Assembly: GCA_016183325.1 (NCBI GenBank) | Contig: JACPEV010000011.1 | Coordinates: 36,782 to 100,781, forward strand | Direction of reading: 5' to 3' | Length of the DNA: 64,000 nt | DNA from: Candidatus Curtissbacteria bacterium | GTDB taxonomy: Bacteria; Patescibacteriota; Microgenomatia; Curtissbacterales; GWA2-41-24 | Shown here: positions 1 to 64,000 of the stretch, piece after piece | Position numbering within the stretch: the stretch's first letter is position 1 | Layout of the letters: each line of letters starts with the position of its first letter | Position numbers and translations under genes: made by a program | Notes under the pieces: model-generated | Database searches by the model: none | Told to the model about the DNA's origin: nothing | Seen by the model: only the letters and a program-made list of their open reading frames with translations

Positions 1-1085
1 CAAAAGAGGCGATTATAGTGCCTTCTTTTAGTTGAGGCAAGCTGGCTAGCACCAACTGTTGATTTCTGCCGCCTTGGCCGGAACCTTCTACTTTGAGACT
101 CGTTTCGCCACCTACCAGCAGGATAGTTGATGGCGGTGTTAACTCGAGCAATTTTTTACCGGCAATATTGGCATTGTCTTTGAACCTGTCCGAGTAGACT
201 TGTGCTTGATAGCCCAATTGTTTGGCCTTTTGCTGCATTGCTTCAAGTGCTGTTAGATTGCTGAGAATAAGCAAATTTTCTATTTTTGCAAAATATTTAT
301 CATCTTTGGGACTTTCGACGAAGTCCGAGTCTTTTAGGCCAAGTTGGTCTTTAAGGTTGTATTTTTCAAGAACACTTTGAGCGTCTTGTCTGCTTGTTGG
401 ATCTTTAACTGTGGGGCCTGAGGCAATACTCGCCAGATCATTTCCGGGAACGTCTGAGAATATGAGATTGATGACTGTAGCAGGGTAGATGATTTTTGCT
501 AGTCCCCCACCTTTGACAATATCCAAATGTTTTCTGACGCTGTTTATTTGGTGAATGTCGGCAGCAGAGTGAAGTAGAGCTTTGTTGACTTCTATCATTT
601 GCGCAAGCGAAAGAGTGTACGGTTTTTCCAGCATGACAGAGCCTCCGCCGCAGGTAACAATGATTACCAGGTCGTTTTCTGTGAGGTGTTCGAATTTCTC
701 GATTACATTTTCTGTGAAATCTATATTAGCTTGCGACGGGAGAGGATGAGTTCCGAGTGTGAATTGGCATTTTGCAAATGTTTTGGGAGTTACATCAATA
801 ACGTAGCCTTCATATAAGAAGCTTGCGAGTAAGCTTTCTAAAATAGAGGAGATTTGGGCTGAACCCTTGCCGAAACCAAGAAGAAAGACTCTTTGAAAAT
901 TATCGAGATTAGTAGTGTGCTCTTTGATCTTGAGTTGGTCTTTGTTGCGAGAAACGTTTTTGTGAATGACATTTTGGGGCTGGATTGAATCGAAAGCTGC
1001 TTCTATAAGATCAAGGACTACTTTTCGCTTGGAACTCGTAGCCAGAGTTTGGTAATTTTTAATGTATTCCACACATAAAATTGTA
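1..1085 (-). CDS. Glycerate kinase (MOFRL/GckA family), 5' end inside the window and 3' end running off the window start
   Basis: No stop codon before position 1, so the six-frame track does not list it. My reverse-complement translation gives ...DLVIIVTCGGGSVMLEKPYTLSLAQMIEVNKALLHSAA... and N-terminal LGFGKGSAQI, which resemble GckA/MOFRL motifs. The start is probably a GTG near 1070-1085. Confidence 0.45.
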
Positions 1086-1138
1086 ACACTGAATTTTAAT
1101 TGAAAGATAGTCGGCTTTAAGATAAAATTGCTTTGCAC

Positions 1139-1226
1139 GCCGAGGTGCTGGAACTGGTAGACAGGATCGACTTAAAATCGATTGTCCGTAAAGTCGGACG
1201 TGTGGGTTCGAGTCCCACCCCCGGCA
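1139..1226 (+). tRNA. tRNA-Leu (anticodon TAA), class II with long variable arm
   Basis: GCCGAGG acceptor, D-arm, anticodon stem ATCGA/TCGAT with loop CTTAAAA, long variable hairpin GTCCGTAAAGTCGGAC, T-arm GTGGGTTCGAGTCCCAC. One A·C mismatch in the acceptor stem. Confidence 0.75.
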
Positions 1227-1228
1227 CT

Positions 1229-1305
1229 CGGGGAGTAGCTCAGTTGGCTAGAGCGCCGCGTTTGGGACGCGGAGGTCGAAGGTTCAAGTCCTTTCTCCCC
1301 GACTT
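1229..1305 (+). tRNA. tRNA-Pro (anticodon TGG)
   Basis: C1:G72 acceptor typical of bacterial tRNA-Pro. Anticodon stem CCGCG/CGCGG with loop TTTGGGA, T-loop TTCAAGT. Confidence 0.85.
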
Positions 1306-1369
1306 TGATTTTTGAGGCTAAATTAGCGTGATTTTGGGGTTGATGGAGATAGGACTTCGAACAATTAAC

Positions 1370-2131
1370 TTAAACTTTTCTTGCTCTAACTACTAACCGA
1401 GAGGCTCCAAAAGAAGTATATTTGCTGTATTCCTCTGGGTTTGTTCGTTCTCCTTCTTTTGCAACATCTGGTTCGTCAATCATATCGATTGTAAACCCAG
1501 CACTTATTGTTTCATTTATGAAGTCTGCAGTAGTTCGGTGAAAGAAGGGTGTTTCCGACCCCCAAGGTGTCTTCTCATTTCGCCAACCTCGTTTTTGATA
1601 GAGTGATAGATTGTCATTTACAATCCTAATAGGATGAGTTGTAACGTAAAATAGAACTCCATCGCTCTTAAGCCACTTGTGAAAGTTTGCCATCATTCTT
1701 TTAAGTCCTTCTTCATCAAGGTAATGGAATACCATTGCAGCAGTTATCAAGTCGAAGTGATTTGTTGGAAGGTCAGCGTCAACTAGGTCAGCTTGAATTA
1801 GTTTCACTTCTGGAAGTTTTTTTCTTGCTTCATCCAGCATATTTTGGCTAATATCAACGCCAGTTACGTTATCGGGCTGAATCCCATTATTGATTAAATG
1901 TTCAATTATTCTGCCACTTCCGCAGCCAGCGTCTAACACACGAACTTGTGGTCTACATAAGTCTCTAAGGTGTCTATCAAAAGCAGGTTTCTCTATGAAT
2001 TGCCAACTGAATGAGGTGGGAGCAAAGTCAATGTACGATTTAGCTTGTTCGGAATAAACCCTTGCAATGTTTTGACCATTTGGCTGTTCAGGCATAGATT
2101 GTATGTTATTGTAGTCAGAGGCTTTAAGCAA
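1370..2131 (-). CDS. Class I SAM-dependent methyltransferase
   Basis: 253-aa ORF. Motif I VLDAGCGSGR with a downstream acidic motif (VDIS). Confidence 0.8.
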   Translation of the reverse strand: MLKASDYNNIQSMPEQPNGQNIARVYSEQAKSYIDFAPTSFSWQFIEKPAFDRHLRDLCRPQVRVLDAGCGSGRIIEHLINNGIQPDNVTGVDISQNMLDEARKKLPEVKLIQADLVDADLPTNHFDLITAAMVFHYLDEEGLKRMMANFHKWLKSDGVLFYVTTHPIRIVNDNLSLYQKRGWRNEKTPWGSETPFFHRTTADFINETISAGFTIDMIDEPDVAKEGERTNPEEYSKYTSFGASRLVVRARKV

Positions 2132-2248
2132 GTGCGAGCGTTGGCTGAAGTTTTTCTACCTTCTCTGTTAGGAAGTCTAAGTCCTGCCGATTTACAACAT
2201 TTTGTGTCCAAATTGTTCGAAGATCGTCCAGTATTGTCGACTAGAGAA

Positions 2249-2312
2249 GATTACAAAGAATGCTTATTTTGGATTATCTTAACAAGACTACGGGAGGGCC
2301 GTCCCCAATCCG
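2249..2312 (+). repeat. Copy A of a ~58-nt conserved intergenic element (TTACAAAGAATGCTTATTTTGGATTATCTTAACAAGAYTACGGGAGGRSCGTCCCYAAT)
   Basis: Near-identical to 4131-4192, with 3 mismatches over ~58 nt. Lies between two minus-strand genes. Confidence 0.6.
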
Positions 2313-2325
2313 CTATATTTTGATC

Positions 2326-3234
2326 TTAATTAACAGGAGTTACTTCAAGAGGTTTATCAGCCCCAGTGGGGTATTGCAGAATATAGGTATCGATCTTTCC
2401 TTTTGAGGTACTCTTTTTGATCGAATCTTCTTTTAAGGTGTTAACAAGCCGAGTCATTAAACTATATTCACCTTCTCCATTACCAATTACCTTCAGTTCC
2501 CAACTCCCAATCATATCTGTTATTGCAAATGATTCTAATTGATCAGGGAGTCGTCCTTCATAGTAAACATCTTCAATTCCATTTAACCTCTCCCCAGTTT
2601 TAGGATCATAACCCGCATGAGTACCCTCAGGACTCGTTAAATAAAAATCAGCAGGACCTGTAAGAACCAAAAACACCCTCTTGAGAGATTCTGGTTGTCT
2701 TTGTTGTTCTTCAAAAGGCAGGTTGGTATTACCATAAACAGCAGTCTCACTGTTACTTATTAACCAAATTCCCGAGGTATTTTTTTCCAGTGTCACCACT
2801 GTAGGTAAAGTTTGTCCACTGACGACTAAATCCACATTAACAAATGCTTTATTACCACCAAAATCAGTTTTAGTTTCAGTAATCTTATAGCTAAACTCTT
2901 GATTATATAAAGAGGGAGAATTAGTATCGTTTTCAAAAGTTGATTTGAATGCAGCTTTATTAACATTTTCAGATAAATAGCTCTTAGCCTTACTCTTATT
3001 CTTATCTTTAACTGCTTGAAAGAAGGCTGTTATAATATTTTCAGGTTTACTTTCTGGGGTTTTGTTAGTTCCTTTTGATTCTTTCAACAGTTTCTCAGAA
3101 TTTGTAGCTTCTTGCGATTTATTTTGAACTTGTCCTTTTAGATAAAAAGCTCCCAAAGGAATACTCACCAACAACACAACAAATACTGAAATAATTAGAA
3201 TTGAAGAAAATCCTTGTTGGTTAACAATCTTCAC
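2326..3234 (-). CDS. Hypothetical membrane-anchored protein (N-terminal TM helix, Ser/Thr/Asn-rich exported body)
   Basis: 302-aa ORF. N-terminal hydrophobic helix ILIISVFVVLLVSIPLGAF. No domain recognised. Confidence 0.5.
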   Translation of the reverse strand: MKIVNQQGFSSILIISVFVVLLVSIPLGAFYLKGQVQNKSQEATNSEKLLKESKGTNKTPESKPENIITAFFQAVKDKNKSKAKSYLSENVNKAAFKSTFENDTNSPSLYNQEFSYKITETKTDFGGNKAFVNVDLVVSGQTLPTVVTLEKNTSGIWLISNSETAVYGNTNLPFEEQQRQPESLKRVFLVLTGPADFYLTSPEGTHAGYDPKTGERLNGIEDVYYEGRLPDQLESFAITDMIGSWELKVIGNGEGEYSLMTRLVNTLKEDSIKKSTSKGKIDTYILQYPTGADKPLEVTPVN

Positions 3235-3304
3235 AATTTAATTGTCAGTCTTTATTAGTGAAGTTGTCAATAATAGATTCGTAACTATGATGCCAAGGCC
3301 TTTT

Positions 3305-3481
3305 TTACTTAAAGAAAGGAAATACTGATTTAATCCAAGAAACTAGTTGATTAAGCCGAGCCTCTAAAAAGTTTTGTCTTTGTTTTGACTGCTCCAATTG
3401 ATTTTGTAAATTTTCTACTTTTTGGTTTAACTCCTCAATATTTGAATTATCAGGAGACAGGAGTTCTTTGTAGTAAAACAT
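3305..3481 (-). CDS. Small coiled-coil ORF (58 aa), hypothetical
   Basis: ATG to TAA, MFYYKELLSPDNSNIEELNQKVENLQNQLEQSKQRQNFLEARLNQLVSWIKSVFPFFK. Below the 60-aa threshold of the ORF track. Confidence 0.25.
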   Translation of the reverse strand: MFYYKELLSPDNSNIEELNQKVENLQNQLEQSKQRQNFLEARLNQLVSWIKSVFPFFK

Positions 3482-3511
3482 TATACTGATTTATTTGAGA
3501 TTTTTTTGAAG

Positions 3512-3899
3512 TTATTTTATTTTCGCTTCGCGAAAACCTAGGATTATCAATCCTAGGATGAAGCGAAGAGAAAACATACTTCCGAGAAAGTTTCGAGTTA
3601 GAACCGGAGCCGAATGATATGATTGGTGAAAACCGAGGGCTATTAGCCCTCGGAAGTTTATTTTTTCGAATTCATCTCTAGAGATATTTACATCTCTTAA
3701 AATTTTTCTAAGAAGTCCTATTCTAACATTTTCTCCAGAATGAACTGGTACGCTAGTTTTTCTGCCATCAGCATGTTCTAACCTAACATGACTGCCACTT
3801 TGACGGATCTTCATAGCATCCCTGCAGTTCTGGTACCTCTGCAATATACCATCCATCTTCGTCTTGTTCTATTAACACTTTAAACTGTAGGTCTTTCAT
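3512..3899 (-). pseudogene. hicA: Degenerate hicB–hicA toxin–antitoxin remnant (HicB N-terminal fragment frame-shifted onto a HicA-like C-terminal core)
   Basis: Frame 1 (3899→3783) reads MKDLQFKVLIEQDEDGWYIAEVPELQGCY..., a HicB N-terminal signature, then stops. The overlapping frame (3856→3512) reads ...MKIRQSGSHVRLEHADGRKTSVPVHSGENVRIGLLRKILRDVNISRDEF, a HicA core lacking its usual N-terminal ~15 aa, with a tail that runs through palindromic hairpins. Confidence 0.4.
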
Positions 3900-4130
3900 A
3901 TTAAACGAATTATACCACTAAAATATGTAGTTTGTCGGACTAGTTTCAGCTTTATAAATTAATATTTCATTTCATGATCAAAAGTTGCTGGATTCCAGCG
4001 TTTTAGGATAGAATCTACCGGTGGGAGCAGCGATTCGACTGAGCTCATCGTCGAAGTCTTGCCCTGCGTACTGAGCGAAGCCGGAGTATCGAAGGGTTCA
4101 AGATTTCTCGCTCCTATTCGTCCGGGGAAG

Positions 4131-4192
4131 GTTACAAAGAATGCTTATTTTGGATTATCTTAACAAGATTACGGGAGGAGCGTCCCTAATAG
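4131..4192 (+). repeat. Copy B of the ~58-nt conserved element, immediately 5' of the RBS (AAGGAGG) of the DUF4242 gene
   Basis: Matches 2251-2309 and ends in the GGGAGGAGCGTCCCTAAT motif. Confidence 0.6.
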
Positions 4193-4214
4193 TTAATTAA
4201 GGAGGTGATTACGG

Positions 4215-4463
4215 ATGGCTACGTTTATCGGAATTCATAAGTTTGATGCCGGTATTGGTGACGAGACGATTCGTGGAAAGTGGTCGAAATACAAAGATTC
4301 GTGTGCCAAGTTAAGCTTGAAGCCGGTTAATCTTTATCTCAATGGGGATCAAGGGGCTGCGTTTTGCATAACGGAAGCTTCAAATGGTGAAGAAGTGAGA
4401 AAAGCTCACGAAGATGCTGGTTTAACAGTGGATGAGGTAATTGAAGTTAGGGTGAGCGAGTGA
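4215..4463 (+). CDS. DUF4242-family small protein
   Basis: 82 aa. ...AAFCITEASNGEEVRKAHEDAGLTVDEVIEV matches the DUF4242 pattern (CLVEAP..E.V...H.EAHGL.ADEI.EV). Strong SD 9 nt upstream. Confidence 0.55.
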   Translation: MATFIGIHKFDAGIGDETIRGKWSKYKDSCAKLSLKPVNLYLNGDQGAAFCITEASNGEEVRKAHEDAGLTVDEVIEVRVSE

Positions 4464-4466
4464 CGG

Positions 4467-4940
4467 TTATGTTTTCGGGTAGCAAGTTATCGCGAATTTG
4501 TAGGTTTTTTTGCTTGTTTCCTTATCGAGTGTGAATATTCCCTCCCTTGGTCTTTTGAGAAGTATTTCGCACCGTCCATCTTCGAGCGAATCATTGGTGA
4601 ACAGAAATTCGTCTGGAACAGATGTATATATTTGGGTTGCGACAAACCACCCTTGGGATAGGAAATCTCTGTAATAGGTATAGATTTGTGGCCAGTTGTC
4701 TGTAGTTTGGAATTCGATTATCGAAGGTACTTCTGTGCAGCCATCGAAGTAGACGAAGCAAGGGCGTTTAGTGTTATTGACGTCCCATGACTTGGCATTT
4801 GGGTATTTAAAGATGTTTTCCGATACTTGTTGTGTTAGTGTGTTTGGTTTTTTGGAAAAGTTAGTATAAAGAATATAGCCAAAGAAGGCGGTAAGGCTTA
4901 GGGTTATAATAAGTGGCAGGATAGACCCTTTTCTTATCAC
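4467..4940 (-). CDS. Hypothetical membrane-anchored protein
   Basis: 157 aa with an N-terminal TM helix. No domain recognised. Confidence 0.45.
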   Translation of the reverse strand: MIRKGSILPLIITLSLTAFFGYILYTNFSKKPNTLTQQVSENIFKYPNAKSWDVNNTKRPCFVYFDGCTEVPSIIEFQTTDNWPQIYTYYRDFLSQGWFVATQIYTSVPDEFLFTNDSLEDGRCEILLKRPREGIFTLDKETSKKTYKFAITCYPKT

Positions 4941-4999
4941 AATACCATTTTAGCAGATTATGCGTTAAAATTATTCATAAGTCATGTGGTTGTTTTTTT

Positions 5000-5773
5000 A
5001 TGGCTAAAATTCTTAAGTTCATTCAGGTAAACATTTATAAAGGGAAATATTTGGATGCGCTTGTTGATTTTTTGAAGAGTGAAGATCCGGATTTTGTTTC
5101 GATGCAGGAGGTATCTTCGGGAGTTGTTAACGAGTGTGCTGATAGGAAAATCGATCTTTTTGGTTTTCTTGGAGAAAAACTCAAGATGTACGGTCGGTTT
5201 TCTGATAATGTGGCACTTTCTGATTTTGATGATTCGGGACTCGGTAACGCTGTTTTATCCAAATTGCCCATCATAGACAGTAAGGTTGAAGTCCTTAAAG
5301 ATTTTAGACGTTTGTTGCTTTCCGAACTTAAAGACGATAAATTTTGGCCGGAGATTAAAAGATCGATTGTCGACGTTTCCGTTAAGATAAATGGCGAGAT
5401 TTTGCATGCGATGTCGGTGCATGGAGCTTGGACAGCGCCACCGACGGATACCAACGAAACGGCCCGTCAGGCGAAACTTATTGCTTCTTACCTTAAGTCT
5501 CTTGGCGATGTACCTTTCATTTTAGGTGGTGATTTTAATATGCCGCCGGAGATGAAAGTGATTAAGATTATTTCTGGTGTTGCAAATAACTTGATGCTTG
5601 GCTCACCTTTTAAATACACGACTCATCCTGAGGTGCATAAAATTGTACCAAGGAAGCTTTTGGTTGATTATATTTTTACCTCGCGCCATTTTAAAAAAAT
5701 ATCTCTTGCAGTTCCGGAAGTTTTAGTCTCCGATCATTTGCCGGTGGTTGCTCAGTTGGAGTTTGTGCCTTAA
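5000..5773 (+). CDS. Endonuclease/exonuclease/phosphatase (EEP) family protein
   Basis: N-terminal FVSMQEV and C-terminal LVSDHLPVVAQLEF, both EEP hallmarks. Confidence 0.7.
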   Translation: MAKILKFIQVNIYKGKYLDALVDFLKSEDPDFVSMQEVSSGVVNECADRKIDLFGFLGEKLKMYGRFSDNVALSDFDDSGLGNAVLSKLPIIDSKVEVLKDFRRLLLSELKDDKFWPEIKRSIVDVSVKINGEILHAMSVHGAWTAPPTDTNETARQAKLIASYLKSLGDVPFILGGDFNMPPEMKVIKIISGVANNLMLGSPFKYTTHPEVHKIVPRKLLVDYIFTSRHFKKISLAVPEVLVSDHLPVVAQLEFVP

Positions 5774-5796
5774 TTTTTGGTAAAATATGGTCACTT

Positions 5797-5867
5797 GCGA
5801 GTGTAGTTCAATGGCAGAACACCAGTTTTCCAAACTGGATACGAGGGTTCGATTCCCTTCACTCGCT
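5797..5867 (+). tRNA. tRNA-Gly (anticodon TCC)
   Basis: Acceptor GCGAGTG/CACTCGC, anticodon stem CCAGT/ACTGG with loop TTTCCAA, T-loop TTCGATT. Confidence 0.85.
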
Positions 5868-5872
5868 CACAT

Positions 5873-5945
5873 GCGCCCATAGCTCAACGGATAGAGCGTT
5901 CGCGTTCTAAGCGAGTGGTTGGGGGTTCGAATCCCTCTGGGCGCG
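5873..5945 (+). tRNA. tRNA-Arg (anticodon TCT)
   Basis: Acceptor GCGCCCA/TGGGCGC, loop GTTCTAA, T-loop TTCGAAT. Its 3' end plus 6 downstream nt (CTGGGCGCGCTAAAT) recurs twice downstream. Confidence 0.8.
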
Positions 5946-5951
5946 CTAAAT
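5937..5951 (+). repeat. Direct repeat copy 1 (CTGGGCGCGCTAAAT), overlapping the tRNA-Arg 3' end
   Basis: Identical 15-mer at 6498-6512; 14/15 match at 7268-7282. Confidence 0.8.
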
Positions 5952-6497
5952 CTTGGTCTCACAGAGACCCGGGGACGGTCCTAAGCTTCCTTGTCCTAAT
6001 AATCTAATTTGAGAATTGTTTTTGGTGCTTCTTTATTCAAACTGTCTTACAACTAAATCTAAGGGACTAATTTTTCAGAGACTCTTACAACTATTTCATT
6101 TTTGGACTATTGTATCAAGCCTTCTGAGGACCGTCCCCTAAATAACCTAAATAACTTTTTCTCTAACCGAAGCAAAAAAAATGAGAGTCCCGAGGGCAAT
6201 AAGAAATCTTTTACGATTGCTTGAATCAGCACAAGGGAAAATGATTTTTGGTAATGTGATCTCATATATTAGAGGATGAAATAGCCGTGTGAGAATACCA
6301 AAAGATTATACGGGCATCCGATTAAAAATTTTCCCTCATCAAGAAATATATTTTGTCCAAAATCCTAATATTTGCATAGAAACTGTTCCTTTTACTAGAG
6401 AAGAAGTGGTCACGTTAGCTAATGGGATTTTGAAAAATCCTGGAGTTTATTGAATGCATAGAGTAAATTATAGAAAACGATGTCCAACTGGAGACAC

Positions 6498-6512
6498 CTG
6501 GGCGCGCTAAAT
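6498..6512 (+). repeat. Direct repeat copy 2 (CTGGGCGCGCTAAAT); it contains the stop codon of the epimerase gene
   Basis: Exact match to 5937-5951. Confidence 0.8.
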
Positions 6513-7238
6513 TGAACCAGCATTGTCAGCTGGTTCGTAACCCAATTCTTTTTGAGCATTGCTAATATCCCAAAATCTGCCATCATTATTAGAAACTCCA
6601 TAATAAATCCCAAACTCAACAGGTGCCTGAAGTGATTTCTGTATAAGTTGTATAAGATCTCGATGGCTAAGCCAAGTTTTTCTCATCCTCTCATCTGCTC
6701 TTGGATCGTCCTCTTTTGTAACTGTCCCTATTCTTAGACAGATAGATTGAACATCATATAATTCGTAATATTGCCGCGCTAATCCTTCGCCAAATAGTTT
6801 ACTATTACCATAATCGCTATCAGGCCTTACTGGATCATTAACAGTGATAACTCTTGGAGTCTTTTGTTTATGGAGAGTTGGAGGCGTACCTTCATAGAGA
6901 CCGGTGACGTGATTCGAGCTGGCGAAGACAATTCTTCTTACCCCAAACAATCTTGCGCACTCATATACATTTTTAGTACCAATTATATTATTTCTTAATA
7001 CGGAGTCCCACGGAGCATCAACCCTCGAATCTGCGCCCAAATGAATTATATATTTTACATCGCCAATTTTTGAAAAGATTTTTTTAAATGATTCAAAATC
7101 GGTTATATCTGCTTTATAAAATCTATCAGTATCATCCCCTACTTGATCGACTGTATATACCTTATATAAATTATTCAGGGGTTCTTTTAGCACCGTTCCT
7201 ATTGTTCCTTCAGAACCAGTCATAATTAGCTTTTTCAT
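6507..7238 (-). CDS. NAD-dependent epimerase/dehydratase family (SDR-like) protein
   Basis: 243 aa. N-terminal Rossmann motif MTGSEGTIGTVL. Bracketed precisely by repeat copies 2 and 3. Confidence 0.7.
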   Translation of the reverse strand: MKKLIMTGSEGTIGTVLKEPLNNLYKVYTVDQVGDDTDRFYKADITDFESFKKIFSKIGDVKYIIHLGADSRVDAPWDSVLRNNIIGTKNVYECARLFGVRRIVFASSNHVTGLYEGTPPTLHKQKTPRVITVNDPVRPDSDYGNSKLFGEGLARQYYELYDVQSICLRIGTVTKEDDPRADERMRKTWLSHRDLIQLIQKSLQAPVEFGIYYGVSNNDGRFWDISNAQKELGYEPADNAGSI

Positions 7239-7267
7239 CGGTCTAAGTATATACCAACTAACTGTTT

Positions 7268-7282
7268 CTGGGCGCGCTAAAA
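7268..7282 (+). repeat. Direct repeat copy 3 (CTGGGCGCGCTAAAA), 29 bp upstream of the epimerase start
   Basis: 14/15 match to the tRNA-Arg 3' end repeat. Confidence 0.75.
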
Positions 7283-7343
7283 TTCTTAGATTTGATATTG
7301 CAACTAGTTAAAGGTAGTATATGTCCTTATTTTCAGACTTGTC

Positions 7344-8225
7344 ATGAAAAAGGGAAGGTCAGTTGTGAATAAATTGATCAACTATGGTATTTATCTGGCC
7401 GTAGTTGCGATGTTCGCGGCGTATTTAGTTATATCAACAACGAATGACGGGCTCGGTACTGTTGCGGCCGCTCGCGACTCAGCCCCTAGCATTGGATCCG
7501 CCCCTGACCCAAGTCCGAGCTCATCACCGCCTCCTACCCCAGAGCCGGTGTACAAGGGCTATTGCCTGAATGTTCCGGTTTTAATGTATCACCATGTTGA
7601 ACCGATTGAGCAAGCTCGCGCCGCTTGGCATGCGCAATTGACTGTTGATGTTGGCGTTTTTGAGAACCAAATGAAATATTTGATCTCGCGGGGTTACAAA
7701 ACAATTTTTGCCGATGAGCTTGTTGATGCTTTAATCAATAAGCGAAGCTTACCTGCAAAAAGTGTTGTTATCACTATGGATGACGGATATAGTGATATTT
7801 ACACTTATGCATACGAAATCTTGAAGAAGCATGACATTAGGGCAAATTTGATGATATCAACCGGCCTTTTGGAAAATCCTGGATATATGACTTGGAATCA
7901 ATTAAAACAAATGGTTCAGAGTGGTCACGTGACTGCGTATGATCATACCTGGTCGCATAGTTCACTCGTAGGTAAATCAAATGAGAAAGCAATATATGAA
8001 ATTGTGACAGCAAAAGAGCAACTTGAGCAGCAGCTTGCAAAAAACCAGAATATTTTTGCATATCCTTATGGGACATATGACTCGCGAGTAATTAGTTTGC
8101 TTAGGGAAAATGGATTTATAGCCGCTTTTTCGACAGATGGCGGAACTATCCAATGTGATTCTTTTATTATGAGTTTACACAGGGTAAGGGTGGGCAATTT
8201 TCCACTTTCAGCTTACGGAATTTAG
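7344..8225 (+). CDS. Polysaccharide deacetylase (NodB/CE4 family), membrane-anchored with a Pro/Ser-rich linker
   Basis: VITMDDGYSD, HDIRANLMIS and HTWSHSSL motifs. N-terminal TM helix. Confidence 0.8.
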   Translation: MKKGRSVVNKLINYGIYLAVVAMFAAYLVISTTNDGLGTVAAARDSAPSIGSAPDPSPSSSPPPTPEPVYKGYCLNVPVLMYHHVEPIEQARAAWHAQLTVDVGVFENQMKYLISRGYKTIFADELVDALINKRSLPAKSVVITMDDGYSDIYTYAYEILKKHDIRANLMISTGLLENPGYMTWNQLKQMVQSGHVTAYDHTWSHSSLVGKSNEKAIYEIVTAKEQLEQQLAKNQNIFAYPYGTYDSRVISLLRENGFIAAFSTDGGTIQCDSFIMSLHRVRVGNFPLSAYGI

Positions 8226-8283
8226 GTTCAATTTGTTGTATATCAGCTCTTCGCCTGATATATCAGAGGAGCTCCTCAGCTGC

Positions 8284-8308
8284 TTTGCAGCTGGAGGAGA
8301 TCTGCTGA
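8284..8308 (+). promoter_or_regulatory. Candidate σ70-type promoter (TTGCAG-N18-TATAAT) for tRNA-His, embedded in a complex palindromic region (8240-8300)
   Basis: TATAAT at 8303-8308 lies ~22 nt upstream of the tRNA start. Nested palindromes CAGCTGctttGCAGCTG and GAGGAGCTCCTC lie upstream. Confidence 0.35.
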
Positions 8309-8329
8309 TATAATATTGAATGTTGATTT

Positions 8330-8402
8330 GGAGGTCGTAGCTCAATGGCAGAGCAGCAGCTTGTGGAGCTGCGGGTTGGGGGTTCAATTCCCCTCGGCCT
8401 CC
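8330..8402 (+). tRNA. tRNA-His (anticodon GTG) with encoded G-1
   Basis: An extra 5' G pairs with the discriminator C. Anticodon stem GCAGC/GCTGC with loop TTGTGGA. Confidence 0.85.
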
Positions 8403-8410
8403 CCTATTGA

Positions 8411-9781
8411 TTACTTGGGTAATTTTTCGATTTGGGATTTGGCGTTTTTGTAGGTAATCTTATATTTATAAGGGTGATAAAGAAAGACCGCTGGGGCATC
8501 TTCCATTAGAAATTTTTGAAAATCATAATAAAGCTCTCTTCTGACATCTTCTTTCTTTTCACTTCTGGCGTCTTCTAAGAGCTTATCTATTTTGACATCT
8601 TTATATTGGGTGATGTTGGTTGCGCTTTGAGTTGAGTGCCACATCGCATATTGGTCAGGATCAGGACTTAATTTGTCTCGCGCTAAAAGTGCTTGAAAAC
8701 TTTCAGGTACGGTTTTGATAACAGTCAATTCTGTTCCGACTCCAATTGCCTGCCAGTCTTGTTTAACTTGGCCGGCAACATCTTCAAGTCCCGGCAGAAC
8801 CGACAGTTTAATTTTCGAATTCGCTATTGCAGATTTTGAGAGAAGTTCTTTAGCCTTGCCGGTATTATAGTCGTATCTTTTAACTGACTCATTGTATGCC
8901 CAACTAGTCGGAGCGATAGGGCTAGTAGCCGAACGTCCTGCAAAATTACTCCTATTGACGGCATAGCTTAAGGCTTGGCGCAATTCTCTTGAGGAAAGCA
9001 GCGGATCTTGGTTATTGAAAAAGATAGTGATAATCTCTTGGTCTTCGACCTCTTTCTCAACAGCCAGAGTTGGCCAGCTTGCGAAGTTTTGGCCACTAGT
9101 TACCTCTACATTTTTGATTTCGCCTATTTTGAGAGCATGGATTGCTTGAGCTTCTGTTTGGTAAAACTTAATATTGACCCTGGGCATTTCCTTATTCTTA
9201 GGTACCAAACTTATTTTTTTGACAATATTTTCTTTCTGATCGATGTCGACGATTCTGAACTGACCTGTTCCGTAGAAGCTCTTAGTTTTGAAGACTGGTT
9301 TGTCAAGAGCAAGGAGAAAAGACGAGATAGGACTTTCCAGCTTAAATTCGATGACCCGATTATTAAGTGCAGTGATTTTGACACCCAAGAGTGCAATAGA
9401 AATATCTTTAGCATCAACAGCAGTCGCATCATGCCACTTGAGATTATCTTTGAGAAAAATCAGATAGGTTTTGCCATCATCAGAAACGGTCCAGTAGGAA
9501 GCAAGTTGCGCCAGCGGCCGGCCATTTCGATCTGTGGTGATTAGCGACTCTGTGACCAGTGACAGCACAGGTGTTGGAATAGTATTGAGAGAATAAACGC
9601 CAACATAGCCAATGTTGAGAGTGTTTTTTTGGCTGAGAAGCGGCCAAACTTTTGATATCAGAAAGACAATTAAGAAAATCGTGGCGACAGAGGCTAAAGC
9701 TGGAAATTTATACCTGATGGCGTAGGCTTGTGTCAGATTCCACCAAAACTTAATTCGCCTTATGGTAACTCCTCTTGACAT
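8411..9781 (-). CDS. Membrane-anchored extracellular solute-binding protein, family 5-like (peptide/nickel type)
   Basis: FLKDNLKWHDATAVDAKDISIAL resembles the SBP_bac_5 signature (..KFHDG.P.TA.DV). N-terminal TM helix. Confidence 0.5.
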   Translation of the reverse strand: MSRGVTIRRIKFWWNLTQAYAIRYKFPALASVATIFLIVFLISKVWPLLSQKNTLNIGYVGVYSLNTIPTPVLSLVTESLITTDRNGRPLAQLASYWTVSDDGKTYLIFLKDNLKWHDATAVDAKDISIALLGVKITALNNRVIEFKLESPISSFLLALDKPVFKTKSFYGTGQFRIVDIDQKENIVKKISLVPKNKEMPRVNIKFYQTEAQAIHALKIGEIKNVEVTSGQNFASWPTLAVEKEVEDQEIITIFFNNQDPLLSSRELRQALSYAVNRSNFAGRSATSPIAPTSWAYNESVKRYDYNTGKAKELLSKSAIANSKIKLSVLPGLEDVAGQVKQDWQAIGVGTELTVIKTVPESFQALLARDKLSPDPDQYAMWHSTQSATNITQYKDVKIDKLLEDARSEKKEDVRRELYYDFQKFLMEDAPAVFLYHPYKYKITYKNAKSQIEKLPK

Positions 9782-9788
9782 TTTGCTT

Positions 9789-10004
9789 TTAGATGATAAC
9801 TAATACGGTGGAGATGATAAAGAAAAGAGTTGCCAGAATTACCGTCAGATAAACAAAAAGTTTTTCTACTCCTCTTTTCGATCTATAAAAGCCACCTTCA
9901 CCCCCGAAAGTTGCAGAGAGACCTGAACCTTTAGCCTGAAGTAGAATTATGACCATAAGAAGGGTAGAGACGATTATTTGGATTATCAGTAGGAAATTTT
10001 TCAC
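9789..10004 (-). CDS. secG: Preprotein translocase subunit SecG
   Basis: 71 aa. LLQAKGSGLSATFGGEGGFYRSKRG flanked by hydrophobic segments, the SecG pattern. Confidence 0.75.
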   Translation of the reverse strand: MKNFLLIIQIIVSTLLMVIILLQAKGSGLSATFGGEGGFYRSKRGVEKLFVYLTVILATLFFIISTVLVII

Positions 10005-11002
10005 TTGTTGATTATTTTCTCGATGGCTTTGGCGATTTTTTGGCTGTGGTGGTAGATCGGATATTGATTGTTAACAAAGTCATCGGCGATAATTTCTGCC
10101 CCAAATTTTTCTAAATTTCTTTTATCGTACTTGACATATGAATAATGAAGATTTGCAGGTATTTTTGATTTTTGGTTGGTATTGACTAGTATTGTATCAA
10201 AAGAAAGATCTTTAAGGTGATTTTTAATAGTCACAAGATAATCCGAGCCCATAAAACCAGCTGTTTCAAAAGGTTTATTGGCAATATTGAGGATAAATAT
10301 TTTTTTAGCTTTGCTCTTGGTTGTTGCGATTTTTATTTTAGGGACGATTAAAACTGGCAGAACTGTAGTGAATAAATCGCCTGGCCCAATAATTAAAAGT
10401 TGAGCTTCTCTGATAGCCGAAATTGCCGGTTTGAAGGCTTCGATATCCGAAGGATCCAGGTGGACTTCGGTCAGAGACTGGTGAGAATTATATTTGCCTA
10501 AATCTATATTTTGCTCGCCATAAATTTTCTGGCCATTTTTAGTTTTGGCCCAAATATTGACGTCGCCAACGGAGGCAGGCAAAACACGGCCTTTTGAGGA
10601 GACAATTTTGCAGAATTCTTCGAGAGCTTTGTTTGTGTCCCCCTTGCAGATATCTGTGAGAGCAACAAAAATAAGATTGCCAAGTTTGTGGCCACCAAGA
10701 TCTGTATCTTTGCCATATCTTTTGCCTGCAAAACGATAGATAAAAAGTTTTTGGAGAATTGATTCTTCGTCGGAAAGAGCGGCGAGGCAGTTGACTAAGT
10801 CCCCTGGAGGCGGAACAGAAAAGGCACGTCTTAGGCGACCCGCTGATCCTCCATCATCGGCCATGGAGACTATGGCTGTCAAATCGTAACTGCCTCTTAG
10901 GCCCTTAAGAATTTGAGCTGTGCCCACACCACCACCAAGACAAACAACCTTTTTTGTTTTTTCGGGGAGTTCAAGGTAGTGTCTGAAAAATTCTGAGAAC
11001 AT
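10001..11002 (-). CDS. Gluconeogenesis factor YvcK-like (UPF0052/CofD family)
   Basis: N-terminal VVCLGGGVGTAQILKGLR. Overlaps secG by 4 nt. Confidence 0.75.
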   Translation of the reverse strand: MFSEFFRHYLELPEKTKKVVCLGGGVGTAQILKGLRGSYDLTAIVSMADDGGSAGRLRRAFSVPPPGDLVNCLAALSDEESILQKLFIYRFAGKRYGKDTDLGGHKLGNLIFVALTDICKGDTNKALEEFCKIVSSKGRVLPASVGDVNIWAKTKNGQKIYGEQNIDLGKYNSHQSLTEVHLDPSDIEAFKPAISAIREAQLLIIGPGDLFTTVLPVLIVPKIKIATTKSKAKKIFILNIANKPFETAGFMGSDYLVTIKNHLKDLSFDTILVNTNQKSKIPANLHYSYVKYDKRNLEKFGAEIIADDFVNNQYPIYHHSQKIAKAIEKIINK

Positions 11003-11061
11003 TGAGGGATATGGTAGCAGAAGGGTATCGAGGGTATCAAGAGTATCGGGGGTATCAAGGC

Positions 11062-11463
11062 CTATTCAAAAATAAGGTGGAGGATTTTTTGCGTGACTGT
11101 GAGTACGAGCGCAATGGCAACGATAGTTGCAATCAGATTCAAATTTGCAGGTTGAATAATAATGCCTGCGATGTCTGCGCCAGGAAAGTTATAAGGAGCA
11201 ATGTTAAATCCTGGCAAGAATGTCAACAAGGCAAAAAGCAGCACAATATTGATAATAAGTGAAAGCAAGCCGAATGTTAAAAGATTGAAAGGCAGAAGTA
11301 TCAAAGAAAATATGGGTTTAATTAGGGTTGAGACGAAAAAAATTGTGCCAACTACGATTAATAAATCTTGGGGATCACCTCCAAGCATAATAGTCGGAAT
11401 GATGCTGTAGGCTACGTAAAAGGAGATGGCAGCTATTATAAAGGTTCTGAGGTAGTGTTTCAT
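11062..11463 (-). CDS. YvlD/DUF360 (phage holin 4_2 family) membrane protein
   Basis: 133 aa, four TM segments. LLPFNLLTFGLLSLIINIVLLFALLTFLPGFNI matches the family core. Confidence 0.55.
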   Translation of the reverse strand: MKHYLRTFIIAAISFYVAYSIIPTIMLGGDPQDLLIVVGTIFFVSTLIKPIFSLILLPFNLLTFGLLSLIINIVLLFALLTFLPGFNIAPYNFPGADIAGIIIQPANLNLIATIVAIALVLTVTQKILHLIFE

Positions 11464-11520
11464 TGGGCAGTGCTTGTATTTAGTATTCTGTATTTAGTAT
11501 CCAGCATTAATTTTTGAAAT

Positions 11521-12777
11521 TCAACTTTTGTTCAGTAGCAGTTGTTTTGAGCGTAAATTTCTGTGATAGGTTATGGCAAAGCGGTGGGCTTCATCTCGGA
11601 TTTCTTGGGCAAGTTGTCTTGCTGGACTTTCTTTTGGAAGAGAGATCGGCAAGGTTTTGTCCTTAGTGTAAATTTCTTCAAATCTTTTGGCAAGGGAGAT
11701 AACTTTTATTTCGAAATTAGATTTGGGTAAGGTTGACAAGACGGCATTTAGTTGGCCGCGTCCACCATCTATGATGATTAGTTGGGGTTTGGGCCAGTCA
11801 TTTTTAAATCTTCGTGACAAGATTTCTTTGAGCATTTGGTAGTCGTTTGGAGTGCTGGTAAGCTTGATTTTGAAACGGCGGTACTGAGATTTATCGCTTT
11901 TGCCATTAATAAAGACGACCATTGAGCCTGTGGCAAGTTTCCCGGAAATATTGGAGACATCGTAGCATTCAATCCTCTTTGGGATCTTTTCTAGTCCTAA
12001 CTGAGTTTTCAGAGCTTGGAGCCTTAGAGTGGTTAGATCATCTACAAGGGTGGGTTGTTCTAGAAATTCCCTGGGGGTTCGGAAACTTGCACCAAGAGAT
12101 TGAATTTTTTCTATTTGTTTTTTGATTTCATTTGCAGTTTCATATCTTTGTTCACCCGCGGCTTTTTTCATTTCTTTGGTCAACGATTTGATAAGTGGCT
12201 GGCTTTTTGTGGAAAGAAGGTCTTTGATTTTGCGGATTGTTTTTTGATATTTGATTTTGGAATCAGCATTTTCATAAGGGTATGGACAAAGTCTCAGGTG
12301 TACGTAAAGACAAGGTTTTTGGGGGTTTCTATGGTGGCAAAATGGGAAGATCCGTCTGATTATTTTTAAAATAGAGCGCGTTTCTTTGGTTGACGGAAAT
12401 GGTCCCTTTAAAAATTCGCCTCTTTTTTGTTTTTGTTTTCTTACAAGCTGGACTTGAGGAATTTCATCTTTGGTGACTTTGATATAGATCGGGCTTTTAT
12501 CGTCTTTGGCTTGTGAGTTGAAAAATGGTTGGTTAGTCCTTATGAGTTCGGCTTCAAGCAACAAAGCCTCGAATTCGGAAAATACTTTAATAAATTCAAC
12601 ATGATCGATTTTTGCAACCAAAAGACTCATTTTTGGGCCGAGATTTTTATTTGTAAAATATGATGCGACCCTTTTTTTTATCGATATTGATTTCCCTACG
12701 TAAAGCAGATTATTCTGTGCATTATAGAATTTGTAGATTCCCGGAGAATCTGGAAGGCTGTCTATGCTTGGTTTCAC
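11521..12777 (-). CDS. uvrC: Excinuclease ABC subunit C, short form (GIY-YIG plus C-terminal RNase H-like endonuclease domain)
   Basis: N-terminal PGIYKFYNAQNNLLYVGKSISIKKRVASYF (GIY-YIG). C-terminal LIIIDGGRGQLNA. At 418 aa it is shorter than canonical UvrC. Confidence 0.75.
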   Translation of the reverse strand: MKPSIDSLPDSPGIYKFYNAQNNLLYVGKSISIKKRVASYFTNKNLGPKMSLLVAKIDHVEFIKVFSEFEALLLEAELIRTNQPFFNSQAKDDKSPIYIKVTKDEIPQVQLVRKQKQKRGEFLKGPFPSTKETRSILKIIRRIFPFCHHRNPQKPCLYVHLRLCPYPYENADSKIKYQKTIRKIKDLLSTKSQPLIKSLTKEMKKAAGEQRYETANEIKKQIEKIQSLGASFRTPREFLEQPTLVDDLTTLRLQALKTQLGLEKIPKRIECYDVSNISGKLATGSMVVFINGKSDKSQYRRFKIKLTSTPNDYQMLKEILSRRFKNDWPKPQLIIIDGGRGQLNAVLSTLPKSNFEIKVISLAKRFEEIYTKDKTLPISLPKESPARQLAQEIRDEAHRFAITYHRNLRSKQLLLNKS

Positions 12778-14708
12778 AGAGGAGATTTTATCATTGGGTG
12801 AGGATTTTTTCTTTTCTTTATCTTTTTGTAGAGGTATAGTCCCGCACCTATGATTAGGATGGCAATTATGACGCTTAGCGCGGACTCGCGGATTAGTACT
12901 AGCTTAAAAATGGGCAGAATTGTTACGGGCCTGGAAATTTCTGATCCTGCATAGCTTATGATTAGCATATCTGTAGCAGTTTTGAAAAGTCCTGCAGATT
13001 GTAACCTGAACGTAAAGTTTTCCTGAGAATATGGAGGAAGGATTGGAATTGTTTGGGAGAAGGTATATCCTGACTCGCTTGAGGGTTTTTGTAGACTGCC
13101 AACTTTTTCAAGCTTTGAGGCTGTTAATTTTAGATCTTGGTTAATAATCGAGGTGGAACCGACATTTTTTATGCCTATTAAGATTCTTGTGGGTATACCA
13201 GATAAAATTTTTTCTTGAGCATTTAGAGTCAACTGAGGCGTAGATGTTGGTTCAGGTAAATCTTTAGCAAATTCTACAAAGACACTTTTTTGTTCAAGTT
13301 GGTTCTTTTTTTTGTAGGCACCGGCAGGATATGGACTTGTTGAGGATACACCTCTTTGGACGAAAGTAATGTGATTAAAGTCAAGCTTATTGAAAAAATC
13401 CAGCCCACCAGATGTTGACCCCCAAGTTGGGTCAACCTGGACCCAACCTAAATTGTCATCCCAATATTCAGGCCAAGCGTGCAAGATATCGCCTTTGTTT
13501 AAGCTTAAGGAAAGAGGTTTGAGGCGCTCGTTTTGCGTATAAGCGTAACCTTCCACTTCACGCGCAGGGATACTGGCAGCCCTGGCTAGAGCAATAAATA
13601 GGTCTGTGAATTCGGTGCAAACAGAATCTTTGGGTGAAGTGATACTTGACGCTGCTCCTTTTCTTTCGATTTTGTCAAGGTTAAGCCTTTCGTTACTATA
13701 TTTTAAAAAGTCAGCAACAAAATTGTAGATTTTTTCAGGCGTTTTCAACTCTTGCGCTTTATCTCGGATGAAAGCGTTGTCCGTTTCCCAATAAATCTGC
13801 GGTTGTGTGTAGAGTTGACGTTCTTCACTAGTTAGGCGAGAAAAAATATTCCTGAAGGGTTTTGAAAAAACTTCAACATAACCTGACGCAGTAATGTCTT
13901 TCTGTTCTTTGGGGGCCAATTTGTATTGGGCAAGAAAATTGCCATCCTTGTCGACCTTGACGTTTGAGGGAGGGGGTTCAACTTTTTCAAGAACCACTTT
14001 TTGATAATTGTTATCAGGCGGGAGAGTAATTGTGGCAAGTTGAGCTGTTAAGTTGTTATTCTCAATATGGTAATTAAGCTTGAACGCAAATATTTGTTTT
14101 TTGCCAAATGACATGGCAATGCCAGATTGAAAAAGTTGGTCTTTGTCAAAGGTGAATTCTTGTTGTAGGCCGGTGCGGTTTGAGCTTTTGGGAGCCGGAA
14201 CAGTTGTTGATAGCTCGCCGAAGGAATAAGGAATTAAAATTTTGGCCTCATAAGCGGTGATGTCGGGGTTTTTGGCGAGTCTGGGAATGGAAATATCCCA
14301 AATTTGGCCGGCTTTTGAGGCCAAGTCACTAGTGGTGTAAGTTAAGGTCCAAGGGAGAGTCTTATCAATTCCGATGACGCGTGCGTTGAAGCGGACGCTG
14401 ATGGTGGTAACGTTGTCATCGAATTTACTGGTTGTTTCCATCGGCCCCTCTTTGTCTTGGGCTTTGACGTTTTCTACTTGAGTAGAGCCGATTTTGAGTT
14501 CGAATTTGTCGGCATAACTATCGTTGGTTTTATTTTTAAGAGTGATGTTTTGGGTAATGTCAGTTTTTCCGTCATCTTTGACCAGGTAGCTCACTTTATA
14601 GGCAGTTTCAAATTCGCCTTGCGCGACTACGTCGCGAGTGATGAGTGATGAGTGATGAGTGATGAGTAAAAAAATAAGAATAAATAAGGACTTCAGAAGA
14701 TAACGCAT
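12774..14708 (-). CDS. Transglutaminase-like (Cys-His-Asp) domain protein with C-terminal TM anchor and signal peptide
   Basis: CTEFTDLFIALARAASIPAREVEGYAYT ... HAWPEYW ... GWVQVDPTWG. Overlaps the uvrC start by 4 nt. Confidence 0.7.
   Translation of the reverse strand: MRYLLKSLFILIFLLITHHSSLITRDVVAQGEFETAYKVSYLVKDDGKTDITQNITLKNKTNDSYADKFELKIGSTQVENVKAQDKEGPMETTSKFDDNVTTISVRFNARVIGIDKTLPWTLTYTTSDLASKAGQIWDISIPRLAKNPDITAYEAKILIPYSFGELSTTVPAPKSSNRTGLQQEFTFDKDQLFQSGIAMSFGKKQIFAFKLNYHIENNNLTAQLATITLPPDNNYQKVVLEKVEPPPSNVKVDKDGNFLAQYKLAPKEQKDITASGYVEVFSKPFRNIFSRLTSEERQLYTQPQIYWETDNAFIRDKAQELKTPEKIYNFVADFLKYSNERLNLDKIERKGAASSITSPKDSVCTEFTDLFIALARAASIPAREVEGYAYTQNERLKPLSLSLNKGDILHAWPEYWDDNLGWVQVDPTWGSTSGGLDFFNKLDFNHITFVQRGVSSTSPYPAGAYKKKNQLEQKSVFVEFAKDLPEPTSTPQLTLNAQEKILSGIPTRILIGIKNVGSTSIINQDLKLTASKLEKVGSLQKPSSESGYTFSQTIPILPPYSQENFTFRLQSAGLFKTATDMLIISYAGSEISRPVTILPIFKLVLIRESALSVIIAILIIGAGLYLYKKIKKRKNPHPMIKSPL
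14633..14667 (+). repeat. Heptanucleotide tandem repeat (ATGAGTG, ~4.7 copies) inside the 5' coding region (signal-peptide segment) of the transglutaminase-like gene
   Basis: Sequence is gagtg atgagtg atgagtg atgagtg atgagta. The unit length is not a multiple of 3. Confidence 0.8.
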
Positions 14709-14804
14709 TAAATCTAGTATCTAGGATTTAGTATTTGGTATCAAGTGTTTTTTGACAAGGAACATCCTTTGGGATTAAGGTTTGCTGAAAACCTACGTCG
14801 GACT

Positions 14805-14872
14805 GTCATTCTGGGAAGCGAAGCGACTCCAGAATCTAATTTTAGTAAGGATTCTGGACAAGCCAGAATGAC
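14805..14872. mobile_element. MITE-like palindromic element, copy 1 (TIR GTCATTCTGG / CCAGAATGAC; inner pair CCAGAATC / GATTCTGG)
   Basis: 68 bp, intergenic, non-coding. Same termini and architecture as the elements at 50999, 54912 and 58784. Confidence 0.7.
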
Positions 14873-14963
14873 AAAATGATGGTTTGTTCTGATATTCTTT
14901 TCTCATTATCGTGAGGTCAATAGGTTTTCAGCAAACTTATTAGATTCATGATTTGACTTTTTG

Positions 14964-17963
14964 TTAAAAGCTCTTTGCCAAAAATTGACCGGTGTATGAA
15001 GATTTGACTCTTGCAACTTCACTAGGTGTACCTTGGGCTACAATTTGGCCTCCGCCGTCGCCACCTTCGGGGCCAAGATCAATTATCCAATCGGTGTTTC
15101 TGATAACGTCCATGTTGTGTTCAATAATAATCACCGTATTACCGGTGTCGACTAGGCGCCTGAGGATTGCAAGAAGTCTTTCGATGTCGGCAAAATGTAG
15201 ACCGGTCGTCGGTTCATCTAATATGTATAAAGTTTTCCCGGTTGCCCTTTTTGAGAGCTCGGTTGCCAACTTTACTCGTTGTGCTTCACCGCCTGAGAGT
15301 GTTGGGGCCGGTTGTCCGAGCCTGATATAGCCAAGGCCAACGTCGTAGATTGTTTCAAGTTTTTGTTTTATCTGCGGGATGTTTTCAAAAAAAGAAAGCG
15401 CTTCTTCGACGGTCATTTCCAGAACTTGCGAGATATTTTTGTTTTTATAATGAATTTCCAGGGCTTCTTGATTGTAACGTTTCCCGTTGCAAACTTCACA
15501 GTCGACGTAGACGTCCGGTAAAAATTGCATCTCGATTTTAACTTGACCATCGCCTTCACAGGCTTCGCAACGGCCGCCTTTGACGTTAAACGAGAAACGT
15601 CCCGGTTTGTAGGCTCGAACTCGCGCATCAGTCGTTTTGGAAAACAAATCCCTGATAAATGTAAAAACACCTGTGTAGGTTGCAGGGTTTGAACGAGGAG
15701 TTCTGCCGATTGGTGATTGGTCAATTAATATTACTTTATCAAGATTTTGGGTGCCATGAATTGTTTTGTGCTGGCCTGCTTTTTGACGTGAATGATAAAA
15801 CTCACTCGCGAGGGCATTATAGAGAACATCGTGAATTAATGTAGATTTTCCTGAGCCTGAAACACCAGTGATACAAATAAATTTTCCGAGTGGGAATTCA
15901 ACGTCGATGTTTTTAAGATTATGTTCTTTTGCTTCAAGGACGGTAAGGACGTTGTTACTGTTTGAGCTTGCCCTGTTACCATACGGCACCAGGCTTGTCG
16001 ACCCTTCGATTTTACTCAGGGTCGACACTGAGTTTATCGAATGTGTCGAGAACTTACCATTCCCCAACACCATACGGTGCAAGGTCGCTCGAAGAATATT
16101 ACTTATATCCACTTTTTTCTTTCCCGAAAGATATTTTCCAGTAAGGGAAGAAGGGTTTTTGATAATTTGCAGCGGGGTTCCTTGGGCTACAATTTTGCCT
16201 CCATGTTCGCCGGCTCCAGGGCCGAAATCCAGAATTTCGTCTGACGCTAGCATCATTTCTCGGTCGTGCTCGACAACTATGACGGTATTTCCGAGCTCTC
16301 TTAATTTCTTGAGAGTGGTGATAAGCCTGTTGTTATCCCGTTGGTGCAATCCAATTGACGGTTCATCAAGTACGTAAAGAACCCCAGATAAACCTGAGCC
16401 GATCTGGCTGGCGAGCCTAATTCGTTGAGATTCTCCCCCTGCGAGCGTGTTTGCCGTCCGATCGATGGTTAGATATTCAAGGCCGACATCCAAGAGAAAC
16501 TGAACCCTTGACATTAATTCTTTTAGGATTGGTGTCGATATTTTCTTATCCCGATCAGAGAGTAATTCACGACTTGTGGATAATTCCTTTAGCCACAAGA
16601 GCAGTTTAAAAATGGAGAACCTAGCAACTTCTGAGATGGATTTTTGTATGATTGTTACAGACAAAGCTTCTTTCTTGAGACGTGAACCTTTACACTCTTG
16701 GCACGTGTCTATCCTTATAAACTTTTCGATCTCGAACCTGACATAATTTGATTCCGTGCCCTTATACTTGCGCTCTAAATTATTTATCACGCCTTCGTAA
16801 TTGGTGTCCCAAGAAACAATACGGCCGTAACGATTCGGACCGGTGATGGTGTATGCTTGATCTCCTGAACCATAAAGCAAAATCTTTCTTGCTTCTTTAG
16901 ACAGATTTTCAATTGGTGCATCCATAGGAATTTTGTTTTCTTTAGCAACTGTTACCAAAACTCTCCAGGACCAGCTGTCGGATTCGACTAGGCGTGCCCA
17001 AGGAAGAATTCCGCCCTCTGAAATGGTCAGGTTGGGATTTAGTACAAGATCGGGGTCGACCTTTCGCAGTACGCCTAGTCCGTTACAAGTTGGACACGCT
17101 CCATGGGGGGAGTTGAAAGAAAACGTTCGTGGCTCAATTTCTGGGAGTGAAATATTGTCTTTGGGGCAGGCGAATTTTTCCGAAAAAAGATGATCTTTTA
17201 GCGCGTTTGGAAACTCGGGAATATCAAAAGTCTTATCCAATATCTCGGCAACGATGATTGTGCCTTCGCCAAGTTTTAAGGCCTGTTCTACTGATTGAAA
17301 CAGGCGGCTGTTTTCGGCGGGGATTGTCAGTCGGTCGATAACTGCATCAACTGAGTGTTTATTTGTCTTTATGAGCACAAAATCTTCGTCAAGTGATTTA
17401 ACCTTTCCGTCGATTCTGACATAACGGTATCCTTGCTTTTGCAAGTCTTTAAATAACTCTTTAAATTCACCTTTTCTGTCTTTAACAACTGGGGCAAGAA
17501 GAAGGATTCTGGTGAGTAGCTTGTGGCTTGTAGCACGTAGTTTTTGGATTTCGTCGACTATTTGTTGAGTTGACATGTGGGAAATTTCCCTGCCGCATAT
17601 AGGACAGTGTGGGTGACCAATTCTGGCAAACAAAAGTCGCAAATAATCGTAGATTTCCGTAACTGTTCCAACAGTGGATCTAGGATTGTGGGAAGTAGAC
17701 TTCTGGTCGATGGAAATAGCAGGAGAAAGGCCTTCAATCGAATCAACGTCGGGTTTATCCATAACTCCCAGGAATTGACGTGCGTATGAAGCTAGCGATT
17801 CGACGTAACGGCGTTGTCCTTCGGCATAGATGGTGTCAAACGCCAAGGAAGACTTGCCCGAACCAGAAATTCCCGTAAAAACAACTAGTTTGTTCTTGGG
17901 AATCTCGACATTGATATTTTTGAGATTATGTTCTCGGGCGCCTTTAATAATTATTTTGTCCAT
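14964..17963 (-). CDS. uvrA: Excinuclease ABC subunit A
   Basis: 999 aa. Two ABC modules ([12 protein letters not shown]; [11 protein letters not shown]) and zinc-finger cysteines. Confidence 0.95.
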
Positions 17964-17980
17964 GTCAAAGCTTTAATTAT

Positions 17981-18000
17981 ATCAGAATTTTGATTCTGAT
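17981..18000. promoter_or_regulatory. Perfect 20-bp palindrome ATCAGAAT-TTTG-ATTCTGAT overlapping the uvrA promoter (-10 TATAAT on the minus strand, ~13 nt from the ATG); candidate SOS/LexA-type operator
   Basis: 8-bp inverted arms with a 4-bp spacer, sitting between the divergent uvrA start and ORF 18004. Confidence 0.45.
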
Positions 18001-18003
18001 GGT

Positions 18004-18522
18004 TTGTCCAAAATTCCACCCCGAGTAGAGCACTGGAAAGAACTGACATCTTACGTATATACTTTGCCAATGCAAGAGGTACTTGAACCTGAATCTCTCG
18101 AATCTTTGTTTAGAGAGGTAATGATCATGTTTGTCCTCACAGCTGAAGAAATTGTTGAGGATCACGGGGATGGTATAAATTTTGTCGTTGAAACGTTTTC
18201 AACCGAAAGTCTTTTAAAAGGAATCGATCGAAAAGATTCAGCATTTCTCCGTTTGATTAAGTCTTCATCAGGAGTAATACCGGATTTGTTTCCTGAAAGT
18301 TCTTCTGAAGTTAGAATGTCCAGAGAACAAAATACTTATGATTTTTCAATTTCCTGGACTATCGTTGGAGGAACAATAATCAGTCTCGTCTTTAGTGGCT
18401 ATGAGGAAAAAACTACCAACGAGCCAAATTTATTAGGTGAAGCAAGAATTGCTAATAAAATTGTACACAATTTGAATTCGGCCCTTTGGGACTTGGATAA
18501 TTTACAATCAGACCGCCGGTGA
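18004..18522 (+). CDS. Hypothetical protein (divergent from uvrA; true start possibly the internal ATG near 18070)
   Basis: Only sizeable ORF in the 545-bp uvrA–uvrB spacer. The first codon is TTG. Confidence 0.35.
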   Translation: MSKIPPRVEHWKELTSYVYTLPMQEVLEPESLESLFREVMIMFVLTAEEIVEDHGDGINFVVETFSTESLLKGIDRKDSAFLRLIKSSSGVIPDLFPESSSEVRMSREQNTYDFSISWTIVGGTIISLVFSGYEEKTTNEPNLLGEARIANKIVHNLNSALWDLDNLQSDRR

Positions 18523-20511
18523 TTTAAGAATACTTATCTGATCACGAAATTGGGCCGCCCTTTCAAAATCAAGAATCCTGGCGGCGGCTTTCATTTCTCG
18601 AGTTAAAAGTTTTATGAGTTTTTGCTTGTCGGTTGATAGCATATTGCCCTCTTGGGCCCGTTTGACAGCAGACTGGATAACATCGTCTTTGACCATTCGT
18701 TCCTTTTCCTCGTAAATTTTTTCGCGATCAATAAGTTTTTCGCGTATCGGTTTTTCGACCGATTTAGGGGTGATCCCGTGTTGTTGGTTGTACTGGCGTT
18801 GTATCTTTCTTCTTCTTTCCACTTCCGCGATTGCGCGCTTCATCGATCCTGTTTCGACATCTGCGTAGAGTATGACCGATCCTTCAATATGCCTTGCTGC
18901 CCGGCCCATTGTTTGAATAAGAGACGTTTCTGAGCGAAGGAATCCTTCTTTATCGGCATCCAGAACCGCAACTAGCGCAACTTCAGGTAGGTCTAAACCT
19001 TCCCTGAGTAAATTTATACCTACAAGAACATCATAATTACCCGATCTGAGGTCGTCCAGGACGTCTTGACGATCAAGTGTTTGAATCTCCGAATGTAAAT
19101 ACTGAACCTTTAGTCCCTTTTCTTGTAAGAAATCTGTGAGTTCCTCGGCCATGCGTTTAGTCAGTGTGGTGACTAATGTTCTTTGATGTTTGGTTGCGCG
19201 TTTTTCGATTTCTTTAATTAAGTCCTCGATTTGGCCTTTTGATTTGCGAATTGAGATCTCGGGATCAATTAATCCGGTAGGGCGAACTAATTGTTCAACG
19301 ACTTGATCGCTTAAATTTAGCTCGTACTGGGCCGGGGTGGCAGATGTATAGATTACTTGACTAATTTTTCTCGCAAACTCCTCAAACTTCAATGGTCTAT
19401 TGTCGAAAGCGGATGGAAGACGAAAACCGAAGTCCACAAGCATTTCTTTTCTGGCTCTGTCTCCGTTATACATGCCATTGATTTGAGGAACGGTCATATG
19501 CGATTCGTCGATTATTAAAAGGTAGTCTTTTGGGAAATGCTCGATTAAAGAGTATGGCGGGTCACCGGGTTTCCTGCCGTCAAAATGACGCGAGTAGTTT
19601 TCGATACCTTTGCAATAACCGAGCGTTCTTATCATTTCCAAGTCATAGTTTGTTCTCTGCTTAAGTCTGTGAGCTTCAAGCATTTTGCCAGATTTTTCCA
19701 AAACTTTTAATCTTTCTTTGAGTTCTTTCTTAATGCTTTCTGTGGCATTCAGAGTTGTTTCGTCTGAGGCGATGTAGTGTTTGGCGGGGTACAACCAAAT
19801 TAATTCTGATTCTTCTATTTTTGTTCCTGTAATTGGACTGATTACTTCAAGCTTTTTGATAGTTTGATCATGAAAATTGATCCGTAAGGCATTATTTTCA
19901 TAGGCAGGCAAAATTTCAACATTTTCTCCACGAATTCTGTATGTACCTCGCCTGAAGTCGTAATCGTCGCGTTCGTACTGAAGCTTGGCAAAGCCCCTCA
20001 AGAGATCACTTCTTGACCAAATGTCGCCTACCTTGAGACCAAGCCTGGCGTTCTGATACTCTGTGGGTGATCCCAAATTGTAAATCGCCGAAACCGAGGC
20101 TACGACCACAACATCGCGTCTTGTCGCAAGCGAGGTTGTCGCTGCAAGGCGAAGCCTGTCTATTTCTTCATTTACCTCAGTTTCTTTTTCGATATAGGTA
20201 TCGGTTGCTGGCAGATAGGCCTCCGGTTGATAGTAATCGTAATAAGATACAAAATATGAAACTGCATTTTGGGGAAAGAATTCTCGAAATTCCTGGTATA
20301 GCTGCGCTGCCAGTGTTTTGTTGTGGGAGATAACTAAAGTTGGTTTTTGGACCTTTTCGATGACATTGGCGATGGTGAAGGTTTTTCCGGAACCGGTGAC
20401 TCCAAGTAATGTTTGATGGCGAAAGTTTTTATTAAGGCCTTCGACAAGTTTTTCGATTGCTTGCGGCTGGTCGCCGCTTGGCCTGTAAGTTGATGTAAGT
20501 GTAAATTTCAT
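18508..20511 (-). CDS. uvrB: Excinuclease ABC subunit B
   Basis: GVTGSGKTFT Walker A, helicase motifs, C-terminal UVR domain (ARILDFERAAQFRDQI). Confidence 0.95.
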   Translation of the reverse strand: MKFTLTSTYRPSGDQPQAIEKLVEGLNKNFRHQTLLGVTGSGKTFTIANVIEKVQKPTLVISHNKTLAAQLYQEFREFFPQNAVSYFVSYYDYYQPEAYLPATDTYIEKETEVNEEIDRLRLAATTSLATRRDVVVVASVSAIYNLGSPTEYQNARLGLKVGDIWSRSDLLRGFAKLQYERDDYDFRRGTYRIRGENVEILPAYENNALRINFHDQTIKKLEVISPITGTKIEESELIWLYPAKHYIASDETTLNATESIKKELKERLKVLEKSGKMLEAHRLKQRTNYDLEMIRTLGYCKGIENYSRHFDGRKPGDPPYSLIEHFPKDYLLIIDESHMTVPQINGMYNGDRARKEMLVDFGFRLPSAFDNRPLKFEEFARKISQVIYTSATPAQYELNLSDQVVEQLVRPTGLIDPEISIRKSKGQIEDLIKEIEKRATKHQRTLVTTLTKRMAEELTDFLQEKGLKVQYLHSEIQTLDRQDVLDDLRSGNYDVLVGINLLREGLDLPEVALVAVLDADKEGFLRSETSLIQTMGRAARHIEGSVILYADVETGSMKRAIAEVERRRKIQRQYNQQHGITPKSVEKPIREKLIDREKIYEEKERMVKDDVIQSAVKRAQEGNMLSTDKQKLIKLLTREMKAAARILDFERAAQFRDQISILKSPAV

Positions 20512-20679
20512 AGAAATTTTAATTATATCTCAAAAATTTGCCCCAATCCAGGATATTACGTTCAATATGATAGAATTTCCAATTATTCGCGAGGCAGAGA
20601 TATTGTTGTTTCGATCATAGCGCCAGTTGAGTAAGGTCGACCAATATTAACAACAATTATTGAAGTTATTGGTATTTTT

Positions 20680-21696
20680 CTACAGCCAGTCGTTTTTGAT
20701 GAAAATTCCAAGAAGTAAAATGACTATGGTAAGAATAGTTATTATAATGATAGCGAAAGCGTGAGAGGAATCGGCCAGAGGAAGATGGATATTCATGCCA
20801 TAAATACTGGCAATCATTGTTGGGATGGTGAGTATTACTGTTAGTGAAGTAAATAGTTTAATAACTCTGTTTAAATTGTTAGTCATAATGCTTGAATAAG
20901 CTTGCCTGATATTTACAATGTTGGTTAAGTTGGCCCTACAGAGACCGACAAGCTCTTCGTTTTCCAGAAGTAAATCTTGGGTTAATTCCTTTTCTTTTTC
21001 AAAAAGATTAAGATATTTATCGGAGTGCAAGCTTTTAACAAGGGCATTGGTTGGAACGAGAGCTGCCATGAAGTCATTCAGAATACTTTCGTAATTGACG
21101 AATTGCACAATATCATAATTGGTAATTCTTTCTACATTTACTCCAAGGCTTCTGACCTTTTTGGATATATCGGTTAAGTGGGTTCTATAAAAAGAGTCAA
21201 TTTGAAAAAAAATCTTGAGAACAGCTTTTGTTCTCTGACTCGTAGCAAAGTCAGCTTTACCGTTTGTTAGGTTTTCAAAGAAAGGAAAAGGGTTTTGGGA
21301 AATAGTTAAGATAAAATCATTGGCCATTATAATCAGAAAGGGTTTAGTTTGGACTTTACCGTTTTCGGCGTAAGGAACTCTGGTAAAAATATAAGCAAAT
21401 TCGTCTTCAACTTCAATTCGAGGAACTTCGTAAGGATCTTGGGCATCGCGAAGTTGATCTGGGTTCAGGGAAAAGTCTTTGATGAGTTTTTTTATTTCCC
21501 CTTTAGTGGGGTTTTCTACATAGATCCATGAGCCTTTTTGAAATTGTTGGATTTGTTTAAACTTTTCGTCGCTAGCATTTTTCTTATAAATGGTGATCAC
21601 GTTGGCCTCCTTGTTATTTTCGGCCACAAAAAAACCCTTTTTGGAACAGGAATATAGGGTTGTTATTATATTAACACTAAAATTGCCTCTTGACAA
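20680..21696 (-). CDS. corA: CorA-family Mg2+/Co2+ transporter (true start probably GTG near 21600; the listed ORF overruns the lexA promoter)
   Basis: C-terminal YGMN motif and two TM helices. Confidence 0.75.
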   Translation of the reverse strand: MSRGNFSVNIITTLYSCSKKGFFVAENNKEANVITIYKKNASDEKFKQIQQFQKGSWIYVENPTKGEIKKLIKDFSLNPDQLRDAQDPYEVPRIEVEDEFAYIFTRVPYAENGKVQTKPFLIIMANDFILTISQNPFPFFENLTNGKADFATSQRTKAVLKIFFQIDSFYRTHLTDISKKVRSLGVNVERITNYDIVQFVNYESILNDFMAALVPTNALVKSLHSDKYLNLFEKEKELTQDLLLENEELVGLCRANLTNIVNIRQAYSSIMTNNLNRVIKLFTSLTVILTIPTMIASIYGMNIHLPLADSSHAFAIIIITILTIVILLLGIFIKNDWL

Positions 21697-21719
21697 TTTC
21701 GGGTTTTGTTTGGTATGTT
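21661..21719 (+). promoter_or_regulatory. lexA promoter region: 16-bp palindrome TGTTATTATATTAACA (21661-21676), -35 TTGACA (21690-21695), 18-nt spacer, -10 TATGTT (21714-21719)
   Basis: The palindrome TGTTA-N6-TAACA resembles CTGT-N8-ACAG-class LexA boxes. The ATG at 21726 lies ~7 nt after the -10, which implies a leaderless mRNA. Confidence 0.45.
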
Positions 21720-21725
21720 AGGAGC

Positions 21726-22343
21726 ATGGCAACAGTAATTTATAAACGACAGAGACAAATTTTGGATTTTCTCAACAATTACATATCCGAACATGATCAC
21801 GCGCCAACACTGGTTGAAATTGCCAAAAAGCTTGGCGTTCGTTCATTGGCGACTGTTCATGAACATTTGCAGACGCTGGAGAGAAAGGGACTTATCAGGC
21901 GAGCATCCGGTTTGGTCCGAGGGATCGAGCTTGTGGACAAAAAAATTGGTCAAGTCGTGCGTGGTATCGACTTACCACTTTTGGGATTTATCGCTGCCGG
22001 CTCCCCTATCGAACCGTATACAGATCCCAATGCGACATTTGCTGTTTCTCCTAACATGATTGCTCCAAATAAAAAATCTTACGTTTTGCAAGTCAGGGGC
22101 CAGTCGATGGTGGAGGATGGGATTTTGGATGGAGATTATGTGGTGGTCGAGGAAACGAACGAAGCCAGAAACGGCGACATAGTAGTTGCGATGATCAGTA
22201 GTGGGGTTGTAACGCTAAAGAGATTTTTTAAAGAAAAGGATCGGATTAAACTTGCTCCGGCAAACTCCAACATGCAGCCGATTTATGTGAAAGACGTAAC
22301 GATTCAGGGAAAATGTGTTGGTGTAATTAGAAGGTATAGTTAA
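21726..22343 (+). CDS. lexA: LexA repressor (S24 peptidase)
   Basis: N-terminal wHTH region (LATVHEHLQTLERKGLIRR), catalytic Ser in VRGQSMVEDGI and Lys in VTLKRF. I chose the ATG at 21726 over the upstream TTG at 21690. Confidence 0.85.
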   Translation: MATVIYKRQRQILDFLNNYISEHDHAPTLVEIAKKLGVRSLATVHEHLQTLERKGLIRRASGLVRGIELVDKKIGQVVRGIDLPLLGFIAAGSPIEPYTDPNATFAVSPNMIAPNKKSYVLQVRGQSMVEDGILDGDYVVVEETNEARNGDIVVAMISSGVVTLKRFFKEKDRIKLAPANSNMQPIYVKDVTIQGKCVGVIRRYS

Positions 22344-22417
22344 GACTAGGTAGTCTCCCAAAGTGCAGAATTTTCGAAAATTGACGGGAATCCTCTTTCG
22401 GTACTACAATACTCCAA

Positions 22418-23293
22418 ATGCCTGATAGAAATCCAAGAAGATTTACAAGAAGAGATTTTATAAATATTTCTACGGGGGTTGCAGTAGGTCTAGTTCTGGG
22501 GGCTGCTGCAGAAAAAACCATGCTAGACAGGTTAGCGTTGTCTTCACTTCCGGACAATGCGGAGAACACTCAAGATGAGGAAAAAAGGCAAAAACTCAAA
22601 AGCCTTATAGAAGGTTGGCACGATAATCCCCAATATGTAGGAGTAATGCCTCACGGCGCATATGGACCGGCACTGGATATGTATTATGCGGCTGTGGGAG
22701 ATAAGTTAAGACAAGACAAGGAGGACGGAAAATTAGATGTTTCAACATCAATTTGGAATACCAATTACATAAGTAGCGAATTTTATTTCCAGCCTGAGAA
22801 GCTAGTTATTCCAAATCGCAACGGTTCAACACGCTCTATTTCGGTTGGTCCCAAGGACTTTCCCAATACTTTTAAGGAAGATGACATTGAACTGCTTCTG
22901 AATAGTACTAAAGATGGGACTTGGCAAATTAATAGATTTATGCCTTATGTAGTGGCAGGGGTCCAATATGGAGAGCGAGTGGGTGCAATAACTGCAGTAA
23001 TTCCCACAGAACACTTACCAGAAAATCGTTTTATCTTTGTGTTTACGCATATACCGTATAGGAATGAGTGGCAACGACAATCGGTAGATGCATTCCAGGT
23101 TACAACAGGTGAAGAGCAAAATCCCAAACGCTTTATATATGTCAATTTAGAATCTTATAATCCTGAAAATTTATCTTCCAGAGATAGCCAATTTGCTCAT
23201 GATCTTGTTGCCATAGCCATTAGTGATGCATCCACAGGTCATGTTTTAGAAAAAGCCGTACTTGCTCAGCCTCATTTTACTACTCATAGTTGA
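22418..23293 (+). CDS. Hypothetical secreted protein with Tat-like signal (TRRDFINISTGVAVGLVLGAAA)
   Basis: Twin-arginine motif followed by a hydrophobic stretch. No domain recognised. Confidence 0.45.
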   Translation: MPDRNPRRFTRRDFINISTGVAVGLVLGAAAEKTMLDRLALSSLPDNAENTQDEEKRQKLKSLIEGWHDNPQYVGVMPHGAYGPALDMYYAAVGDKLRQDKEDGKLDVSTSIWNTNYISSEFYFQPEKLVIPNRNGSTRSISVGPKDFPNTFKEDDIELLLNSTKDGTWQINRFMPYVVAGVQYGERVGAITAVIPTEHLPENRFIFVFTHIPYRNEWQRQSVDAFQVTTGEEQNPKRFIYVNLESYNPENLSSRDSQFAHDLVAIAISDASTGHVLEKAVLAQPHFTTHS

Positions 23294-23318
23294 TTCTCAT
23301 TTGATTTCAGTGATTTCG

Positions 23319-24581
23319 TCAGCCTTTGAATTTGAGAAAAAGAAAAACTGTGGCGGCGGCGGTCATCAAAATTAAAGTAAATCCCCCTAAAATATTGCTT
23401 GCTGTATTATTTGCTGCGTTGCCCATAACTTGTTTTTTGTTTGCAATCAAAAGAATGAACATGATCAATATTGGCGAGATTAGACCATAGATGACGGCGG
23501 TCGCAAAAAGTGCTTTGAAGGGATTGATGTTGGCAAGATTCATCAAAAACCCGATAACAGTCGAAACGATTATTACCCCATAGAAAGCTCTAGCTTGTCT
23601 AAAAGATTTGGAAAGACCCTCACGCCAGCCGAAGATTTCTGAAACTGCGTAGGCGGCAGAACCAGCCAGGACTGGAATGGCGAGTAATCCCGTACCGACG
23701 ATTCCCAGAGTGAATAGTAGAGACGAGGCACTGCCGGCTATTGGTTCGAGAGCTTTGGCTGCGTCTGACGCGGTAGTAATTTCATTGATGCCGAATCGGT
23801 AGAGGGTCGATGCGGTGGTCGCGATGATGGCAAACATGACAAGGTTTGAAAAAAACATGCCTAGGTTAACATCCTCCGAAACTTGTTTTAGCTCATGTTT
23901 GGTGACGATGATTTTTTTGTGTTTTTCTCTTTCGATTTCCTTTCTTTCCTCGACTTCTTCAGAGGTCTGCCAGAAAAATAAATAAGGAGAAATAGTGGTG
24001 CCTAGAATAGCGACTATCAGTGTGATCGACTCGCGATTAAAATCAAAACTTGGAACGAAGGTGCTAATTAAAATCTGGTCCCAATCTTGTTTGGTAACAA
24101 GTGCTGAGGCGACATAGGCAAAGAGGGCAAAAGTTAGCCATTTGAGTTTATCTGCAATAAACTTATATGGAAATTTGATCATCAAAATTATGATCAGTCC
24201 CGTGGTTATTGCTGCAACCAGAAGCGGATGGGCCGGGACAAGAAGATTGGTGGCTTGAGCCATGCCCGCCAAGTCTGCGCCGATGTTGATCGTATTGGCT
24301 ACCACGATAAGAAGAGCTAAAAAATAAAGAAGCGGCTTTGATTTATAAACAGATTTGATATTGCCTGCCAATCCCCTTTCCGTAACTACTCCAATTCGAG
24401 CACACATTTCTTGAATGGCTGCCATCAAGGGGAAGGTCAAAAGGGCGGTCCAGAGGAGTCCGTAGCCTTGTGAGGCACCGGCTATTGAATAAGTGGCAAT
24501 GCCTGAAGGATCATCATCGGAAGCGCCAGTGATAATGCCTGGGCCAATTTTTTTGAAGATTCTTTTTAGTTTTTTGGCCAC
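23319..24581 (-). CDS. NRAMP-family divalent metal (Mn2+/Fe2+) transporter
   Basis: GPGIITGASDDDPSGIATYSIAGA signature and multiple TM helices. Confidence 0.85.
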   Translation of the reverse strand: MAKKLKRIFKKIGPGIITGASDDDPSGIATYSIAGASQGYGLLWTALLTFPLMAAIQEMCARIGVVTERGLAGNIKSVYKSKPLLYFLALLIVVANTINIGADLAGMAQATNLLVPAHPLLVAAITTGLIIILMIKFPYKFIADKLKWLTFALFAYVASALVTKQDWDQILISTFVPSFDFNRESITLIVAILGTTISPYLFFWQTSEEVEERKEIEREKHKKIIVTKHELKQVSEDVNLGMFFSNLVMFAIIATTASTLYRFGINEITTASDAAKALEPIAGSASSLLFTLGIVGTGLLAIPVLAGSAAYAVSEIFGWREGLSKSFRQARAFYGVIIVSTVIGFLMNLANINPFKALFATAVIYGLISPILIMFILLIANKKQVMGNAANNTASNILGGFTLILMTAAATVFLFLKFKG

Positions 24582-24619
24582 CTATTCAACTTTGACAAAA
24601 ACTTATCAAAGTTGCAAAT

Positions 24620-25255
24620 TTACCTGGTTTTTTGTTTTTTTCGCAGTTTATAGTGGATGTAGACTCCTAACAGGATTATAGTGACGGCTATTATCGCAAT
24701 GTCAAACTTTCGGAAGTAAGGTCTGATGATTTGCCAATTTTCCCCAAGTTTAAGACCAATGTATCCCAGAAAGAATGACCAGATTAAAGAACCAAAGAAA
24801 GTTAGTACGCTAAACTTTAAAAAAGGAAGCCTGACAACCCCGGCCGGAAGTGAAATAACTGTTCTTATGGCCGGTAAGACACGGGCAATGGCTGCTACCC
24901 ACTGTCCGTATTTTTTGAAAAGTTTAAGGGCAGAATCGTACTCTTCTTCTGTTAAGAGAATAAACTTGCCGAATTTGCTGATAAATCTACGAACAAATAC
25001 TCGATGACCCCAGTAGCCGAGTGCGTAGGCGGCCCAGGAACCAACAAGATTACCTGATGCGCCGGCAAAGGTGATAGCCATGAGGTTGAATCTGCCTTCT
25101 GAAACCAAAAAACCGGAGAAGGGCATGATGATCTCTGAAGGAATGGGAATGAGAGCAGATTCTAGTGCCATTAAAATAAAAATCCCCGGATAGCCAAGGT
25201 TAGATATAACGTCCATGACCCAAAAGGCGATAGTTTCTAAAATTGATTCTTCCAT
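24620..25255 (-). CDS. DedA/VTT-family membrane protein
   Basis: ESALIPIPSEIIMPFSGFLVSEGRFN matches the DedA core. Confidence 0.75.
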   Translation of the reverse strand: MEESILETIAFWVMDVISNLGYPGIFILMALESALIPIPSEIIMPFSGFLVSEGRFNLMAITFAGASGNLVGSWAAYALGYWGHRVFVRRFISKFGKFILLTEEEYDSALKLFKKYGQWVAAIARVLPAIRTVISLPAGVVRLPFLKFSVLTFFGSLIWSFFLGYIGLKLGENWQIIRPYFRKFDIAIIAVTIILLGVYIHYKLRKKQKTR

Positions 25256-25338
25256 AGGTTGACAACTGACAACTGACCCTTCGATTCACTACGTTCGCTC
25301 AGGGCAAGCAATTGACTTTTATATAATGTCGATTAACA

Positions 25339-26052
25339 ATGAACGATAAACCATTAACTGATGATATGGGTACTCTGTTTATTGTAGCGACACCGATTGG
25401 CAATTTAAAAGATATCACGTTTAGGGCGGCTCTCGTCTTGAAAGATGTCGACTACGTTCTTTGTGAAGATACAAGAATATCTGGAAGATTGCTTTTCGAC
25501 CTAAAAATCGAAAAGCAGAAGATTGTTTTCAATGACTTTAATGAGGAGTCGAAAATTGCAGGAATTGTTGGCGATCTTAAATCAGGCAAAGATATTGCTT
25601 TAGTTTCTGACGCCGGAACTCCTCTTATATCAGATCCGGGATATAAACTGGTGAGGGAATGTATTTCGCGTGGAATTAAGGTTGAAGCAATTCCTGGCCC
25701 ATCGGCAGTGATTGCGGCGCTAACGGTTTCCGGATTGCCACCTGATAAATTTTTGTTTTTAGGATATTTGCCGAAAAAAGATGGCAAACGAATGAAATTT
25801 TTAAAAGATTTATTTACCATACTACATAGTATGGAAGATAAACATTTTAGGACGACAGTAATTTTTTACGAGTCACCTTACAGACTTGTTGATATGTTAA
25901 ATGACGTTTTGGAGATTTTTGGGGATATTGATATCATCGTTTGTCGAGAGTTGACTAAGATACATGAAGAAGTAAGGAGAGAGAAAATTTCGGAATCGAT
26001 AAAGCACTTTTCGGAGGTTAATCCAAAAGGAGAGTTTACAGTCTTGATGTGA
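25339..26052 (+). CDS. rsmI: 16S rRNA (cytidine1402-2'-O)-methyltransferase
   Basis: GTLFIVATPIGNLKDITFRA...VLCEDTR, the tetrapyrrole-methylase-fold RsmI signature. Confidence 0.85.
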   Translation: MNDKPLTDDMGTLFIVATPIGNLKDITFRAALVLKDVDYVLCEDTRISGRLLFDLKIEKQKIVFNDFNEESKIAGIVGDLKSGKDIALVSDAGTPLISDPGYKLVRECISRGIKVEAIPGPSAVIAALTVSGLPPDKFLFLGYLPKKDGKRMKFLKDLFTILHSMEDKHFRTTVIFYESPYRLVDMLNDVLEIFGDIDIIVCRELTKIHEEVRREKISESIKHFSEVNPKGEFTVLM

Positions 26053-26068
26053 GATCGAACAAGTTTCA

Positions 26069-27670
26069 CTATTCTAACAAATTTCGGCCAGTCATTTGGG
26101 ATGGCCTGGCAATTTGAAGAATGCTAAGAATTGTAGGAGCGACGTCGGCGAGAAGACCTCTTTTGAGTTGGAGATTTTTGTTTTGGAGTTCTTTTATAAC
26201 AAAAATGCAAGGGGCTGGATTGGCACTATGTTCGGTGTTAATTTGACCAGTTCTGAGGTTTATCATCTCTTCTGCGTTACCATGATCGGCGGTGATAATG
26301 ACCGCTCCACCTTTTGACAGGGCAGATTTAACAACTAACCCCAAGTAGATATCGATCGTCTCTACGGCTTTAACAGTTGCTTGAAAATTCCCGGTGTGGC
26401 CGACCATATCGGCATTGGCAAAATTCACAATTATAAAATCGTAATAATGGCCATTAATCTTGAAGAGAAGTTTTTGTGCGACTTGTGGCGTGGACATTTC
26501 GGGAATTTGGTCATAGGAGGCAACTTTTTGGGAGTTAACTAGAATTCTATCTTCGCCTTGAAACGGGGTTTCCCTGCCTCCATTAAAAAAATAAGTTACA
26601 TGGGCGTATTTTTCGGTTTCAGCGATATGAAGTTGTCGTCTATTGATTTCTGAGAAAACCCTGGCAAGAGGAATGGCAATCTCTATGGGTTTAAAAGCAA
26701 CACCAGCTACTGGTAAGCCGTGTTCATATTGAGTAAGGGTGACAAAATAAAGATTTTTAATTTTAGGACCTCTTTCAAATGTCTTGACAATGTCTCCGGA
26801 GGAGGTTCTAGTATCCTTTAGTTGATCTTGAACGAAGGCTTTGGTCAGCTGGCGGGCTCGATCCGGTCGGTAGTTGAAAAAGATAACGGAGTCATTCTGT
26901 GAAATCGGCCCAATAGGAGCACTATTTTGGTCAACAATAGTCGTAGGCTCAATGAATTCATCGGTAATCCCGGCCGCGTAAAATTTCTCTATTAGATCAA
27001 GCACATTATTTGATCTTCTAGTGCTGTTCGCGGTTAAGGCCAGATAGGCTTTTTGAGTTCTATCCCAGCGATTGTCTCGATCCATAGCGTAGTATCGACC
27101 AGAGACAGTAGCAATCCTGCCAAGTGCAGCTACATTTAAAGTATTTGTTAACTGGGCAAGGTAAACACTGGCGGAAGTAGGAGGACTATCTCTGCCATCA
27201 GTAAATAAATGGAGCATGACTCTTGTGTAATCAATACCTGACAACTTTAAAAGTTTCAAAAGAGCATATAAATGTTCCATCTCACTGTGGACGGAGCCAA
27301 GACCCACAAGGCCTATTAGGTGAACTTTGGAATTGTAAGTATTTGCATGATCAATTGCCGCCAATAATACTTCGTTTCGAAAAAAAGAACCATCTTCGAT
27401 GGTTAAATTGATTCTTAATAAATCCTGATAAACAATCCTTCCGGCTCCTAAGTTGAGGTGACCGACTTCGCTGTTGCCGACGTGGCCAATTGGAAGTCCA
27501 ACAGATTGGCCTGATGTTTGGAGAATAGTGTGGGGATAAGAAAACCAATATCCGTAAAAGTTAGGAAGATTGGCACGAGAAATGGCATTGCCCGGGCTAT
27601 CCGGAGCTATTCCCCAACCATCAAGGATGCAAAGGACGAGAGGTCTTGGTTTTTGAAATACTTTAAGCAT
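26069..27670 (-). CDS. gpmI: 2,3-bisphosphoglycerate-independent phosphoglycerate mutase
   Basis: LCILDGWG...VGNSEVGHLNLGAGRIVYQDL and C-terminal ADHGN motifs. Confidence 0.9.
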   Translation of the reverse strand: MLKVFQKPRPLVLCILDGWGIAPDSPGNAISRANLPNFYGYWFSYPHTILQTSGQSVGLPIGHVGNSEVGHLNLGAGRIVYQDLLRINLTIEDGSFFRNEVLLAAIDHANTYNSKVHLIGLVGLGSVHSEMEHLYALLKLLKLSGIDYTRVMLHLFTDGRDSPPTSASVYLAQLTNTLNVAALGRIATVSGRYYAMDRDNRWDRTQKAYLALTANSTRRSNNVLDLIEKFYAAGITDEFIEPTTIVDQNSAPIGPISQNDSVIFFNYRPDRARQLTKAFVQDQLKDTRTSSGDIVKTFERGPKIKNLYFVTLTQYEHGLPVAGVAFKPIEIAIPLARVFSEINRRQLHIAETEKYAHVTYFFNGGRETPFQGEDRILVNSQKVASYDQIPEMSTPQVAQKLLFKINGHYYDFIIVNFANADMVGHTGNFQATVKAVETIDIYLGLVVKSALSKGGAVIITADHGNAEEMINLRTGQINTEHSANPAPCIFVIKELQNKNLQLKRGLLADVAPTILSILQIARPSQMTGRNLLE

Positions 27671-27743
27671 TAATACATATAAATTTCAAATAATTACCAA
27701 TTTCAAATGTCAGATTTCAAATTGAATATTAGAGATTTGAAAT

Positions 27744-28997
27744 TTATGACAGCTCATACTCAATCTCCAGGAGCCTGTTGTATTTTGCAACACGCTCCCC
27801 TCTTGCCGGTGCTCCAAATTTGACGTAGTCAGCACCCACTCCTACAGCAAAATCTGCAATGGAGTCGTCATTGGTTTCACCAGACCGATGAGACACAATT
27901 ATCTTAAAATTGGCCTCTTTAGCAGCTTTAACGACCCTTAGAGCCTCGGTAATGGTTCCAGCTTGGTTAGGTTTAATGACAACGGCATTTGCAGCTTTCT
28001 GACTGATGCATTTTTCCAATCTCGAATAATTAGTAGCAATAAGATCGTCTCCGGTAATCAAGGTTTCGCCTCCCAATTTTTCAGTTAAAGCGCGCCACTG
28101 ATCCCAATCATCTTGATCGAAGGGATCCTCTAGCGAAAGCAGATGGTATTGTTCATTTAAAACGAGAAAAAAATCTAAAAGGTCGTTGGCTGAAAGGGCG
28201 ACTGGCCGATCTTTAATCTTATAGGAACTTCCTTGTTTAATGTGGGAAGCGGCAATATCAAGGCTAATGAAAGCGTCCCATCCAAATTTATAGCCAGCTC
28301 TTGCGACTGCTTCTTCAAGAATTTTAAGTGCATCTATGTTTGAATAAAGTGTCGGCGCATAACCGCCTTCATCACCAATTAGAGCTATAGCACTGTGACT
28401 TTTGATGGTTTCTCTAAGAGCATAGTAAATTTCAGCGCCAAGTCTGAGACTCAATGAGTAAGAACTTGATCTGGGAGTTACGACCATAAACTCTTGAAAA
28501 TCTAAATTGCCGTCAGCATGCTGGCCTCCATTTAGAATATTGAACATGGGTGTGGGAATTACAAACTCATGGATATTTGCTGACTGTAATTTGGCAATGT
28601 ATTGATAAACGGGCATTTTTTGGGAAGTTGCTTGAGCTTTGGCAATCGCAGTAGAGATAGCAATGGTCACGTTGGAGCCGAGATTTGATTTGTTGGGAGT
28701 ACCATCTGCAGTTGTAATAATTTGATCAATTTGTTCTTGGTTTTGAGCATCTTGGCCAATTAATCTGGGAGCTAAAGTTGAATGGATTTTGCGCAAACCT
28801 TCAAGAACTCCTTTTCCCTGGAATCGTTTAGAGTCAATATCTCTTATTTCGATCGCTTCATATTTACTCTTGCTGGTTCCTGATGGAGAAGAAGATACAC
28901 CCATTGATTTATCAGCGAGTTGGACGATAGCTTCAATTGTCGGATAGCCTGTGCTATTTAGGATTTCTCTAGCGATGATTTTCTCTATTTTGGCCAT
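27744..28997 (-). CDS. eno: Enolase
   Basis: N-terminal IIAREILNSTGYPTIE and C-terminal SHRSGETNDDSIADFAVG. Confidence 0.95.
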   Translation of the reverse strand: MAKIEKIIAREILNSTGYPTIEAIVQLADKSMGVSSSPSGTSKSKYEAIEIRDIDSKRFQGKGVLEGLRKIHSTLAPRLIGQDAQNQEQIDQIITTADGTPNKSNLGSNVTIAISTAIAKAQATSQKMPVYQYIAKLQSANIHEFVIPTPMFNILNGGQHADGNLDFQEFMVVTPRSSSYSLSLRLGAEIYYALRETIKSHSAIALIGDEGGYAPTLYSNIDALKILEEAVARAGYKFGWDAFISLDIAASHIKQGSSYKIKDRPVALSANDLLDFFLVLNEQYHLLSLEDPFDQDDWDQWRALTEKLGGETLITGDDLIATNYSRLEKCISQKAANAVVIKPNQAGTITEALRVVKAAKEANFKIIVSHRSGETNDDSIADFAVGVGADYVKFGAPARGERVAKYNRLLEIEYELS

Positions 28998-29008
28998 TTT
29001 TTGGACGA

Positions 29009-31279
29009 CTAGTGACTAGCAACTAGTTTCTTTTCTGTTTCATAGATCAATTGTCTGGTATCATCAATCCGATCGGGATTAACTGAAATGGAAGAAATCC
29101 CCCATGAAATCAATTTTTCCACAAGCTCTGGGTAAACAGATGGAGCTTGGCCGCAGATAGAGCATAAAACTCGATTCTTAACACATGTTTTGACTACCTT
29201 TTCTAATGCCCAAAGAACGGCCTTGTCCATTTCATTAAACTGGCTGGCGACTTCTTCGTTGTCTCTGTCTGTTCCTAAGATCAGCATCGTTAAATCGTTA
29301 GAACCAATGGAGACTCCATCAATACCAAGTTTTAAAAACTGCTCAAGAAGTATGACATTTGCAGGAATTTCGGCCATCATCCAGAATTGAAAACTTGGAT
29401 CTTTAAACAAATTGGCCTCTTCTACCATCTCTTTGACATTTTTGAGTTCGTTTGGAGTTCTTACGAAGGGAATCATAAGTTGCAAATTTGGATGCTTTTG
29501 ACGAACTTGAAGAATGGCAGACAGTTCAAGTTTGAATACATCAGGGTCTTTTACGTATCGAAATGCTCCCCTGTAGCCTAACATGGGGTTTGCTTCTTTG
29601 GGTTCAAACTTATCCCCTCCTTTAAGGTCTTTATATTCGTTCGATTTAAGATCACTGGCTCTATAGATTACGGACCTTTCGCCGAAAGCTTTAGCAAAAA
29701 CAACTAGTTTATCTGACAGCATGTTTATAAAGTCCTCTTTTTTACCTTCTTTTAAAAATACCTTGGGATGAGTTCCGATTTCGGCAAGAATGAATTCTGC
29801 TCTTAAAAGTCCTATTCCGTCGACTGGCTTTGCAGCTATTTGGACGGCCATTTGAGGACTGGAGAGATTAACCAAAAGTTTTGTGGCAGTTTTAGTGACG
29901 AGACGAAGCGATTCTTTGTTGGCTAAATGTAGTTCTGAGGGCTTGAGCCTACTTCCTTCAAAAACCAAACCTTTGGCGCCATCGACGGTGACTGTCATAC
30001 CACTTTTGAGTTTGTGTGTTGCTCCCTCGGCGCCAACAATGCAAGAAATGCCAAATTCTCTGGCAACTATAGCGGCGTGTGAAGTACGTCCACCTTTTTC
30101 AGTAATAACAGCGGCAGCTTTTTTCATCGCTTGAACGTAATCTGGGTTGGTCATTTTTGCAACTAAAACATCACCTTTTTGGACTTTTGTTAGTTCTTTT
30201 GGTGAGTTTATGACTACGACTGTCCCTGTAGCAATTATTGGAGATGCAGGAGAACCTGTTAATATCGGCGAATGGTGAATAGTGAATGGTGAATGGATAG
30301 TTCCTCTGTCTTCCATTCTCAATTTTCCATTTTCCAGTGTGGTGACCGGCCGTGTTTGAACAATATATAACTTCTTATTCTCGTAAGCCCACTCGATATC
30401 TTGAGGGAAAAAATAATGTTTTTCTATTCTTGCGCCGAGCCTTGCAAGTTCAATAATTTTTTCATCCGGAAGTTTTTGGGTTTTTCTAAATTCCCTGGCG
30501 ATTGTTATCAGTTTATTGCCATTTTTACTCTTGACTAATTGTTTATCTTGGGACTGGATATTCTTTTTGGTTATTTGAAGCGTTTTTTTGTCGACTTCGT
30601 AGTGATCCGGTGTAACCTGTCCACTTACGATCAGTTCTCCAAGACCGAAGGCTGACTCTATAATTATTTTGCCTTTATCATTTGTAATTGGATCTACGGT
30701 AAACATAACCCCAGAAACCTCCGACTGGACCATTTTTTGAACAGGAACGGCGATGCCAACTTTAAAATGGTCAAATTTTTTTTGCACCCGGTAGAAAATG
30801 CTTCTGCCTTCAAAAAGTGAAGCCCACGTGGATAAAATTGCTTCTTTTAGCGCTTTTTTGCCTCGAATATTAAGAAAGGTTGCTTGCTGGCCAGCAAAGG
30901 AGGCACTAGGGAGGTCTTCCGCCGTTGCCGACGAACGAACAGCAACATAGTCTTTGCCTTGAGAAAGTTTGTTATAAAACGTGTCTATTTTACGCGCAAG
31001 CGCTGAATCTAATTGAATGTTTTTTATCTCTTTTTGAGCGCCTTCCGCAGCCTTTTGAAGTGCCAGGGGGTCGTCAACATTAAGACCATACAGAAGGCCT
31101 TTTATACGATCCAGCGCTCCTGAGGATCTGACGTTTTGGAAATACGCCTGAGAGGTAATTATAAAACCATTGGGAATCGGGATCTTAAATCGGGTGAGTT
31201 CGCCAAGATTAGCACCTTTACCACCAACGATCACACCGTCATTTTTGTCAACTTGTTCAAACCAAACAATATTTTCCAT
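29009..31279 (-). CDS. ppsA: Phosphoenolpyruvate synthase / pyruvate, water dikinase (PEP-utilising enzyme family)
   Basis: ATP-grasp N-domain, phosphohistidine region GGRTSHAAIVAREFGISCIVG and C-terminal PEP-utilising TIM barrel. An internal 7-nt repeat at 30270-30300 encodes an insert-like segment. Confidence 0.8.
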   Translation of the reverse strand: MENIVWFEQVDKNDGVIVGGKGANLGELTRFKIPIPNGFIITSQAYFQNVRSSGALDRIKGLLYGLNVDDPLALQKAAEGAQKEIKNIQLDSALARKIDTFYNKLSQGKDYVAVRSSATAEDLPSASFAGQQATFLNIRGKKALKEAILSTWASLFEGRSIFYRVQKKFDHFKVGIAVPVQKMVQSEVSGVMFTVDPITNDKGKIIIESAFGLGELIVSGQVTPDHYEVDKKTLQITKKNIQSQDKQLVKSKNGNKLITIAREFRKTQKLPDEKIIELARLGARIEKHYFFPQDIEWAYENKKLYIVQTRPVTTLENGKLRMEDRGTIHSPFTIHHSPILTGSPASPIIATGTVVVINSPKELTKVQKGDVLVAKMTNPDYVQAMKKAAAVITEKGGRTSHAAIVAREFGISCIVGAEGATHKLKSGMTVTVDGAKGLVFEGSRLKPSELHLANKESLRLVTKTATKLLVNLSSPQMAVQIAAKPVDGIGLLRAEFILAEIGTHPKVFLKEGKKEDFINMLSDKLVVFAKAFGERSVIYRASDLKSNEYKDLKGGDKFEPKEANPMLGYRGAFRYVKDPDVFKLELSAILQVRQKHPNLQLMIPFVRTPNELKNVKEMVEEANLFKDPSFQFWMMAEIPANVILLEQFLKLGIDGVSIGSNDLTMLILGTDRDNEEVASQFNEMDKAVLWALEKVVKTCVKNRVLCSICGQAPSVYPELVEKLISWGISSISVNPDRIDDTRQLIYETEKKLVASH

Positions 31280-31307
31280 GTGGGCAGTATTAGATTTATT
31301 GTAGCAT

Positions 31308-31997
31308 TTAGAAAGAGAGATATTTAAGAAGAAGGACGGAAATTAGTGTTTGACCATTTAAGTTGGTCGCACCTGTTTTTATAAGTGAATCTATTTTTAA
31401 AGCTCCATTGTAAAGATTGATGAGTGTTTTAAGGTTAAACCGCTGGGCTTGAAGGCGATATTTTTCCCATTGCCAATCGGCAATATTTTTGCCGCTTACT
31501 TTCCTTGAAATTTCCAAGTTAAAGCTCAATTTCGCAAGAATCAGAAGGAGAATTCTTGAGGTTAAGTGATAGATTAAATTTGTCTCTTTGCTTCCAAGGA
31601 ACGACAATTGCTCTAAGGCTTTTTTTGCATCGTTAGAAAGGGAATCTAAAAAGCGAAATATTTGTGGTTGGGGTTTGAAATTTTCAATGGAAGCATATTT
31701 TTTTAATTTTACAAGCAAAGAAGCCGGAACTTGAGAATGTTCCCAAAAAATCACGGTTTGATCACTGGTGATCTTTGCAAAAACGTCAGTTTTGATCTTT
31801 TTGCCAGAGATGAGATTTTCGCAAATGATGATTTTTTCAGCACTGATAAGATCTTGTGAAAAAACCGACAAATAAAAGTCTTCTTCTGAATTTTTTTCTG
31901 TAAGTTTTATTTTTTGATGTCTTGGGAAACCTGCCAGAATTTGAGTCAATCTCTGATAAGCGGAGTTGGTATCTTCACCGTGAAGTACGTAGAGCAT
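31308..31997 (-). CDS. DNA polymerase III delta subunit-like protein (short)
   Basis: N-terminal MLYVLHGEDTNSAYQR resembles the HolA N-terminus. Weak overall. Confidence 0.35.
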   Translation of the reverse strand: MLYVLHGEDTNSAYQRLTQILAGFPRHQKIKLTEKNSEEDFYLSVFSQDLISAEKIIICENLISGKKIKTDVFAKITSDQTVIFWEHSQVPASLLVKLKKYASIENFKPQPQIFRFLDSLSNDAKKALEQLSFLGSKETNLIYHLTSRILLLILAKLSFNLEISRKVSGKNIADWQWEKYRLQAQRFNLKTLINLYNGALKIDSLIKTGATNLNGQTLISVLLLKYLSF

Positions 31998-32006
31998 CTT
32001 GACTTA

Positions 32007-32270
32007 GCCGGTTTTTATAACGTCGCTGTTTTCTTTAACCTCTTTGTCTACCTTGAGACCAAATTCATCGCCTGATTTGGCAATATCAATATTTGCGCGT
32101 TCTATCTGCATTGAGGAAACTTCCTGAGTAAATTCCGTTCCGTCTCTTGTTACAAGTTTCACCTTATCACCAACTTTCAAATCACCTTTTGAAAGCTTAA
32201 CAACGGCAACGCCGATTTTATCATAGTAGTGGGAAATTTTCCCGATTTTTTTATCTGCTATTTTTGATCA
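32007..32270 (-). other. Start-less 87-codon ORF encoding a translation-factor-type β-barrel (IF2-C2/EF-Tu domain 2-like); possible gene remnant or non-ATG-initiated small protein
   Basis: ...IGVAVVKLSKGDLKVGDKVKLVTRDGTEFTQEVSSMQIERANIDIAKSGDEFGLKVDKEVKENSDVIKTG*. It opens directly after a TGA with no in-frame ATG before codon 53; in-frame TTG and GTG candidates exist. Confidence 0.25.
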
Positions 32271-32374
32271 CCACCCTTCATTACTTTAAGGGCAAACCTC
32301 CGGTTTTCTCCCTAGGGTCGATCTTTTAGATCAGACCTTAATATTCCCTTTCCCTTTTCAATTGTATTATTAGA

Positions 32375-32578
32375 TTAATTGCTTTCTGGCTTTTCTTCAA
32401 GTAGCTTGTTGATTTTGGCTTGGGCACTTTTTAATTTTTCTTGGCATTTTTTATGAAGTTCGATGCCTTCGGCGAGAAGTTCAACAGCCTCTTCTAAATC
32501 AAGGTCTTGACTTTCCAGTTTTTCGACAATTTCTTCAAGCCTTTCAATCGCCTTTTTGAAGTTTAAGTCCTTGGCCAT
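32375..32578 (-). CDS. xseB: Exodeoxyribonuclease VII small subunit
   Basis: 67-aa helical protein. FKKAIERLEEIVEKLESQDLDLEEAVELLAEG. Confidence 0.8.
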   Translation of the reverse strand: MAKDLNFKKAIERLEEIVEKLESQDLDLEEAVELLAEGIELHKKCQEKLKSAQAKINKLLEEKPESN

Positions 32579-33866
32579 ATGTTTGACTAGTTGGCTGATC
32601 CTCCTTAGTCAGGATTTTTGATGTTACTTTCCCTCTGTGAAATTGTACTTTAAGTTTGGAGCCGATGGCAACCTGGGAAGAGTTTTTGATGACACGATTA
32701 CTTTCATCAGTTGTAATACTATATCCACGAGCTAGCGTGTTTAATGGCGAAAGAATGATCAGCTTTTCGTTAAGGCTGTTAAGTAAACTGGATTTCTCCT
32801 GCAAAAAATATTTGCTGGTGTTTTTGATGGAAACGAGGTATGTTTCAAGTTTTTGAGAATTTTTGACAATAATTCGATCTTCTGCCGTTTTGAGGCTTTG
32901 TTTTAGGAAATCGAGATGGCGCGGGAACTGTTGGAATTTTTCTTTATGGTAGGCGAGCCTGTGGAATGTTAAATCAAGTGTTTGAGAACTTGAAGAGATC
33001 AGTCTTGCGATCGACTTTTCGAGAAGATCTCGGTAGGCTGTCAATTTTTCTTCTAAGGATAAAAAATCTGCAGTTATTATTTTGGCAGCATCTGTCGGGG
33101 TTGAAGCGGCAATATCGGCCACAAGCTGGGCAATGGTGACATCTTTTTCGTGGCCGACACCGACGACTATCGTGGTTTTGGCGTGGAAAATACTGTGTGC
33201 AACTTTCTCATCGTTGAAAGCAGCAAGGTCTTCAAGAGAACCACCGCCTCTAACAAGAACAATGGCGTCGAAACCGCCTTTCTCCGCTTTCTGAATAGCT
33301 TTGACAATCTGATTGACTGCGGAAGATCCCTGAACCATAACATCAAACAAAGTGACATTTATGACGGGAAAGCGATCAACGCTATGCCGTTTGAAATCAA
33401 ACCAGGCATCGGCAATTTTGCTGGTGATGACGGCAATTTTTGTGGGGTATGATGGTAAAGGCTTTTTGCGAGACTTATCAAAATAGCCTTTTTGCTCGAG
33501 TTTCTTTTTGAGTTTTTCAAGTTCGGCCAAAAGAATCCCTTCGCCAAACTGTTCAAGCTGGTGAATGTACATTTGAAATGTGCCGTCCCTTTCATAAAGA
33601 GAAAGATTGCCAAGAGCTAGGACTTTGATACCGTCGGCCATTGCAAAATCGACAGATTGAAAAATCGAAGGTTCCAAAATACAGGGGAGTTTATAGCCAG
33701 TGTTGGGATCTTTTAGGTCGAAGTAAAGATAACGATAATGATGGTTTAATCCTTTGAAAGAGGAAATTTCGCCCTCGACCCAGAATGACATGTTCTCGAG
33801 CGTTTGGCGGGTAAGCGCATTAACCTCTGAAACGCTATATACGGACTTACCGTCAATTGTTTTCAT
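32544..33866 (-). CDS. xseA: Exodeoxyribonuclease VII large subunit
   Basis: N-terminal OB-fold (SVSEVNALTRQTLENMSFWVEGEISSF) and catalytic core VLVRGGGSLEDL. Confidence 0.85.
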   Translation of the reverse strand: MKTIDGKSVYSVSEVNALTRQTLENMSFWVEGEISSFKGLNHHYRYLYFDLKDPNTGYKLPCILEPSIFQSVDFAMADGIKVLALGNLSLYERDGTFQMYIHQLEQFGEGILLAELEKLKKKLEQKGYFDKSRKKPLPSYPTKIAVITSKIADAWFDFKRHSVDRFPVINVTLFDVMVQGSSAVNQIVKAIQKAEKGGFDAIVLVRGGGSLEDLAAFNDEKVAHSIFHAKTTIVVGVGHEKDVTIAQLVADIAASTPTDAAKIITADFLSLEEKLTAYRDLLEKSIARLISSSSQTLDLTFHRLAYHKEKFQQFPRHLDFLKQSLKTAEDRIIVKNSQKLETYLVSIKNTSKYFLQEKSSLLNSLNEKLIILSPLNTLARGYSITTDESNRVIKNSSQVAIGSKLKVQFHRGKVTSKILTKEDQPTSQTYGQGLKLQKGD

Positions 33867-33930
33867 TTTTCAAAGTATAGCATTTTTGACCTGACACATA
33901 TTGATATTTTAAAGTACTAGATTTGGTCTG

Positions 33931-34026
33931 TTGACATGAAATCTTTCATATATTATATTGTCCCATGCTTATCGCAAGATAGGCAATTTGAAAGGGCTTC
34001 TCGCAAGAGAGGCCTTTTCTTTTTTG
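33931..34026 (+). ncRNA. Candidate small RNA module 1: TTGACA-N17-TATATT promoter, GNRA-tetraloop hairpin (CTTATCgcaaGATAGG), intrinsic terminator (GGGCTTCTCgcaaGAGAGGCC plus T-run)
   Basis: Complete promoter-to-terminator unit of ~60 nt with no ORF, on the strand opposite to the flanking genes. Paralogous to 34586-34678. Confidence 0.45.
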
Positions 34027-34027
34027 A

Positions 34028-34077
34028 TGGTAGAAGGTAGAAGATAGAAGATGGAATGTGAGGATAGAAGGTAGACA
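34028..34077 (+). repeat. Iteron-like array of (G/A)(G/A)TAGAA heptamers (GATGGTAGAA GGTAGAA GATAGAA GATGGAA ... GATAGAA GGTAGAC)
   Basis: Tandem motif array immediately 3' of the four-helix-bundle gene. An inverted counterpart lies at 34488-34552. Confidence 0.6.
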
Positions 34078-34485
34078 TTAGAAAGATTTCCAGTTCCTGC
34101 GAAGATTTGTTAATTTACCACCTAGCATTTGATATCTTTTAAGTAAAGCCTCGCAAAAATCTTTTTCCCAATAGTTTAAATCTCTTGCTGTATCTATGTG
34201 CACTTCCATTTCATTTGCAGACCCAAGTAAACTGTCAAGGTGTTTTTTAAATTCCTTCTCGAATCTTCTCTTCGCCCATCCTTCAGCAATGTTAGAGGGG
34301 CAAGATTTTGAAGCTCTTCTCATTTGCGATGCCAAATCGTTTCTCTCGTAAACAGGAAATTTCTCAACTGCTTTATGGACAATCAGCATCAGCTGGTAAG
34401 CCTCTTGGTATACTTCGAGGTCGCGAAAACTCTTGATCATTTTGCTTTTAAGGAAAGGGTTGCACTTTCTATCGGTACATTTCAA
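34078..34485 (-). CDS. Four-helix-bundle protein (TIGR02436 / PF05635 '23S rRNA-intervening-sequence protein' family, Avd-like fold)
   Basis: FRDLEVYQEAYQLMLIVHKAVEKFP...ERNDLASQMRRASKSCPSNIAEGWAKR matches the family signature. Confidence 0.8.
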   Translation of the reverse strand: MKCTDRKCNPFLKSKMIKSFRDLEVYQEAYQLMLIVHKAVEKFPVYERNDLASQMRRASKSCPSNIAEGWAKRRFEKEFKKHLDSLLGSANEMEVHIDTARDLNYWEKDFCEALLKRYQMLGGKLTNLRRNWKSF

Positions 34486-34487
34486 AT

Positions 34488-34552
34488 CTATACTCTATCA
34501 TCAAAATCTACCGTCTACCCTCAATCATCTATCATCTAATTATGATTGATCT
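34488..34552 (+). repeat. Inverted copy of the GGTAGA/GATAGA iteron array (reads TCTACC/TCTATC on the plus strand)
   Basis: atctaccgtctaccctcaatcatctatcatcta. With 34028-34077 it forms inverted terminal arrays bracketing the four-helix-bundle gene. Confidence 0.55.
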
Positions 34553-34585
34553 AAATTGATATTCTTAGGTACTAGATTTGGTCTG

Positions 34586-34678
34586 TTGACAAGGGTCGTT
34601 TACTAGTATATATTTGTCGATGCTTATCGCAAGATAGGCAATGAAAGGGCTTAGGGGGTAACTCTTAAGCCTTTTCTT
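34586..34678 (+). ncRNA. Candidate small RNA module 2: TTGACA-N17-TATATT promoter, identical hairpin ATGCTTATCGCAAGATAGGCAAT, terminator GGGCTTAGggggtaactCTTAAGCC plus T-run
   Basis: Paralog of 33931-34026. Lies in the upstream (5') region of the four-helix-bundle gene but on the opposite strand. Confidence 0.45.
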
Positions 34679-34681
34679 CAT

Positions 34682-35392
34682 TTAGAAATACCTCAGCGTA
34701 CTTGACATGTCCCCTAGAATTTTTTCATAATTTGCGACGTTGTCTTTGGCATCCAGCTGTTGGTAATAAAGAACGAGAGGTGTTTGAGAATCGAAAATTA
34801 AAAAACTTAATTTTTCAAATCCTCGTGGAATCGTGCCGGCTCCCGTGGCCACAGATCTAATTTTTTTAACCGATCTACCATCTATAACGATGCTTACACT
34901 TGAAAGAATACTTTGAAAGTCGTTGGGATTATCATAAAATTTAACCGTTGAGAGCCAGTCTTCTATTTTTACTGGTTCAATTCTGACGGGTACAATATTG
35001 TTTTGGGTTTTAGAATTGACTACAAATGAAAACGGCGCAAAAAAAGTGCATTTTTGTTCCTCTAGGTCATATGTTGTAAACCAGTCCTTGGGATAAGCTA
35101 CTTCGAAACCGTAAAGGGTGTTTGAACAAAGCTTGACAAATGAGGAGATAACAGTTCCAGACTGAACGTCCGTGCCGGGAAGCGGCTGCTCAATTGTATT
35201 GTCAGCAGCCTTATTTTCAATTTTAGATCTTAGAATTTGCCCAAAATCCGAATTCTTTCCAAGAATGAAAAATATGAGGCCATAGACAACGAGGAAAATT
35301 AAAATTGATGTTACTTTAAGGTATTTCTTAAGATTTAAAAGCGTGAGATTTATAAGCGTCAACTTACTCTCCCTTAATTCAGGATAAAGCAA
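34682..35392 (-). CDS. Hypothetical membrane-anchored protein
   Basis: 236 aa with an N-terminal TM helix. No domain recognised. Confidence 0.45.
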   Translation of the reverse strand: MLYPELRESKLTLINLTLLNLKKYLKVTSILIFLVVYGLIFFILGKNSDFGQILRSKIENKAADNTIEQPLPGTDVQSGTVISSFVKLCSNTLYGFEVAYPKDWFTTYDLEEQKCTFFAPFSFVVNSKTQNNIVPVRIEPVKIEDWLSTVKFYDNPNDFQSILSSVSIVIDGRSVKKIRSVATGAGTIPRGFEKLSFLIFDSQTPLVLYYQQLDAKDNVANYEKILGDMSSTLRYF

Positions 35393-35419
35393 AGTCTGCG
35401 CTTAGAGCAAGGGTTGGAA

Positions 35420-35653
35420 TTAAACTTGCGGTTGACCGCCGGTTTGACCGCCGGTTGAATTTTCACCCTCATCCGGAGAACCTACACTTGGCTCTTGGGT
35501 AACCGGGGGTGGAGGTGGAAGTTCTTCTTCGCCAGGTGCCGTAACTGGTGGTTCAGGTGGCGGCGGTGTTGGTTGACCTTGATCGGTGACTGGCGGTACT
35601 TGCGGTACAGCAGGGTTCGGACCACCGGGTTGATTTTGATCGTTTGGATCCAT
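35420..35653 (-). CDS. Small Pro-rich low-complexity protein (77 aa), hypothetical
   Basis: PPPPEPP and PPPPP runs. May be a real gene or a low-complexity ORF. Confidence 0.3.
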   Translation of the reverse strand: MDPNDQNQPGGPNPAVPQVPPVTDQGQPTPPPPEPPVTAPGEEELPPPPPVTQEPSVGSPDEGENSTGGQTGGQPQV

Positions 35654-35735
35654 CTATGTATTCCTCCTTTCTAATATTGTAACAAAATAATCTCACCATT
35701 TGTAAACCCCCGTAAAAATTTAGCAACAAAATACT

Positions 35736-36800
35736 CTAAATTTTGAACGAAGTAACGTAATTAAAAAGATTTCTAGGGAAATCAAAAAATTTTGATAATT
35801 CGGGAAAACGATAGCTGGCAGTCTGAGGCTGACTGTTATAAATATCAGCCAGTCTCCCGTTGATAGCATTTTGGCGAATTTTTACCGAAGCGAGTTTTGC
35901 AAAATTCTCTTTTTGGGAGATGAATTTTAATCTTTCTGCCAGTAACTTTTCGGCAATTTGTTCATTTTCTCTTTTAGCACCGGTTAAAACCTGGTAGGCT
36001 ATTTCCAGTTGGGTAGCGCCATCTTTTTCCAACTTGTCATCTTCGGAAAGAACTTCTGTAATTTTGGTGGCAGTTTTAATCAGAAGTTCAAGATAAGCCA
36101 GTTGGGTGTCATGATACTGCTGAAACTCTTGAGGAGGTTCAAGATGCGCTAAGTTTGCTAAAGTCTGATTGGCCTCTCCTTTAATCTTTTGGTAATAATC
36201 TATGATATCTTGGCCTTTTGCCAGTTGCCACAATGTTTCGTTGGTTAAAACAGGTAGATAGAAGTTAGGGCCAAGAGCAAGAAGCAGGTCTCTGGTAAAT
36301 TTTTGCTCCTTTTCAAGAGCCGCAAAAGTTTGCGCAGTTTGATCGTAGTATTGCTTGAGCTGGTCATGAATGTTTTGGAATTTTCCGGGAGGAGAAAGTT
36401 CTTCCAGTTGTTCCTTTTGGAAAAGGAGGGATTTTTGCACAGACTGGATATTGGCAATGGTTTTATTAAGATCATCGAGGGGAACAAAGAATCCAGATGA
36501 GGCGCTTGACGCTTCTTTGAGCTCGTCAATAATTTTGACTTTTGTTCCCAGGACTTTGAATGTATTTAAGGTTTCTTCGATTGATTGATTAGTACCTATA
36601 AAGCCACTTGAAGCGATTTCCAGGTATTGATTTTGATATCTTACTGGCTGTAGCTTTTGATACTGCCAATATAAAAATGCACTAGATGATCCTAAAAGCA
36701 CGAAAGTTAACCCAACCATGAAAAGCAAAATTTTTTGCAAAGTGGAAACCCTTGGCTTTTCTAAAAATTGGACGTAGTTCTTATATGACTGGATAAGCAT
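35736..36800 (-). CDS. Hypothetical membrane-anchored coiled-coil protein
   Basis: 354 aa, one N-terminal TM helix and long helical segments. Confidence 0.45.
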   Translation of the reverse strand: MLIQSYKNYVQFLEKPRVSTLQKILLFMVGLTFVLLGSSSAFLYWQYQKLQPVRYQNQYLEIASSGFIGTNQSIEETLNTFKVLGTKVKIIDELKEASSASSGFFVPLDDLNKTIANIQSVQKSLLFQKEQLEELSPPGKFQNIHDQLKQYYDQTAQTFAALEKEQKFTRDLLLALGPNFYLPVLTNETLWQLAKGQDIIDYYQKIKGEANQTLANLAHLEPPQEFQQYHDTQLAYLELLIKTATKITEVLSEDDKLEKDGATQLEIAYQVLTGAKRENEQIAEKLLAERLKFISQKENFAKLASVKIRQNAINGRLADIYNSQPQTASYRFPELSKFFDFPRNLFNYVTSFKI

Positions 36801-36832
36801 AAATTCGATTTATTTTTATTGTATGCTACTTT

Positions 36833-37504
36833 TTATTCTTTGACTACCTGAGTATGCTGCGGCCAGGTAAAATACTTTGCGAAGATAAAACCGGTAGCGA
36901 AACCACCTGCATGTGCTACGTAGGCAACACCGCCTACTGAGGCTGAAGCAACAAGAATGGTAGCAACACCACTGAAGGCTTGAGTAATGAACCAATAGAC
37001 AAGCATGAAGGATGCTGGGATAGCAACAACAGCCGGAAAACCAAAAACCGGGATTAGGGTATCGATACTGTGCCTGGGGAAAAATTTAAGATAAGCTCCT
37101 AGAACTGCGGCAATGGCGCCTGATGCTCCAACCATTGGCAAAGTAGAACCTGATATAAACAGGTATTGTACAAAGCTTGCAGAAACTCCGCAGAAAATAT
37201 AAAAGAATAAGTATTTAACGTGTCCTACGGCTGCTTCGACGTTGTCTCCAAAAATCCATAAGAACCACATATTACTAAGAATATGCAAAAACCCCGCGTG
37301 CAAGAACATTGAAGTAACAAAAGGTCGGAGTGTTTCGAAGTTTAAAAAATTTATATTTTGGGGAATAAGAGCGTAGGTTGCTATAAATAGATCAATATCA
37401 GGAGTTATGAGCTGATAGTAAAAAACGTAGAGGTTGGCAACTATCAATGCTAAGTTGATAATGGGGAATTTACCCGAGCTGTGACTATCGCGAATCGGAA
37501 ACAC
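36833..37504 (-). CDS. Rhomboid-family intramembrane serine protease
   Basis: GASGAIAAVLGAY (GxSG) and the H-containing TM helix HAGFLHILSNMWFLWIFG. Confidence 0.8.
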   Translation of the reverse strand: MFPIRDSHSSGKFPIINLALIVANLYVFYYQLITPDIDLFIATYALIPQNINFLNFETLRPFVTSMFLHAGFLHILSNMWFLWIFGDNVEAAVGHVKYLFFYIFCGVSASFVQYLFISGSTLPMVGASGAIAAVLGAYLKFFPRHSIDTLIPVFGFPAVVAIPASFMLVYWFITQAFSGVATILVASASVGGVAYVAHAGGFATGFIFAKYFTWPQHTQVVKE

Positions 37505-37954
37505 TAGATATGTATTTTAAGTTAATGATCGTAAAATTAGCAATTAGACATCTTGATTTTCGGGTTTTCTTTGGATAGAATAACTATATTAAAAATCAAA
37601 ACTCAAAAATCAAAATTACATTCAAGAAATTTGTACTTGATCCCCATAATTTTGATATTTGATATTTAATATTTGGTATGGCTTCTGACACATTTATCAA
37701 CGAACAAGTATCCGTCTGGGCTTTTTTTGACCCTTCGGCGGCGTCATCTCATATTTTCCCAATTGCCATGAATTGGCGAAGACGACTTGTCAAATTCCAA
37801 AAATTAATCCTTTCGACAACTAAAAGAGTTGGCGATGCAAAAATACTGAACTTAATTTGTGCTTCCGATACTGCCTGCTTTGAGCTTGAATATAACTCTG
37901 ACAGCCACTTGTGGAGACTAGTGAAAGTAATGAGTCAGGAGTAACGAAGAAAAT

Positions 37955-38092
37955 TGATGATAGACGGTAGAAAATAGATGGTAGATATAGATAATAGAAA
38001 ATAGATGGTAGAAGGTTGATATTCTATCTTCAAACTTCTATCATCAAAATCCATTATCTAGCTTCAACCGTCTACCATCAAACGTCAGATCT
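37955..38092. promoter_or_regulatory. Palindromically arranged GGTAGA/GATAGA iteron array upstream of dinB (direct half ~37958-38015, inverted half ~38023-38090)
   Basis: GATGATAGAC GGTAGAA AATAGAT GGTAGAT ... ATAGATGGTAGAAGG / ...TCTATCTTC...TTCTATCATC...CCGTCTACCATC. Shares the AGATGGTAGAAGGT core with 34028-34077. Confidence 0.55.
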
Positions 38093-38096
38093 TAAT

Positions 38097-39518
38097 ATGA
38101 ATCGCGTAATTCTCCATGTTGATTTAAATAGTTTTTTTGCGACCGCTGAGCAGCAGGCAAATCCGGTTTTGCGCGGTAAACCGGTAGGTATTACCAAAGC
38201 GGTTGGGCGTACTTGCATCATCGCGGCTTCAGTTGAGGCTAAACGTTGGGGAGTAACTACCGGTAGTAACGTTTATGATGCCAGAAAACTATGTCCACAA
38301 ATTATTTTGATACCTGCTGATTTTGATAAGTATGCGGATATTTCCATGCGTTTTATTGAAATTTGCAAAACATATTCGCCGCTTTGCGAAGTATTTTCTT
38401 TGGACGAATGTTTTATTGATGTAACGGAAACTGAAAAATTCTGGCATAACGTTTTTAATATTGCTTTTGAGATTAAAGATAGGCTGAGATCTGAGGTTGG
38501 TGAACGGATGACTGTATCTTGCGGAGTTTCCCACAACAGGCTTCTTGCCAAACTTGCTTCTTCGCAAATTAAACCGGACGGGCTTTTTTGGATAACTCGC
38601 GACAATGCAATTTCAACTTTAGATAAGTCGGATTTAACGGATGTGTGCGGTCTGGGATTTGCTCTAAATCGTCGTTTGCGAGATTTAGGCATTGATAGTT
38701 TTCCTAAGCTAAGATCAAAGTCACTGGTATTTTTGCATAAACATTTTGGGCCGTTCTGGTCAAAGCATCTTTATAATATCGCACGCGGAATTGATGAATC
38801 ACCGGTTGTGCCGACGGACGAAATACCTGATGCCAAAAGCGTTGGCAGAACTTACACAACACATAGGGACTTAACAAATAAAGATGAAGTTTTGCAGTTG
38901 ATGCGAAATCTGTGTGAAGAAACGACTGCTAAAGCTCGCATGATGGGTCTTGCGGGCAGATATGTAGGATTGACGTTAAGAGGATCGAGTCTTGAAACTA
39001 AATCCGAATACCAAAAATCGTTTTTCGAAGAAAACGGGACTCAATCCGAAACAAATTCTAATGTTCAAAATTCTAAATCCAAAACAGTTTCTAATTTAGG
39101 TAATTTGGATTTTGATATTGTTTCGAATTTTGAGATTCGTGCTTCGAATTTATACCGAGGAGAGCTTAGTTTTTATGGGCATCGGACATTAAAAAACTAT
39201 ATAGATGATGGGAAACGACTTTTTGATATATGCTTAGCAATTTGTAAAGAATGGTCTGTTTTTGCCGCAAAACCAAATGTGCGTTTTTGCGGAGTGACTT
39301 TGGGAATGCTTACTGAAGTGCGCTTTTTAACAACTCCCCTATTTTCTGCTGACAGACGGCGTCAAGACTTAGTAAAAACTATTGATCAGATCAACCGGAG
39401 ATTTGGCGATTATACTGTTTACCCTGGACAACTTCTGGGAATGCCGATTATTCGACCTGAGGTTAACGGCTACTTTGGCGACAAAGCCTACAGGCTTAAC
39501 TTTGTACCTCACGGGTAA
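38097..39518 (+). CDS. dinB: Y-family DNA polymerase (DinB/Pol IV-like) with extended C-terminus
   Basis: MNRVILHVDLNSFFATAEQQANP...SLDECFIDVTE catalytic motifs. I chose the ATG at 38097 over the upstream listed start, which lies inside the iteron array. Confidence 0.85.
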   Translation: MNRVILHVDLNSFFATAEQQANPVLRGKPVGITKAVGRTCIIAASVEAKRWGVTTGSNVYDARKLCPQIILIPADFDKYADISMRFIEICKTYSPLCEVFSLDECFIDVTETEKFWHNVFNIAFEIKDRLRSEVGERMTVSCGVSHNRLLAKLASSQIKPDGLFWITRDNAISTLDKSDLTDVCGLGFALNRRLRDLGIDSFPKLRSKSLVFLHKHFGPFWSKHLYNIARGIDESPVVPTDEIPDAKSVGRTYTTHRDLTNKDEVLQLMRNLCEETTAKARMMGLAGRYVGLTLRGSSLETKSEYQKSFFEENGTQSETNSNVQNSKSKTVSNLGNLDFDIVSNFEIRASNLYRGELSFYGHRTLKNYIDDGKRLFDICLAICKEWSVFAAKPNVRFCGVTLGMLTEVRFLTTPLFSADRRRQDLVKTIDQINRRFGDYTVYPGQLLGMPIIRPEVNGYFGDKAYRLNFVPHG

Positions 39519-39559
39519 TACTTCAAAGTAACTGTTCACCGTTACTGTCACAACGCATA

Positions 39560-39800
39560 TTGTTCGAGGCTGAAAGCCGAGAACTAAACTTCTCGCTCAC
39601 GCTCGAAGAGTAATAACGTATCAGCGATTGTGAGCTCTTACGTATCAAATGAGTTATTGACATTGTAAAAATTCTTCGACTGCGCTCAGAGTTTTTTATC
39701 TAATGAAGATCCTTCGATAAACTCAGGATGTTTACCTAATCTTTCGACTATGCTCAAGACGTTCAGTCGGTAAAAATTCTTCGACTGCGCTCAGAATCTT
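39560..39800. repeat. Repeat-filled convergent intergenic spacer, including a 26-bp direct repeat GTAAAAATTCTTCGACTGCGCTCAGA (39665-39690; 39771-39796) and degenerate relatives
   Basis: Motif family CTTCGA(C)...GCTCAGAG / TCGAAGGGCT, also present at 4058-4115, 40820-40860, 42541-42660 and 42945-42975. Confidence 0.55.
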
Positions 39801-39803
39801 CAC

Positions 39804-40760
39804 CTAATCAGTGAAGACCTGCGTGAACATTTTGCCGTAGACTCCCCCGTCGATAGCGCCGATGCCGATTTTTTTAAAGGCAGGGTCAAGAATGTTACGC
39901 TTGTGACCCTCGCTGTTCATTAACCCAATATGAGCGCGCGTGACATCCGGTGCCAAAGCAAGATTCTCACCAGCCATGGTAAAACCAATATTTGCCCCCT
40001 CTAGTCTATCTCCCACGTCTTTGCCTTCGGGAGAGTAGTGCGAAAAATACCCTTTTTCAAACATATCTTTGGAATGATTTCTGCCGACTTGAGCGCGAGC
40101 TTCGTCCCAAACTAGCGGCTGAACTCCGTACTTAATTCTTTCTTGATTAACAAGTTCCAGCATTTTCTGCTCGCCGGCGTAGTCTATGGTCAGTTGCCTT
40201 TGAGTAAACTCAAGAGGAATCGAGCCTTTTTCTTCGGGTTTAACTGTTAAAAAAGTCAGGCTTTGTTTGGCGATGGGCCCAAAAATGCTACTTATGGGTT
40301 TTTCGAGGACAGAAGCACTGCTGACTAATGCGGAGCCAAGTTGAGAGTCGAATATGTCCTTTTTAATGTCGGGCCTTATGGGAAGCGAGGCCACAAAAAG
40401 AAGAATAAAAGCTAAAAATAAAAGCGCGTTGATTGTGGCAGGAATAAATCCGAAATATTTATTGATGGTATTTTTGTTAACTAATTGTAAAAGTCGGCCG
40501 AAAAAACCATTAAAGATCGTAAAAAAGAGACTCTCTATGATGATCCAAACCAATAAAAATCCAATAGGATTTGCAATGATCTTTGGTAAGTTAAAATATT
40601 TCGTGAGTAGTTGTGCTGAAAATGGGTAAAGATTGAGTGAAGCGATAAGAGAAACCAAAAAGCCGATTATTTCGATGACTTGAGCAAAAAAACCACGTCT
40701 TAAGCCTTCTAGGGCAAATGTGATAACAACAAGGATAATTAAAAGATCAACCCAGTTCAT
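39804..40760 (-). CDS. CvpA-family membrane domain fused to a CAP/SCP (PR-1/YkwD-like) domain
   Basis: N-terminus MNWVDLLIILVVITFALEGLRRGFF (CvpA-like). C-terminus ...GRNHSKDMFEKGYFSHYSPEGKDVGDRL...GENLA...HIGLMNSEGHKRNIL (CAP domain). Confidence 0.65.
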   Translation of the reverse strand: MNWVDLLIILVVITFALEGLRRGFFAQVIEIIGFLVSLIASLNLYPFSAQLLTKYFNLPKIIANPIGFLLVWIIIESLFFTIFNGFFGRLLQLVNKNTINKYFGFIPATINALLFLAFILLFVASLPIRPDIKKDIFDSQLGSALVSSASVLEKPISSIFGPIAKQSLTFLTVKPEEKGSIPLEFTQRQLTIDYAGEQKMLELVNQERIKYGVQPLVWDEARAQVGRNHSKDMFEKGYFSHYSPEGKDVGDRLEGANIGFTMAGENLALAPDVTRAHIGLMNSEGHKRNILDPAFKKIGIGAIDGGVYGKMFTQVFTD

Positions 40761-40801
40761 ACATTAAATTATACCCAAAAAAATGAGAGAATTCTGAAGG
40801 G

Positions 40802-40818
40802 TGGCCCTACGGGGAGTC
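40802..40818 (-). repeat. 17-bp copy of the tRNA-Glu 3' end (GACTCCCCGTAGGGCCA), an att-like direct repeat
   Basis: Exact match to 41180-41196 inside the tRNA-Glu gene. The 361 bp between the two copies contain only a GIY-YIG gene. Confidence 0.8.
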
Positions 40819-40885
40819 TACACTTCGCTCGAAATAGTTTTTTCGAGCTTCGAGTAGTTTATATTCCCTTGAACCATATTCTTCC

Positions 40886-41143
40886 CTAAAGTTTCTTTAG
40901 AGATTTAAGAAAATGTTTATACATAAAAGCAACTCCTGATCCTGATTTTAAGTATTTTTCAAAACCCAAAGCGTCAGCTTTCTCAACGAACGAGGAATAG
41001 TGCACAAGTTTGTAATTCAGGTTAGATTTTGTCGACTGAACTTTACCTGATAGATGTCTTTGGATACGTTTTCTTAAATCTGGAGTGTAACCTATGTAAT
41101 ATCGATTTGTAATTTCGTTAAATAAAATGTAAACGTAATACAT
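40886..41143 (-). CDS. Small GIY-YIG nuclease, YhbQ/UPF0213-like (85 aa)
   Basis: YYVYILFNEITNRYYIGYTPDLRKRIQRHLSGK (GIY...YIG, R, H..G) and the downstream E/K-rich helix. Confidence 0.8.
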   Translation of the reverse strand: MYYVYILFNEITNRYYIGYTPDLRKRIQRHLSGKVQSTKSNLNYKLVHYSSFVEKADALGFEKYLKSGSGVAFMYKHFLKSLKKL

Positions 41144-41179
41144 TAGGGGTTTACTATCCGAAACTTTAGTGAAGGATAG

Positions 41180-41251
41180 TGGCCCTACGGGGAGTCGAAC
41201 CCCGCTTTGGACCTTGAAAGAGTCCCGTCCTAACCGATAGACGATAGGGCC
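41180..41251 (-). tRNA. tRNA-Glu (anticodon TTC)
   Basis: Reverse complement folds as GGCCCTA acceptor, anticodon stem GGACT/GGTCC, loop CTTTCAA, T-loop TTCGACT. Confidence 0.85.
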
Positions 41252-41333
41252 TCAATCGAGATAATAGTGAATAGAAAATGGAAAATAGTCTAGTCACCAA
41301 GACCAGGAAAAAAGCCTAGCAATTTTACCACAA

Positions 41334-42011
41334 TTACCCTTGCTTCTTAAACTTCTCGACTACTGTTTCAAGTAAGGACCGTGCCACAGTTTGTCCACCT
41401 AACCCAAATGCTAAGCCTCCCGCAATCGCGAGCATAGCCACAAGTCCTGCAAATAAAATCCGCAATAATTCCTGGGCAACTCCCAGTTGGTGTAGCACTA
41501 AAAAAGCTACGAAAACTGTCAGGGACCAACGAGCCACAAGAGCCACAACGTGGGCGGTATCCCTTCCCAGTGAGTGACTTGCGCTATAAGTAACTCTATA
41601 AGCGAGTTTTGAGAGTACTATGCCAATTACTGCCAAAATTACTGCAACAACAACATTGGGGATATAAAGTAGAACCCGCGCCAGAACTGTATTGACAGAA
41701 TCGAGACGCCACGCCTGGAAAGTAGGAATCAGGAAAATAATTATGATTGTCCAGCGTGTAATTTCTGCCAAAACATCAGTCCATTCAATTTCTCTGCCTT
41801 CTACCTTGACTATTCCGTACTTCTCCAGATACCTTTCTATCTTTAGAGTCTTGAGAATGCCAACTATGACTCTATAGGCAATGGCTCCAGCTGCTAAGCC
41901 TATTGAAAGAACAATCAGTCCCCCCAAAAGGGAAGGAATAAAATTAATAAAAGCAGCCAAAGAGTTAATCACCACAGAAGAAACTGCTGTCGTTAAATCT
42001 TCAACGCTCAT
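41334..42011 (-). CDS. Multi-pass membrane protein with conserved TM-helix repeats (MscS-N-terminal-like), visibly higher GC than its neighbours
   Basis: 225 aa with ≥5 TM segments and repeated L...AG...A motifs. Confidence 0.4.
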   Translation of the reverse strand: MSVEDLTTAVSSVVINSLAAFINFIPSLLGGLIVLSIGLAAGAIAYRVIVGILKTLKIERYLEKYGIVKVEGREIEWTDVLAEITRWTIIIIFLIPTFQAWRLDSVNTVLARVLLYIPNVVVAVILAVIGIVLSKLAYRVTYSASHSLGRDTAHVVALVARWSLTVFVAFLVLHQLGVAQELLRILFAGLVAMLAIAGGLAFGLGGQTVARSLLETVVEKFKKQG

Positions 42012-42065
42012 TTGATATCACCTCCTTTGCCCATAATCTGTATCTAATTTTAGTTTAGGGATAAT

Positions 42066-42092
42066 TGCCCCAAGAGTCAAAATCGTATATAA
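42066..42092 (+). promoter_or_regulatory. Candidate promoter TTGCCC-N17-TATAAT driving the pseudo-tRNA / GIY-YIG / tRNA-Lys cluster
   Basis: -10 at 42087-42092, ~15 nt upstream of the first tRNA-like element. Confidence 0.4.
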
Positions 42093-42106
42093 TTTAGATT
42101 CAAAAC

Positions 42107-42168
42107 GGGGGTATAGCTCAATTTAGTTAGATCCGGCGGTGCCGGACTTTGACGAGTGAACTCTAGTT
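42107..42168 (+). other. tRNA-like pseudo-element 1: a tRNA 5' half (GGGGGTATAGCTCAATTTAGTTAGA) with the D-stem/anticodon-stem replaced by hairpin TCCGGCGGTGCCGGA, followed by an anticodon-loop-like CTTTGAC
   Basis: Cannot fold as a cloverleaf. Shares the hairpin insertion with element 2. Confidence 0.45.
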
Positions 42169-42185
42169 TTTAGTTTTTGACAAAT

Positions 42186-42240
42186 GGCCCGCTAGCTCAA
42201 TGGTAGATCCGGCGAAGCCGGACTTTTAAGCGATTGGTTC
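42186..42240 (+). other. tRNA-like pseudo-element 2: a copy of tRNA-Lys nt 1-23 plus 34-52, with the central 8 nt replaced by hairpin TCCGGCGAAGCCGGA; it abuts the GIY-YIG start codon
   Basis: GGCCCGCTAGCTCAATGGTAGA-[hairpin]-CTTTTAAGCGATTGGTT matches the intact tRNA-Lys at 42489 except for the replaced core. Confidence 0.6.
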
Positions 42241-42498
42241 ATGTATACTGTCTACGTAATTAAAAGTGAATCGACGGGCAAAATATATATTGGTCAAACA
42301 GCAGTTAAAGTAACAAGATTAAAAAGGCACAATAAGGAGCTGCCTTATAATCCAAAAGGATTTACAGCAAAGAATGTAGGGCCGTGGAGAATTGTTTACG
42401 AAGAAACTTTTGAGACAAGAACAGAAGCATTAAAAAAAGAAAAATATTTAAAATCACACGTGGGACGCGATTACATCAGAAAAACATTGGCCCGCTAG
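42241..42498 (+). CDS. Small GIY-YIG nuclease, YhbQ/UPF0213-like (85 aa); its stop codon lies inside the 5' end of tRNA-Lys
   Basis: MYTVYVIKSESTGKIYIGQTAVKVTRLKRHN... The stop TAG comes from GGCCCGC-TAG-CTC of the tRNA. Confidence 0.8.
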   Translation: MYTVYVIKSESTGKIYIGQTAVKVTRLKRHNKELPYNPKGFTAKNVGPWRIVYEETFETRTEALKKEKYLKSHVGRDYIRKTLAR

Positions 42499-42560
42499 CT
42501 CAATGGTAGAGCAATCGCCTTTTAAGCGATTGGTTACAGGTTCGATCCCTGTGCGGGTCA
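42489..42560 (+). tRNA. tRNA-Lys (anticodon TTT)
   Basis: Acceptor GGCCCGC/GCGGGTC, anticodon stem ATCGC/GCGAT, loop CTTTTAA, T-loop TTCGATC. Confidence 0.85.
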
Positions 42561-42572
42561 CTCTTCGACTCG

Positions 42573-42594
42573 CCCTGAGAGTAATCGAAGGGCT
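42573..42594 (+). repeat. 22-bp hairpin-containing direct repeat CCCTGAGAGTAATCGAAGGGCT, upstream flank of the third GIY-YIG gene
   Basis: Counterpart CCCTGAGTTTATCGAAGGGCT at 42947-42967, immediately after the gene. Confidence 0.6.
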
Positions 42595-42661
42595 CGCTCA
42601 GAGTAAACTCGAGTTGAAGAACCCTGAGCGAATTATAATGTTGAGAGAATCGAAACATTAA

Positions 42662-42934
42662 ATGAGTCGAAGGGCTAATGTATCTTGGTACGTATATATA
42701 GCTAAAGCAAAAACTGGCAGATATTACACAGGTATAACCACAAGTCCAGATAAAAGAATTATTAAACATAACTCCGGGAAGGGTTTAAAGTTTGCCATAG
42801 AGCAAGGCCCATTTGAATTGGTCTATGTCTCAGAAGCATTTCCAAATAAGTCAGAAGCAAGAAAACGAGAAATTCAAATTAAAGGCTGGTCGAGAGAAAA
42901 GAAATTAAAACTAATAAGCGGCGAGTGGAAATAA
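42662..42934 (+). CDS. Small GIY-YIG nuclease, YhbQ/UPF0213-like (90 aa)
   Basis: WYVYIAKAKTGRYYTGITTSPDKRIIKHNSGKGLKFA...LVYVSEAFPNKSEARKREIQIKGWSREKK closely follows the YhbQ pattern. Confidence 0.8.
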   Translation: MSRRANVSWYVYIAKAKTGRYYTGITTSPDKRIIKHNSGKGLKFAIEQGPFELVYVSEAFPNKSEARKREIQIKGWSREKKLKLISGEWK

Positions 42935-43064
42935 AATTGAAGTTTACCCTGAGTTTATCGAAGGGCTGAAAGCGTTCCAGTACCCTTTGCCCCAACTATA
43001 TCTTTAACTTCGCTTTTTAACAAATCTATGTGTAAATGGAATTTTAGCCACAAAAGGCATATAA

Positions 43065-43658
43065 TTGCCGACTATGACTCCCGATTTGCGTCCTAGTGAT
43101 AACAACGAGGACGATAAACCAACTACGAGAGAAGAAATTGCTTTTGTGATTTTAACCTGGTTACAAGAAAGCCCTTCAGAGGTAGTTGAGGCAGCTGATT
43201 TGATGATGTGGGTTAGCGAAAATCATGCTCTGGTAAAGCTCCGTGATAGATTAAGAGATGCTTACTTAAAAGTGGATGGAGTAGAAGTAAGTGATTGGTT
43301 TACTCGTGGAGTTTCTGCAGCTTTTATGTATTTCCATGAAGTAGGTCAGGATATTGATAAAACGGACATACCTGTAATCACTCAAGGCACAATAGACTCA
43401 TTTAGATCAGATGCGGGAGAGAGTCGCAGGCAAAGGATGATTGCCTCAGAGTTTCTACTGGGAGATGAGTTAGCTGCAGAAAGATTACGGAGAGTAAATA
43501 AGATTTACGACCAAACGGATAAAAATCTACTGTTAATTTTAATGGAAACAAGGCTTAGGCCGGAAAATAAAGCAGTTTCGGAAAAAGCCCTAAGGGCTTT
43601 TCTGGAAGGTGGAATAATTGTGAATAATCTATTTGATAAGCAAGTACAATCTGCTTAG
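43065..43658 (+). CDS. Hypothetical protein (197 aa), GC-richer than its surroundings
   Basis: No domain recognised; predicted helical. Confidence 0.4.
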   Translation: MPTMTPDLRPSDNNEDDKPTTREEIAFVILTWLQESPSEVVEAADLMMWVSENHALVKLRDRLRDAYLKVDGVEVSDWFTRGVSAAFMYFHEVGQDIDKTDIPVITQGTIDSFRSDAGESRRQRMIASEFLLGDELAAERLRRVNKIYDQTDKNLLLILMETRLRPENKAVSEKALRAFLEGGIIVNNLFDKQVQSA

Positions 43659-43849
43659 TTCAACGTCCGAGTAGGAGATAGTTTAGGTTTGAATTTTGAG
43701 ATAAAGCCAAATTTGTGTAAAGCGATTTTAGTCCACCGAACGCCTGGTTCCCTTTCGACAAGCTCAGTGCTTTAGCATTCCAATCCCTTCTTGTCCTCAG
43801 ATTTTCGAAGGGTGCCCCACTATCCATAAAAAGAAGATAATTGACGATT

Positions 43850-44284
43850 TTATTTAGAAGTAAATATTATCTTTTCTTCCGGTCTTCTTAACTCAATACC
43901 TTGGAATTGATCGAAAAATCCCTTTTGCCCCAGAATAGTTTGATTATGCGCCGAACTAAAATCCGCAAACGTTTCTATTGTCAAACTTTCAAAAAATATT
44001 TTTATTCCAAAATGACGATAGGCTTCAATTGGAGGCGCATCACCAATGCCTTTTATTCTTATAAGTGTCCCTTTTGTCAGATTTATACCCAACACTCTAC
44101 AAATATCTGCAGGAAATAAGTTGTAGTCTGATCCTGAATCAACTAACGCAGTCAATCTAATCATTTGTCCATGCTTATAATTCACTTGAACGTCTACTAG
44201 TGGCCTAAGAACTGTCGAGGGCTTACCTTTGGTATCTAAACCAGGCGACTCTTGATACCAGACGGTTATTTTTTTAGAAGTCAT
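43850..44284 (-). CDS. Retropepsin-like (clan AA) aspartic protease
   Basis: LTALVDSGSDYNLFP (D-S/T-G-A/S), with a second Gly-rich flap-like segment IKGIGD. Confidence 0.55.
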   Translation of the reverse strand: MTSKKITVWYQESPGLDTKGKPSTVLRPLVDVQVNYKHGQMIRLTALVDSGSDYNLFPADICRVLGINLTKGTLIRIKGIGDAPPIEAYRHFGIKIFFESLTIETFADFSSAHNQTILGQKGFFDQFQGIELRRPEEKIIFTSK

Positions 44285-44287
44285 AAA

Positions 44288-44473
44288 CTACGGAGAATAC
44301 GCAGTATCCGCCGGGGGTACTTTATAGAAAGTTGCCTTCTTCGCTTTTTGTTTGAGTTCATTCCACAATTTATTAAAGCTGCTTCCATGGGCAATTACTC
44401 TACTTTTGGAACGGTCAATCGCAACCCACTCATTGGCATATTTTGCCATATTCGCTATCCTTTTTCTCTTCAT
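44288..44473 (-). CDS. Small protein (61 aa) co-transcribed upstream of the retropepsin-like protease
   Basis: 3-nt gap to the downstream gene. ...YANEWVAIDRSKSRVIAHGSSFNKLWNEL. Confidence 0.4.
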   Translation of the reverse strand: MKRKRIANMAKYANEWVAIDRSKSRVIAHGSSFNKLWNELKQKAKKATFYKVPPADTAYSP

Positions 44474-44737
44474 GCAAAGATAATTATACTACTGATCGGA
44501 TTTTGTTCAAGTTGTCATACATATTTGTTGAACCGGATTGACACGTGTCTCTTTTTTGCAATCAAACGATTAATAAAGTAGACGTGCCAAGGTGAGTCAA
44601 ATGGAAAGTGGATTTTTAACCTTTTTTATCCTGCTACGTGTCTTCCTTCTTTTATGGGTGCAATCCCAAGAGGAGCGGGTACGGCGGACACCGCTTCAAT
44701 CCAAAAATCTTAAATATGTATATTCTAATATTAGCAA

Positions 44738-44766
44738 TTGATAAGCTTGGCAGTTTATGATATAAT
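44738..44766 (+). promoter_or_regulatory. Canonical σ70-like promoter TTGATA-N17-TATAAT for the GHKL operon
   Basis: -35 at 44738-44743, -10 at 44761-44766, ~28 nt before the first ATG at 44795. Confidence 0.55.
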
Positions 44767-44794
44767 AACTTCGATTTTTAGGGAAAATAAAAAA

Positions 44795-45010
44795 ATGTCA
44801 GAAACGCGCAGCGAAAAATTTAAAAGACTTGCGACTTATCGTACCAACATAGTGCTGGAAAAACTCCGTATTCTTGGAAACCTATCTAACAAAACAAACT
44901 ATGATTACACAGATGAAGAAGTACATAAGATATTTTCTGCTATAGATGATGGCCTTAAAAGAGTAAAGGCTAAGTTTAGTTTAACGCGTAAACAACACTT
45001 TACACTTTAA
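44795..45010 (+). CDS. Small protein (71 aa), first gene of the GHKL operon
   Basis: MSETRSEKFKRLATYRTNIVLEKLRILGNL.... I chose the ATG at 44795 over the track start at 44738, which overlaps the promoter. Confidence 0.45.
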   Translation: MSETRSEKFKRLATYRTNIVLEKLRILGNLSNKTNYDYTDEEVHKIFSAIDDGLKRVKAKFSLTRKQHFTL

Positions 45011-45013
45011 TCT

Positions 45014-46681
45014 ATGGAAGTTCTCGAGACTATTCCAATAAATATTAGGGACCAACATAACTTACTTAATCTTCTTGCTGAAAGCTATAAAAGCTTAAAT
45101 AAAGCTTTAATGGAGTATATAGATAATTCTTTTGATAGTGCAGATGACTATTACGATGATGTTTTAGGGAGGTATCAACGTGATGTTGCTATTATCATTA
45201 CCATCGATCGAGCAAATAATACAATATCAGTCCTTGATAATTGTAATGGCATGGACTTGGAAATTCTGAAGGGATTAGCTAATAGTATTAATGATTCAGA
45301 AAAACGTCGACGAGCGCAAAAGAGACCATGGGTTAATGGTCAATTCGGACTTGGAGCTCATGCTTATCGTTTTTTTGCTCAAAAGCTACGCGTAATTACC
45401 AAGAAAAAAAATTCATCTACTGGTGCAATCTCTATTGATCGTGATGAGCCCGATGCGAAACTTATTAAACCATACAAATCTATATCGAATGATAGTGGTA
45501 CTTTTGTTGAGCTCTCGGATATCGATCGACAACAGATCAAGCGTTTAAATATCCAAGAACTCAAGAGAGACATTGAAACGTACTTCGAAATGCTACTTCG
45601 TAGAAATGTTGCAATAACGATCCGCGATGATGATCAAGTATCTGTATGCGAAAGTTTCGATTATGATCAACTCGAGGGGATTCCTATTCAAAAAGTAATA
45701 ACCAGTTGGCATCGTGGTTCGGCAACCCTTAGTTATCCTGATTCAGCTCGCGGAATTCATATAAATCTTAAAGTTTGCACAAAAAAAATGGACAGACCAC
45801 CGTTTTTTTCACGCAAAGGAAGACGAATTAATTACATTTCGCACATGGATTCATTTATTCGAAAAACCGAACACCGAAAGAAGGTCTGGGAGAACTACTA
45901 CCTAACAGGATATATTGAGGTTGGCGACAATTTAGAACCTATTATTACGCGTGACGATTTTATGGGTGGTAAAGGTAAAACAGCGACGCGCAGCGGTATT
46001 TATGAAGAAATTGTTAAAGTTGAAGATGATATTTACGCAGCAATTGAACAGGTCAATCGCGATAGAAGCGATGAAAATTTTCGTAAGCTAGCTTCAGTAT
46101 TGACAGAACTTTTGACAGAAATCACTAAAGAAGAAGATCTTAGAATTCGTCATGAAAATAAAGATGGTCAAAGAAACGAACAACCATGGGTTTCCGTGTC
46201 ACCGGATCCCGGGGAAGGTGAAGAATATGATATTAAGAGTAATGGTAATAATCGACCCGGAGATAAGCCAAAAATCAGCGTAGTAACTCCTGATTTAGAG
46301 GGAGAGCTGATGGGCCGTAAACGTGAGCGCGAAAAACAAGGTATTAGGATTGAGTTTAGTACGTTACCCGTCGTAGAGGGAGATCGCCGTACACATTTTG
46401 GCGACAGCGTTATTACTATTTTTACAAATCATCCGGATTTTTCAGAACGTAGAGGTCGTGGAGATCTTGAACAAATTATTATCAATCCCCGACTAGCCAA
46501 TTATTTAGCTGCAATAATCTCTTCAGAATATAAAGAAGTTTTTTACAATTTAAAGAAATTGGAACCTGATCGAAAAAAAGTTCTCGATGAACAGATAGAA
46601 TTTATTTTTCGTTTCGAGGAAAAACTGAAAAACTACATTAATCAACCGCTTGACGCCCTGGGAAACGTTACTCGCAGCTAA
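45014..46681 (+). CDS. GHKL (Bergerat-fold) ATPase of MutL/MORC/Hsp90 type with a ~350-aa C-terminal region of unknown function
   Basis: N-box LMEYIDNSFDSAD, G1 VLDNCNGMD, G2 GQFGLGAHAYRF, G3 SGTFVELSD. Confidence 0.7.
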   Translation: MEVLETIPINIRDQHNLLNLLAESYKSLNKALMEYIDNSFDSADDYYDDVLGRYQRDVAIIITIDRANNTISVLDNCNGMDLEILKGLANSINDSEKRRRAQKRPWVNGQFGLGAHAYRFFAQKLRVITKKKNSSTGAISIDRDEPDAKLIKPYKSISNDSGTFVELSDIDRQQIKRLNIQELKRDIETYFEMLLRRNVAITIRDDDQVSVCESFDYDQLEGIPIQKVITSWHRGSATLSYPDSARGIHINLKVCTKKMDRPPFFSRKGRRINYISHMDSFIRKTEHRKKVWENYYLTGYIEVGDNLEPIITRDDFMGGKGKTATRSGIYEEIVKVEDDIYAAIEQVNRDRSDENFRKLASVLTELLTEITKEEDLRIRHENKDGQRNEQPWVSVSPDPGEGEEYDIKSNGNNRPGDKPKISVVTPDLEGELMGRKREREKQGIRIEFSTLPVVEGDRRTHFGDSVITIFTNHPDFSERRGRGDLEQIIINPRLANYLAAIISSEYKEVFYNLKKLEPDRKKVLDEQIEFIFRFEEKLKNYINQPLDALGNVTRS

Positions 46682-46699
46682 TTATCTCTTCGGTATAAT

Positions 46700-47566
46700 A
46701 TGCTTATGCAGTCAGAAGATTTAATCACAATTATTGATAGTCTAGCCCCGATAAATAATGCTTTTCGAATGGAAAAAAAAGCAATTAAGAAAGTTGAGTA
46801 TGTCTGGGAACTTGGCTCGCTTCTTGATGAATATATTAAGAAATATAAATTAACATTAGATGAACTTCTTTACTCTATTTATGATCCACATGCTACGATC
46901 AAACATAGTAATATTACACGGTCATTAGGAAGTTATAGTTACAGGATTTTCCATTTTTTTAAAAAGAAAGAAGATGTTCGCAAAACAATTCCAAATTTAA
47001 AGTCGTATAACGTCTTTATAGAAGCATTGCCCTTACTGGTTAATATAAAGTATAAAACGCATGTTAATAGCGAAGATATTCTCGCTATGGTTAATTCACA
47101 AAAATCCACTCGGCAAACTATTAACAGATTAACTTTGATAAAACAATCAATTTTGCCAACAAGAAAACTTAGAATTCCTCCGGGTCTCATGTATACAGAG
47201 GAAAAAAGATTTTTAGTTTCAGTCATTAAATATATCCGAGGTTTATATGAAAAAAATGAGTCTATTTTCTCATTTAATAATTTGCAGTATGAGTTGCATA
47301 AAGAGAAGTATCGTGAGCAACTTGTCTTAATTTTAATGGCATTAGCAAGTGACTCGTTTATGAATAAGGTAAAATCGTATAAGGAAAATGAAGTTAATAA
47401 AAACTTAAGACGCTTGTTCCAAATTGCTATAAGTAATAATGAAAAAAGATCACGATTTCGAAGATGGGTTTTGTCAGCAAACGAACTGCTGTGGTTGGCT
47501 GAGGCAATTCATGCCTTAGGTGATGATAACGACTTTCATTTTTTCAAAAAGAAGCTAGAGAAATAA
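46700..47566 (+). CDS. Hypothetical protein (288 aa), third gene of the GHKL operon
   Basis: 18 nt after the ATPase gene. Lys-rich and helical, no recognised domain. Confidence 0.5.
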   Translation: MLMQSEDLITIIDSLAPINNAFRMEKKAIKKVEYVWELGSLLDEYIKKYKLTLDELLYSIYDPHATIKHSNITRSLGSYSYRIFHFFKKKEDVRKTIPNLKSYNVFIEALPLLVNIKYKTHVNSEDILAMVNSQKSTRQTINRLTLIKQSILPTRKLRIPPGLMYTEEKRFLVSVIKYIRGLYEKNESIFSFNNLQYELHKEKYREQLVLILMALASDSFMNKVKSYKENEVNKNLRRLFQIAISNNEKRSRFRRWVLSANELLWLAEAIHALGDDNDFHFFKKKLEK

Positions 47567-47590
47567 TTTTTTGCCTATAACCATTGGGTA

Positions 47591-47642
47591 GCAGTGATTG
47601 GATTATATATCTATACAATTCCAATGCGCAACTGCTTTTTTT
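47591..47642 (+). terminator. Intrinsic terminator closing the GHKL operon
   Basis: Stem GCAGTGATTGGA...TCCAATGCGCAACTGC followed by TTTTTTT. Confidence 0.7.
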
Positions 47643-47721
47643 ACCTCAACTTTTTAAGAACTATTTGAAAGAAGGCTCCAAATCAGGTAAAACTATGATT
47701 TCCAAAAAGGAGGTAATCTAA

Positions 47722-47865
47722 ATGAAGTTTACTCAAATTGCAGTTGCTGGCGTTGGTAGAAGCAATGATAACTCTGCTTATAGTGTTGCGTTGTTTGCCT
47801 TAAACGAAAATGGCAAATTATTTTTTGTTGTGCTAAACTCCGCCTGGCTAAATTCATTCAATCGT
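47722..47865 (+). CDS. Small ORF (47 aa) with a strong SD (AAAGGAGG, 8 nt upstream), ending 7 nt before the next gene
   Basis: MKFTQIAVAGVGRSNDNSAYSVALFALNENGKLFFVVLNSAWLNSFNR. Confidence 0.3.
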
Positions 47866-47872
47866 TAAAATT

Positions 47873-48853
47873 ATGAATCGACCTGAAGAACTATTACCTA
47901 TCAACGAACAAAATTCGTCGAATGTACCTTCTCCACGAGAAGCAGAGATGCTTTTGAATTCCAAAGAAAGTATCCCTTTTGATTTACGACGTAGAATGAT
48001 ATTTGATCTTATCACCAATATTCCTCAAACTCCCAATTCTGAAACCGAAAGTATTAATAATCTTTTATCCGACATAAAAAATCTCCTTCGAAGTGAACCT
48101 TTAACCGATCAACAAGCGGGAATCCTGACGAGGTGGATGTTCTATGCAAAATATCCTTATAAGGAAATGTCTGAACGGGGAAAAGATGTATCACTGGAAG
48201 AAATTGTAGAACTGAGAGTTGGTAACTGGGAAACAATTGAGCAAATCGCAAATGCGACCTTTGAACGGAAAGACGCCTGGGAAAAAGCAACCAAAGAAGC
48301 ACTGAACGGAGATGGTTACGTGACAGTATATCGAGGTATGAGTATTTCTCCAAATGACGTTCCAGGAATTTACCAAACCGGAATTATTCCGCCCGGAATT
48401 TGGAGATATAAAACATTCGACCAGATTATTTTCAGAAAACTGCAATATTCTCTTAAGAGTTCCTCCGACAGTAGCTATATCTCCACCTGGAACCGCAGCG
48501 ACCAAGCGAAAATAAGCCGCACGCTAGATCTTCCATTTTCGAAAGGCGGGTTGCTAAGAAATCACTGGTTTGTGGATCCTGATGCAGGTTTATTGGGAGG
48601 CGTGGATACTCCAGACTCTTTGGCTATGAGCACTACTAACTTAGAATACATAGATTTGGTGCGTAGATACGGCAACTATGTCGTAGAAATAAAACTACCG
48701 GCAAATCGGTTAGTGCGAAGATGGGAAGAGCGAGAAACTGTTGATTATTCCGTTTTATTTTTTATTGAGCCTCAAGCAATTTCCGGAATTTATGCGATAA
48801 AAGATGAAAGGCCATTAAAAGAGCAACTAAATAAACCAATTGAGAGGCCATAA
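47873..48853 (+). CDS. Hypothetical protein (326 aa) with loose R-S-E ADP-ribosyltransferase-like motif spacing (VYRG ... AMSTTNLEY ... acidic cluster)
   Basis: Motif-level resemblance only; no confident family assignment. Confidence 0.4.
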   Translation: MNRPEELLPINEQNSSNVPSPREAEMLLNSKESIPFDLRRRMIFDLITNIPQTPNSETESINNLLSDIKNLLRSEPLTDQQAGILTRWMFYAKYPYKEMSERGKDVSLEEIVELRVGNWETIEQIANATFERKDAWEKATKEALNGDGYVTVYRGMSISPNDVPGIYQTGIIPPGIWRYKTFDQIIFRKLQYSLKSSSDSSYISTWNRSDQAKISRTLDLPFSKGGLLRNHWFVDPDAGLLGGVDTPDSLAMSTTNLEYIDLVRRYGNYVVEIKLPANRLVRRWEERETVDYSVLFFIEPQAISGIYAIKDERPLKEQLNKPIERP

Positions 48854-48892
48854 TACCTCTCTCCGTTTGAGGTAGGGTTGGCATGTGTGTTT

Positions 48893-50722
48893 TTACTTTT
48901 GTCCCTGGGAGATTTTGCGTCTTTCTTCCAACTTATCGAGGATGATTTTTCTGATGCGGATGTTTTTTGGGGTGACTTCCACTAACTCTTCGTCGTTAAT
49001 GTATTCCAAAGCATCTTCCAGGTCCATTTTAGTTACCGCATTAAGGCTGGCAGAGACGTCTTCGCCTTTGCTTCTCATGTTTGTCAGGTGTTTTTCTTTG
49101 CAGACATTGACTGGAATGTCTTCCAATCTCGCGTTTTTGCCAATGACCTGGCCTTTATAAACCTGCTGTCCAGGACCGACAAATATGACTCCTCTTTCCT
49201 GAGCGTTAACAAGTCCGTAGGTTTTTGTTACGCCGCTTTCATGAGCAACTAATGAACCATTTGCGCGTGAATATGCGGTAGGGGTTTCAGGCCTGTATTC
49301 CAAAAACAAAGTGTTTATGACACCCGTGCCTTTTGTATCAGTAATCAGTTCGCTTCTGTAACCGAAAAGCTCGCGGGTTGAAATGATAAATTCAAAAAAT
49401 GCGGTGTTTTCTTCCGTCTTCATATCCACAAGTTCCGCATGTCTTGCACCCATTTTTTGCATGACTACACCTGAGTATTCTTGCGGTACCTCAACAAAAA
49501 CCTCCTCGTAGGGGGCAAGTTTTTGTCCGTTTGCACCGATTTTTGTGATCACTTGAGGCCGGCCAACTTGGAATTCATAGTCTTCCCGACGCATTCGCTC
49601 GATAAAAATCGCCAAATGCAGCTCCCCGCGGCCGGAAACTATCCATTCACCTTTATCCGTGTCTTCTACCTTCAGGGCAACATCAGTTTCGAGCTCTTTA
49701 TACAATCTGCTTCGCAGCTGACTTGAGGTTTTAAATTTGCCTTCTTTGCCGGCATGCGGTGAACTGTTTACGGCAAAGGTCATTCTTATTGTCGGTTCTT
49801 CGACTCGGAGCGGGGGGAGTGCTATGGGGTTTTTGACATCGGCGATGGTTTCGCCAATTGTGACGTCGGAAATGCCCGAAACGGCTATAATGTCACCGGC
49901 TTCGGCTTCTTTAATATCAACTCTTTCAAGTCCGACAAAAGTTGAGATCGAGCTTACAAGTTTCTTTTGCTGCTCACCCGTGGTTTTAATATGCATTACT
50001 TCTTGGCCAAAGTTTATCTTCCCGCTTTGGATTTTGCCGATTCCAATTCTTCCTTTGTGGGTGTCATAAGTGATATTGGAAATTAACATTTGAAGGGGCT
50101 TATCCGGGTCTGCCGCAGGCGGGGGAACCTCTTTCAAGATCGTTTCAAAGACCGGAGAAATATCGGTCATGTCCTCGATTTTTGGAGTTAAACCTGCTTT
50201 TCCATCTTTGGCTACTGTGTAGATTGTCGGGAAGAAAGCCGTAGTTTCGTCCGCTCCCAGTTCCACAAACAAATCAAATATTCTGTTTCTCGCAAAATCG
50301 ATTCTGGCATTTTGCTTGTCGACTTTGTTGATCACTACGATTATTTTGTGCTTCAGCTTCAAGGCCTGCTTCAGCACGAATCTGGTCTGGGGCATCGGAC
50401 CTTCCTGCGCGTCTACCAAAAGAAGACTGCCGTCTACCATGGAAAGGACTCTTTCCACTTCCCCGCCAAAGTCAGCATGTCCAGGGGTATCTATGATATT
50501 GATCTTGGTACCTTTCCAGATCACTGAAGCATTCTTGGAAAAGATGGTAATACCCCTCTCCTTTTCGAGCTCGTTCGTATCCATTATAAGATTTCCGCTA
50601 GCAAGTTCCTTTTTGAGTTCGGTTTTAGACTGGCGCAAAAGAGCGTCTACCAAGGTAGTCTTACCATGGTCAACGTGGGCGATAATGGCGATGTTTCTTA
50701 GGTTTATCATTTTAGGTGTCAA
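48893..50722 (-). CDS. typA: Translational GTPase TypA/BipA
   Basis: AIIAHVDHGKTTLVD, DTPGHADF, NKVD. The likelier start is the MINLRN Met at 50710. Confidence 0.95.
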   Translation of the reverse strand: MTPKMINLRNIAIIAHVDHGKTTLVDALLRQSKTELKKELASGNLIMDTNELEKERGITIFSKNASVIWKGTKINIIDTPGHADFGGEVERVLSMVDGSLLLVDAQEGPMPQTRFVLKQALKLKHKIIVVINKVDKQNARIDFARNRIFDLFVELGADETTAFFPTIYTVAKDGKAGLTPKIEDMTDISPVFETILKEVPPPAADPDKPLQMLISNITYDTHKGRIGIGKIQSGKINFGQEVMHIKTTGEQQKKLVSSISTFVGLERVDIKEAEAGDIIAVSGISDVTIGETIADVKNPIALPPLRVEEPTIRMTFAVNSSPHAGKEGKFKTSSQLRSRLYKELETDVALKVEDTDKGEWIVSGRGELHLAIFIERMRREDYEFQVGRPQVITKIGANGQKLAPYEEVFVEVPQEYSGVVMQKMGARHAELVDMKTEENTAFFEFIISTRELFGYRSELITDTKGTGVINTLFLEYRPETPTAYSRANGSLVAHESGVTKTYGLVNAQERGVIFVGPGQQVYKGQVIGKNARLEDIPVNVCKEKHLTNMRSKGEDVSASLNAVTKMDLEDALEYINDEELVEVTPKNIRIRKIILDKLEERRKISQGQK

Positions 50723-50998
50723 AAAACCGCCTTATTTGGCGGCCCTTGTGATTATATCATGTTTTAGCCCTTCGCCCTATAGTTTGACATTACCCATTTG
50801 GTCTGTTATACTGCCTTATATATTTAGCAGATTGAAGAAACAGATCTGCTTAATTTGAATAGTTTTTGATTAGACAAGATAAAGATAGTCTACGAATAAA
50901 GTTAATTTAGTATCTTTTCCCCTACTCATAAATACAACTTCGTAATTAAGTAGATTCGTTTCTTTAATTGGGTGTTCCATTTGCACTCTTCTTTAGTT

Positions 50999-51080
50999 GT
51001 CATTCTGAACTTGTCTGATTTTATCGACCCGAATGGGTTTCAGAATCTACAACAAGATCCTGAATTGAATTCAGGATGAC
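50999..51080. mobile_element. MITE-like palindromic element, copy 2 (GTCATTCTGAA ... TTCAGGATGAC; inner TTCAGAATC / GATCCTGAA)
   Basis: Same terminal and inner inverted-repeat design as copy 1, with degenerate termini. Sits in the typA / DEAD-box divergent spacer. Confidence 0.6.
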
Positions 51081-51125
51081 AGACAAGAGGTCTTTGGACA
51101 ATTAATTTGAGGAATCATTATTTCC

Positions 51126-52307
51126 ATGAGACGAAGATTTAGATCGAGAGGAAACTTCAGAAGAAGGTACTACTCTGTCCAAAAAACCAACCAGGACCTT
51201 ATGTGGGCAATTACTGCCGGTAGAAGTCAAAACATGCCAAGCGCGGAGGTGGCACCTACCGTATATATTCCCAATCATAAGTTTGAAGATTTTCCTGTTT
51301 CTTCTCAAATTAAAAGAAACATAGCAAACAAAAAGTACGTCTCTCCGACGCCAATTCAAGATCAGGTAATTCCAGCAATTCTTGCAGGATCCGATATTAT
51401 CGGTGTTGCAAATACCGGAACTGGAAAAACAGCCGCGTTTCTGGTTCCTTTGATCGATAAAGTATTCAAAGACAAGTTCCAAAAAGTGCTTATCATTGCG
51501 CCAACCCGAGAGCTTGCTTGTCAAATAGACGGGGAATTGCGCGATTTTGCGAGTGGCCTTTCTATTGGCTCGGCACTTTGCATCGGCGGGACCAATATAT
51601 TCAGGCAGAGGAATCAGTTGTTACACAACCCAAATTTCGTGATCGGCACACCCGGAAGAATAAAGGATTTAATCAGACAAAGATGTTTAAACTTATCCCA
51701 ATTTAGAAATGTTGTACTAGACGAGGTTGATCGCATGGTAGATATCGGTTTTATTGACGATATTAAGTACTTTATTTCACTTTTGCCAGCCGATCGCCAA
51801 TCGCTTTTTTTCTCGGCGACAATCTCCGGGAAAGTTCGCGAAATTATACAAACGTTTGTTAAAAATCCAATTACAATTTCCGTGAAAGTAAGGGACGTGA
51901 TTGAAAATATTAAACAGGAAATTGTTAAAGTGTCTCAAGGGGAGCAGAAGGTAGACAAACTGCACGATTTATTGATTCAAGAAGGTTTCCATAAGGTACT
52001 TATCTTCGGCCGGACGAAAAGAGGTGTGCAAAGACTTACAAATGAGCTTTGCGAACGAGGTTTCAGGGCCGGAGTAATTCACGGGAATAAGAGTCAAAGC
52101 CAAAGACAGAAAACTTTGGAAATGTTTAAACGTAACCAAATTCGCATACTTCTGGCAACAGATGTTGCTTCACGCGGGCTTGATATTGACGACGTAAGTC
52201 ATGTTATTAATTACGACCTGCCGGCTTCTTACGATGATTATATACATAGGATAGGACGAACGGGCAGGGCAAATAAAACAGGCACTGCTTTGACATTTGT
52301 CGTATAA
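51126..52307 (+). CDS. DEAD-box ATP-dependent RNA helicase with Arg-rich N-terminus
   Basis: Q-motif PTPIQ, Walker A ANTGTGKT, DEVD, SAT, HGNKSQSQR, ATDVASRGLDI. Confidence 0.9.
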   Translation: MRRRFRSRGNFRRRYYSVQKTNQDLMWAITAGRSQNMPSAEVAPTVYIPNHKFEDFPVSSQIKRNIANKKYVSPTPIQDQVIPAILAGSDIIGVANTGTGKTAAFLVPLIDKVFKDKFQKVLIIAPTRELACQIDGELRDFASGLSIGSALCIGGTNIFRQRNQLLHNPNFVIGTPGRIKDLIRQRCLNLSQFRNVVLDEVDRMVDIGFIDDIKYFISLLPADRQSLFFSATISGKVREIIQTFVKNPITISVKVRDVIENIKQEIVKVSQGEQKVDKLHDLLIQEGFHKVLIFGRTKRGVQRLTNELCERGFRAGVIHGNKSQSQRQKTLEMFKRNQIRILLATDVASRGLDIDDVSHVINYDLPASYDDYIHRIGRTGRANKTGTALTFVV

Positions 52308-52736
52308 TTGCAAGTAAATTCAATGAAGGCTTTGCGCAAGAATATATATCTAGATATTGACGGAGTAATTTTAACCAGAGGCGTAACACCCGCACTTCAC
52401 TTGGATAAATTTCTAAAGTACATCTTAAGTAATTATTCTGTTTTCTGGCTGACGTCTAAATACCAAGGAGACAGTAGAAGGATAATTCAATATTTATCCC
52501 AATTTCTTCTTCCCGATACAATTGATTTGATTGGGCAGATTAAAGCAACCAGCTTTCGCTTAGACAAAACCGAGGCCATAGACTTTAGCAAGGACTTTTT
52601 CTGGATAGACAACGAACTTTTTGATTCGGAGAAAAATACATTAAGAAAACATAACTCATACGACTGCTGGATTGAACTGGATCTTATCAAAAATCCGAAC
52701 CAACTTCTCGATCTTGTTAATAGCAAACTAAACTGA
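52308..52736 (+). CDS. Hypothetical protein with HAD-like motif I (YLDIDGVIL)
   Basis: 142 aa. Only the DxDGV motif is recognised. Confidence 0.4.
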   Translation: MQVNSMKALRKNIYLDIDGVILTRGVTPALHLDKFLKYILSNYSVFWLTSKYQGDSRRIIQYLSQFLLPDTIDLIGQIKATSFRLDKTEAIDFSKDFFWIDNELFDSEKNTLRKHNSYDCWIELDLIKNPNQLLDLVNSKLN

Positions 52737-52821
52737 TAAATTTGAAAATTCAATAGAAGGTGGATAAGATTCTCGTTGAATTACTTGATGGCTTTTGTGA
52801 AAACAAGCTATAATTGGGTCG

Positions 52822-53076
52822 ATGGTTGAAAGATCTTCCCCCTGTCAACATTACTGGTTAATTGAACCACCTCAAGGTCCAACTTCACCTGGAGTGTGCA
52901 AACATTGTGGAGATAGCAAAACTTTTTTAAACAATCTTGATGGAGGATACAGAGATAGAGATGATTTGCTAAGTGATTCTACGGGGGCATTTGATACTCA
53001 AGATGCCCAGCAAAGGGCCCGCAGGCATATTACAAGGCTGTTCAGCGCAAGTAGATCCCAGCTTGGAGGTGATTGA
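52822..53076 (+). CDS. Small Cys-containing protein (84 aa), possible zinc ribbon
   Basis: PCQHYW...CKHCG. Confidence 0.3.
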   Translation: MVERSSPCQHYWLIEPPQGPTSPGVCKHCGDSKTFLNNLDGGYRDRDDLLSDSTGAFDTQDAQQRARRHITRLFSASRSQLGGD

Positions 53077-53079
53077 TCT

Positions 53080-53328
53080 TTGGCAAAAGTAACAATGTAC
53101 ACAACTAGAACTTGTCCCTTTTGCAAGATGCAAAAGGACTATTTGTCAAGTAAAAATATTTCCTACGATGAGGTTTTGGTTGATGAAAAACCGGAAGAAG
53201 CCCAAAAAATGATTGAGATTTCTGGGCAAATGGGTGTGCCGTTTACTGTTATTGATAAAGACAATGGACAGCGGGAAACGATTTTGGGATTTGATCAAAA
53301 GAGAATTGATGAAGCCCTGGGAATTTGA
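53080..53328 (+). CDS. Glutaredoxin/NrdH-like redoxin
   Basis: MYTTRTCPFCKMQKDYL (CPFC active site) and C-terminal GVPFTVID. Confidence 0.75.
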   Translation: MAKVTMYTTRTCPFCKMQKDYLSSKNISYDEVLVDEKPEEAQKMIEISGQMGVPFTVIDKDNGQRETILGFDQKRIDEALGI

Positions 53329-53339
53329 TCTTGGAAATT

Positions 53340-53550
53340 AGTTATTAGAAAGCTTGCTTCGAGCAAGTTCTCTTGCGAGAAGTGGAAAGTGGTATTGGAA
53401 ATCAGAAGTGGGAAATGGTTGAAAATGAATTTTCCATTTTCAATTTTCCACTTTCCATTACTGCTTTCAAACTTCCAAAAACCATTTTCAAAATTCATCC
53501 CTTATTTCTTCATACTTGATACTTAATACTTGATACTTAATACTTAAGAT
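53340..53550. repeat. Intergenic array: inverted GGAAAGTGG/GGAAATGG motif blocks (53380-53470) followed by a 4x ATACTTRAT tandem repeat (53508-53546)
   Basis: tggaaagtgg...gtgggaaatgg // ccattttcaattttccactttcca; then atacttgatacttaatacttgatacttaatactta. Confidence 0.6.
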
Positions 53551-53552
53551 AT

Positions 53553-54893
53553 ATGCGCATTTTTTTCTACGGGGCGTGCAGGGAAGTTACGGGATCGAAT
53601 ATTTTGGTGGAGGTTGCAGGCAAAAAAATTCTTCTTGATTGCGGTATTTTCCAGGGCAGTCGGATGGCAGAGGAAAGGAATTATTCACCTTTTGTGTTTG
53701 ATGCAAAAAGTATCGATGTGGTAGTGGTTTGTCACGCTCATCTGGACCATACTGGCAGATTACCAAAACTGGTAAAAGACGGTTTTCGCGGAAAAATTTA
53801 TGCAACTGCCCCGACTGCTCAGTTAACCGAGCTGGTGCTTGATGATAGCGAAAAGCTGATGAGGGAAGAATCCCAGAGGGATAACCATCCACCGCTTTAC
53901 GGTCCTGCAGAAATTGAGACGACGATGGAGCTTTTTACCACAATCCCTTACGACGAAGGCGTTGAAATTTCTCCCGGTATTAAAATTACCCTGAAAAACG
54001 CCGGACATATTCTTGGATCTTCTGTTTTAATTTTAGAAACTGAAGGAAAAACTCTTGTTTATACAAGCGATCTTGGCAATGCACCATCTGAGCTTTTATC
54101 TCCTCCTGAAAGGATTGAAAAAGCAGATTTTGTGATTTCGGAAACAACTTATGGCGGTAGAGTTCACGAAGATATCACTAAACGTCATGCGAAGTTAAAT
54201 TCGATAATTAACTCCACAATTTCCGAAAACGGTGTTTTAATGATTCCGACATTTGCCATTGAGCGCACTCAAGAGTTACTTCACGATATAGAGCATTTTT
54301 GTACGATCGCCAATTGCACGATCCCGACTTTTTATTTAGATAGTCCGTTGGCGGAAAAGGTGACTCGTGTTTTTCAAAAGTATCCTGAATATTTAAATCC
54401 CAGGCTTAATCTTGCCCATGATAATGATATTTTTGGACTCTCTCGCTTACGGATCACTTCAACTGTCGATGCGTCGAAACAAATTGATGATGCGCCTAAC
54501 CCTAAGATAATTATAGCCGGATCAGGTATGATGAACGGAGGAAGAATTTTATACCATCTGCAAAATTATATCGGTGATGCCAACAGCACACTTTTAATAG
54601 TAAGTTATCAGTCTGGCGGCACTTTGGGCAGACGACTTATCGACGGGGAGAAAGTTATTAAGATTTTTGGTAAAAAGTATAACGTTGCCGCAAATGTCGT
54701 GGCCATTGGATCTTACAGCGCTCATGCTGATGCTCCACAGCTTTTAAGGTGGCTTTCTACTATTTCGGGCGTCAAGAAAATCTTTTTGGTTCATGGGGAG
54801 GGTGATCAGGCGCTGGCTTTCGGCGAGTCGGTGAAGGAAAAAATGGGTGTTGATGTTATCATTCCGCAACAGGGAGAAATGTATGAATTATGA
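53553..54893 (+). CDS. MBL-fold β-CASP RNA-metabolising hydrolase (RNase J-like)
   Basis: VVCHAHLDHTGRLP (HxHxDH), β-CASP motifs downstream, C-terminal H in LVHGE. Confidence 0.8.
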   Translation: MRIFFYGACREVTGSNILVEVAGKKILLDCGIFQGSRMAEERNYSPFVFDAKSIDVVVVCHAHLDHTGRLPKLVKDGFRGKIYATAPTAQLTELVLDDSEKLMREESQRDNHPPLYGPAEIETTMELFTTIPYDEGVEISPGIKITLKNAGHILGSSVLILETEGKTLVYTSDLGNAPSELLSPPERIEKADFVISETTYGGRVHEDITKRHAKLNSIINSTISENGVLMIPTFAIERTQELLHDIEHFCTIANCTIPTFYLDSPLAEKVTRVFQKYPEYLNPRLNLAHDNDIFGLSRLRITSTVDASKQIDDAPNPKIIIAGSGMMNGGRILYHLQNYIGDANSTLLIVSYQSGGTLGRRLIDGEKVIKIFGKKYNVAANVVAIGSYSAHADAPQLLRWLSTISGVKKIFLVHGEGDQALAFGESVKEKMGVDVIIPQQGEMYEL

Positions 54894-54911
54894 ATTGTTA
54901 AATTGTTTTTT

Positions 54912-55020
54912 GTCATTCTGGGGAGTGAAATCGAGTCTACTCGATGAAACGAATCCAGAATCATACTAAGAATGCAGATTCTGGACAAGCCCTAGACCCG
55001 GACCTTAGGGCCAGAATGAC
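54912..55020. mobile_element. MITE-like palindromic element, copy 3 (GTCATTCTGG ... CCAGAATC ... GATTCTGG ... CCAGAATGAC) with internal insertions
   Basis: 109 bp between the β-CASP gene and rpe. Confidence 0.7.
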
Positions 55021-55031
55021 GTATAGGAGAT

Positions 55032-55697
55032 ATGGCTAAAATAATACCGGGAATTTTAACAAATAGCGAAGAGGAGTATCATGAGCGGCTTCTTAAGGCC
55101 GAACACGTCAGCGACTTAATTCAAATTGATGTGGTGGACGGCAAATTCTCTGCCAATACTACAATCCAAACGGACGTTATTAAAAAATATCTTTCTTCAG
55201 CCCAACTTGAAATTCAACTAATGGTTGTTTTTCCTCAAAACTACATTGATGATCTAGCACCTTTAGAATACGTTTCCAGAATTATTTTCCCTTTTGAAAT
55301 TCATGGGGACGTTCGAGACGATATCTACTTAATCAAGAGATTCGGTAAACAAGCCGGAATTTCGCTAAACCCCGAAACCCCAGTTAAAGCTGCTATCCAT
55401 TTTTTTGACGATATAGACATCTTGCTTTTGATGACTGGTAAACCCGGATATTCAGGCCAAAAGTTGGGTGAGGACACTTACGATAGAATTAAAGAGGTTA
55501 AGAAAATAGTTCCTGATTTACCTATCGAAATCGATATTGGTGTTAACTTTGAAAACGCAGCAAAACTTGCTCACGCAGGAGCTGATTTTTTAGTTGCTTC
55601 GAGTGCTCTTTATGGCGCGCCCGATTTTAGAGTCGCTTATGAGAAACTTGCCAAATTGGCGGAAGTTAATGAAAAGAAAATGGTTGCTGGAAAGTAG
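55032..55697 (+). CDS. rpe: Ribulose-phosphate 3-epimerase-like
   Basis: LIQIDVVDGKFSANTTI and LLLMTGKPGYSGQKL resemble Rpe motifs. Divergent. Confidence 0.65.
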   Translation: MAKIIPGILTNSEEEYHERLLKAEHVSDLIQIDVVDGKFSANTTIQTDVIKKYLSSAQLEIQLMVVFPQNYIDDLAPLEYVSRIIFPFEIHGDVRDDIYLIKRFGKQAGISLNPETPVKAAIHFFDDIDILLLMTGKPGYSGQKLGEDTYDRIKEVKKIVPDLPIEIDIGVNFENAAKLAHAGADFLVASSALYGAPDFRVAYEKLAKLAEVNEKKMVAGK

Positions 55698-55826
55698 AAA
55701 ATAGTAATAGAAAGTAGAAATGGGAAATTAGAAATTTAACTCTTAACTATTTTCCAATCTCAAATTTCCATTACCATTTTCAAGTCTCTAGTTAACCAAT
55801 TTCTAGTACTTTGTTAATATTAAATT
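55698..55826. repeat. Intergenic inverted array of GAAAGTAGAAA/GGGAAATTAGAAAT motifs
   Basis: gaaagtagaaaatagtaatagaaagtagaaatgggaaattagaaat // attttccaatctcaaatttccattaccattttcaag. Confidence 0.55.
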
Positions 55827-56423
55827 ATGGCCAAAATTCAAAATGTAACCTTTTTGGGCTATTCAGATGCAAAAGAAAATGAAACCCTTTTTAAGCAAGC
55901 CTTCGATGTCGCAAAGCTTTGCGCCCAGCACGGATACACCGTAATCAACGGGGCTGGGCCTGGCGTGATGAAAGCGGCGACAATGGGCGCAAAGAGCGTT
56001 GGAGGAAAAACAATCGGTATAACTTTTTATCCTGTTGGCTTGCAGCTTTTTGAGGGCAGGGACGAAACAAACGAAGTGGACGAGCTGATTGTTGAGGACA
56101 ATTATCTGGCGAGAACCTTGAAGTTACTTGAGATTGGACAAACATTTATCTTTTTTAATGGGGGAACCGGTACTATTTCGGAATTTGCCATGGCTTGGGG
56201 TTTGGCACGGCTTTACTATGGCCATCACAAACCTTTGATTTTATACGGAGATTTCTGGCAGGAAATTATTTTTGCATTTACCAAAAACATGTATATCAGA
56301 GCTGAAGAAAGATTAGTTTTTAAGATTGTTAATAAAGCTGAAGATGTAATTTTCGCAATCGAGGAAACAGCAAAAAAAATAGCCAGTCATACAGAAGAAA
56401 AATCAGGCCCCTTTTCTGTATGA
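55827..56423 (+). CDS. LOG-family / TIGR00730 Rossmann-fold nucleotide-binding protein
   Basis: GGGPGVMKAATMGA and FIFFNGGTGTISEF. Confidence 0.8.
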   Translation: MAKIQNVTFLGYSDAKENETLFKQAFDVAKLCAQHGYTVINGAGPGVMKAATMGAKSVGGKTIGITFYPVGLQLFEGRDETNEVDELIVEDNYLARTLKLLEIGQTFIFFNGGTGTISEFAMAWGLARLYYGHHKPLILYGDFWQEIIFAFTKNMYIRAEERLVFKIVNKAEDVIFAIEETAKKIASHTEEKSGPFSV

Positions 56424-56430
56424 GTGTTTC

Positions 56431-57429
56431 TTGCTCATGGATAAAATATTTGAATTAATTACAATTGGTGATTCTACCGTCGACACTTTTCTTAAGATAC
56501 GTGATGCGACAGTGGAGTGTGATATTAATCATGAAGACTGCAAGATTTGCGTTAAGTATGGTAGCAAAATTCCGGTTGATTCGATCGGACATGGGGTTGC
56601 CGGAAATGCAGCAAATGTGGCGGTTGCGTGCTCAAGACTAGGTCTCAAGTGCGCTATTTATACAAACCTGGGAGATGATGAACCAGGCAAGAGTATTTTC
56701 GACGAGTTAATCCGGCAACAAGTTGCCCCTGATTATATCAGGACAAATCCAGGAAAAAATTCTAATCTTTCTGTTGTAATGACTTATCAGGGGGAAAGGA
56801 CTATTTTTGTTTACCATCAAGACTGGTATTACAAACTGCCTAATCTTGCCTCATGCTCTTGGGTTTATTTAACTTCAATGGCCGAATCCTTCACGAATTC
56901 TAACATCATGGATGAAGTTTGCCATTATATCGATAAGTCGCGCGCAAAACTGGCTTTTGGTCCGGGAACCTACCATTTAAAAGCAAGTGTCGCACGTTTC
57001 CCAAAAATCCTAGAAAGATGCCAAGTTTTATTTGTGAACCTTGAAGAAGCAAAAACAATCCTAGGCATTGACGAAGCAGAAAAAGTAAACGTGAGAGACC
57101 TTCTTTCGAAAATGCTGCTTTTGGGACCAAAAACCGTGGTCATAACTGATGGTGAGGAGGGATCATATGCAACTGATGGACAGGTAGACCTCAAGGTTGG
57201 AATATTATCTTCTCAGGTGATCGAAAAAACAGGCGCAGGTGATGCTTATGCTTCCGGTTTTATTTCTGCTCTTTTTTTGGGCCGGTCACTGGCGGAAGCA
57301 ATGGTCTGGGGAACAATTAACGCGTCTTACGTGATTCGAACTGTCGGTGCCCAAAACGGGTTGTTGACAAGAGAACAGTTGATAAAGTATCGAGGGGAGC
57401 TTAAAGGATTGACGGCAACTAAATTTTAA
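56431..57429 (+). CDS. PfkB-family carbohydrate/nucleoside kinase
   Basis: N-terminal ITIGDSTVD; GNAANVA; C-terminal GAGDAYASGF. Confidence 0.8.
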   Translation: MLMDKIFELITIGDSTVDTFLKIRDATVECDINHEDCKICVKYGSKIPVDSIGHGVAGNAANVAVACSRLGLKCAIYTNLGDDEPGKSIFDELIRQQVAPDYIRTNPGKNSNLSVVMTYQGERTIFVYHQDWYYKLPNLASCSWVYLTSMAESFTNSNIMDEVCHYIDKSRAKLAFGPGTYHLKASVARFPKILERCQVLFVNLEEAKTILGIDEAEKVNVRDLLSKMLLLGPKTVVITDGEEGSYATDGQVDLKVGILSSQVIEKTGAGDAYASGFISALFLGRSLAEAMVWGTINASYVIRTVGAQNGLLTREQLIKYRGELKGLTATKF

Positions 57430-57433
57430 AAAC

Positions 57434-58396
57434 ATGCCCAGCGTATATGTAACTGCCGAAATCCCCCAAAACGGCATCACGATTTTAACGAAAAGAGGGT
57501 TTAAAGTTCAGTCTAACTTGGGGCGTAGATTATCTAAAAATGAGCTCAAGGAGATTTTCGCCAAATATGATGGTGTGGTAACTTTATTAACCGATCACAT
57601 TGACGAGGAGATTATCAAGTCCTCTAGAAATCTTAAAATTATTGCTAATTTTGCTGTAGGTTTTGACAATATTGATGTTTTGGCGGCAAAAAAACATGGC
57701 GTTGTGGTTACGAATACTCCTTCGGTAGCCAATATTTCTGTTGCCGAGCACACAATGATGCTAATTTTAGCCTGTCAAAAAAGATTAATTGGGGCAGATA
57801 GATATGTCAGGGCGGGGAGATTAGAACGCTGGGACCCACTTATGTTTTTATCACCCCAAGTTTGGGGAAAAACGATTGGGATTGTGGGACTTGGAGGGAT
57901 TGGTCTGACTGTTGGACAGATGGCGCTTCAAGGGTTTAAGATGAAAATTTTCTACAACGACATAATTCGTGCCCAGGATTTTGAAATGATAAGTGGGGCT
58001 AAGTTTGTAGACCTGGAAACTCTTCTTTCAAGTTCTGACATTGTAACTCTCCACGTGCCCCTGACTGTTAAAACGCATCACATGATTGATAAAAAAGAGT
58101 TTTCTCTTATGAAAAAAACTGCGATTTTTGTTAATACTTCAAGAGGATCTATCGTCAATCAGGAGGCACTTATTTGGGCTTTAACAAATGGGATTATTGC
58201 GGGAGCGGGGCTGGACGTATTCGAAAACGAACCTCACGTTCCCCACACGCTTTCGGTCCTTGGTAATGTGATTTTGACTCCACACATTGGATCTGCCACT
58301 TTTGAGACTCGAGAGGCTATGGCCAAAATTGTCGCAGAAAATATTATTGATGTTTTTGAAGGCAGAACGCCTTTGGGACTTGTTAAGGTTGATTAA
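57434..58396 (+). CDS. D-isomer-specific 2-hydroxyacid dehydrogenase (glyoxylate/hydroxypyruvate reductase or PGDH-like)
   Basis: GIVGLGGIGLTVGQ NAD-binding motif and catalytic R/E/H pattern. Confidence 0.85.
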   Translation: MPSVYVTAEIPQNGITILTKRGFKVQSNLGRRLSKNELKEIFAKYDGVVTLLTDHIDEEIIKSSRNLKIIANFAVGFDNIDVLAAKKHGVVVTNTPSVANISVAEHTMMLILACQKRLIGADRYVRAGRLERWDPLMFLSPQVWGKTIGIVGLGGIGLTVGQMALQGFKMKIFYNDIIRAQDFEMISGAKFVDLETLLSSSDIVTLHVPLTVKTHHMIDKKEFSLMKKTAIFVNTSRGSIVNQEALIWALTNGIIAGAGLDVFENEPHVPHTLSVLGNVILTPHIGSATFETREAMAKIVAENIIDVFEGRTPLGLVKVD

Positions 58397-58417
58397 CTTT
58401 TAAACTTACTACAAGCC

Positions 58418-58771
58418 TCAACCGGTGGCGTTTTTGATGAGATCGATTTTGGGGGGATCTTGGGTATGATCGATGGCAACAACGTCAATACGTTCTAAAA
58501 GCGGTAACTTTTTGTATGAGTTGGCGTTTCGGTAGAATTTAGCGGCACGCACTAAAAAGAAGATTTTACTTTTGGTGATGGCTTCTTGAGGGTAGCCATA
58601 GGCAAGACTGGTTCTGGTTTTAACTTCGATAAAGACCAGGGTGCTTTTTTCAAGTGCAACGATATCTATTTCGCCGCCTCTAATTCGGAAATTGCGATCG
58701 ATTATTTTGTAGCCGCGCCTTTTTAAAAATTCTACGGCTAAGTCTTCCCCATGTTTACCAATATTTTTCAT
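58418..58771 (-). CDS. yraN: YraN-family (UPF0102) endonuclease
   Basis: GEDLAVEFLKRRGYKIIDRNFRIRGGEIDIVALE...FIEVKTR. Confidence 0.8.
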   Translation of the reverse strand: MKNIGKHGEDLAVEFLKRRGYKIIDRNFRIRGGEIDIVALEKSTLVFIEVKTRTSLAYGYPQEAITKSKIFFLVRAAKFYRNANSYKKLPLLERIDVVAIDHTQDPPKIDLIKNATG

Positions 58772-58783
58772 ATCTTTTCTATT

Positions 58784-58890
58784 GTCATTCTGGAGTCGAG
58801 TGAAACTCGACGATAGAATCTATTGTTGGTTATTAAAGCGGATATTGATTTAAGGGATTCTATCGCTCACTTCGTTCGCTCCAGAATGAC
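58784..58890. mobile_element. MITE-like palindromic element, copy 4 (GTCATTCTGG ... AGAATC ... GATTCT ... CCAGAATGAC); supplies the last ~14 codons and stop of rnhB
   Basis: 107 bp between yraN and rnhB, overlapping the rnhB 3' end. Confidence 0.7.
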
Positions 58891-59512
58891 GAAAGGAAGA
58901 AGCATAGAGAAAATCGAGATTATATGATCTGCGGTGAATATCTGTTAAACCGTGCTTTCTGATAGCGGCTTGATGAAAAGCGGTCCCATAGCCTTTGTGT
59001 TTACCAAAGCCATAGTCTGGGTATTTAAAATGTAGTCTTTTCATCAGATTGTCGCGGAAGACCTTGGCAATTATTGAAGCAGCGGCAATAGATGCGCATA
59101 TCTTATCCCCGTTTTTGACAGCCATTTGTTTTTGGCGGTTTAAGTACTTGATGTGAAAGGCATCAATAATTGCGAAATCGGCTCGCGGGGAAATGTTGTT
59201 TACGATTTTTCTAAAAGCGATAAAGGTGGCGGCACCGACGCCGATTTTGTCAATCTCACGAACGGAGACTTCGGCGATGTAACACCCTACGGCTGCCTTT
59301 TTAATTATCCGGCTGAGTTTGTTTCGTGCTTGGGGTTTGACTAATTTGGAATCGGCAAGGCCGTCGGGAATTTCAAAATCCGGGGCTAAGATGACACCGG
59401 CTGCTACCAAGGGACCCGCCCAGGACCCACGGCCAACTTCATCGATACCGGCTATATATTTATGACCTTTTTCCCAGAGAGATTTTTCGATTTCAAGATC
59501 GGGCAGAATCAT
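58850..59512 (-). CDS. rnhB: Ribonuclease HII
   Basis: IAGIDEVGRGSWAGPLVAAGVIL and downstream DSK motif. Confidence 0.85.
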   Translation of the reverse strand: MILPDLEIEKSLWEKGHKYIAGIDEVGRGSWAGPLVAAGVILAPDFEIPDGLADSKLVKPQARNKLSRIIKKAAVGCYIAEVSVREIDKIGVGAATFIAFRKIVNNISPRADFAIIDAFHIKYLNRQKQMAVKNGDKICASIAAASIIAKVFRDNLMKRLHFKYPDYGFGKHKGYGTAFHQAAIRKHGLTDIHRRSYNLDFLYASSFRHSGANEVSDRIP

Positions 59513-59783
59513 GCGTCTTGCGAAGGTGATATAGCTTTGCTCTGCGGACGTCGCCTTTTTTGACTACTTTGACGCTTTCAATTGAAGGTGAGTCAAGGGG
59601 AAAAATTCTTTCGACGGAAACGTGGGCGGAAGCATTTCTTCTGACTGTAAAAGTCTGATTTTCTTTTTGACCACGCAAGGCTATTACGATGCCTTCAAAA
59701 GGGGTCTTTGATAATTTTTGGTCGGAAAGATCTTTGGTGTAGACCCGAATTGTGTCGCCTACGTTAAATGTTGCTTTCTGCAT
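59493..59783 (-). CDS. rplS: 50S ribosomal protein L19
   Basis: FNVGDTIRVYTKDLSDQKLSKTPFEGIVIALRG...RRAKLYHLR. Confidence 0.9.
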   Translation of the reverse strand: MQKATFNVGDTIRVYTKDLSDQKLSKTPFEGIVIALRGQKENQTFTVRRNASAHVSVERIFPLDSPSIESVKVVKKGDVRRAKLYHLRKTHDSARS

Positions 59784-59825
59784 TGTGCGTACGTACTATA
59801 TTAGATTTTGAGCCTTGATGTCAAT

Positions 59826-62800
59826 TCAAGTCAAAATACGGCAACCTAAAACTTCTAGTTCTTGGGCAAGCTGCGAGGTTTTTTTTGCGCCGAAAGGAAC
59901 CTGGAATTTTTTAGGAGAGCCATTGCTACTTTGTAAAACTAGGAAAGTCTGATTGTCACCCGGATTAGATTTTAAAACATGATATATCTTGGAAAGAAGA
60001 ATTCTGTCAGCATCCTGCGGTATAGCTACTTCCAAAGTACTTTGCGGCTCAAATTCTTCTTCTTCGACTTGGTTAATTGATTTAACGCTCTGTGCAATTA
60101 GAATTGGAGTAGTTTCTCCTTCTTCAAGTTTACCGGCAATTAGAACAATTTGATCGGTAATTAAATAACTCCTTGAAGTTTCGAAGACCCTTGGGAAGAC
60201 GAGCACCTCGATTGTACCGGTCATGTCCTGAAGTTTCAAAAAACACATTTCCTCTTTTTTAACTTTAGTCAGGGTTTTTCGCAGCGAGGTGATAATGCCT
60301 GCTATTTTGACTGATCTTGAAGTCGCCGGGTCTATTTCACTAATTGTAATGCTGGCTATTTTTGCAATTTTGGCTGCGACTTTAGTTAGCGGATGCTCTG
60401 TGAGATAAAGACCTAACAGTTGTCTCTCCCAGGAGAGAATTTCTTCTTTTGGCGCCTCTTCGATGGTTGCCAAAAGTGTCGATATACTTGCGGGAGCAGC
60501 CTGTTTTTCTAGTTCAATATCGTCAAAAAGGGTACCTTGCCCTTCTGCGATCGTTTTTGAAAGAGATGCGCCTTGAGATTTGATTTCGTCAAGGACCCTT
60601 AACATAGCATTTCGCCTGCCGAACCGATCCATTGCTCCTGCCTTAATTAAACTTTCCAGAGTTTTTCTATTGACCACTCTCAGGTTGACTCGCCTTGCAA
60701 AGTCATCAAGGCTTTTGAACTGTCCGTTGGTATCTCTTTCTGAAATGATCGCTTCTATGGCAGCGTCTCCGACATTCTTGATAGCGGAAAGTCCGAATCT
60801 AATGCTTTCTTCCTTATCATTTTCGATCGCGAAACCTGTTTGGGAGAAATTAACATCCGGAGGTAAAACTTTGATTGCCATTTTTGCACATTCTGCGACT
60901 GCAGCACCAATTTTGTCAGCATCATCAGACTCGGCCGACATAACGGCAGTCATGAACTCAACCGGGAAGTTGGCTTTCATATAAGCTGTTTGATAGGCAA
61001 TTACCGCATATGAAGCTGCGTGCGCTTTATTAAATCCGTAGGCGGCGAAAGGCTCAATATGCTTAAAAAGCTCATCGGCCCTTTGTGAAGTCATGCCATT
61101 TTTGACACAACCTGAGACGAATTTTTCTTTTTGCCTGGCCATTTCAGCTGGTATTTTTTTGCCCATGGCCTTTCGAAACTTATCTGCTTCCTCCCAGCTA
61201 TAACCAGCGATATTAATTGCGGTTAGCAGGACATCGTCCTGATATACAATCACTCCGTAAGACTTTTTGAGGTAATCAGCCATCCTTGGGTCAAAAAACT
61301 TTACTTTTTTGGGGTTGTGTTTTCTTTCGATAAACTCGGGAATAGAATTCATAGGACCCGGCCTAAAGAGAGAAATCATGGCCATGATGTCAAAAATGTT
61401 TGTAGGTTTCAACTCTTTAAGATAACGGGTCATTCCTGACCCTCCGAGTTGGAAAAGTCCCATTGTCTCCCCTTTTGCCAGAATTGCAAATGCTTTTTTG
61501 TCATCCAGTGGAATTGTCGAAAGATCGATATTTTCATTTCTGTTTCTTTTGACAATCTCGACGACTTCACCGAGAATTGAGAGATTCCGAATTCCTAGAA
61601 AGTCCATCTTCACAAGGCCTGCTTCCTCAATGTCGTACATGTCGTACTGAGTAATGATTTTTTCGCCCGAAGTTTCTTTTTGAAGAGGCGTGTAATAGGT
61701 AAGATCATCAGGAGCGATTACTACTCCCGCTGCATGAACAGAAACGTGTCTGGCGTTGCCTTCGACTTTTTCGGCTAAATCTAGGAGTTGTTTAACTTCT
61801 GCATCTTGTCTGTAGAGCTCTCCCAGCTCGCGATTTTGTTTTTTGGCTGTATCAAGAGACATATGAAAACCCTGGGCGCCTATTGGTATCATTTTGGCAA
61901 TTCTGTCCGCCTTTGAATACGGCCAGCCAAGAACTCTGGCTACGTCTCTTACGGCAGCTCTGGCCATCATTGTTCCAAAAGTTCCTATTTGAGCAACTTT
62001 TTCTCTTCCGTATTTGTCTCTAACGTACTCGATAACTTCGTCACGTTTATTATCGGCAAAGTCTACGTCGATATCTGGAAGGGTTGGTCTGTAAAGATTA
62101 AGAAATCTTTCGAATGGAAGTTCAAAGAAGAGTGGATCAACAGAGGTTATACCCAAAGCGAAGGAAACAAGACTTCCCGAAGCAGACCCTCTAGTTGTTG
62201 AAATAATTCCTCTTTCACGAGACCAGTTGACAAAGTCTGCAACGACTAAAAAATACGTTGAGTAGCCTTTTTTTGCTATAACCGAAAGTTCGTACTCTAA
62301 TCTTTCTTTTATCTCTTCGGTAACATCAGCAATCCTGTTTTTAATTCTCTCAAAACAAAGACTTTTTAAGTAATCATCTGGATTAATATTTTGAGAGACT
62401 TCGAATTTTGGAAAGGCAATTTTTTGCAGTGTAATTTCAATGTTCACTCTTCTTGCGATCTCTTGTGTATTTGTTACAGCTTCCGGTAAATCTTCAAACA
62501 GTTCCTGCATTTCATCTGAATTTTTCAAATAGTAAGTGGGTGAGTCGATCATGCGAAGCCTTTTTGTGTCCGAAATCATTTTGCCAGTTTGTATGCAGAC
62601 AATAGCATCTTGAGCTTGAGCGTCGAGGGGTTTAACATAGTGTATGTCATTGGTTGCGACAAAGGGAATTTTGGTGATTTTGGAGAGATTTTTAATGCCT
62701 TCAATTAATTTCTTTTCATCCCTAGCCATCTTTTCAAGTTCCTGATAGATTTCGGTTCCAGGAGTATTTGCTGTCATAAACTTTTCAAAAAGATGTCTTT

Positions 62801-63326
62801 GTATCTCTAGGAAAAAGTTTCTTTGGCCAAAAATCTGCTGATACTGCTCGATACTCTTCTGGGCTTCTTTTAAATCTGCTTCAATAATTGATTTAGCGAT
62901 CTGGGATGAGGAACACCCCGACAGGGCAATCAAACCCTCTGAATATTTTGCCAGGATTCCTTGGTCTACTCTTGGCCTGTAATAAAACCCTTCCAGGTGA
63001 GCGATTGTTACCAGTTTCATTAGATTTTTATACCCCTGGTAGTCTTGTGCCAAAACAGTTAGATGGTAATTCTCGTTATCTTTTCCCGCTTCTTTATCTG
63101 TGAGCTTTCTTTTGGCGACATACATTTCGCAGCCGATGATTGGATTGATACCTTCTTGCTTGCACTCTTTATAAAATTTGATTGCTCCATATAGTGAACC
63201 ATGGTCGGTGATTGCTAAATGTTTCATGCCGAAAATTTTGGCCTGGGAAACTAGTTTGGGGATTTTAGAGAGCCCATCCAAAAGCGAATATTCACTATGA
63301 GCATGAAGATGAACGAAGTCGGACAT
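59826..63326 (-). CDS. dnaE: DNA polymerase III alpha subunit
   Basis: N-terminal PHP domain HLHAHSEYSLLDG, palm/fingers motifs, C-terminal OB-fold. Confidence 0.95.
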   Translation of the reverse strand: MSDFVHLHAHSEYSLLDGLSKIPKLVSQAKIFGMKHLAITDHGSLYGAIKFYKECKQEGINPIIGCEMYVAKRKLTDKEAGKDNENYHLTVLAQDYQGYKNLMKLVTIAHLEGFYYRPRVDQGILAKYSEGLIALSGCSSSQIAKSIIEADLKEAQKSIEQYQQIFGQRNFFLEIQRHLFEKFMTANTPGTEIYQELEKMARDEKKLIEGIKNLSKITKIPFVATNDIHYVKPLDAQAQDAIVCIQTGKMISDTKRLRMIDSPTYYLKNSDEMQELFEDLPEAVTNTQEIARRVNIEITLQKIAFPKFEVSQNINPDDYLKSLCFERIKNRIADVTEEIKERLEYELSVIAKKGYSTYFLVVADFVNWSRERGIISTTRGSASGSLVSFALGITSVDPLFFELPFERFLNLYRPTLPDIDVDFADNKRDEVIEYVRDKYGREKVAQIGTFGTMMARAAVRDVARVLGWPYSKADRIAKMIPIGAQGFHMSLDTAKKQNRELGELYRQDAEVKQLLDLAEKVEGNARHVSVHAAGVVIAPDDLTYYTPLQKETSGEKIITQYDMYDIEEAGLVKMDFLGIRNLSILGEVVEIVKRNRNENIDLSTIPLDDKKAFAILAKGETMGLFQLGGSGMTRYLKELKPTNIFDIMAMISLFRPGPMNSIPEFIERKHNPKKVKFFDPRMADYLKKSYGVIVYQDDVLLTAINIAGYSWEEADKFRKAMGKKIPAEMARQKEKFVSGCVKNGMTSQRADELFKHIEPFAAYGFNKAHAASYAVIAYQTAYMKANFPVEFMTAVMSAESDDADKIGAAVAECAKMAIKVLPPDVNFSQTGFAIENDKEESIRFGLSAIKNVGDAAIEAIISERDTNGQFKSLDDFARRVNLRVVNRKTLESLIKAGAMDRFGRRNAMLRVLDEIKSQGASLSKTIAEGQGTLFDDIELEKQAAPASISTLLATIEEAPKEEILSWERQLLGLYLTEHPLTKVAAKIAKIASITISEIDPATSRSVKIAGIITSLRKTLTKVKKEEMCFLKLQDMTGTIEVLVFPRVFETSRSYLITDQIVLIAGKLEEGETTPILIAQSVKSINQVEEEEFEPQSTLEVAIPQDADRILLSKIYHVLKSNPGDNQTFLVLQSSNGSPKKFQVPFGAKKTSQLAQELEVLGCRILT

Positions 63327-63375
63327 AGTTCGGTGTTTCAGTTATTCAGTGTATCAGAAATCTAGGCTTTGTGGT

Positions 63376-64000
63376 TTATTCTCTCAGCTTCTCTTGCAGC
63401 ATTGATTTTACACTGTTTACGTCCAGCTTTGATCCCGCTTTCCTCATCACTTGCCCTATTAAGAAACTCAGTGCGTTCTCCTTGCCGCTTTTATAGTCTT
63501 CTACTGCTTTTTGGTGTTTTGCAAGGATTTCGGTAATGATTTCATGTAATTCCTCCGCGGTAGCAACTTTGATTATTGTGAGACTAGAAACTATGCCTTT
63601 TATTATAGAAGCCGGCCCCATATCGGGCTTCTTGTTTATCATAACGATTGATATCTGCCTTGGAGTGACACCTAGAGGATTTCCTATTTTAACCGCCTCT
63701 TCGAAATCGTTAGCAACTTTTTGTCCTCGAGTCAGAATTTCTATTTCATATGGAGGAAGTTTATATTCGTCCTGAAATCGTTTAAACTTTTCATCGGGTA
63801 ACTCTGGAATACTTTTTTTGAGCTTTACAAAATAATTTTTATTAAATTCAAATGGCGGCAAATCAGGCTCGGGAAAATAACGATAATCATGTGCTGCCTC
63901 TTTTGACCTTTGGCTAACGGTTTGGTTTTTGAACTCATTCCAGCCACGGGTTTCTTGTACTGGAATTTTTCCGCTATCCAGAATTTCCGCCTGTCTTTTA
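63376..64000 (-). CDS. gatB: Aspartyl/glutamyl-tRNA amidotransferase subunit B, C-terminal part (gene runs off the window end)
   Basis: C-terminal GatB/YqeY domain (...ENALSFLIGQVMRKAGSKLDVNSVKSMLQEKL). The open frame continues to position 64000. Confidence 0.8.
   Translation of the reverse strand, partial: KRQAEILDSGKIPVQETRGWNEFKNQTVSQRSKEAAHDYRYFPEPDLPPFEFNKNYFVKLKKSIPELPDEKFKRFQDEYKLPPYEIEILTRGQKVANDFEEAVKIGNPLGVTPRQISIVMINKKPDMGPASIIKGIVSSLTIIKVATAEELHEIITEILAKHQKAVEDYKSGKENALSFLIGQVMRKAGSKLDVNSVKSMLQEKLRE

Follow-up and report, generated by a model that had tools for sequence, protein, structure and literature searches.

The PF05635 gene is nearly always accompanied by two arrays of 7-8-nt repeats in phase, and the unit of the element consists of the 5' arm, the ORF and the 3' arm. 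The copy described here lies in the window, a 64,000-nt stretch of Candidatus Curtissbacteria DNA. We lean slightly towards the view that it is a free-standing intervening sequence (IVS) element with an S23p/PF05635 ORF, whose arms would pair in the transcript as a processing stem, because relatives in rRNA introns, an Azospirillum 23S IVS and the Coxiella IVS share its anatomy. PF05635 genes are abundant, often with multiple copies, and occur within rRNA genes and introns, at CRISPR loci and on plasmids. IVSs of 23S rRNA with such an ORF occur in Leptospira and in helix 45 of Coxiella burnetii. To our knowledge, PF05635 proteins have no known function outside the diversity-generating retroelements (DGRs), and the "IVS protein" has stayed unexplained since 1993. 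The gene and its phased arrays thus turn an anonymous ORF into a defined element with a testable stem and repeat code.

All parts of the cassette are on the minus strand of the window. The PF05635/TIGR02436 gene occupies the positions 34078-34440 (120 codons and a TAA stop). The 3' arm at 34026-34077 was delimited with Tandem Repeats Finder, the sequence and the inverted repeats I1-I8, and the 5' arm at 34486-34540 with Tandem Repeats Finder, the sequence and its complementarity to the 3' arm. The leader that separates the ATG from the 5' arm (34441-34485) was defined by a pairwise alignment of the window copy and its orthologue L081, in which about 34 nt of it are missing. Both arrays have a period of 7, with 6.9 copies of the consensus GGTAGAA at 34029-34075 and 7.7 copies of ATCTATC at 34486-34538. 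Together with its multiple 14, this was the sole tandem period enriched across the whole window. In register, each arm has 8-9 units that consist of a T(A/T/G)GA core and three variable bases. On the gene strand, the 5' arm is purine-rich (TAGATGA TAGATGA TTGAGGG TAGACGG TAGATTT TGATGA TAGAGTA TAGATTT), whereas the 3' arm is pyrimidine-rich (...TCTACC TTCTATC ... CATCAA) and has the outer terminus CATCAA; it reads TTGATGG TAGAAGG TAGAAGA TAGAAGA TGGAATG ... TAGAAGG TAGAC on the plus strand. In the 3' arm, the last unit and the stop codon of the gene overlap.

The complementarity of the two arms was found in inverted segments of 17-23 nt with 78-89% matches. The best local alignment between the arms had 37 matches in 53 positions and a score of 50, whereas shuffled sequences reached a mean of 26 and a maximum of 35.5. 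The ORF therefore lies, as in an IVS, within terminal inverted repeats that are able to form a stem. A preliminary description had already proposed that two inverted period-7 arrays bracket a single gene of this family, and this was borne out by Tandem Repeats Finder and the complementarity. The 5' array stops at about 34540, so that 34541-34552 of the proposed range do not belong to it. In a promoter scan of the window the arms contained no promoter-like site, and a sigma-70 promoter inside the arrays was rejected by inspection, since the 7-nt phase sets TTGAnn and TAGAnn 15 or 22 nt apart and not 16-18. The Rfam search with the arms and the flanking small RNA gave nothing significant (best match 27 bits, gathering score 80).

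The encoded protein matched Pfam PF05635 with an E-value of 9.5e-26 (90.5 bits, cut-off 33.8) and NCBIfam TIGR02436 with 1.8e-25 (89.3 bits, cut-off 24). The start codon is the ATG at 34440 and not the TTG at 34485, because the 120-aa product matches nearly all listed homologues; nearly all of the 120 listed have this length and 74-93% identity. The AF2 model (pLDDT 91.7) has helices at the residues 5-27, 30-56, 61-87 and 93-116. This is an up-and-down four-helix bundle of about 110-120 aa that resembles Xcc0516 and BT_0352. The top fold matches in the PDB were 2GSC (Xcc0516, TM 0.83-0.88) and 2RLD (TM 0.75-0.87), and phmmer detected 2GSC with an E-value of 3.4e-13. The family motif R-x3-S-x3-N-x2-E is present as RRASKSCPSNIAEG. 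Among 36 homologues R42, S46 and E53 were invariant and N50 nearly so. The published motif GxxRxxxSxxxNxxE (PMC3936711) begins with a G that is absent here, the position being Q39. Between the window copy and L081 the dN/dS was 0.03 at a dS of about 1, and the arms were about 73% and 88% identical (88% for the 3' arm) when counted on the printed alignment. The protein is under strong purifying selection and the arms are constrained.

The gene had also been called Avd-like. Avd is the accessory protein of DGRs and resembles the Pfam family PF05635 (PMC10053308). It has about 120 aa, forms a four-helix bundle and comes from the same broad family, but the likeness holds only at the level of the fold. 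However, Avd appeared at rank 39 of the fold search (TM 0.60/0.66, E 0.65), far behind Xcc0516, and no reverse transcriptase was found within 5 kb at the orthologous locus, where the neighbours are rhomboid, dinB, xseA, xseB, holA-like and ppsA-like genes. At the cassette there is neither an adjacent reverse transcriptase nor a pair of template and variable repeats. Also, no neighbouring gene recurs across the loci: the most frequent family was present in at most 16 of 80, and PF05635 is the only gene that is always there. We regard it as scarcely conceivable that the gene serves a DGR as its Avd protein.

The association of the arrays with the gene family was analysed in 80 homologous genes and 304 control ORFs of the same loci. 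Inverted-complementary flanks with a score of at least 40 were observed in 70 of the 80 genes (88%) and in 9 of the control ORFs (3%; Mann-Whitney p 7e-35 for the comparison of the flanks). Strong period-7 arrays occurred 51 times in 387 kb of the CPR loci with the four-helix-bundle (4HB) gene and 5 times in 353 kb of CPR DNA from elsewhere, i.e. they were about 9-fold denser near PF05635 genes. Above a strict detection threshold, the flanking arrays had a period of 7 (78 arrays) or 8 (17 arrays) and no other. TNGA cores followed each other at strict 7-nt spacing in 332 of about 435 intervals in the 5' arms and in 310 of about 383 in the 3' arms, and the unit positions 5-7 were almost without information. 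The arm hairpins of the 80 loci had a mean z of -5.1 against shuffles, with z below -3 in 59. The same architecture was found in the CPR group and in Planctomycetota, Omnitrophota, Elusimicrobia, Bacteroidota, Cyanobacteriota, Alphaproteobacteria and Gemmatimonadota; heptamer arrays also border the PF05635 genes of cyanobacterial plasmids. Despite unrelated unit sequences, the period of 7 or 8 is retained across the phyla, and the unit varies with the protein lineage (TAGA, AACAGT, ATGAATC, GGACAGA, GGAGCAG and GTAAGGAA). The comparison of homologous loci confirms that two arrays and a single PF05635 gene form a conserved, self-contained cassette. In the papers searched for a link between the family and flanking tandem repeats we found only the heptamers of Coxiella and no description of a family-wide bracket.

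The bracket might be a coincidence if heptamer arrays were general in the intergenic DNA of this genome and two of them flanked the gene by chance, a possibility that the preliminary description had named itself. The window does contain at least six further heptamer arrays or hairpins that have no PF05635 gene (14636-14746, 30262-30340, 37586-37679, 37954-38081, 53380-53556 and 55680-55780), including the one at dinB. Yet the association is overwhelming: the bracket shows up in the inverted flanks, in the array density and as one architecture in the CPR group and seven further bacterial groups, and the arms are kept between species despite a dS of about 1. Because of this comparison of loci we consider the coincidence refuted, a chance origin being very improbable.

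The preliminary description had placed the gene in a family known from rRNA intervening sequences, and this was confirmed by its relatives. A distance tree has the window protein in a cluster with rRNA-located copies, and its closest relatives (62-83% identity) lie in insertions of rRNA genes. Rfam placed three relatives (L012, L013 and L014) within 16S and one (L005) within 23S rRNA genes. Downstream of the cassette in L012 there is a match to a group I intron (E 4.7e-7), and group I intron core motifs were present in eight further loci. The nearest relatives of the window cassette sit in group I introns of 16S and 23S rRNA genes. More distantly, a 41%-identical ORF lies between inverted GGACAGA arrays in the 23S rRNA gene of the Azospirillum lipoferum plasmid AZO_p2. 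Insertions in CPR 16S and 23S rRNA genes that encode 23S_rRNA_IVP were reported by Tsurumaki et al. (2024, PMC11270868), who cite an earlier study with the same finding. The phylum-level group and the protein family are the same as here, and the closest relatives of the window copy are in such insertions, here group I introns. However, that paper lists the ORF alone, with no mention of heptamers or tandem repeats found in a search of its text, and the window copy does not lie in rRNA.

In relatives located in rRNA genes, the arms pair into one long helix, as the covarying spacers show. The consensus helix of these intron copies has 43 pairs with 93% of the cells paired, and 14 pairs show compensatory changes. 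These changes are in the 3-nt spacers, whereas UAGA:UCUA is invariant every 7 bp, so that in rRNA contexts the helix of the two arrays covaries while its cores stay the same. The arms extend the stem of the intron itself. Over all 12 rRNA or intron loci, the arm hairpin of the sense strand exceeded that of the antisense strand in stability by 9.8 kcal/mol (11 of 12, p 0.0015), and the energy of the arm hairpin was -60.9 kcal/mol in rRNA and intron copies compared to -46.6 kcal/mol in free-standing copies (p 2e-5). This anatomy explains how such rRNA insertions are tolerated.

For the window copy, the free-standing IVS element would work as follows. On transcription, the purine-rich 5' array would pair with the pyrimidine-rich 3' array to a helix of about 50-60 bp with the ORF in the loop, sealing the insert off from the host RNA. 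Each arm consists of 7-8 units in phase, with a 4-nt core that is invariant (UAGA in this lineage) and a spacer of 3 nt. The host RNase III would cleave the double-stranded arms as in characterised IVSs and release the ORF-bearing RNA. In Coxiella the IVS has tandem GACAGAT heptamers and terminal inverted repeats, and the stem is an RNase III substrate that is cleaved at the first repeat, so that excision is known there (PMC4990558). The window cassette resembles the 23S IVSs in the protein family, in the position of the ORF in the loop of a terminal-inverted-repeat stem, and in purine-rich heptamers upstream of the ATG (GGACAGA in Azospirillum). In contrast to the 23S IVSs, it lies between protein-coding genes, xseA and that of a 236-aa protein, and two small-RNA genes; the gene had been described as free-standing, and indeed Rfam detected no rRNA in the window. 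A further difference is that the window ORF is under strong selection, while the Coxiella ORF is decaying and its IVS RNA persists (PMC4990558).

The window stem itself is weaker than that of most relatives. Its arm hairpin is marginal (z = -2.7) and the antisense strand folds better than the sense strand (-51.3 and -39.3 kcal/mol, respectively). Shuffled sequences fold as well as the complete cassette (z = -0.24), whose minimum-energy structure nevertheless has the arms paired. Free-standing copies showed no bias for the sense strand (23 of 46), and no consensus helix was called for these 46 copies, where the alignment of the repeat arrays is ambiguous in register. Wobble pairing taken over all loci was rejected as an argument for an RNA stem, since G:U-type and A:C-type mismatches were equal there (358 and 341) and the bias is limited to rRNA-located copies. 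The own 3' arm was hardly a better partner than the arm of another locus; the signal for concerted evolution of the two arms was weak (own-arm score 56, cross-locus 47.7, sd 13.7). Finally, at least three loci (L065, Pseudanabaena and Oscillatoria) have the arrays in direct orientation and can therefore not form a stem. These results weigh against the reading of the window copy as a free-standing IVS element.

Since the spacers covary while the cores never change, the cores are constrained beyond pairing and are probably recognised by some oligomeric binder, for which the encoded protein would be the most economical candidate. We tentatively consider, at clearly lower probability than the IVS element, that the arrays are primarily phased sites for the encoded four-helix-bundle oligomer, like iterons in DNA or TRAP sites in RNA, and that the inversion and the helix are secondary. 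The sites might then serve autoregulation, hold both arms together like a clamp or act as a mark of the element. This would fit the strict TNGA spacing with nearly uninformative positions 5-7, the invariance of the cores, which pairing alone does not demand, the period of 7 or 8 with unrelated units across phyla, the direct-orientation arrays, and the protein, which is basic (pI 9.3), strongly conserved and the one gene always present. The crystal structures 2GSC and 2RLD have five chains each (A-E). Avd is a nucleic-acid-binding pentamer. In the RNA repeats recognised by TRAP, a ring-shaped oligomer, a short conserved core likewise recurs at a fixed phase with uninformative spacers, but the analogy ends there since the protein fold is unrelated. 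The unit also changes in step with the protein lineage, although co-inheritance alone would couple the two as well. Against this reading, 7-8 units per arm contrast with five chains in the crystals, the cores may be conserved for a host factor, and in Coxiella the ORF decays within a persisting IVS RNA (PMC4990558).

With similar reserve, we can imagine the protein and the repeats as a co-evolving pair, in which the oligomer recognises a core every 7 (or 8) nt and clamps the arms into a helix, so that the insert is made harmless in rRNAs, introns and operons. If so, the "IVS protein" would have a function, the gene-less heptamer hairpins would be relics of the system or landing sites, and the cassettes would be a widespread class of small selfish elements with their own RNA- or DNA-binding factor. 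A translational insulator made of three-frame stop codons (xTAGAxx three times) was rejected as a general rule because the GCAAGAA, GTCAGAA and GGAGCAG units of other lineages contain no stop codon.

The gene-less hairpin at 37954-38081 (plus strand, between an 88-aa ORF and dinB) belongs to the motif family of the cassette and has the termini TTGATGATAGACGGTAGA ... TCTACCATCAA. Cassettes and this hairpin have the common termini TTGA(T/G/C)G...C(A/C/G)TCAA, as expected if the arms were terminal inverted repeats of an element that spreads as DNA by recombination or transposition, with the hairpins as MITE-like derivatives or landing pads. Such mobility would also account for the insertion in many unrelated contexts, 16S and 23S rRNA genes among them, for the interleaving of rRNA-located and free-standing copies in the protein tree, for the missing RNA-strand bias of the latter and for PF05635 genes wedged between cas genes (PMC3936711), as in Pseudanabaena with the order cas6-4HB-cas4. 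However, we found no target-site duplication where the introns are inserted, not even a short direct one, no transposase or RAYT, and no recognisable nuclease or recombinase fold among the fold-search matches of the window protein. Near-identical recent copies at different sites were not seen, viral contigs contained no relatives, and cassette arms are phased tandem repeats, whereas MITEs and REP-type repeats have unique inverted repeats. At the site orthologous to this dinB hairpin, L081 has a hairpin of a different, TTGACAA-type heptamer; the conserved position with a changed heptamer looks like turnover in place and not like insertion. We therefore judge a mobile DNA element to be unlikely, but less so than a coincidence.

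Tandem heptanucleotide arrays in non-coding DNA are also known as the STRR heptamers of heterocystous cyanobacteria, which occur in helix P12 of RNase P RNA as well. The classical units, CCCCAGT and others, are unlike those described here, and our literature search found no published link between STRR and PF05635. Part of the unexplained STRR-like heptamer repeats in bacterial genomes may stem from the arrays of PF05635 genes. For annotation, the repeats should be treated as belonging to the PF05635 gene.

The sRNA-like modules beside the cassette had been taken for parts of it, which did not hold. They form a direct repeat of 127-128 bp at 33900-34027 and 34555-34681, both on the plus strand and outside the cassette. 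Each is a copy of a CPR small-RNA gene that is widely conserved and independent of the cassette, and the position of the cassette between these two host genes is due to chance. The identical RNA was found in 47 metagenome stretches, in none of which a PF05635 gene adjoined it, while in three a distant homologue was 2.5-3 kb away. A general integration signature was rejected for the long flanking duplication, since among 76 loci only the window copy and L081 have it. Each copy carries TTGACA-17-TATATT with 11 of 12 matches, GCTTATCGCAAGATAGGC as a first hairpin and a second one that resembles a terminator. Copy A has its promoter at 33931-33959, and its predicted RNA of about 60 nt would start at about 33966 with the hairpin GCUUAUC-GCAA-GAUAGGC, followed by the terminator GGGCUUCUC-GCAA-GAGAGGCC-UUUUCUUUUUU. 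Copy B (promoter 34586-34614, first hairpin as in copy A) occupies the ancestral position and runs convergently to the gene of the 236-aa protein, which has its end at 34682, and its terminator hairpin has diverged with compensating changes.

The minus-strand ORF at 34078-34485 of the window matched PF05635 (E 9.5e-26) and TIGR02436 (E 1.8e-25). Since nearly all of the 120 homologues among the matches listed are 120 residues long and begin with MIK(S/T)F, the start of the window gene was placed at the ATG at 34440. A longer TTG-started ORF, read in the preliminary description, crosses a segment of about 34 nt (34441-34474) that lies after the 5' arm and ahead of the ATG and that is absent from the 93%-identical orthologue at the orthologous locus L081. 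Tandem Repeats Finder called two period-7 arrays, at 34029-34075 (6.9 copies) and at 34486-34538 (7.7 copies), and across the window (G+C 40%) period 7 alone was enriched. The two arrays are inverted-complementary, with segments of 17-23 nt at 78-89%, and their best alignment (37/53 matches) exceeded all shuffles. This confirms the inverted arrays described around a four-helix-bundle gene; the 5' array, which had been drawn to 34552, actually stops near 34540.

The AF2 model of the window protein is a confident four-helix bundle (pLDDT 91.7), and the protein is basic (pI 9.3). The top structural matches were Xcc0516 (2GSC, TM 0.83-0.88) and BT_0352 (2RLD), with five chains in each entry. Avd (4DWL) was a weak match at rank 39, and a role of the gene in a diversity-generating retroelement is excluded; the earlier label "Avd-like" holds for the fold only. 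Between the window protein and its L081 orthologue dN/dS was 0.03 at a dS of about 1, and the arms, counted manually on the alignment, were about 73% (5') and 88% (3') identical. Protein and arms are both constrained.

The family was surveyed across species, each represented by a single genome, which gave 79 loci with a protein identity of 38-83%. The depositor taxon labels of several MAG records (e.g. "uncultured Gammaproteobacteria") are probably erroneous where the contigs are CPR-like. Viewed along the gene strand, almost all CPR copies have TTGA(T/G/C)G-nTAGAn-... upstream and ...-nTCTAn-C(A/C/G)TCAA downstream. Distant copies (38-50% identity) from Omnitrophota, Planctomycetota, Elusimicrobia, Flavobacteriales and others follow the same plan with units such as GCAAGAA, GTCAGAA and the 8-mer GTAAGGAA. 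Second, divergent paralogues in CPR loci (29-40% identity) also have inverted arrays, their units including AACAGT, ATGAATC, CGGTTTT and GCGTCTA.

Inverted-complementary flanks (score at least 40) were found at 70/80 PF05635 genes versus 9/304 other, naively called ORFs of the same loci (p 7e-35; the 80 loci are phylogenetically non-independent). All flanking arrays above the strict detection threshold had a period of 7 (78) or 8 (17). In 387 kb of gene-bearing CPR loci 51 strong period-7 arrays were counted, against 5 in 353 kb of control CPR loci chosen for an unrelated reason. Arrays that lack the gene, as at the dinB locus, had been named as the observation that would make the bracket a coincidence. 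Such arrays do exist in the window, yet the difference in flanks and the enrichment around PF05635 genes rule out a chance bracket. No neighbouring protein family was common to more than 16/80 loci. We conclude that the bracket is a conserved feature of the PF05635 gene family and that the unit of arm, gene and arm is self-contained, as had been proposed. Among the papers searched, none was found to describe a family-wide repeat bracket.

Several relatives lie in rRNA genes. Rfam placed the loci L012, L013 and L014 in 16S genes and L005 in a 23S gene. In L012 the 16S sequence is broken at AAGTCGTAA^CAAGGTA, and the 3' flank of the cassette matched a group I intron model with 35.4 bits (E 4.7e-7), under the gathering score; intron core motifs were seen in 12 loci in total. 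L013 (4001-4360, 6479-6850) and L042 (3730-4089, 4661-5020) each have two PF05635 cassettes in a single rRNA gene, in separate group I intron-like insertions. Identity to the query is 75% for one L013 protein and 29% for the other, and their units differ (TAGA-type versus AACAGT-type); both L042 copies are equally similar to the query. At the rRNA loci L002, L013, L030 and L041, LAGLIDADG-type ORFs (...LAGFVDGEGSF...) lie at most 4 kb from the cassette, which is thus near classical homing-endonuclease genes. At L017, L020, L029, L045 and L052 a divergent second paralogue with its own heptamer unit lies directly 3' of one and the same conserved hydrophobic protein gene (C-terminus ...LQIIGVDILKIPGF); the site either receives insertions repeatedly or is an old syntenic one.

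A tblastn search of plasmids gave 42 records, cyanobacterial for the most part. On Azospirillum lipoferum AZO_p2 a 41% identical ORF lies within a 23S rRNA gene between inverted GGACAGA arrays and is a classical intervening sequence (IVS). Inverted heptamer arrays flank the Nostoc and Leptolyngbya copies, and the Gemmatirosa copy has a whole hairpin on its upstream side and a matching array on its downstream side. Arrays in direct orientation were found in Pseudanabaena, Oscillatoria and L065. The Pseudanabaena galeata gene (plasmid pPg_01, 46268-46627), an exception to the inverted rule with about 18 AAAAGCT units on its upstream side and about 10 AAAAGCC units on its downstream side, lies between cas6 and cas4, consistent with the 18 such genes reported within cas loci (Zhang and Ye, PMC3936711). 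The Coxiella 23S IVS consists of an S23p ORF and a 28-bp stem formed by terminal inverted repeats; the ATG is preceded by three GACAGAT heptamers in tandem, variable in number among strains, and RNase III cuts at the first of these repeats (PMC4990558). For CPR rRNA insertions, 23S_rRNA_IVP ORFs are listed by Tsurumaki et al., and a term search of their text gave no hit for heptamers or tandem repeats (PMC11270868).

In a neighbour-joining tree without bootstrap values, rRNA-located and free-standing copies were interleaved, which argues for repeated moves of the cassette between contexts; the neighbours of the window protein were L002, L005 and L007 (rRNA) and L003 (free-standing). The window element is a free-standing IVS-type PF05635 cassette, complete with ORF and two arms of phased heptamers, and missing only the rRNA location.

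The pairing of the arms was analysed at the RNA level. Hairpins of the arms alone had a mean z of -5.1 against shuffles, with 59/80 under -3. For the 12 copies in rRNA/intron contexts, folding favoured the sense over the antisense strand by 9.8 kcal/mol (11/12, p 0.0015), and the arms extend the intron's own stem GGGAAGUCGGUU/AACUUGACCCC. Hairpin energies were -60.9 kcal/mol in these copies versus -46.6 kcal/mol in free-standing ones (p 2e-5). RNAalifold called 43 pairs in the rRNA/intron copies, with 93% of cells paired and compensatory changes in 14 pairs. Pair by pair, these changes fall in the 3-nt spacers, and UAGA:UCUA cores recur invariantly every 7 bp. Covariation and folding together show that the helix is real in the rRNA/intron RNAs, and the cores, invariant while the spacers covary, are constrained beyond pairing.

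Free-standing copies behaved otherwise: they had no strand bias of folding (23/46), and no consensus helix was called on their alignment, which is ambiguous in register. Over all loci, mismatches of the G:U type (358) and of the A:C type (341) were equal, and a 3' arm from another locus was nearly as good a partner as the own one. The arm hairpin of the window was marginal (z = -2.7) with the antisense strand folding better, and the whole cassette folded like a shuffle, though its minimum-energy fold pairs the arms. It is improbable that the arms act purely at the DNA level as terminal repeats of a mobile element, a reading that comes without target duplications and without a plausible enzyme. 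Most likely the arms would pair in the transcript as an insulating and processing stem; the signal is weak in the window copy, and the reading draws on the covariation in rRNA-located relatives and on RNase III processing in Coxiella.

The phasing of the arrays exceeds what a stem needs. In 58 CPR loci, TNGA cores were spaced by 7 nt in 332 of about 435 intervals of the 5' arms and in 310 of about 383 of the 3' arms, with a median of 8 and 7 units per arm, respectively, and unit positions 5-7 nearly without information. The window arms, with 8-9 units each, agree with this pattern. The fixed phase, conserved core and free spacers, a period that stays the same across phyla despite differing units, and the occasional direct orientation point to a repeated recognition element. 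Only the encoded protein is a constant partner of the arrays, and as an oligomer it may also bind the invariant phased cores.

Small-RNA gene copies lie on each side of the cassette (33900-34027 and 34555-34681) and had been taken as modules of it. The 21-mer of the first hairpin was present in 47 metagenome stretches (L087-L133), all with a strong promoter (TTTTGGGGGGTTGACA-17-TGTATAAA) and the RNA UGCUUAUCGCAAGAUAGGCAACUUGAAAGGGCUUCUCGCAAGAGAGGCCUUUUCUUUU. There the gene is usually single copy, lying downstream of an apparent divergent gene start and upstream of an apparent convergent gene end. A PF05635 gene adjoins it in none of the 47 stretches, a distant homologue lying 2.5-3 kb away in 3/47, and the flanking duplication was seen at no locus beyond the window and L081. 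The flanking modules are host genes and do not belong to the element. Each copy may provide a weak divergent promoter on its reverse strand. The predicted RNA of about 60 nt has a near-consensus promoter of its own and two hairpins with GCAA tetraloops, of which the second acts as terminator. It is conserved nearly base for base across the 47 stretches, with apparent gene ends on both sides. No Rfam match was obtained, and the RNA appears to represent a CPR small-RNA family not yet described.

Heptamer arrays or hairpins without the gene were found in the window at 14636-14746 (14636-14667 and 14712-14746), 30262-30340, 37586-37679, 41259-41288, 53380-53556 (53380-53460 and 53497-53556) and 55680-55780. 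Apart from the pair at 30262-30340, their units are GAGTGAT, ATCTAGT, AAAAATC/TTTGATA, GGAAAGT, CTTAATA and GAAAGTA, mostly at gene boundaries; the array at 14636-14667 lies among the opening codons of ORF 12774-14708 as called. A further gene-less hairpin, with GGTAGA/GATAGA heptamers and sharing the termini of the cassettes, lies between an 88-aa ORF and dinB (37954-38081). The orthologous L081 site has a shorter hairpin with another heptamer (TTGACAA/GTCAAAT), the position being retained and the repeat unit swapped. The inverted pair at 30262-30340 (GAATGGT/TTCCATT) lies in frame inside the minus-strand ORF 29009-31279, a PEP-utilising enzyme (ppsA/PPDK-like), within the linker between its N-terminal and phosphohistidine domains, encoding ...ENGKLRMEDRGTIHSPFTIHHSP.... 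In the L082 orthologue of this enzyme the linker is similar in length and different in sequence.

Follow-up and report, generated by a model that had tools for sequence, protein, structure and literature searches.

To our knowledge, intervening sequences (IVSs) that encode an IVP protein have been regarded as an oddity of rRNA genes, the protein being one without known function. The classical examples, described in Leptospira and Coxiella burnetii, have complementary termini that form a long stem, with an S23p/IVP ORF in the loop (Ralph & McClelland 1993; PMC4990558). The excision of such stems by RNase III has been published: in the Coxiella IVS, the enzyme cuts at the first of several tandem GACAGAT heptamers, which lie upstream of the S23p ORF (PMC4990558). 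In bacteria of the CPR, 23S_rRNA_IVP ORFs have been reported within insertions of the 16S and 23S genes (PMC11270868). The protein encoded by these elements, PF05635, is homologous to Avd (PMC10053308). Inverted pairs of heptameric simple repeats have also been described in Xanthomonas (unit GGGAATC) and in Nostoc, and no function was assigned to them (PMC4692102). These arrays are intergenic and often form convergent pairs on opposite strands.

Other bacterial genomes contain small palindromic repeats that are co-transcribed with the flanking genes, such as the Correia/NEMIS elements of Neisseria and the ERIC/REP-type elements. Correia elements have 26-bp terminal inverted repeats, are flanked by TA target duplications and occur in hundreds of near-identical copies; RNase III cleaves their hairpins, which can also give rise to promoters. 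A further group of palindromes occupies intergenic DNA, RNA genes and, in frame, the interior of protein-coding genes; its copies are diverged rather than near-identical, and the mechanism of their mobility is not known. These are the Rickettsia palindromic elements (RPEs), imperfect palindromes of ~100–150 bp that lack a transposase (Ogata et al. 2000, 2002).

Here we analyze an array of short repeats upstream of dinB in a 64-kb stretch of DNA (hereafter the window) from Candidatus Curtissbacteria, a CPR lineage within the Microgenomates to which the protein names in the source records assign it. The array is most likely a non-autonomous, IVS-type palindromic insertion.

A repeat search resolved the array into an imperfect palindrome (37954–38081), in which a pair of 60-nt arms, 75% complementary, flanks a loop of 8 nt. 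It has a total length of 128 bp and 18 repeat units, nine heptamers in each arm, and a search of the window with seed 8 and copies no more than 800 nt apart turned up no longer inverted repeat. It is housed in the 152-bp spacer between a conserved 88-aa ORF (ORF88) and dinB, and its 3′ end is 16 nt from the dinB ATG. An earlier note on this DNA had placed a repeat array upstream of dinB and the start of the gene at 38097. Both placements were borne out, the first by the two arms (37954–38013 and 38022–38081) and the second by the Pfam IMS domains and the alignment of orthologues. The repeat unit had to be redefined. Instead of GGTAGA, the conserved unit is the heptamer nnT(a)GAa, in which T, G and A are nearly invariant (T.GA below). 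The 14-mer core that the note had quoted as common to this array and to the one by a four-helix-bundle gene is not common to both, because the base before the exact common core, the 13-mer GATGGTAGAAGGT (34026 and 38004), differs between them. The features of the window are listed in Table 1.

Table 1 Features of the palindromes and flanking genes in the window.
Feature	Position	Strand	Description
IVP cassette arm, downstream side of IVP gene	34007..34086	+	E = 1e-10; abuts the IVP stop codon; starts in the T-run of a plus-strand terminator
23S_rRNA_IVP / four-helix-bundle (Avd-like) gene	34078..34440	-	120 aa; PF05635, E = 1e-25
IVP cassette arm, upstream side of IVP gene	34487..34552	-	arm HMM E = 3e-9
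Conserved 88-aa ORF (ORF88)	37678..37944	+	no Pfam match; stop 10 nt 5′ of the palindrome; co-directional with dinB
5′ arm of ORF-less palindrome	37954..38013	+	nine T.GA heptamers, phasing 7-7-7-7-6-7-7-7; starts with terminal motif TTGATGATAGAC; nhmmer E = 5e-11
Loop	38014..38021	.	GGTTGATA, 8 nt; the cassette copy has ~400 nt including the IVP gene here
Promoter-like TTGATA-17-TATCAT	38016..38044	+	10/12, consensus match only; in loop and 3′ arm, toward dinB
3′ arm of ORF-less palindrome	38022..38081	-	T.GA heptamers on the minus strand, phasing 7-7-7-7-6-7-7-7; terminal motif TTGATGGTAGAC; nhmmer E = 4e-13
dinB (DNA polymerase IV)	38097..39518	+	IMS, IMS_HHH_1 and IMS_C domains
Third, degenerate ORF-less palindrome	55685..55792	.	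between rpe and a LOG-family gene; overlaps the rpe stop codon

The palindrome has a predicted fold far more stable than its composition would give. As RNA it folds at −48 kcal/mol, compared with −25.6 ± 3.7 kcal/mol for dinucleotide shuffles (z = −6.0), and none of 200 shuffles folded as well; as DNA its z-score is −5.4. The two strands are about equal in this respect (−47 and −52 kcal/mol). The repeats themselves are also in excess: GATGGTAGA, with at most one mismatch allowed, occurs 39 times in the window where 10 ± 3 occurrences are expected, clustering at 34026–34536 and 37956–38079, and there are 14 in-phase runs of at least three T.GA heptamers, compared with 0.9 in shuffles. Because two independent Logan assemblies (SRR12113420 and SRR12113419) match the window with zero mismatches across the region, the palindrome is not an assembly artefact. 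Between ORF88 and dinB we detected no terminator-like site and, at the palindrome, no T-run; an Rfam search of the window returned only tRNAs above the gathering threshold and no rRNA. Plasmid or origin iterons, which are direct repeats of 17–22 bp by a rep gene or origin, were ruled out by the 7-bp units, their arrangement as an inverted pair and the absence of a rep gene nearby.

The second cluster of heptamers belongs to a gene of the IVP family. The earlier note had seen an array next to this four-helix-bundle gene; the proximity stands, but two arms actually bracket the gene as an inverted repeat, forming a cassette (34007–34552). The note had also assigned the arrays at dinB and at this gene to one family, and here our analysis agrees: the four arms align with a mean column identity of 73%, and one arm HMM matches all of them (E = 3e-9 to 4e-13). 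The terminal motif TTGATGrTAGA is common to three of the four, and the right-hand cassette arm starts with TTAGATGATAGA. Because the four arms align and three of them share the terminal motif, the dinB palindrome amounts to the two cassette arms joined by 8 nt where the gene would be. A third palindrome in the window is degenerate, with weak matches to the arm HMM (E = 0.003 and 0.11) and a fold z-score of −3.5.

The closest solved structure to the IVP protein of the window is Xcc0516 (PDB 2gsc, E = 3e-13), a pentameric four-helix bundle. Of the neighbors of the cassette, Pfam identified xseA and, three genes further, a rhomboid protease; the three ORFs between had no Pfam match. Among the scanned ORFs of the window there is no reverse transcriptase, and we rejected on that ground a reading of the Avd-like gene as part of a DGR. 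The cargo protein is an Avd homologue, as in DGRs, but the arms are phased heptamers and not a template/variable pair. Nor did the 64 kb show a gene for RNase III, a point against the RNase III action proposed below.

We also compared the dinB palindrome with miniature inverted-repeat elements (MITEs). Like these, it is short and non-coding and has terminal inverted repeats (128 bp, 60-nt arms). It has no transposase-encoding parent; no transposase was found in the window, and the full-length partner encodes the IVP protein only. Near-identical copies are likewise absent from the 64 kb, where three copies are present and the arms are 70–78% identical to one another. At the flanks of the palindrome (GAAGAAAA on one side, ACGTCAG on the other) no direct repeat is evident, the empty site being undefined and the spacer of the closest relative not alignable. 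With neither a target-site duplication nor a transposase nor any near-identical copy found, mobility of the element is inferred from its distribution only. Recent copying within the genome was rejected as a source, as the dinB arms are no closer to the arms of the resident cassette than to those of other genomes.

We scanned genome contigs with the IVP protein and obtained 79 loci. At most of the CPR loci, the 140 nt on either side of the gene form a duplex with a free energy of −60 to −100 kcal/mol and a z-score between −4 and −11, and their period-7 autocorrelation is 0.45–0.6. The arms can be aligned between genomes and have the consensus tTtGAcGnTAGAngaTAGAannTaGAAgnTaGAattTTGAaGnTnGAAgaTaGAagnTAGAat. 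Using the arm HMM, we delimited, across all loci, 55 cassettes (arm, ~400 nt, arm) from other CPR genomes, as well as 12 ORF-less palindromes of 115–160 bp, namely the dinB copy and 11 further ones. Direct repeats of promoter, hairpin and terminator that flank the cassette were dismissed as a part of the element, being confined to this lineage (L003–L011) and absent from the other IVP loci.

The elements occur in diverse sites. At 12 of the ~57 CPR loci the cassette lies inside or beside the 16S or 23S genes, as judged by Rfam, and always in the same orientation as the rRNA. Some of these cassettes sit within group-I-like introns; L022 has its cassette close to the 3′ end of the 16S rRNA, where Rfam gives a sub-threshold match to a group I intron. 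At L052, an ORF-less palindrome takes the place of a 23S helix tip as a 169-nt insert at position ~1765 of the Rfam LSU model, which is the classical IVS geometry; insertion in an rRNA gene was seen at L012, L015, L019, L023 and L051 as well. At most loci, no rRNA lies closer than 2.5 kb to the IVP gene. Outside rRNA genes, the cassette arms abut gene ends (median 25–41 nt), and the downstream neighbor is convergent in 27 versus 12 cases. About half of the ORF-less copies occupy short spacers between co-directional genes, like the copy at dinB. Two others lie inside coding sequence: one in frame in a TatD DNase gene, whose Pfam domain is continuous across the insert, and another inside an ORF for a GT1 glycosyltransferase, read in the same frame as the TatD copy. 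Both translate as LKVGVEDRxxKIE...PLSS.

Arrays of an analogous kind are found beyond the CPR. We examined 21 distant IVP homologues (38–50% identity) of the Omnitrophota, Planctomycetota, Bacteroidota, Elusimicrobia and other phyla. Most of them lie between inverted arrays whose units are different purine-rich 7–8-mers, including GCAAGAG, GTCAGAA, GTAAGGAA, GTGAGGAA and GCTGGAA. In the literature, of which our coverage was incomplete, we found no paper that ties IVP genes to arms of phased heptamers, or to copies that lack the ORF and lie outside rRNA.

Among the closest known systems is the rRNA IVS. The partner of the dinB palindrome in the window encodes the same family of cargo protein (PF05635), its complementary termini pair into a long stem whose loop contains the ORF, and homologous CPR copies are found inside 16S and 23S genes and at an rRNA helix tip. 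Tandem heptamers in the 5′ part are a further likeness, with the unit GACAGAT in Coxiella and nnTAGAa here. The dinB copy itself has the complementary termini and the long stem, but its loop of 8 nt has no S23p/IVP ORF, and it is inserted between two protein-coding genes rather than at a helix tip of an rRNA gene. The Coxiella stem is also a near-perfect one of 28 bp, whereas the arms here are ~60 nt long and made of nine phased heptamers. The CPR palindromes that lie in frame in the TatD and GT1 ORFs recall the RPEs, but there is no sequence similarity, and the RPEs lack both phased heptamers and a full-length partner that carries an IVP gene. The Correia elements are comparable in the cleavage by RNase III and in the promoter-like site, which match the action that we propose here; they differ in that our window has three copies in 64 kb, with arms ~70% identical and no target duplication found. 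Finally, Xanthomonas has heptamer pairs without known function, and the crystallized IVP-family protein of 2gsc comes from Xanthomonas too; the repeat unit in Xanthomonas and Nostoc differs from ours in being G-rich and quadruplex-capable, and the paper that describes it makes no link to IVP (PMC4692102).

We then examined how the arms are conserved. In the register of the HMM, the T, G and A of each heptamer carry ~2 bits and the other positions 0.1–0.8 bits. The commonest layout of an arm in the family is five T.GA units, a 6-nt step and four units, and both dinB arms have exactly this layout. They also match the HMM, carry the terminal TTGAYGnTAGAC motif, consist of phased units and form an inverted pair, the features by which the family was defined. 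T.GA is retained at 96.6% of positions in cassettes and at 94% in ORF-less copies. A simple stem does not explain retention at 94–97% of positions, an observation that speaks against a model based on the RNA stem. We considered stop codons as the cause of the invariance and rejected them: TGGA is a frequent unit, and a stop codon would not require both the first T and the last A.

Base pairing between the arms is conserved in a limited region. The outer ~20 nt of partner arms covary (column 46, for example, pairs in 0.77 of elements, compared with 0.39 expected), and the remainder barely does (0.42 compared with 0.38 expected). Partner arms are 70% identical and non-partner arms 67%. Because covariation is weak except in the outer ~20 nt, we do not claim a stem proven by covariation. 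The stem is real, but because covariation is so weak in the rest of the arm and partners are hardly more alike than other arms, the pairing could largely be a by-product of having the same motif array in both arms. Nor do the mismatches point clearly to selection acting on a single RNA strand, because G-U and A-C are about equal in number (382 and 342). Folding is slightly better for the IVP-sense than for the antisense strand (−52.8 versus −49.4 kcal/mol; 37 of 55 cassettes, p = 0.018), a weak preference. The phasing of T.GA is left unexplained by base pairing and hints at recognition by a sequence-specific protein, possibly the pentameric IVP.

The closest syntenic relative, L003, has a DinB that is 72% identical, and its genes are in the same order as in the window: xseA, IVP, a 211-aa ORF, a 356-aa ORF, rhomboid, an 89-aa ORF and dinB. 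Its IVP gene is at the same place and is likewise bracketed by GGTAGA-type arms. The spacer between the 89-aa ORF and dinB is only 53 bp long and has no GGTAGA-type arms. Instead it contains a shorter palindrome of another heptamer type, with TGAC as the core (fold z = −4.3), which covers the start codon of dinB. This spacer was rejected as an empty site, since it carries this palindrome of its own, which may be either a remnant that has diverged or an element of independent origin. In this small clade, a hairpin of some kind ahead of dinB may have a site-specific role.

Could the array control dinB? The earlier note had suggested that it is a damage-responsive operator, and several features of the locus are what a LexA/SOS operator, or another dedicated transcriptional operator of dinB, would lead one to expect: the array is directly upstream of dinB, the window includes a lexA gene, a promoter-like site lies within the palindrome and L003 also has a hairpin in its spacer. 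The distribution of the element argues otherwise. A metagenome scan with DinB returned 69 loci, and in the 50 with enough upstream sequence there was no arm-HMM match (E ≤ 0.01) within ±1.2 kb and no upstream fold of unusual stability (z-scores between −2.9 and +1.4); the L003 spacer lacks arms of this type as well. The window encodes lexA (21727–22343), uvrA, uvrB and uvrC, and upstream of their starts we found no arm-HMM match, GGTAGA cluster or T.GA run. The Cheo-type LexA box, GAAC-N4-GTTC, is not enriched (15 matches compared with 26 expected); a perfect palindrome, TCAGAATTTTGATTCTGA, is present upstream of uvrA and has no counterpart near dinB. At 128 bp and 18 units, the array is also unlike any known LexA box. 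Because it is absent at these 50 dinB orthologues and at lexA, uvrA and uvrB, the SOS reading is not supported, and because the element is scattered through rRNA genes, introns, spacers and coding genes, it is not a dinB-specific operator of the DNA-damage response. We regard a dedicated operator as highly improbable. The arrays occur essentially indiscriminately, with no bias to promoters, the very outcome that the note had set against its own proposal. A hairpin that serves only as a terminator or insulator, or as a 3′-end stabilizer of the upstream gene, and that arose locally by heptamer slippage and palindrome formation, would suit the start of the palindrome 10 nt past the ORF88 stop codon, the tendency of cassette arms outside rRNA genes to abut gene ends and to have a convergent downstream neighbor (27 versus 12), and the many other period-7 arrays and hairpins in this genome. 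But the palindrome has no T-run and no terminator-like site. Its arms match an HMM from other genomes down to the 6-nt phase step, which slippage would not reproduce, and they carry the terminal TTGAYGnTAGAC motif common to the family. We think this reading improbable.

A different possibility is that the T.GA arrays are platforms on which a sequence-specific protein would bind, the most plausible candidate being the pentameric IVP that the element itself encodes. Each in-phase T.GA block would be read by one oligomer, on DNA or RNA, and the gene-less copy at dinB would be an extra site in trans. This comes near the suggestion in the earlier note that one regulator links dinB and the cassette. 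The note had also read the array as a protein-binding one, and that part of its reading fares better than the LexA/SOS operator: a periodic, near-invariant T.GA is the pattern that sequence-specific binding would give. Several results point the same way. T, G and A are near-invariant among positions that are near random, and about as strongly so in ORF-less copies as in cassettes; the phasing of five units, a 6-nt step and four units is conserved, which slippage would not keep; the arms hold to a consensus without similarity specific to the partner; and IVP homologues in other phyla also lie between inverted arrays of different purine-rich 7–8-mers. In addition, the IVP family forms homopentameric rings (PMC4990558), and the protein of the window matches PDB 2gsc. 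On the other hand, the S23p of Coxiella is probably not even expressed in vivo (PMC4990558), and co-inheritance of gene and arms would give the same correlation between gene and repeats without any binding. Copies that are translated in frame inside genes are unlikely as operators, and a period of 7 bp is unlike the helical repeat of DNA. We consider such a platform unlikely as the account of this array, though compatible with the one that we prefer.

That preferred account is an IVS-type insertion. Because the arms share the HMM, homology and the nine-unit architecture with the rest of the family, we hold it very probable, on the strength of the sequence, that the dinB array is a canonical ORF-less member of the family of IVS-type palindromic elements. 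The copy would then be one insertion of the element family, in the spacer between ORF88 and dinB. The spacer would be co-transcribed with these two genes, and its RNA would fold into a stem of ~55 bp with periodic mismatches. By analogy with classical rRNA intervening sequence stems, such a stem would be a substrate for RNase III, and cleavage would separate or destabilize the two cistrons. The palindrome may also add a promoter-like site for dinB, one that is possibly fortuitous. If dinB is affected at all, this would follow incidentally from the insertion and would not be dedicated SOS control. This mode of action at ORF88 and dinB, through an RNA stem and RNase III, we propose only tentatively, at somewhat less than even confidence; membership in the family together with this action, taken as a combined account, we judge to be probable.

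For dinB itself these results are deflationary: the array is no evidence of an unusual SOS operator in CPR bacteria. For the IVP family, they indicate that a stem with strictly phased T.GA architecture also exists without the ORF, outside rRNA and even in frame inside coding genes, and that in several other phyla inverted arrays, analogous in design but different in unit, lie on both sides of IVP genes. Two questions are now directly testable, namely the mobility of IVS-type elements and what IVP proteins bind. Earlier work noted, without explaining it, that heptameric repeats are unusually frequent in bacterial genomes, and the phased arms offer one source for them. Sequence-specific recognition of the T.GA arrays, perhaps by IVP, is the most interesting possibility for the family. 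It is conceivable, if doubtful, that IVP/Avd-like genes with inverted, phased 7–8-nt purine-rich arrays form one widespread class of selfish elements, with the IVP pentamer reading the five in-phase T.GA units of a block; on the same speculative footing, autonomy would belong to the cassettes, and palindromes without the ORF, the one at dinB included, would be non-autonomous. If true, this would explain part of the heptameric repeat excess in bacterial genomes and would give the long-orphan IVP/S23p family a function.

In the closest syntenic relative (L003), the spacer preceding dinB carries a heptamer palindrome with a TGAC core (L003:5935-6005; AATTGAC ATTTGAC ... GTCACTT GTCACAT). This palindrome folds at -26.5 kcal/mol (z = -4.3), and in the predicted fold it sequesters the dinB start codon. 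The DinB protein encoded in the window has an insertion of ~58 residues in its little-finger domain (about aa 300-357; 38994-39170) that is absent from most orthologues: it is missing in P0003 and P0042 and shorter in P0002 and P0005. Within the insertion lies a local DNA hairpin (39024-39148, z = -3.4), not of the T.GA type, T.GA being the near-invariant core of the heptamer units in the palindrome family.

Heptamer palindromes and arrays also occur elsewhere in the window. A short palindrome at 30270-30336 lies in frame inside the minus-strand gene for a PPDK/PEP-utilising enzyme (29009-31279), at the linker joining the PPDK_N and PEP-utilizers domains; its coding strand reads TGGAAAA TGGAAAA TTGAGAA TGGAAGA, keeping the T.GA core. 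A second palindrome (37586-37679; z = -3), whose 33-nt arms are 79% complementary, sits in the spacer from which the rhomboid gene and ORF88, the 88-aa ORF directly before dinB, diverge. Its heptamer units are AAAAATC / TTTGATA, and the T.GA arrays in it are directed outward, not inward. The region 53400-53547, immediately 5' of a beta-CASP/RMMBL ribonuclease gene (53553-54893), contains first a T.GA-type heptamer hairpin (53403-53462) and then a tandem array, CTTAATA x5.7 (53508-53547). The transglutaminase-like gene (12774-14708) has a perfect GAGTGAT x4.6 array within its 5' end and an ATCTAGT x5 array directly 5' of its start codon (region 14636-14746).

Two further inverted structures were observed. 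The 3' end of a minus-strand HicA-toxin-like gene (3512-3856) contains a strong hairpin (3520-3574) in which 26-nt arms of 81% complementarity enclose a 3-nt loop; the fold of this region has z = -6.4. Directly after a tRNA-Gly/tRNA-Arg pair a 37-nt inverted repeat, GGGGACGGTCC...GGACCGTCCCC, surrounds 94 nt (5971-6138) and has no match in Rfam. Three small, stand-alone ORFs of 85-90 aa with GIY-YIG domains are grouped near tRNA-Glu and tRNA-Lys.

Among the repair genes, a perfect palindrome, TCAGAATTTTGATTCTGA, lies immediately upstream of uvrA (17982-17999). It could be an operator; no further good copy was found within the window.

Coordinates of the repeat modules, repair genes and GIY-YIG ORFs (window positions unless prefixed)
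Feature	Position	Remark
Modules flanking the IVP cassette	33931-34025, 34586-34680	also L003:1850-1945, L003:2480-2580
GIY-YIG ORFs	40886-41143, 42241-42498, 42662-42934	
Repair cluster	11521-22343	uvrC, uvrA, uvrB, lexA
uvrC	11521-12777	
uvrA	14964-17963	
uvrB	18508-20511	
lexA	21690-22343	probable ATG 21727

The IVP cassette consists of the Avd-like four-helix-bundle gene and its two inverted heptamer arms. Locus L052 (2134-3617) has a tandem pair of cassettes placed in the 23S / 5S rRNA interval, and L045 (3558-4289) has a second arm pair around ~560 nt of cargo. IVP homologues from other phyla (L069-L090) are flanked by inverted arrays of differing 7-8-nt purine-rich units.

In the window, the cassette lies between two modules in direct orientation that share 80% identity. 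They are without a match in Rfam, absent from other IVP loci and confined to this Curtissbacteria lineage. Each module comprises a sigma-70-like promoter (TTGACA-17-TATATT, 11/12 match) and a GNRA hairpin that is conserved (GCTTATC-GCAA-GATAGGC), together with an intrinsic terminator; a plus-strand small RNA of ~60 nt is predicted from these elements.

Follow-up and report, generated by a model that had tools for sequence, protein, structure and literature searches.

A hairpin-ended GIY-YIG nuclease cassette directly downstream of tRNA-Glu in Candidatus Curtissbacteria and its relatives behind other tRNA genes

A GIY-YIG gene between two copies of the tRNA-Glu 3' end

The 64-kb stretch of Candidatus Curtissbacteria DNA that was analysed here (the window) contains an intact tRNA-Glu(UUC) gene on the minus strand at positions 41180-41251, with the discriminator base A73 at 41180. 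The limits of the gene were set at 41179-41251 by ARAGORN and at 41180-41251 by the Rfam model RF00005, which matched with 56 bits over model positions 1-71. Directly 3' of this tRNA, past C74 and in the same orientation, a cassette is inserted, and the element proper comprises positions 40819-41178, about 360 bp. The flanks of the cassette are formed by conserved host genes, namely a CvpA/CAP gene (39804-40760) and a mechanosensitive-channel-like gene (41334-42011).

A preliminary description of the locus, made from the nucleotide sequence, had reported that the last 17 nt of tRNA-Glu are duplicated exactly on the other side of the cassette. The duplication proved to be real, with a length of 18 nt instead of 17. 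Exact copies of the 17-mer GACTCCCCGTAGGGCCA occur on the minus strand at only two places of the 64-kb window, 40802-40818 and 41180-41196, and no match was obtained in 100 dinucleotide-preserving shuffles, even when up to two mismatches were allowed. The exact repeat extends over 18 nt (40801-40818 equals 41179-41196), the extra base being C74, the first base past the discriminator; a C is likewise the next base in 22 of 22 metagenome tRNA-Glu genes with the same 3' end. The proximal copy GACTCCCCGTAGGGCCAC at 41179-41196 (minus strand) represents tRNA nt G57-A73 plus C74. The distal copy at 40801-40818 (minus strand), which was detected by repeat search and is followed by host sequence from position 40800 on, represents the target-site duplication. 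Since the insertion duplicated tRNA nt G57-C74 (18 nt), the tRNA stays intact. The 18-nt repeat is best described as a target-site duplication and not as an att site carried by the element.

That the repeat arose by chance, or belongs to a host module unrelated to mobility such as a processing or terminator signal, is hardly credible. The small size of the repeat is the sole argument in its favour, and it is opposed by the absence of matches in the shuffles, by the recurrence of such repeats with specificity for the local tRNA and by the presence/absence polymorphism of the cassette described below. A retroelement-like primer-binding site, which would be complementary over 18 nt to the 3' end of a tRNA, was also considered and rejected, as the copy is in sense orientation, CCA is inconsistently included and a reverse transcriptase is missing.

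The preliminary description had further placed a single 85-aa UPF0213-type GIY-YIG gene and no integrase between the two copies. Both statements hold: the sole substantial ORF, 40886-41143, matches PF01541, and it stands alone between the repeats.

The deduced g1 protein consists of a bare GIY-YIG domain

The gene at 40886-41143 on the minus strand, named g1, encodes a stand-alone GIY-YIG nuclease of 85 aa according to its PF01541 match, its conserved residues and its AlphaFold model. The match to PF01541 (E = 4e-14, 53 bits at a cut-off of 22.6) covers a single domain at residues 1-67. The residues Y3, Y5, G18, R26, H30 and E62 are shared by all of 27 homologues, and Y16 by nearly all of them. 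The AlphaFold2 model displays the GIY-YIG alpha/beta fold with a pLDDT of 92.7, and its top PDB matches in a Foldseek search were the UPF0213 protein BH0048 (rank 1), Slx1 and the catalytic domain of I-TevI. Additionally, the family profile (A1) matched 1zg2 (BH0048) with E = 7e-12 and 1ywl (EF2693) with E = 1e-5. Sequence and model comparisons thus point to g1 as a stand-alone GIY-YIG catalytic domain with UPF0213 and Slx1 as its closest relatives.

Searches of Pfam, NCBIfam, PHROGs and PADLOC yielded only GIY-YIG or weak homing-endonuclease matches and no transposase of a known class (DDE, HUH, serine, tyrosine or Cas1). The match to TIGR01453, for instance, reached 24.8 bits at a cut-off of 56 and was confined to residues 4-46. 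A C-terminal DNA-binding domain of the I-TevI/Seg type is missing, all 85 aa of g1 being taken up by the catalytic domain.

The cassette ends in inverted hairpins

The left terminal hairpin CTATCCTTCACTAAAGTTTCGGATAG is located at 41154-41179 on the minus strand and was recognised by reading of the sequence, by conservation in the g1 clade and by DNA folding. At this end the element proper begins with TATCC, and C74 of the tRNA closes the stem. The hairpin is kept in all g1-clade cassettes, the homology of which starts there in the alignment. Its predicted 6-bp stem is weak when folded alone (-2 kcal/mol, z = -0.65), and the sixth stem pair is C:G in the window and T:A in the relatives. The right terminal hairpin CTACTCGAAGCTCGAAAAAACTATTTCGAGCGAAGTGTAG at 40818-40857 (minus strand) was detected by inverted-repeat search, DNA folding (z = -3.2) and alignment. 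Here the element ends with ...GTGTA, G57 of the distal tRNA copy closes the stem, and the cassette homology stops in the alignment. The right end represents an inverted repeat of the left end, as 5'-TAYMCTTCRCT is found on both strands throughout the g1 clade.

The outer stem of the right hairpin covaries among the relatives (CTAC/GTAG, TTGC/GCAA, CTCT/AGAG). In a covariation test with a single-class alignment and explicit pair counting, 95.4% of the cells in the terminal hairpins were paired versus 82.4% in shuffles, a value that none of 500 shuffles reached, and compensatory changes were present in six of seven outer pairs. RNAalifold returned no structure for an alignment mixing hairpin classes. 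Rfam searches of the window region and of 10 related loci, with gathering and E-value thresholds, detected tRNA and tmRNA only; accordingly, no Rfam family covers the terminal hairpins and no group I intron was found in these regions. A 19-nt segment just past the stop codon (40877-40895, minus strand) is 89% complementary to the left end at 41160-41178 and could pair with it across the whole ORF.

With respect to expression, a candidate promoter, TTAAGA-17-TAAAAT with TG, is present 5' of tRNA-Glu at 41322-41350 (minus strand); it was assigned by consensus match alone, and the count of promoter-like sites in the region is not above that in shuffles. No promoter-like site was found between tRNA-Glu and the GIY-YIG ORF. 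The cassette is probably transcribed from the tRNA promoter, the site at 41322-41350 being a candidate for co-transcription of tRNA and cassette. Besides the cassette itself no further g1 termini occur in the 64-kb window, and with one copy of this type recent intragenomic transposition is not visible there.

Two further GIY-YIG cassettes flank the neighbouring tRNA-Lys

Two more small GIY-YIG cassettes, which the preliminary description had missed, flank a tRNA-Lys gene at a distance of 1-2 kb from the tRNA-Glu cassette. The second cassette, of the g2 type, was identified by repeat searches and a domain match at 42186-42498 on the plus strand. It starts with a repeat of tRNA-Lys nt 1-22 (42186-42207), continues with the hairpin TCCGGCGAAGCCGGA (42208-42222) and a repeat of tRNA nt 31-47 (42223-42239), and closes with a GIY-YIG ORF of 85 aa (42241-42498), which adjoins the complete tRNA-Lys (42489-42561). 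The same design is found in the related loci L129 and L017. The third cassette, of the g3 type, was recognised by its ORF and a domain match and lies directly past C74 of tRNA-Lys at 42562-42965 (plus strand). It comprises the left end CTCTTCGACTCGCCCTGAG..., a 90-aa GIY-YIG ORF (42662-42934), whose product matches UPF0213 with E = 2e-18, and the right end GAAGTTTACCCTGAGTTTATCGAAGGG (42939-42965).

The right end of the g3 cassette is near-identical to that of gene-less miniature elements in loci L001 (3325-3408) and L004 (445-556), which are accompanied by tRNA-end duplications of 16-18 nt. These miniatures indicate that mobilisation in trans does occur, and they agree with the view that the whole cassette is a non-autonomous passenger, i.e. 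a hairpin-ended unit that depends for its movement on a transposase, recombinase or host factor encoded outside it, and in which the GIY-YIG gene would be cargo with another role, for example in ssDNA restriction or repair. The lack of any known GIY-YIG transposase also speaks for a passenger. On the other side, the GIY-YIG gene is the only constant gene, no other gene being shared by the flanks of more than 100 related loci; at least three GIY-YIG subfamilies (g1, g2 and g3) each have their own type of ends; and CPR genomes are tiny. We consider a passenger element improbable.

Related cassettes carry duplications of the local tRNA

Cassettes of the g1 clade were found at seven independent sites in CPR genomes (the window, L001/L004, L011, L114, L115, L117-122 and L123-125), with 60-80% amino acid identity and with left and right ends common to all of them. 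The targets are three tRNA-Glu(UUC) sequences, tRNA-Lys(UUU), tRNA-Lys(CUU) and a half-tRNA. Behind each cassette the 3' end of the local tRNA is repeated, and the repeat corresponds to nt 57-74 (18 nt, G57-C74) at five of the seven sites; one of these five G57-start duplications has one mismatch, and the upstream tRNA of L114 lies beyond the contig end. Shorter duplications are present in L011 (17 nt, starting from A58) and in L001/L004 (10 nt). In alignment A4 the cassette homology begins past C74 and ends with ...GAAGTGTA. The cassettes of L001 and L004, which come from the metagenomes ERZ27247591 and ERZ4903055, are identical in 369 of 369 DNA positions, with differing upstream contexts and unrelated downstream flanks (104/237), and a comparison of L117 with L118 revealed that synteny breaks exactly past the duplication.

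Similar signatures were detected in Bacteroidota. The cassettes in L017, L027 and L053 have an exact 20-nt duplication, T55-C74, and clear inverted hairpin ends, L053 carrying CTTGKCCTCCATAGCTTTAGCGACGGAGG at both ends in inverted orientation; in L057 the 20-nt T55-C74 duplication has a small internal deletion. The start of the duplication in the T-loop is thus fixed per clade in most copies, at either nt 57 or nt 55. These comparisons show that the cassette is a discrete unit with defined ends and that the duplication always matches the local tRNA.

The search for more copies at other tRNA genes, proposed in the preliminary description, accordingly placed the cassette family behind at least five different tRNA sequences. 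One of the two interpretations offered there, a very small tRNA-targeting selfish unit, is supported by the recurrence of the same architecture behind many tRNAs, by repeats that match the local tRNA and by the identical cassette with different flanks. The other, a remnant of a larger element with attL/attR geometry of site-specific insertion, finds no support: the repeat is made from the local target and is not element-borne, one lineage resides at at least five tRNA sequences, the unit has its own inverted hairpin ends and a fixed duplication start, and no copy is accompanied by an integrase. In its explicit form, this interpretation regards the locus as an integrase island at the tRNA-Glu 3' end that has lost all but one gene. 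Direct repeats of a tRNA 3' end are indeed the classical signature of tyrosine integrases, and tRNA and tmRNA genes are their usual targets. We nevertheless judge such an origin very unlikely, as the same minimal geometry without an integrase occurs in dozens of genomes, the repeats track the local tRNA and not the element with its own inverted-repeat termini, and the flanking genes are syntenic host genes.

The distribution of the cassettes also bears on a free-standing homing gene, for which true transposition would not be needed. The nuclease would cut cassette-free tRNA alleles and the cassette would be copied in by double-strand-break repair or during natural transformation, with the tRNA as upstream and the 18-nt repeat as downstream homology arm, the repeat having arisen once and been inherited. 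Identical cassettes and repeats in different downstream contexts are expected if both arms lie within the tRNA; moreover, GIY-YIG is a classical homing-endonuclease fold, g1 has weak matches to homing-endonuclease families, and a tRNA cluster of phage T4 harbours a homing gene of the GIY-YIG type, segB (PMC2330249). However, one cassette lineage is found behind at least five tRNA sequences, each with its own matching repeat, which indicates that new duplications were generated repeatedly. Furthermore, the 85-aa protein has no DNA-binding domain like that of I-TevI or Seg, and homing requires neither terminal inverted repeats nor a mostly fixed duplication start. Homing without transposition is in our opinion rather unlikely.

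Distribution of the family and empty sites

The wider family was sampled with 80 loci from 80 species, 69 of which have enough upstream sequence. A same-strand tRNA ends within 300 nt upstream in 52 of these 69 loci; five of the remaining 17 have a tmRNA, and others contain tRNA or tmRNA 3' remnants. The upstream tRNA was on the same strand 59 times and on the opposite strand once. Of 54 loci, 11 carry an anchored duplication of at least 9 nt, as compared with a mean of 0.84 and a maximum of 5 in permutations, and six carry one of at least 12 nt, for which the permutation mean was 0.14. Only about 20% of the loci in the more distant clades have a detectable duplication, and the signature is thus either eroded or not produced by every insertion. 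Besides the 10 nt of L001/L004, other duplications of 9-16 nt also fall short of the norm of their clade. When 1.84 billion cluster representatives were searched with a profile, 19,567 relatives were retrieved at E <= 1e-3, and 4,536 at the stricter limit of E <= 1e-10. These data show that the cassette family resides behind many different tRNAs and tmRNAs across phyla. Cultivable carriers are found among the Chitinophagaceae, for example Niastella (L022) and Flavihumibacter (L015). A scan of viral contigs returned only three relatives, which argues against phage carriage as the main vehicle. Neither an integrase nor any other shared gene was found in the flanks of more than 100 related loci.

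The empty site that a mobile cassette predicts, named in the preliminary description as a point of comparison, was found in distant relatives only. The cassette is missing at all 21 metagenome loci with an identical tRNA-Glu 3' end, and the distant relative L097 (60%) has the same gene order (ms, tRNA-Glu, cvpA) and no cassette. A search via the neighbouring cvpA gene yielded no near-isogenic pair of filled and empty sites, the closest relatives being 72-75% identical (best 75%) and having differently arranged tRNA loci on the cvpA side.

Proposed mode of insertion and its implications

Taken together, the stretch 40819-41178 is likely to be a complete mobile cassette of about 360 bp with hairpin inverted ends, which would have entered the tRNA-Glu locus by means of its own nuclease and host repair. 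The nuclease may recognise the terminal hairpins as structured, probably single-stranded DNA and may cut at their bases, a step modelled on the action of the nuclease Ssn at its NTS hairpins. Two nicks with a spacing of 18 nt, in the T-loop and past nt 74, would open the target, and filling of the gap by host repair followed by ligation would give the duplication. GIY-YIG enzymes are hydrolytic nucleases and, to our knowledge, none of them performs strand transfer; integration must therefore use host functions or a further partner. An established cassette might also spread between genomes by recombination, with the conserved tRNA as one homology arm and the duplicated end as the other.

As a bolder and quite tentative extension, the cassettes might constitute a new superfamily of autonomous DNA transposons, the sole protein of which, a GIY-YIG nuclease of 80-90 residues, would recognise both the hairpin ends and a tRNA-shaped target with a stagger of 18-20 nt. 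This stagger would reach from the T-loop to nt 74, or from nt 1 to the D-loop in the type located on the 5' side, and host repair would complete the insertion. If this were true, no smaller protein-coding mobile element would be known, and a GIY-YIG nuclease would for the first time be seen in the role of a transposase.

Literature searches returned no earlier account of small GIY-YIG cassettes that are linked to tRNA genes and duplicate their target. A mobile element that measures about 360 bp, ends in inverted hairpins, duplicates 18-20 bp of its target and involves neither a known transposase nor a known integrase would raise the question whether a bare GIY-YIG domain can drive insertion. 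By settling at the 3' end of tRNA and tmRNA genes, it would exploit a safe harbour that is universal. It would also explain a very common feature of bacterial genomes, namely small genes for a 'GIY-YIG family protein' adjoining tRNA genes, near which tRNA fragments and hairpin repeats generate spurious ORF extensions. In the tiny genomes of CPR bacteria the cassettes appear to rearrange tRNA loci repeatedly: nested insertions were observed, as were tRNA genes that are split or replaced, and synteny is broken at the duplication; such rearrangements matter for tRNA annotation and for CPR genome plasticity. Moreover, the known pairs of Ssn nucleases and hairpins would be extended by new protein-hairpin specificities, which suggests a selfish origin for the Ssn pairs.

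Comparison with known systems

With respect to classical IS elements and DNA transposons, the g1 cassette shares inverted repeats and a duplication of characteristic length, and it lacks a transposase of a known class. Elements of the IS200/IS605 and REP/RAYT groups are likewise small, have hairpin ends read as ssDNA and give rise to abundant gene-less hairpin derivatives. They are not known to have inverted-repeat symmetry or to produce a target duplication, and they use a HUH transposase, whereas no HUH protein is encoded at the g1 cassette. Islands and prophages with tyrosine integrases resemble the cassette in targeting tRNA and tmRNA 3' ends, in the direct repeats of the tRNA 3' end and in preserving the tRNA; the cassette differs by its size of about 360 bp, its missing integrase, its inverted hairpin termini and a repeat that stems from the target and not from attP. 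Proteins of the UPF0213 or stand-alone Slx1-like type (BH0048, 1zg2; EF2693, 1ywl; the E. coli YhbQ type) consist of a minimal GIY-YIG domain, as does g1, and are without an assigned function or a described genomic context.

Enzymes of the Seg and I-TevI type have 200-250 aa and two domains, one of which binds DNA; they make a 2-nt staggered break and are not known to be associated with a target duplication or with inverted-repeat ends. In contrast, g1 has 85 aa and the cassette duplication comprises 18-20 nt. The shared feature is the position of the gene: segB of phage T4 is a GIY-YIG gene embedded among tRNA genes, as is the g1 cassette, and SegB promotes its own inheritance by cutting DNA (PMC2330249). 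A phylogenomic survey of the GIY-YIG superfamily contains nothing on mobility or tRNA linkage of the UPF0213-type proteins (PMC1564403). Casposons combine terminal inverted repeats, a fixed target duplication of about 14-15 bp and a preference for tRNA 3' ends (PMC4046053, PMC5137440). The g1 cassette resembles them in its inverted repeats, its unusually long fixed duplication and its insertion at a tRNA 3' end; it differs in that casposons are 8-20 kb long and encode Cas1 and PolB, and the cassette has no cas1.

The closest functional analogue of the g1 protein is Ssn, an ssDNA nuclease that is guided by hairpins. Ssn is a GIY-YIG protein of 94 aa with a single domain; bound to a flanking hairpin in ssDNA, it cuts the strand a few nt beyond the hairpin (PMC11893778). 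Both proteins comprise a single GIY-YIG domain of about 90 aa (85 aa in g1; the Ssn criterion is <150 aa) without a DNA-binding domain, and the spacing of the catalytic Tyr, Tyr and Glu is equivalent (Y6/Y17/E64 in Ssn, Y5/Y16/E62 in g1). The g1 gene has hairpin-forming repeats of the 20-50-nt class on both sides in an IS-like layout, and the junctions between cassette and flanks lie where Ssn cuts, a few nt outside the hairpin. The hairpin sequences of the g1 cassette differ from those of Ssn: the SRM pattern HGTCWYN(0-2)YYVSBRHN(0-5)WNVSBRGN(0-2)RNCYNB has no match in the 64-kb window and none within 400 nt of the gene in 80 related loci, so that the analogy is by architecture only. Chenal et al. 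(2025, Nat Commun) noted the IS-like NTS-ssnA-NTS layout; in their description Ssn has been domesticated to modulate transformation, and the NTS copies of a genome number in the hundreds. Their paper, in which the word tRNA is missing, reports no tRNA association, target duplication or insertion site (PMC11893778).

The focal cassette and its GIY-YIG protein

The 17-mer that the preliminary description had presented as an exact direct repeat of the tRNA-Glu 3' end occurs exactly twice in the window (40802-40818 and 41180-41196, minus strand), and shuffled versions of the window yielded no match to it, even with two mismatches. The exactness was thus borne out and a chance repeat is excluded, whereas the length has to be extended to 18 nt (40801-40818 and 41179-41196), with an ambiguity of one base at duplication boundaries wherever flank and element have the same base. 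The intact tRNA-Glu(UUC) gene was placed on the minus strand at 41179-41251 by ARAGORN and at 41180-41251 by Rfam (56 bits), according to which the repeat spans tRNA nucleotides G57 to A73 and the following base C74. The sole real ORF between the two copies (40886-41143, minus strand) specifies an 85-aa protein with a PF01541 GIY-YIG domain (E = 4e-14), in agreement with the earlier claim of one GIY-YIG gene between the repeats.

Within the GIY-YIG superfamily, this protein belongs to the stand-alone UPF0213/Slx1-like group; an NCBI entry from a Candidatus Curtissbacteria (CPR/Patescibacteria) bacterium has the identical sequence (100%). The AlphaFold model (pLDDT 92.7) has the GIY-YIG fold without a second domain, and the nearest solved structures are the UPF0213 protein BH0048 (1zg2), Slx1 and the catalytic domain of I-TevI. 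The residues Y3, Y5, G18, R26, H30 and E62 and the KSGSG motif are invariant among the homologues, and Y16 is nearly so. NCBIfam, PHROGs and PADLOC contributed just weak homing-endonuclease matches in the N-terminal half.

Related cassettes behind other tRNA genes

The close homologues of the protein (60-86% identity) all stem from CPR metagenomes, and the DNA around several of them was retrieved for a comparison of loci. Further copies of the cassette at other tRNA genes, which the preliminary description had proposed to search for, were indeed found. The loci L001 and L004 encode the same protein (80% identity) behind tRNA-Lys(UUU), with the 10-nt duplication GTGCCCCCAC after the right end in L001 and a duplication at the same site with one mismatch in L004. 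The cassette of L011 (79%) is located behind a tRNA-Glu differing from that of the window (duplication AATCCGGTACGCGGTAC, 17 nt), those of L115 and L116 (66%) behind a third tRNA-Glu (GATTCCCGATGGGGTCAC, 18 nt), those of L117 to L122 (64%) behind a 3' half-tRNA (GAATCCGACTGGGGGTAC, 18 nt) and those of L123 to L125 (60%) behind tRNA-Lys(CUU) (GAGTCTCACCTGGGTCAC, 17 of 18 positions matching), and in L114 (77%; GAATCCCCTTGGCGCCAC, 18 nt) the tRNA lies beyond the contig end.

In all compared loci of this type the tRNA is directly followed by C-TATC(C/T)TTCGCTAAAG...GATAG, and the duplicated tRNA end is directly preceded by ...CTACTCGAAGC...GAGCGAAGTGTA. A six-way alignment placed the onset of cassette homology immediately after C74 and its end at ...GAAGTGTA, every locus having its own tRNA sequence outside these limits. 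Since cassette homology stops at the ends while the repeats match the tRNA of each locus, the repeat is a target-site duplication, copied from the target whenever the element inserts, and no att core is carried by the element. The cassette termini are mutual inverted repeats (5'-TAYMCTTCRCT on both strands). The earlier attL/attR reading was consequently abandoned, as the repeat follows the local tRNA and not the element, the unit has its own inverted termini and no integrase was found anywhere. The same observations, along with the recurrence of the minimal unit, disfavour the proposed remnant of a larger, integrase-borne island, which we consider highly improbable.

Each terminus lies within an imperfect hairpin, the closing pair of which takes a base from the flank (C74 on the left, G57 on the right). 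In 17 sequences of the left-end hairpin 95.4% of the cells pair, versus 82.4% in shuffles (none of 500 reached the observed value) and just 27-48% with slid partners; compensatory changes were detected in six of the seven outer pairs, and the inner GC pairs are invariant. The cassette termini are rich in CGAAG, and the hairpin of the g2 cassette at the neighbouring tRNA-Lys contains GCGAAGC. Likewise, hairpins at 40819-40857, at 42208-42222 and in many related loci are built around CGAAG, GCGAAGC or CGTAG. As DNA, d(GCGAAGC) folds into a mini-hairpin of unusual stability. This would favour DNA rather than RNA structure at the cassette ends, which, if so, would be adapted to folding as single-stranded DNA.

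Two variations of the hairpins were additionally observed. In L117 and L119 a 36-nt hairpin (CCCGTCCTCCGCAGTAGCAATGCTACGGAGGGTGG) is nested within the left terminal hairpin of the cassette (approximately L117 1432-1467) but missing from L118, the cassettes being otherwise 99% identical. Because the nested hairpin resembles the Bacteroidota-type end, its sequence suggests that single hairpin units may themselves be mobile. At the contig end of L114 (1-111), a 27-nt unit containing the left hairpin (TATCTAATTAAACAACAGATAGCAAGC) is present four times in tandem, owing to either a true end amplification or an assembly artefact.

Evidence for movement and empty sites

The cassettes of L001 and L004 are identical in 369 of 369 nucleotides, although the former is located directly behind a complete tRNA-Lys, the latter behind a 13-nt tRNA-end copy left by a separate 340-nt insert, and their downstream flanks are unrelated (104/237). 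The loci L117 and L118 are 99% identical upstream and match in 377 of 381 cassette positions, and this likeness stops exactly after the duplication. In L004 three serial inserts, a gene-less inverted-repeat element, the 340-nt element and the GIY-YIG cassette, follow one tRNA-Lys and are each succeeded by a tRNA-end copy (16, 13 and 8-10 nt, respectively), whereas L001 contains the cassette and the miniature element in reverse order. Pure homing without transposition would account for spread between like alleles but does not explain why new duplications have arisen time and again at different tRNAs, so that we regard it as unlikely. Somewhat less likely still is a passenger unit moved in trans, against which it counts that no gene other than the GIY-YIG gene is constant and that every GIY-YIG subfamily has its own end type.

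None of 21 metagenome contigs with an identical 22-nt tRNA-Glu 3' end carries the cassette, and all 21 have a C at nucleotide 74. One of them, L097, shows the gene order of the window (channel gene, tRNA-Glu, cvpA) with 128 nt where the cassette would be, albeit in a distant relative with a CvpA identity of just 60%. The comparison with empty sites that had been suggested was accordingly successful in part: cassette-free sites exist, one of them syntenic, but a near-isogenic one was not found in the databases via CvpA, since the nearest CvpA relatives are 72-75% identical. Two further tRNA-Glu loci deserve mention. In L104 (3015-3097) the 3' end of the tRNA recurs exactly over 25 nt behind a gene-free spacer of 39 nt, which could be either a very small insert or the footprint left by one that was lost; in L096 a complete tRNA-Glu precedes a second, of which just the 3' half is present, with a hairpin.

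Distribution of the wider family

When one genome per species was scanned with a degenerate pattern, at least 570 relatives were confirmed, and the best-scoring 80 of these, which are not a random sample, come from CPR, Bacteroidota, Gamma- and Alphaproteobacteria, Verrucomicrobiota and other groups. For 69 loci the upstream sequence comprised at least 400 nt, and in 52 of them a same-strand tRNA ends at most 300 nt upstream of the start codon, the median gap being 125 nt. These tRNAs are specific for Ser in 37 loci, for Trp in 4, for Tyr and Ala in 3 each, and for Leu, Lys, Gln, Val and Arg in a single locus each. With respect to strand, 59 upstream tRNAs are on the same strand as the gene and one on the opposite strand. 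An upstream tRNA is missing from the remaining 17 of the 69 loci. Five of them, from other phyla, contain a tmRNA (ssrA) gene ending 135-230 nt upstream (L033, L040, L058, L074 and L088, GIY-YIG start at 2501), and the left end of these cassettes (CCTTCGC...) begins right after the tmRNA CCA. Several more of the 17 loci have tmRNA or tRNA 3' remnants directly before the left end; ARAGORN misses fragments. In L013, L014, L016, L019 and L030 tmRNA-like 3' remnants occupy this position.

Among 54 loci, 11 have an anchored exact tRNA-end copy with a length of 9 nt or more behind the gene (permutation mean 0.84, maximum 5 in 500 permutations), and six have one of 12 nt or more (permutation mean 0.14). 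The Bacteroidota loci L017, L027 and L053 have an exact 20-nt duplication (T55-C74) and clean inverted hairpin termini, and L057 has this duplication with a small internal deletion. In the majority of distant members a recognisable duplication is missing, being either lost or never present. Searching 1.84 billion cluster representatives with a profile brought up 19,567 relatives at E <= 1e-3, of which 4,536 reached E <= 1e-10. Almost every one of the best 150 listed comprises 68-150 aa, and longer annotated proteins represent read-through into the hairpins, as exemplified by the C-terminal ...TTRSSKSEV, which is translated CTACTCGAAGC.

The neighbouring tRNA-Lys array and other tRNA-end repeats

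The tRNA-Lys gene at 42489-42561 (plus strand) is flanked by two small GIY-YIG genes on the same strand. The g2 cassette (42186-42498; 85-aa ORF 42241-42498) abuts the tRNA 5' end. Upstream of its gene, tRNA nucleotides 1-22 are copied exactly, followed by the hairpin TCCGGCGAAGCCGGA in place of nucleotides 23-30 and by a copy of nucleotides 31-47. This layout recurs in L129, where the tRNA-Lys 5' part differs and the hairpin covaries, and in the Bacteroidota locus L017 (2011-2325) as tRNA-Ser nucleotides 1-21, hairpins, GIY-YIG gene and full tRNA-Ser. By its sequence, this type looks like a mirror-image insertion on the 5' side, duplicating nucleotide 1 to the D-loop. The g3 cassette (42562-42965) encodes a 90-aa UPF0213-like protein (ORF 42662-42934) directly after C74 and has ends of the type CTCTTCGAC...CCCTGAG / ...CCCTGAGTTTATCGAAGGG. 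Its ends match, and its right end is near-identical to that of, the gene-less inverted-repeat elements of 78-110 nt in L001 (3325-3408) and L004 (445-556), which have tRNA-Lys end duplications of 16-18 nt.

Fragments of a second, GGGGG-type tRNA-Lys, a 5' part (GGGGGTATAGCTCAA... with the hairpin TCCGGCGGTGCCGGA; 42107-42165, plus strand) and a degenerate 3' part (GTTCCAGTACCCTTTGCCCCAAC; 42974-42996, plus strand), bracket the whole array, which suggests that an incoming block with its own tRNA-Lys may have split a resident tRNA gene and taken over its function. Similar tRNA-inside-tRNA arrangements occur in L001 (4298-4780, tRNA-Glu) and, without a GIY-YIG gene, in L011 (2508-2815). Elsewhere in the window, the last 11 nt of tRNA-Arg(UCU) together with the 4 nt behind them (TCTGGGCGCGCTAAA) recur unchanged 1.3 kb downstream (5936-5950 and 7267-7281, plus strand), enclosing an opposite-strand 243-aa ORF (6507-7238), read from its sequence as epimerase/dehydratase-like; this pair may mark a further insertion at a tRNA end, of an element with other cargo. 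A 13-nt copy of tRNA-His nucleotides 21-33 (GAGCAGCAGCTTG; 8025-8037 and 8351-8363, plus strand), 306 nt upstream of the tRNA, may be due to chance or be a remnant, as it falls inside or beside the end of ORF 7344-8225.

Putative mechanism of insertion and expression

The cassette is inserted exactly after nucleotide 74 in the orientation of the tRNA, which is preserved, and in most copies the duplication starts at a clade-specific position of the T-loop (nucleotide 57 or 55) and ends at nucleotide 74. Beyond this anatomy, the mechanistic steps are inferred. By analogy with Ssn, the hairpin-guided single-stranded DNA nuclease of Neisseria, the element's own nuclease would act on the hairpin ends of the cassette; both terminal hairpins have the junction with the flank at their base, the two being on opposite strands, and an Ssn-like enzyme would cut there. 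As the duplication comprises 18-20 nt, the target would be nicked at points 18-20 nt apart, followed by gap filling. Additional spread between genomes might occur by recombination, with the tRNA and its duplicated end as homology arms, since both lie inside a conserved gene; this would fit identical cassettes and repeats in differing downstream contexts. No promoter-like site was detected between tRNA-Glu and the ORF but one upstream of the tRNA (41350-41322), which, along with the strict co-orientation, suggests that the cassette is expressed from the tRNA promoter.

Comparison with known systems

In the searchable literature no description was found of small GIY-YIG cassettes that are linked to tRNA or tmRNA genes and show target duplications. 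The cassettes are rated as belonging with hairpin-flanked or free-standing GIY-YIG selfish genes; that they form a new class of transposon is less likely than not but has a substantial probability. They resemble integrase islands in their target and in the geometry of the repeats but encode no integrase, and they share inverted repeats and a long duplication at the tRNA end with casposons but lack the casposon enzyme. The nearest characterised enzyme is Ssn, a 94-aa single-domain GIY-YIG protein that binds its flanking hairpin only as single-stranded DNA and has its cut site a few nucleotides 5' of the hairpin; the authors of that study, which nowhere mentions tRNA, likened the arrangement NTS-ssnA-NTS, in which NTS denotes the hairpin repeats, to an insertion sequence (PMC11893778). 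The published hairpin pattern of this system (SRM), the one sequence criterion compared, sets the cassettes apart from Ssn, being absent from the window and from 80 related loci, whereas in their presumed mode of action they would be most like the Ssn-hairpin pairs.
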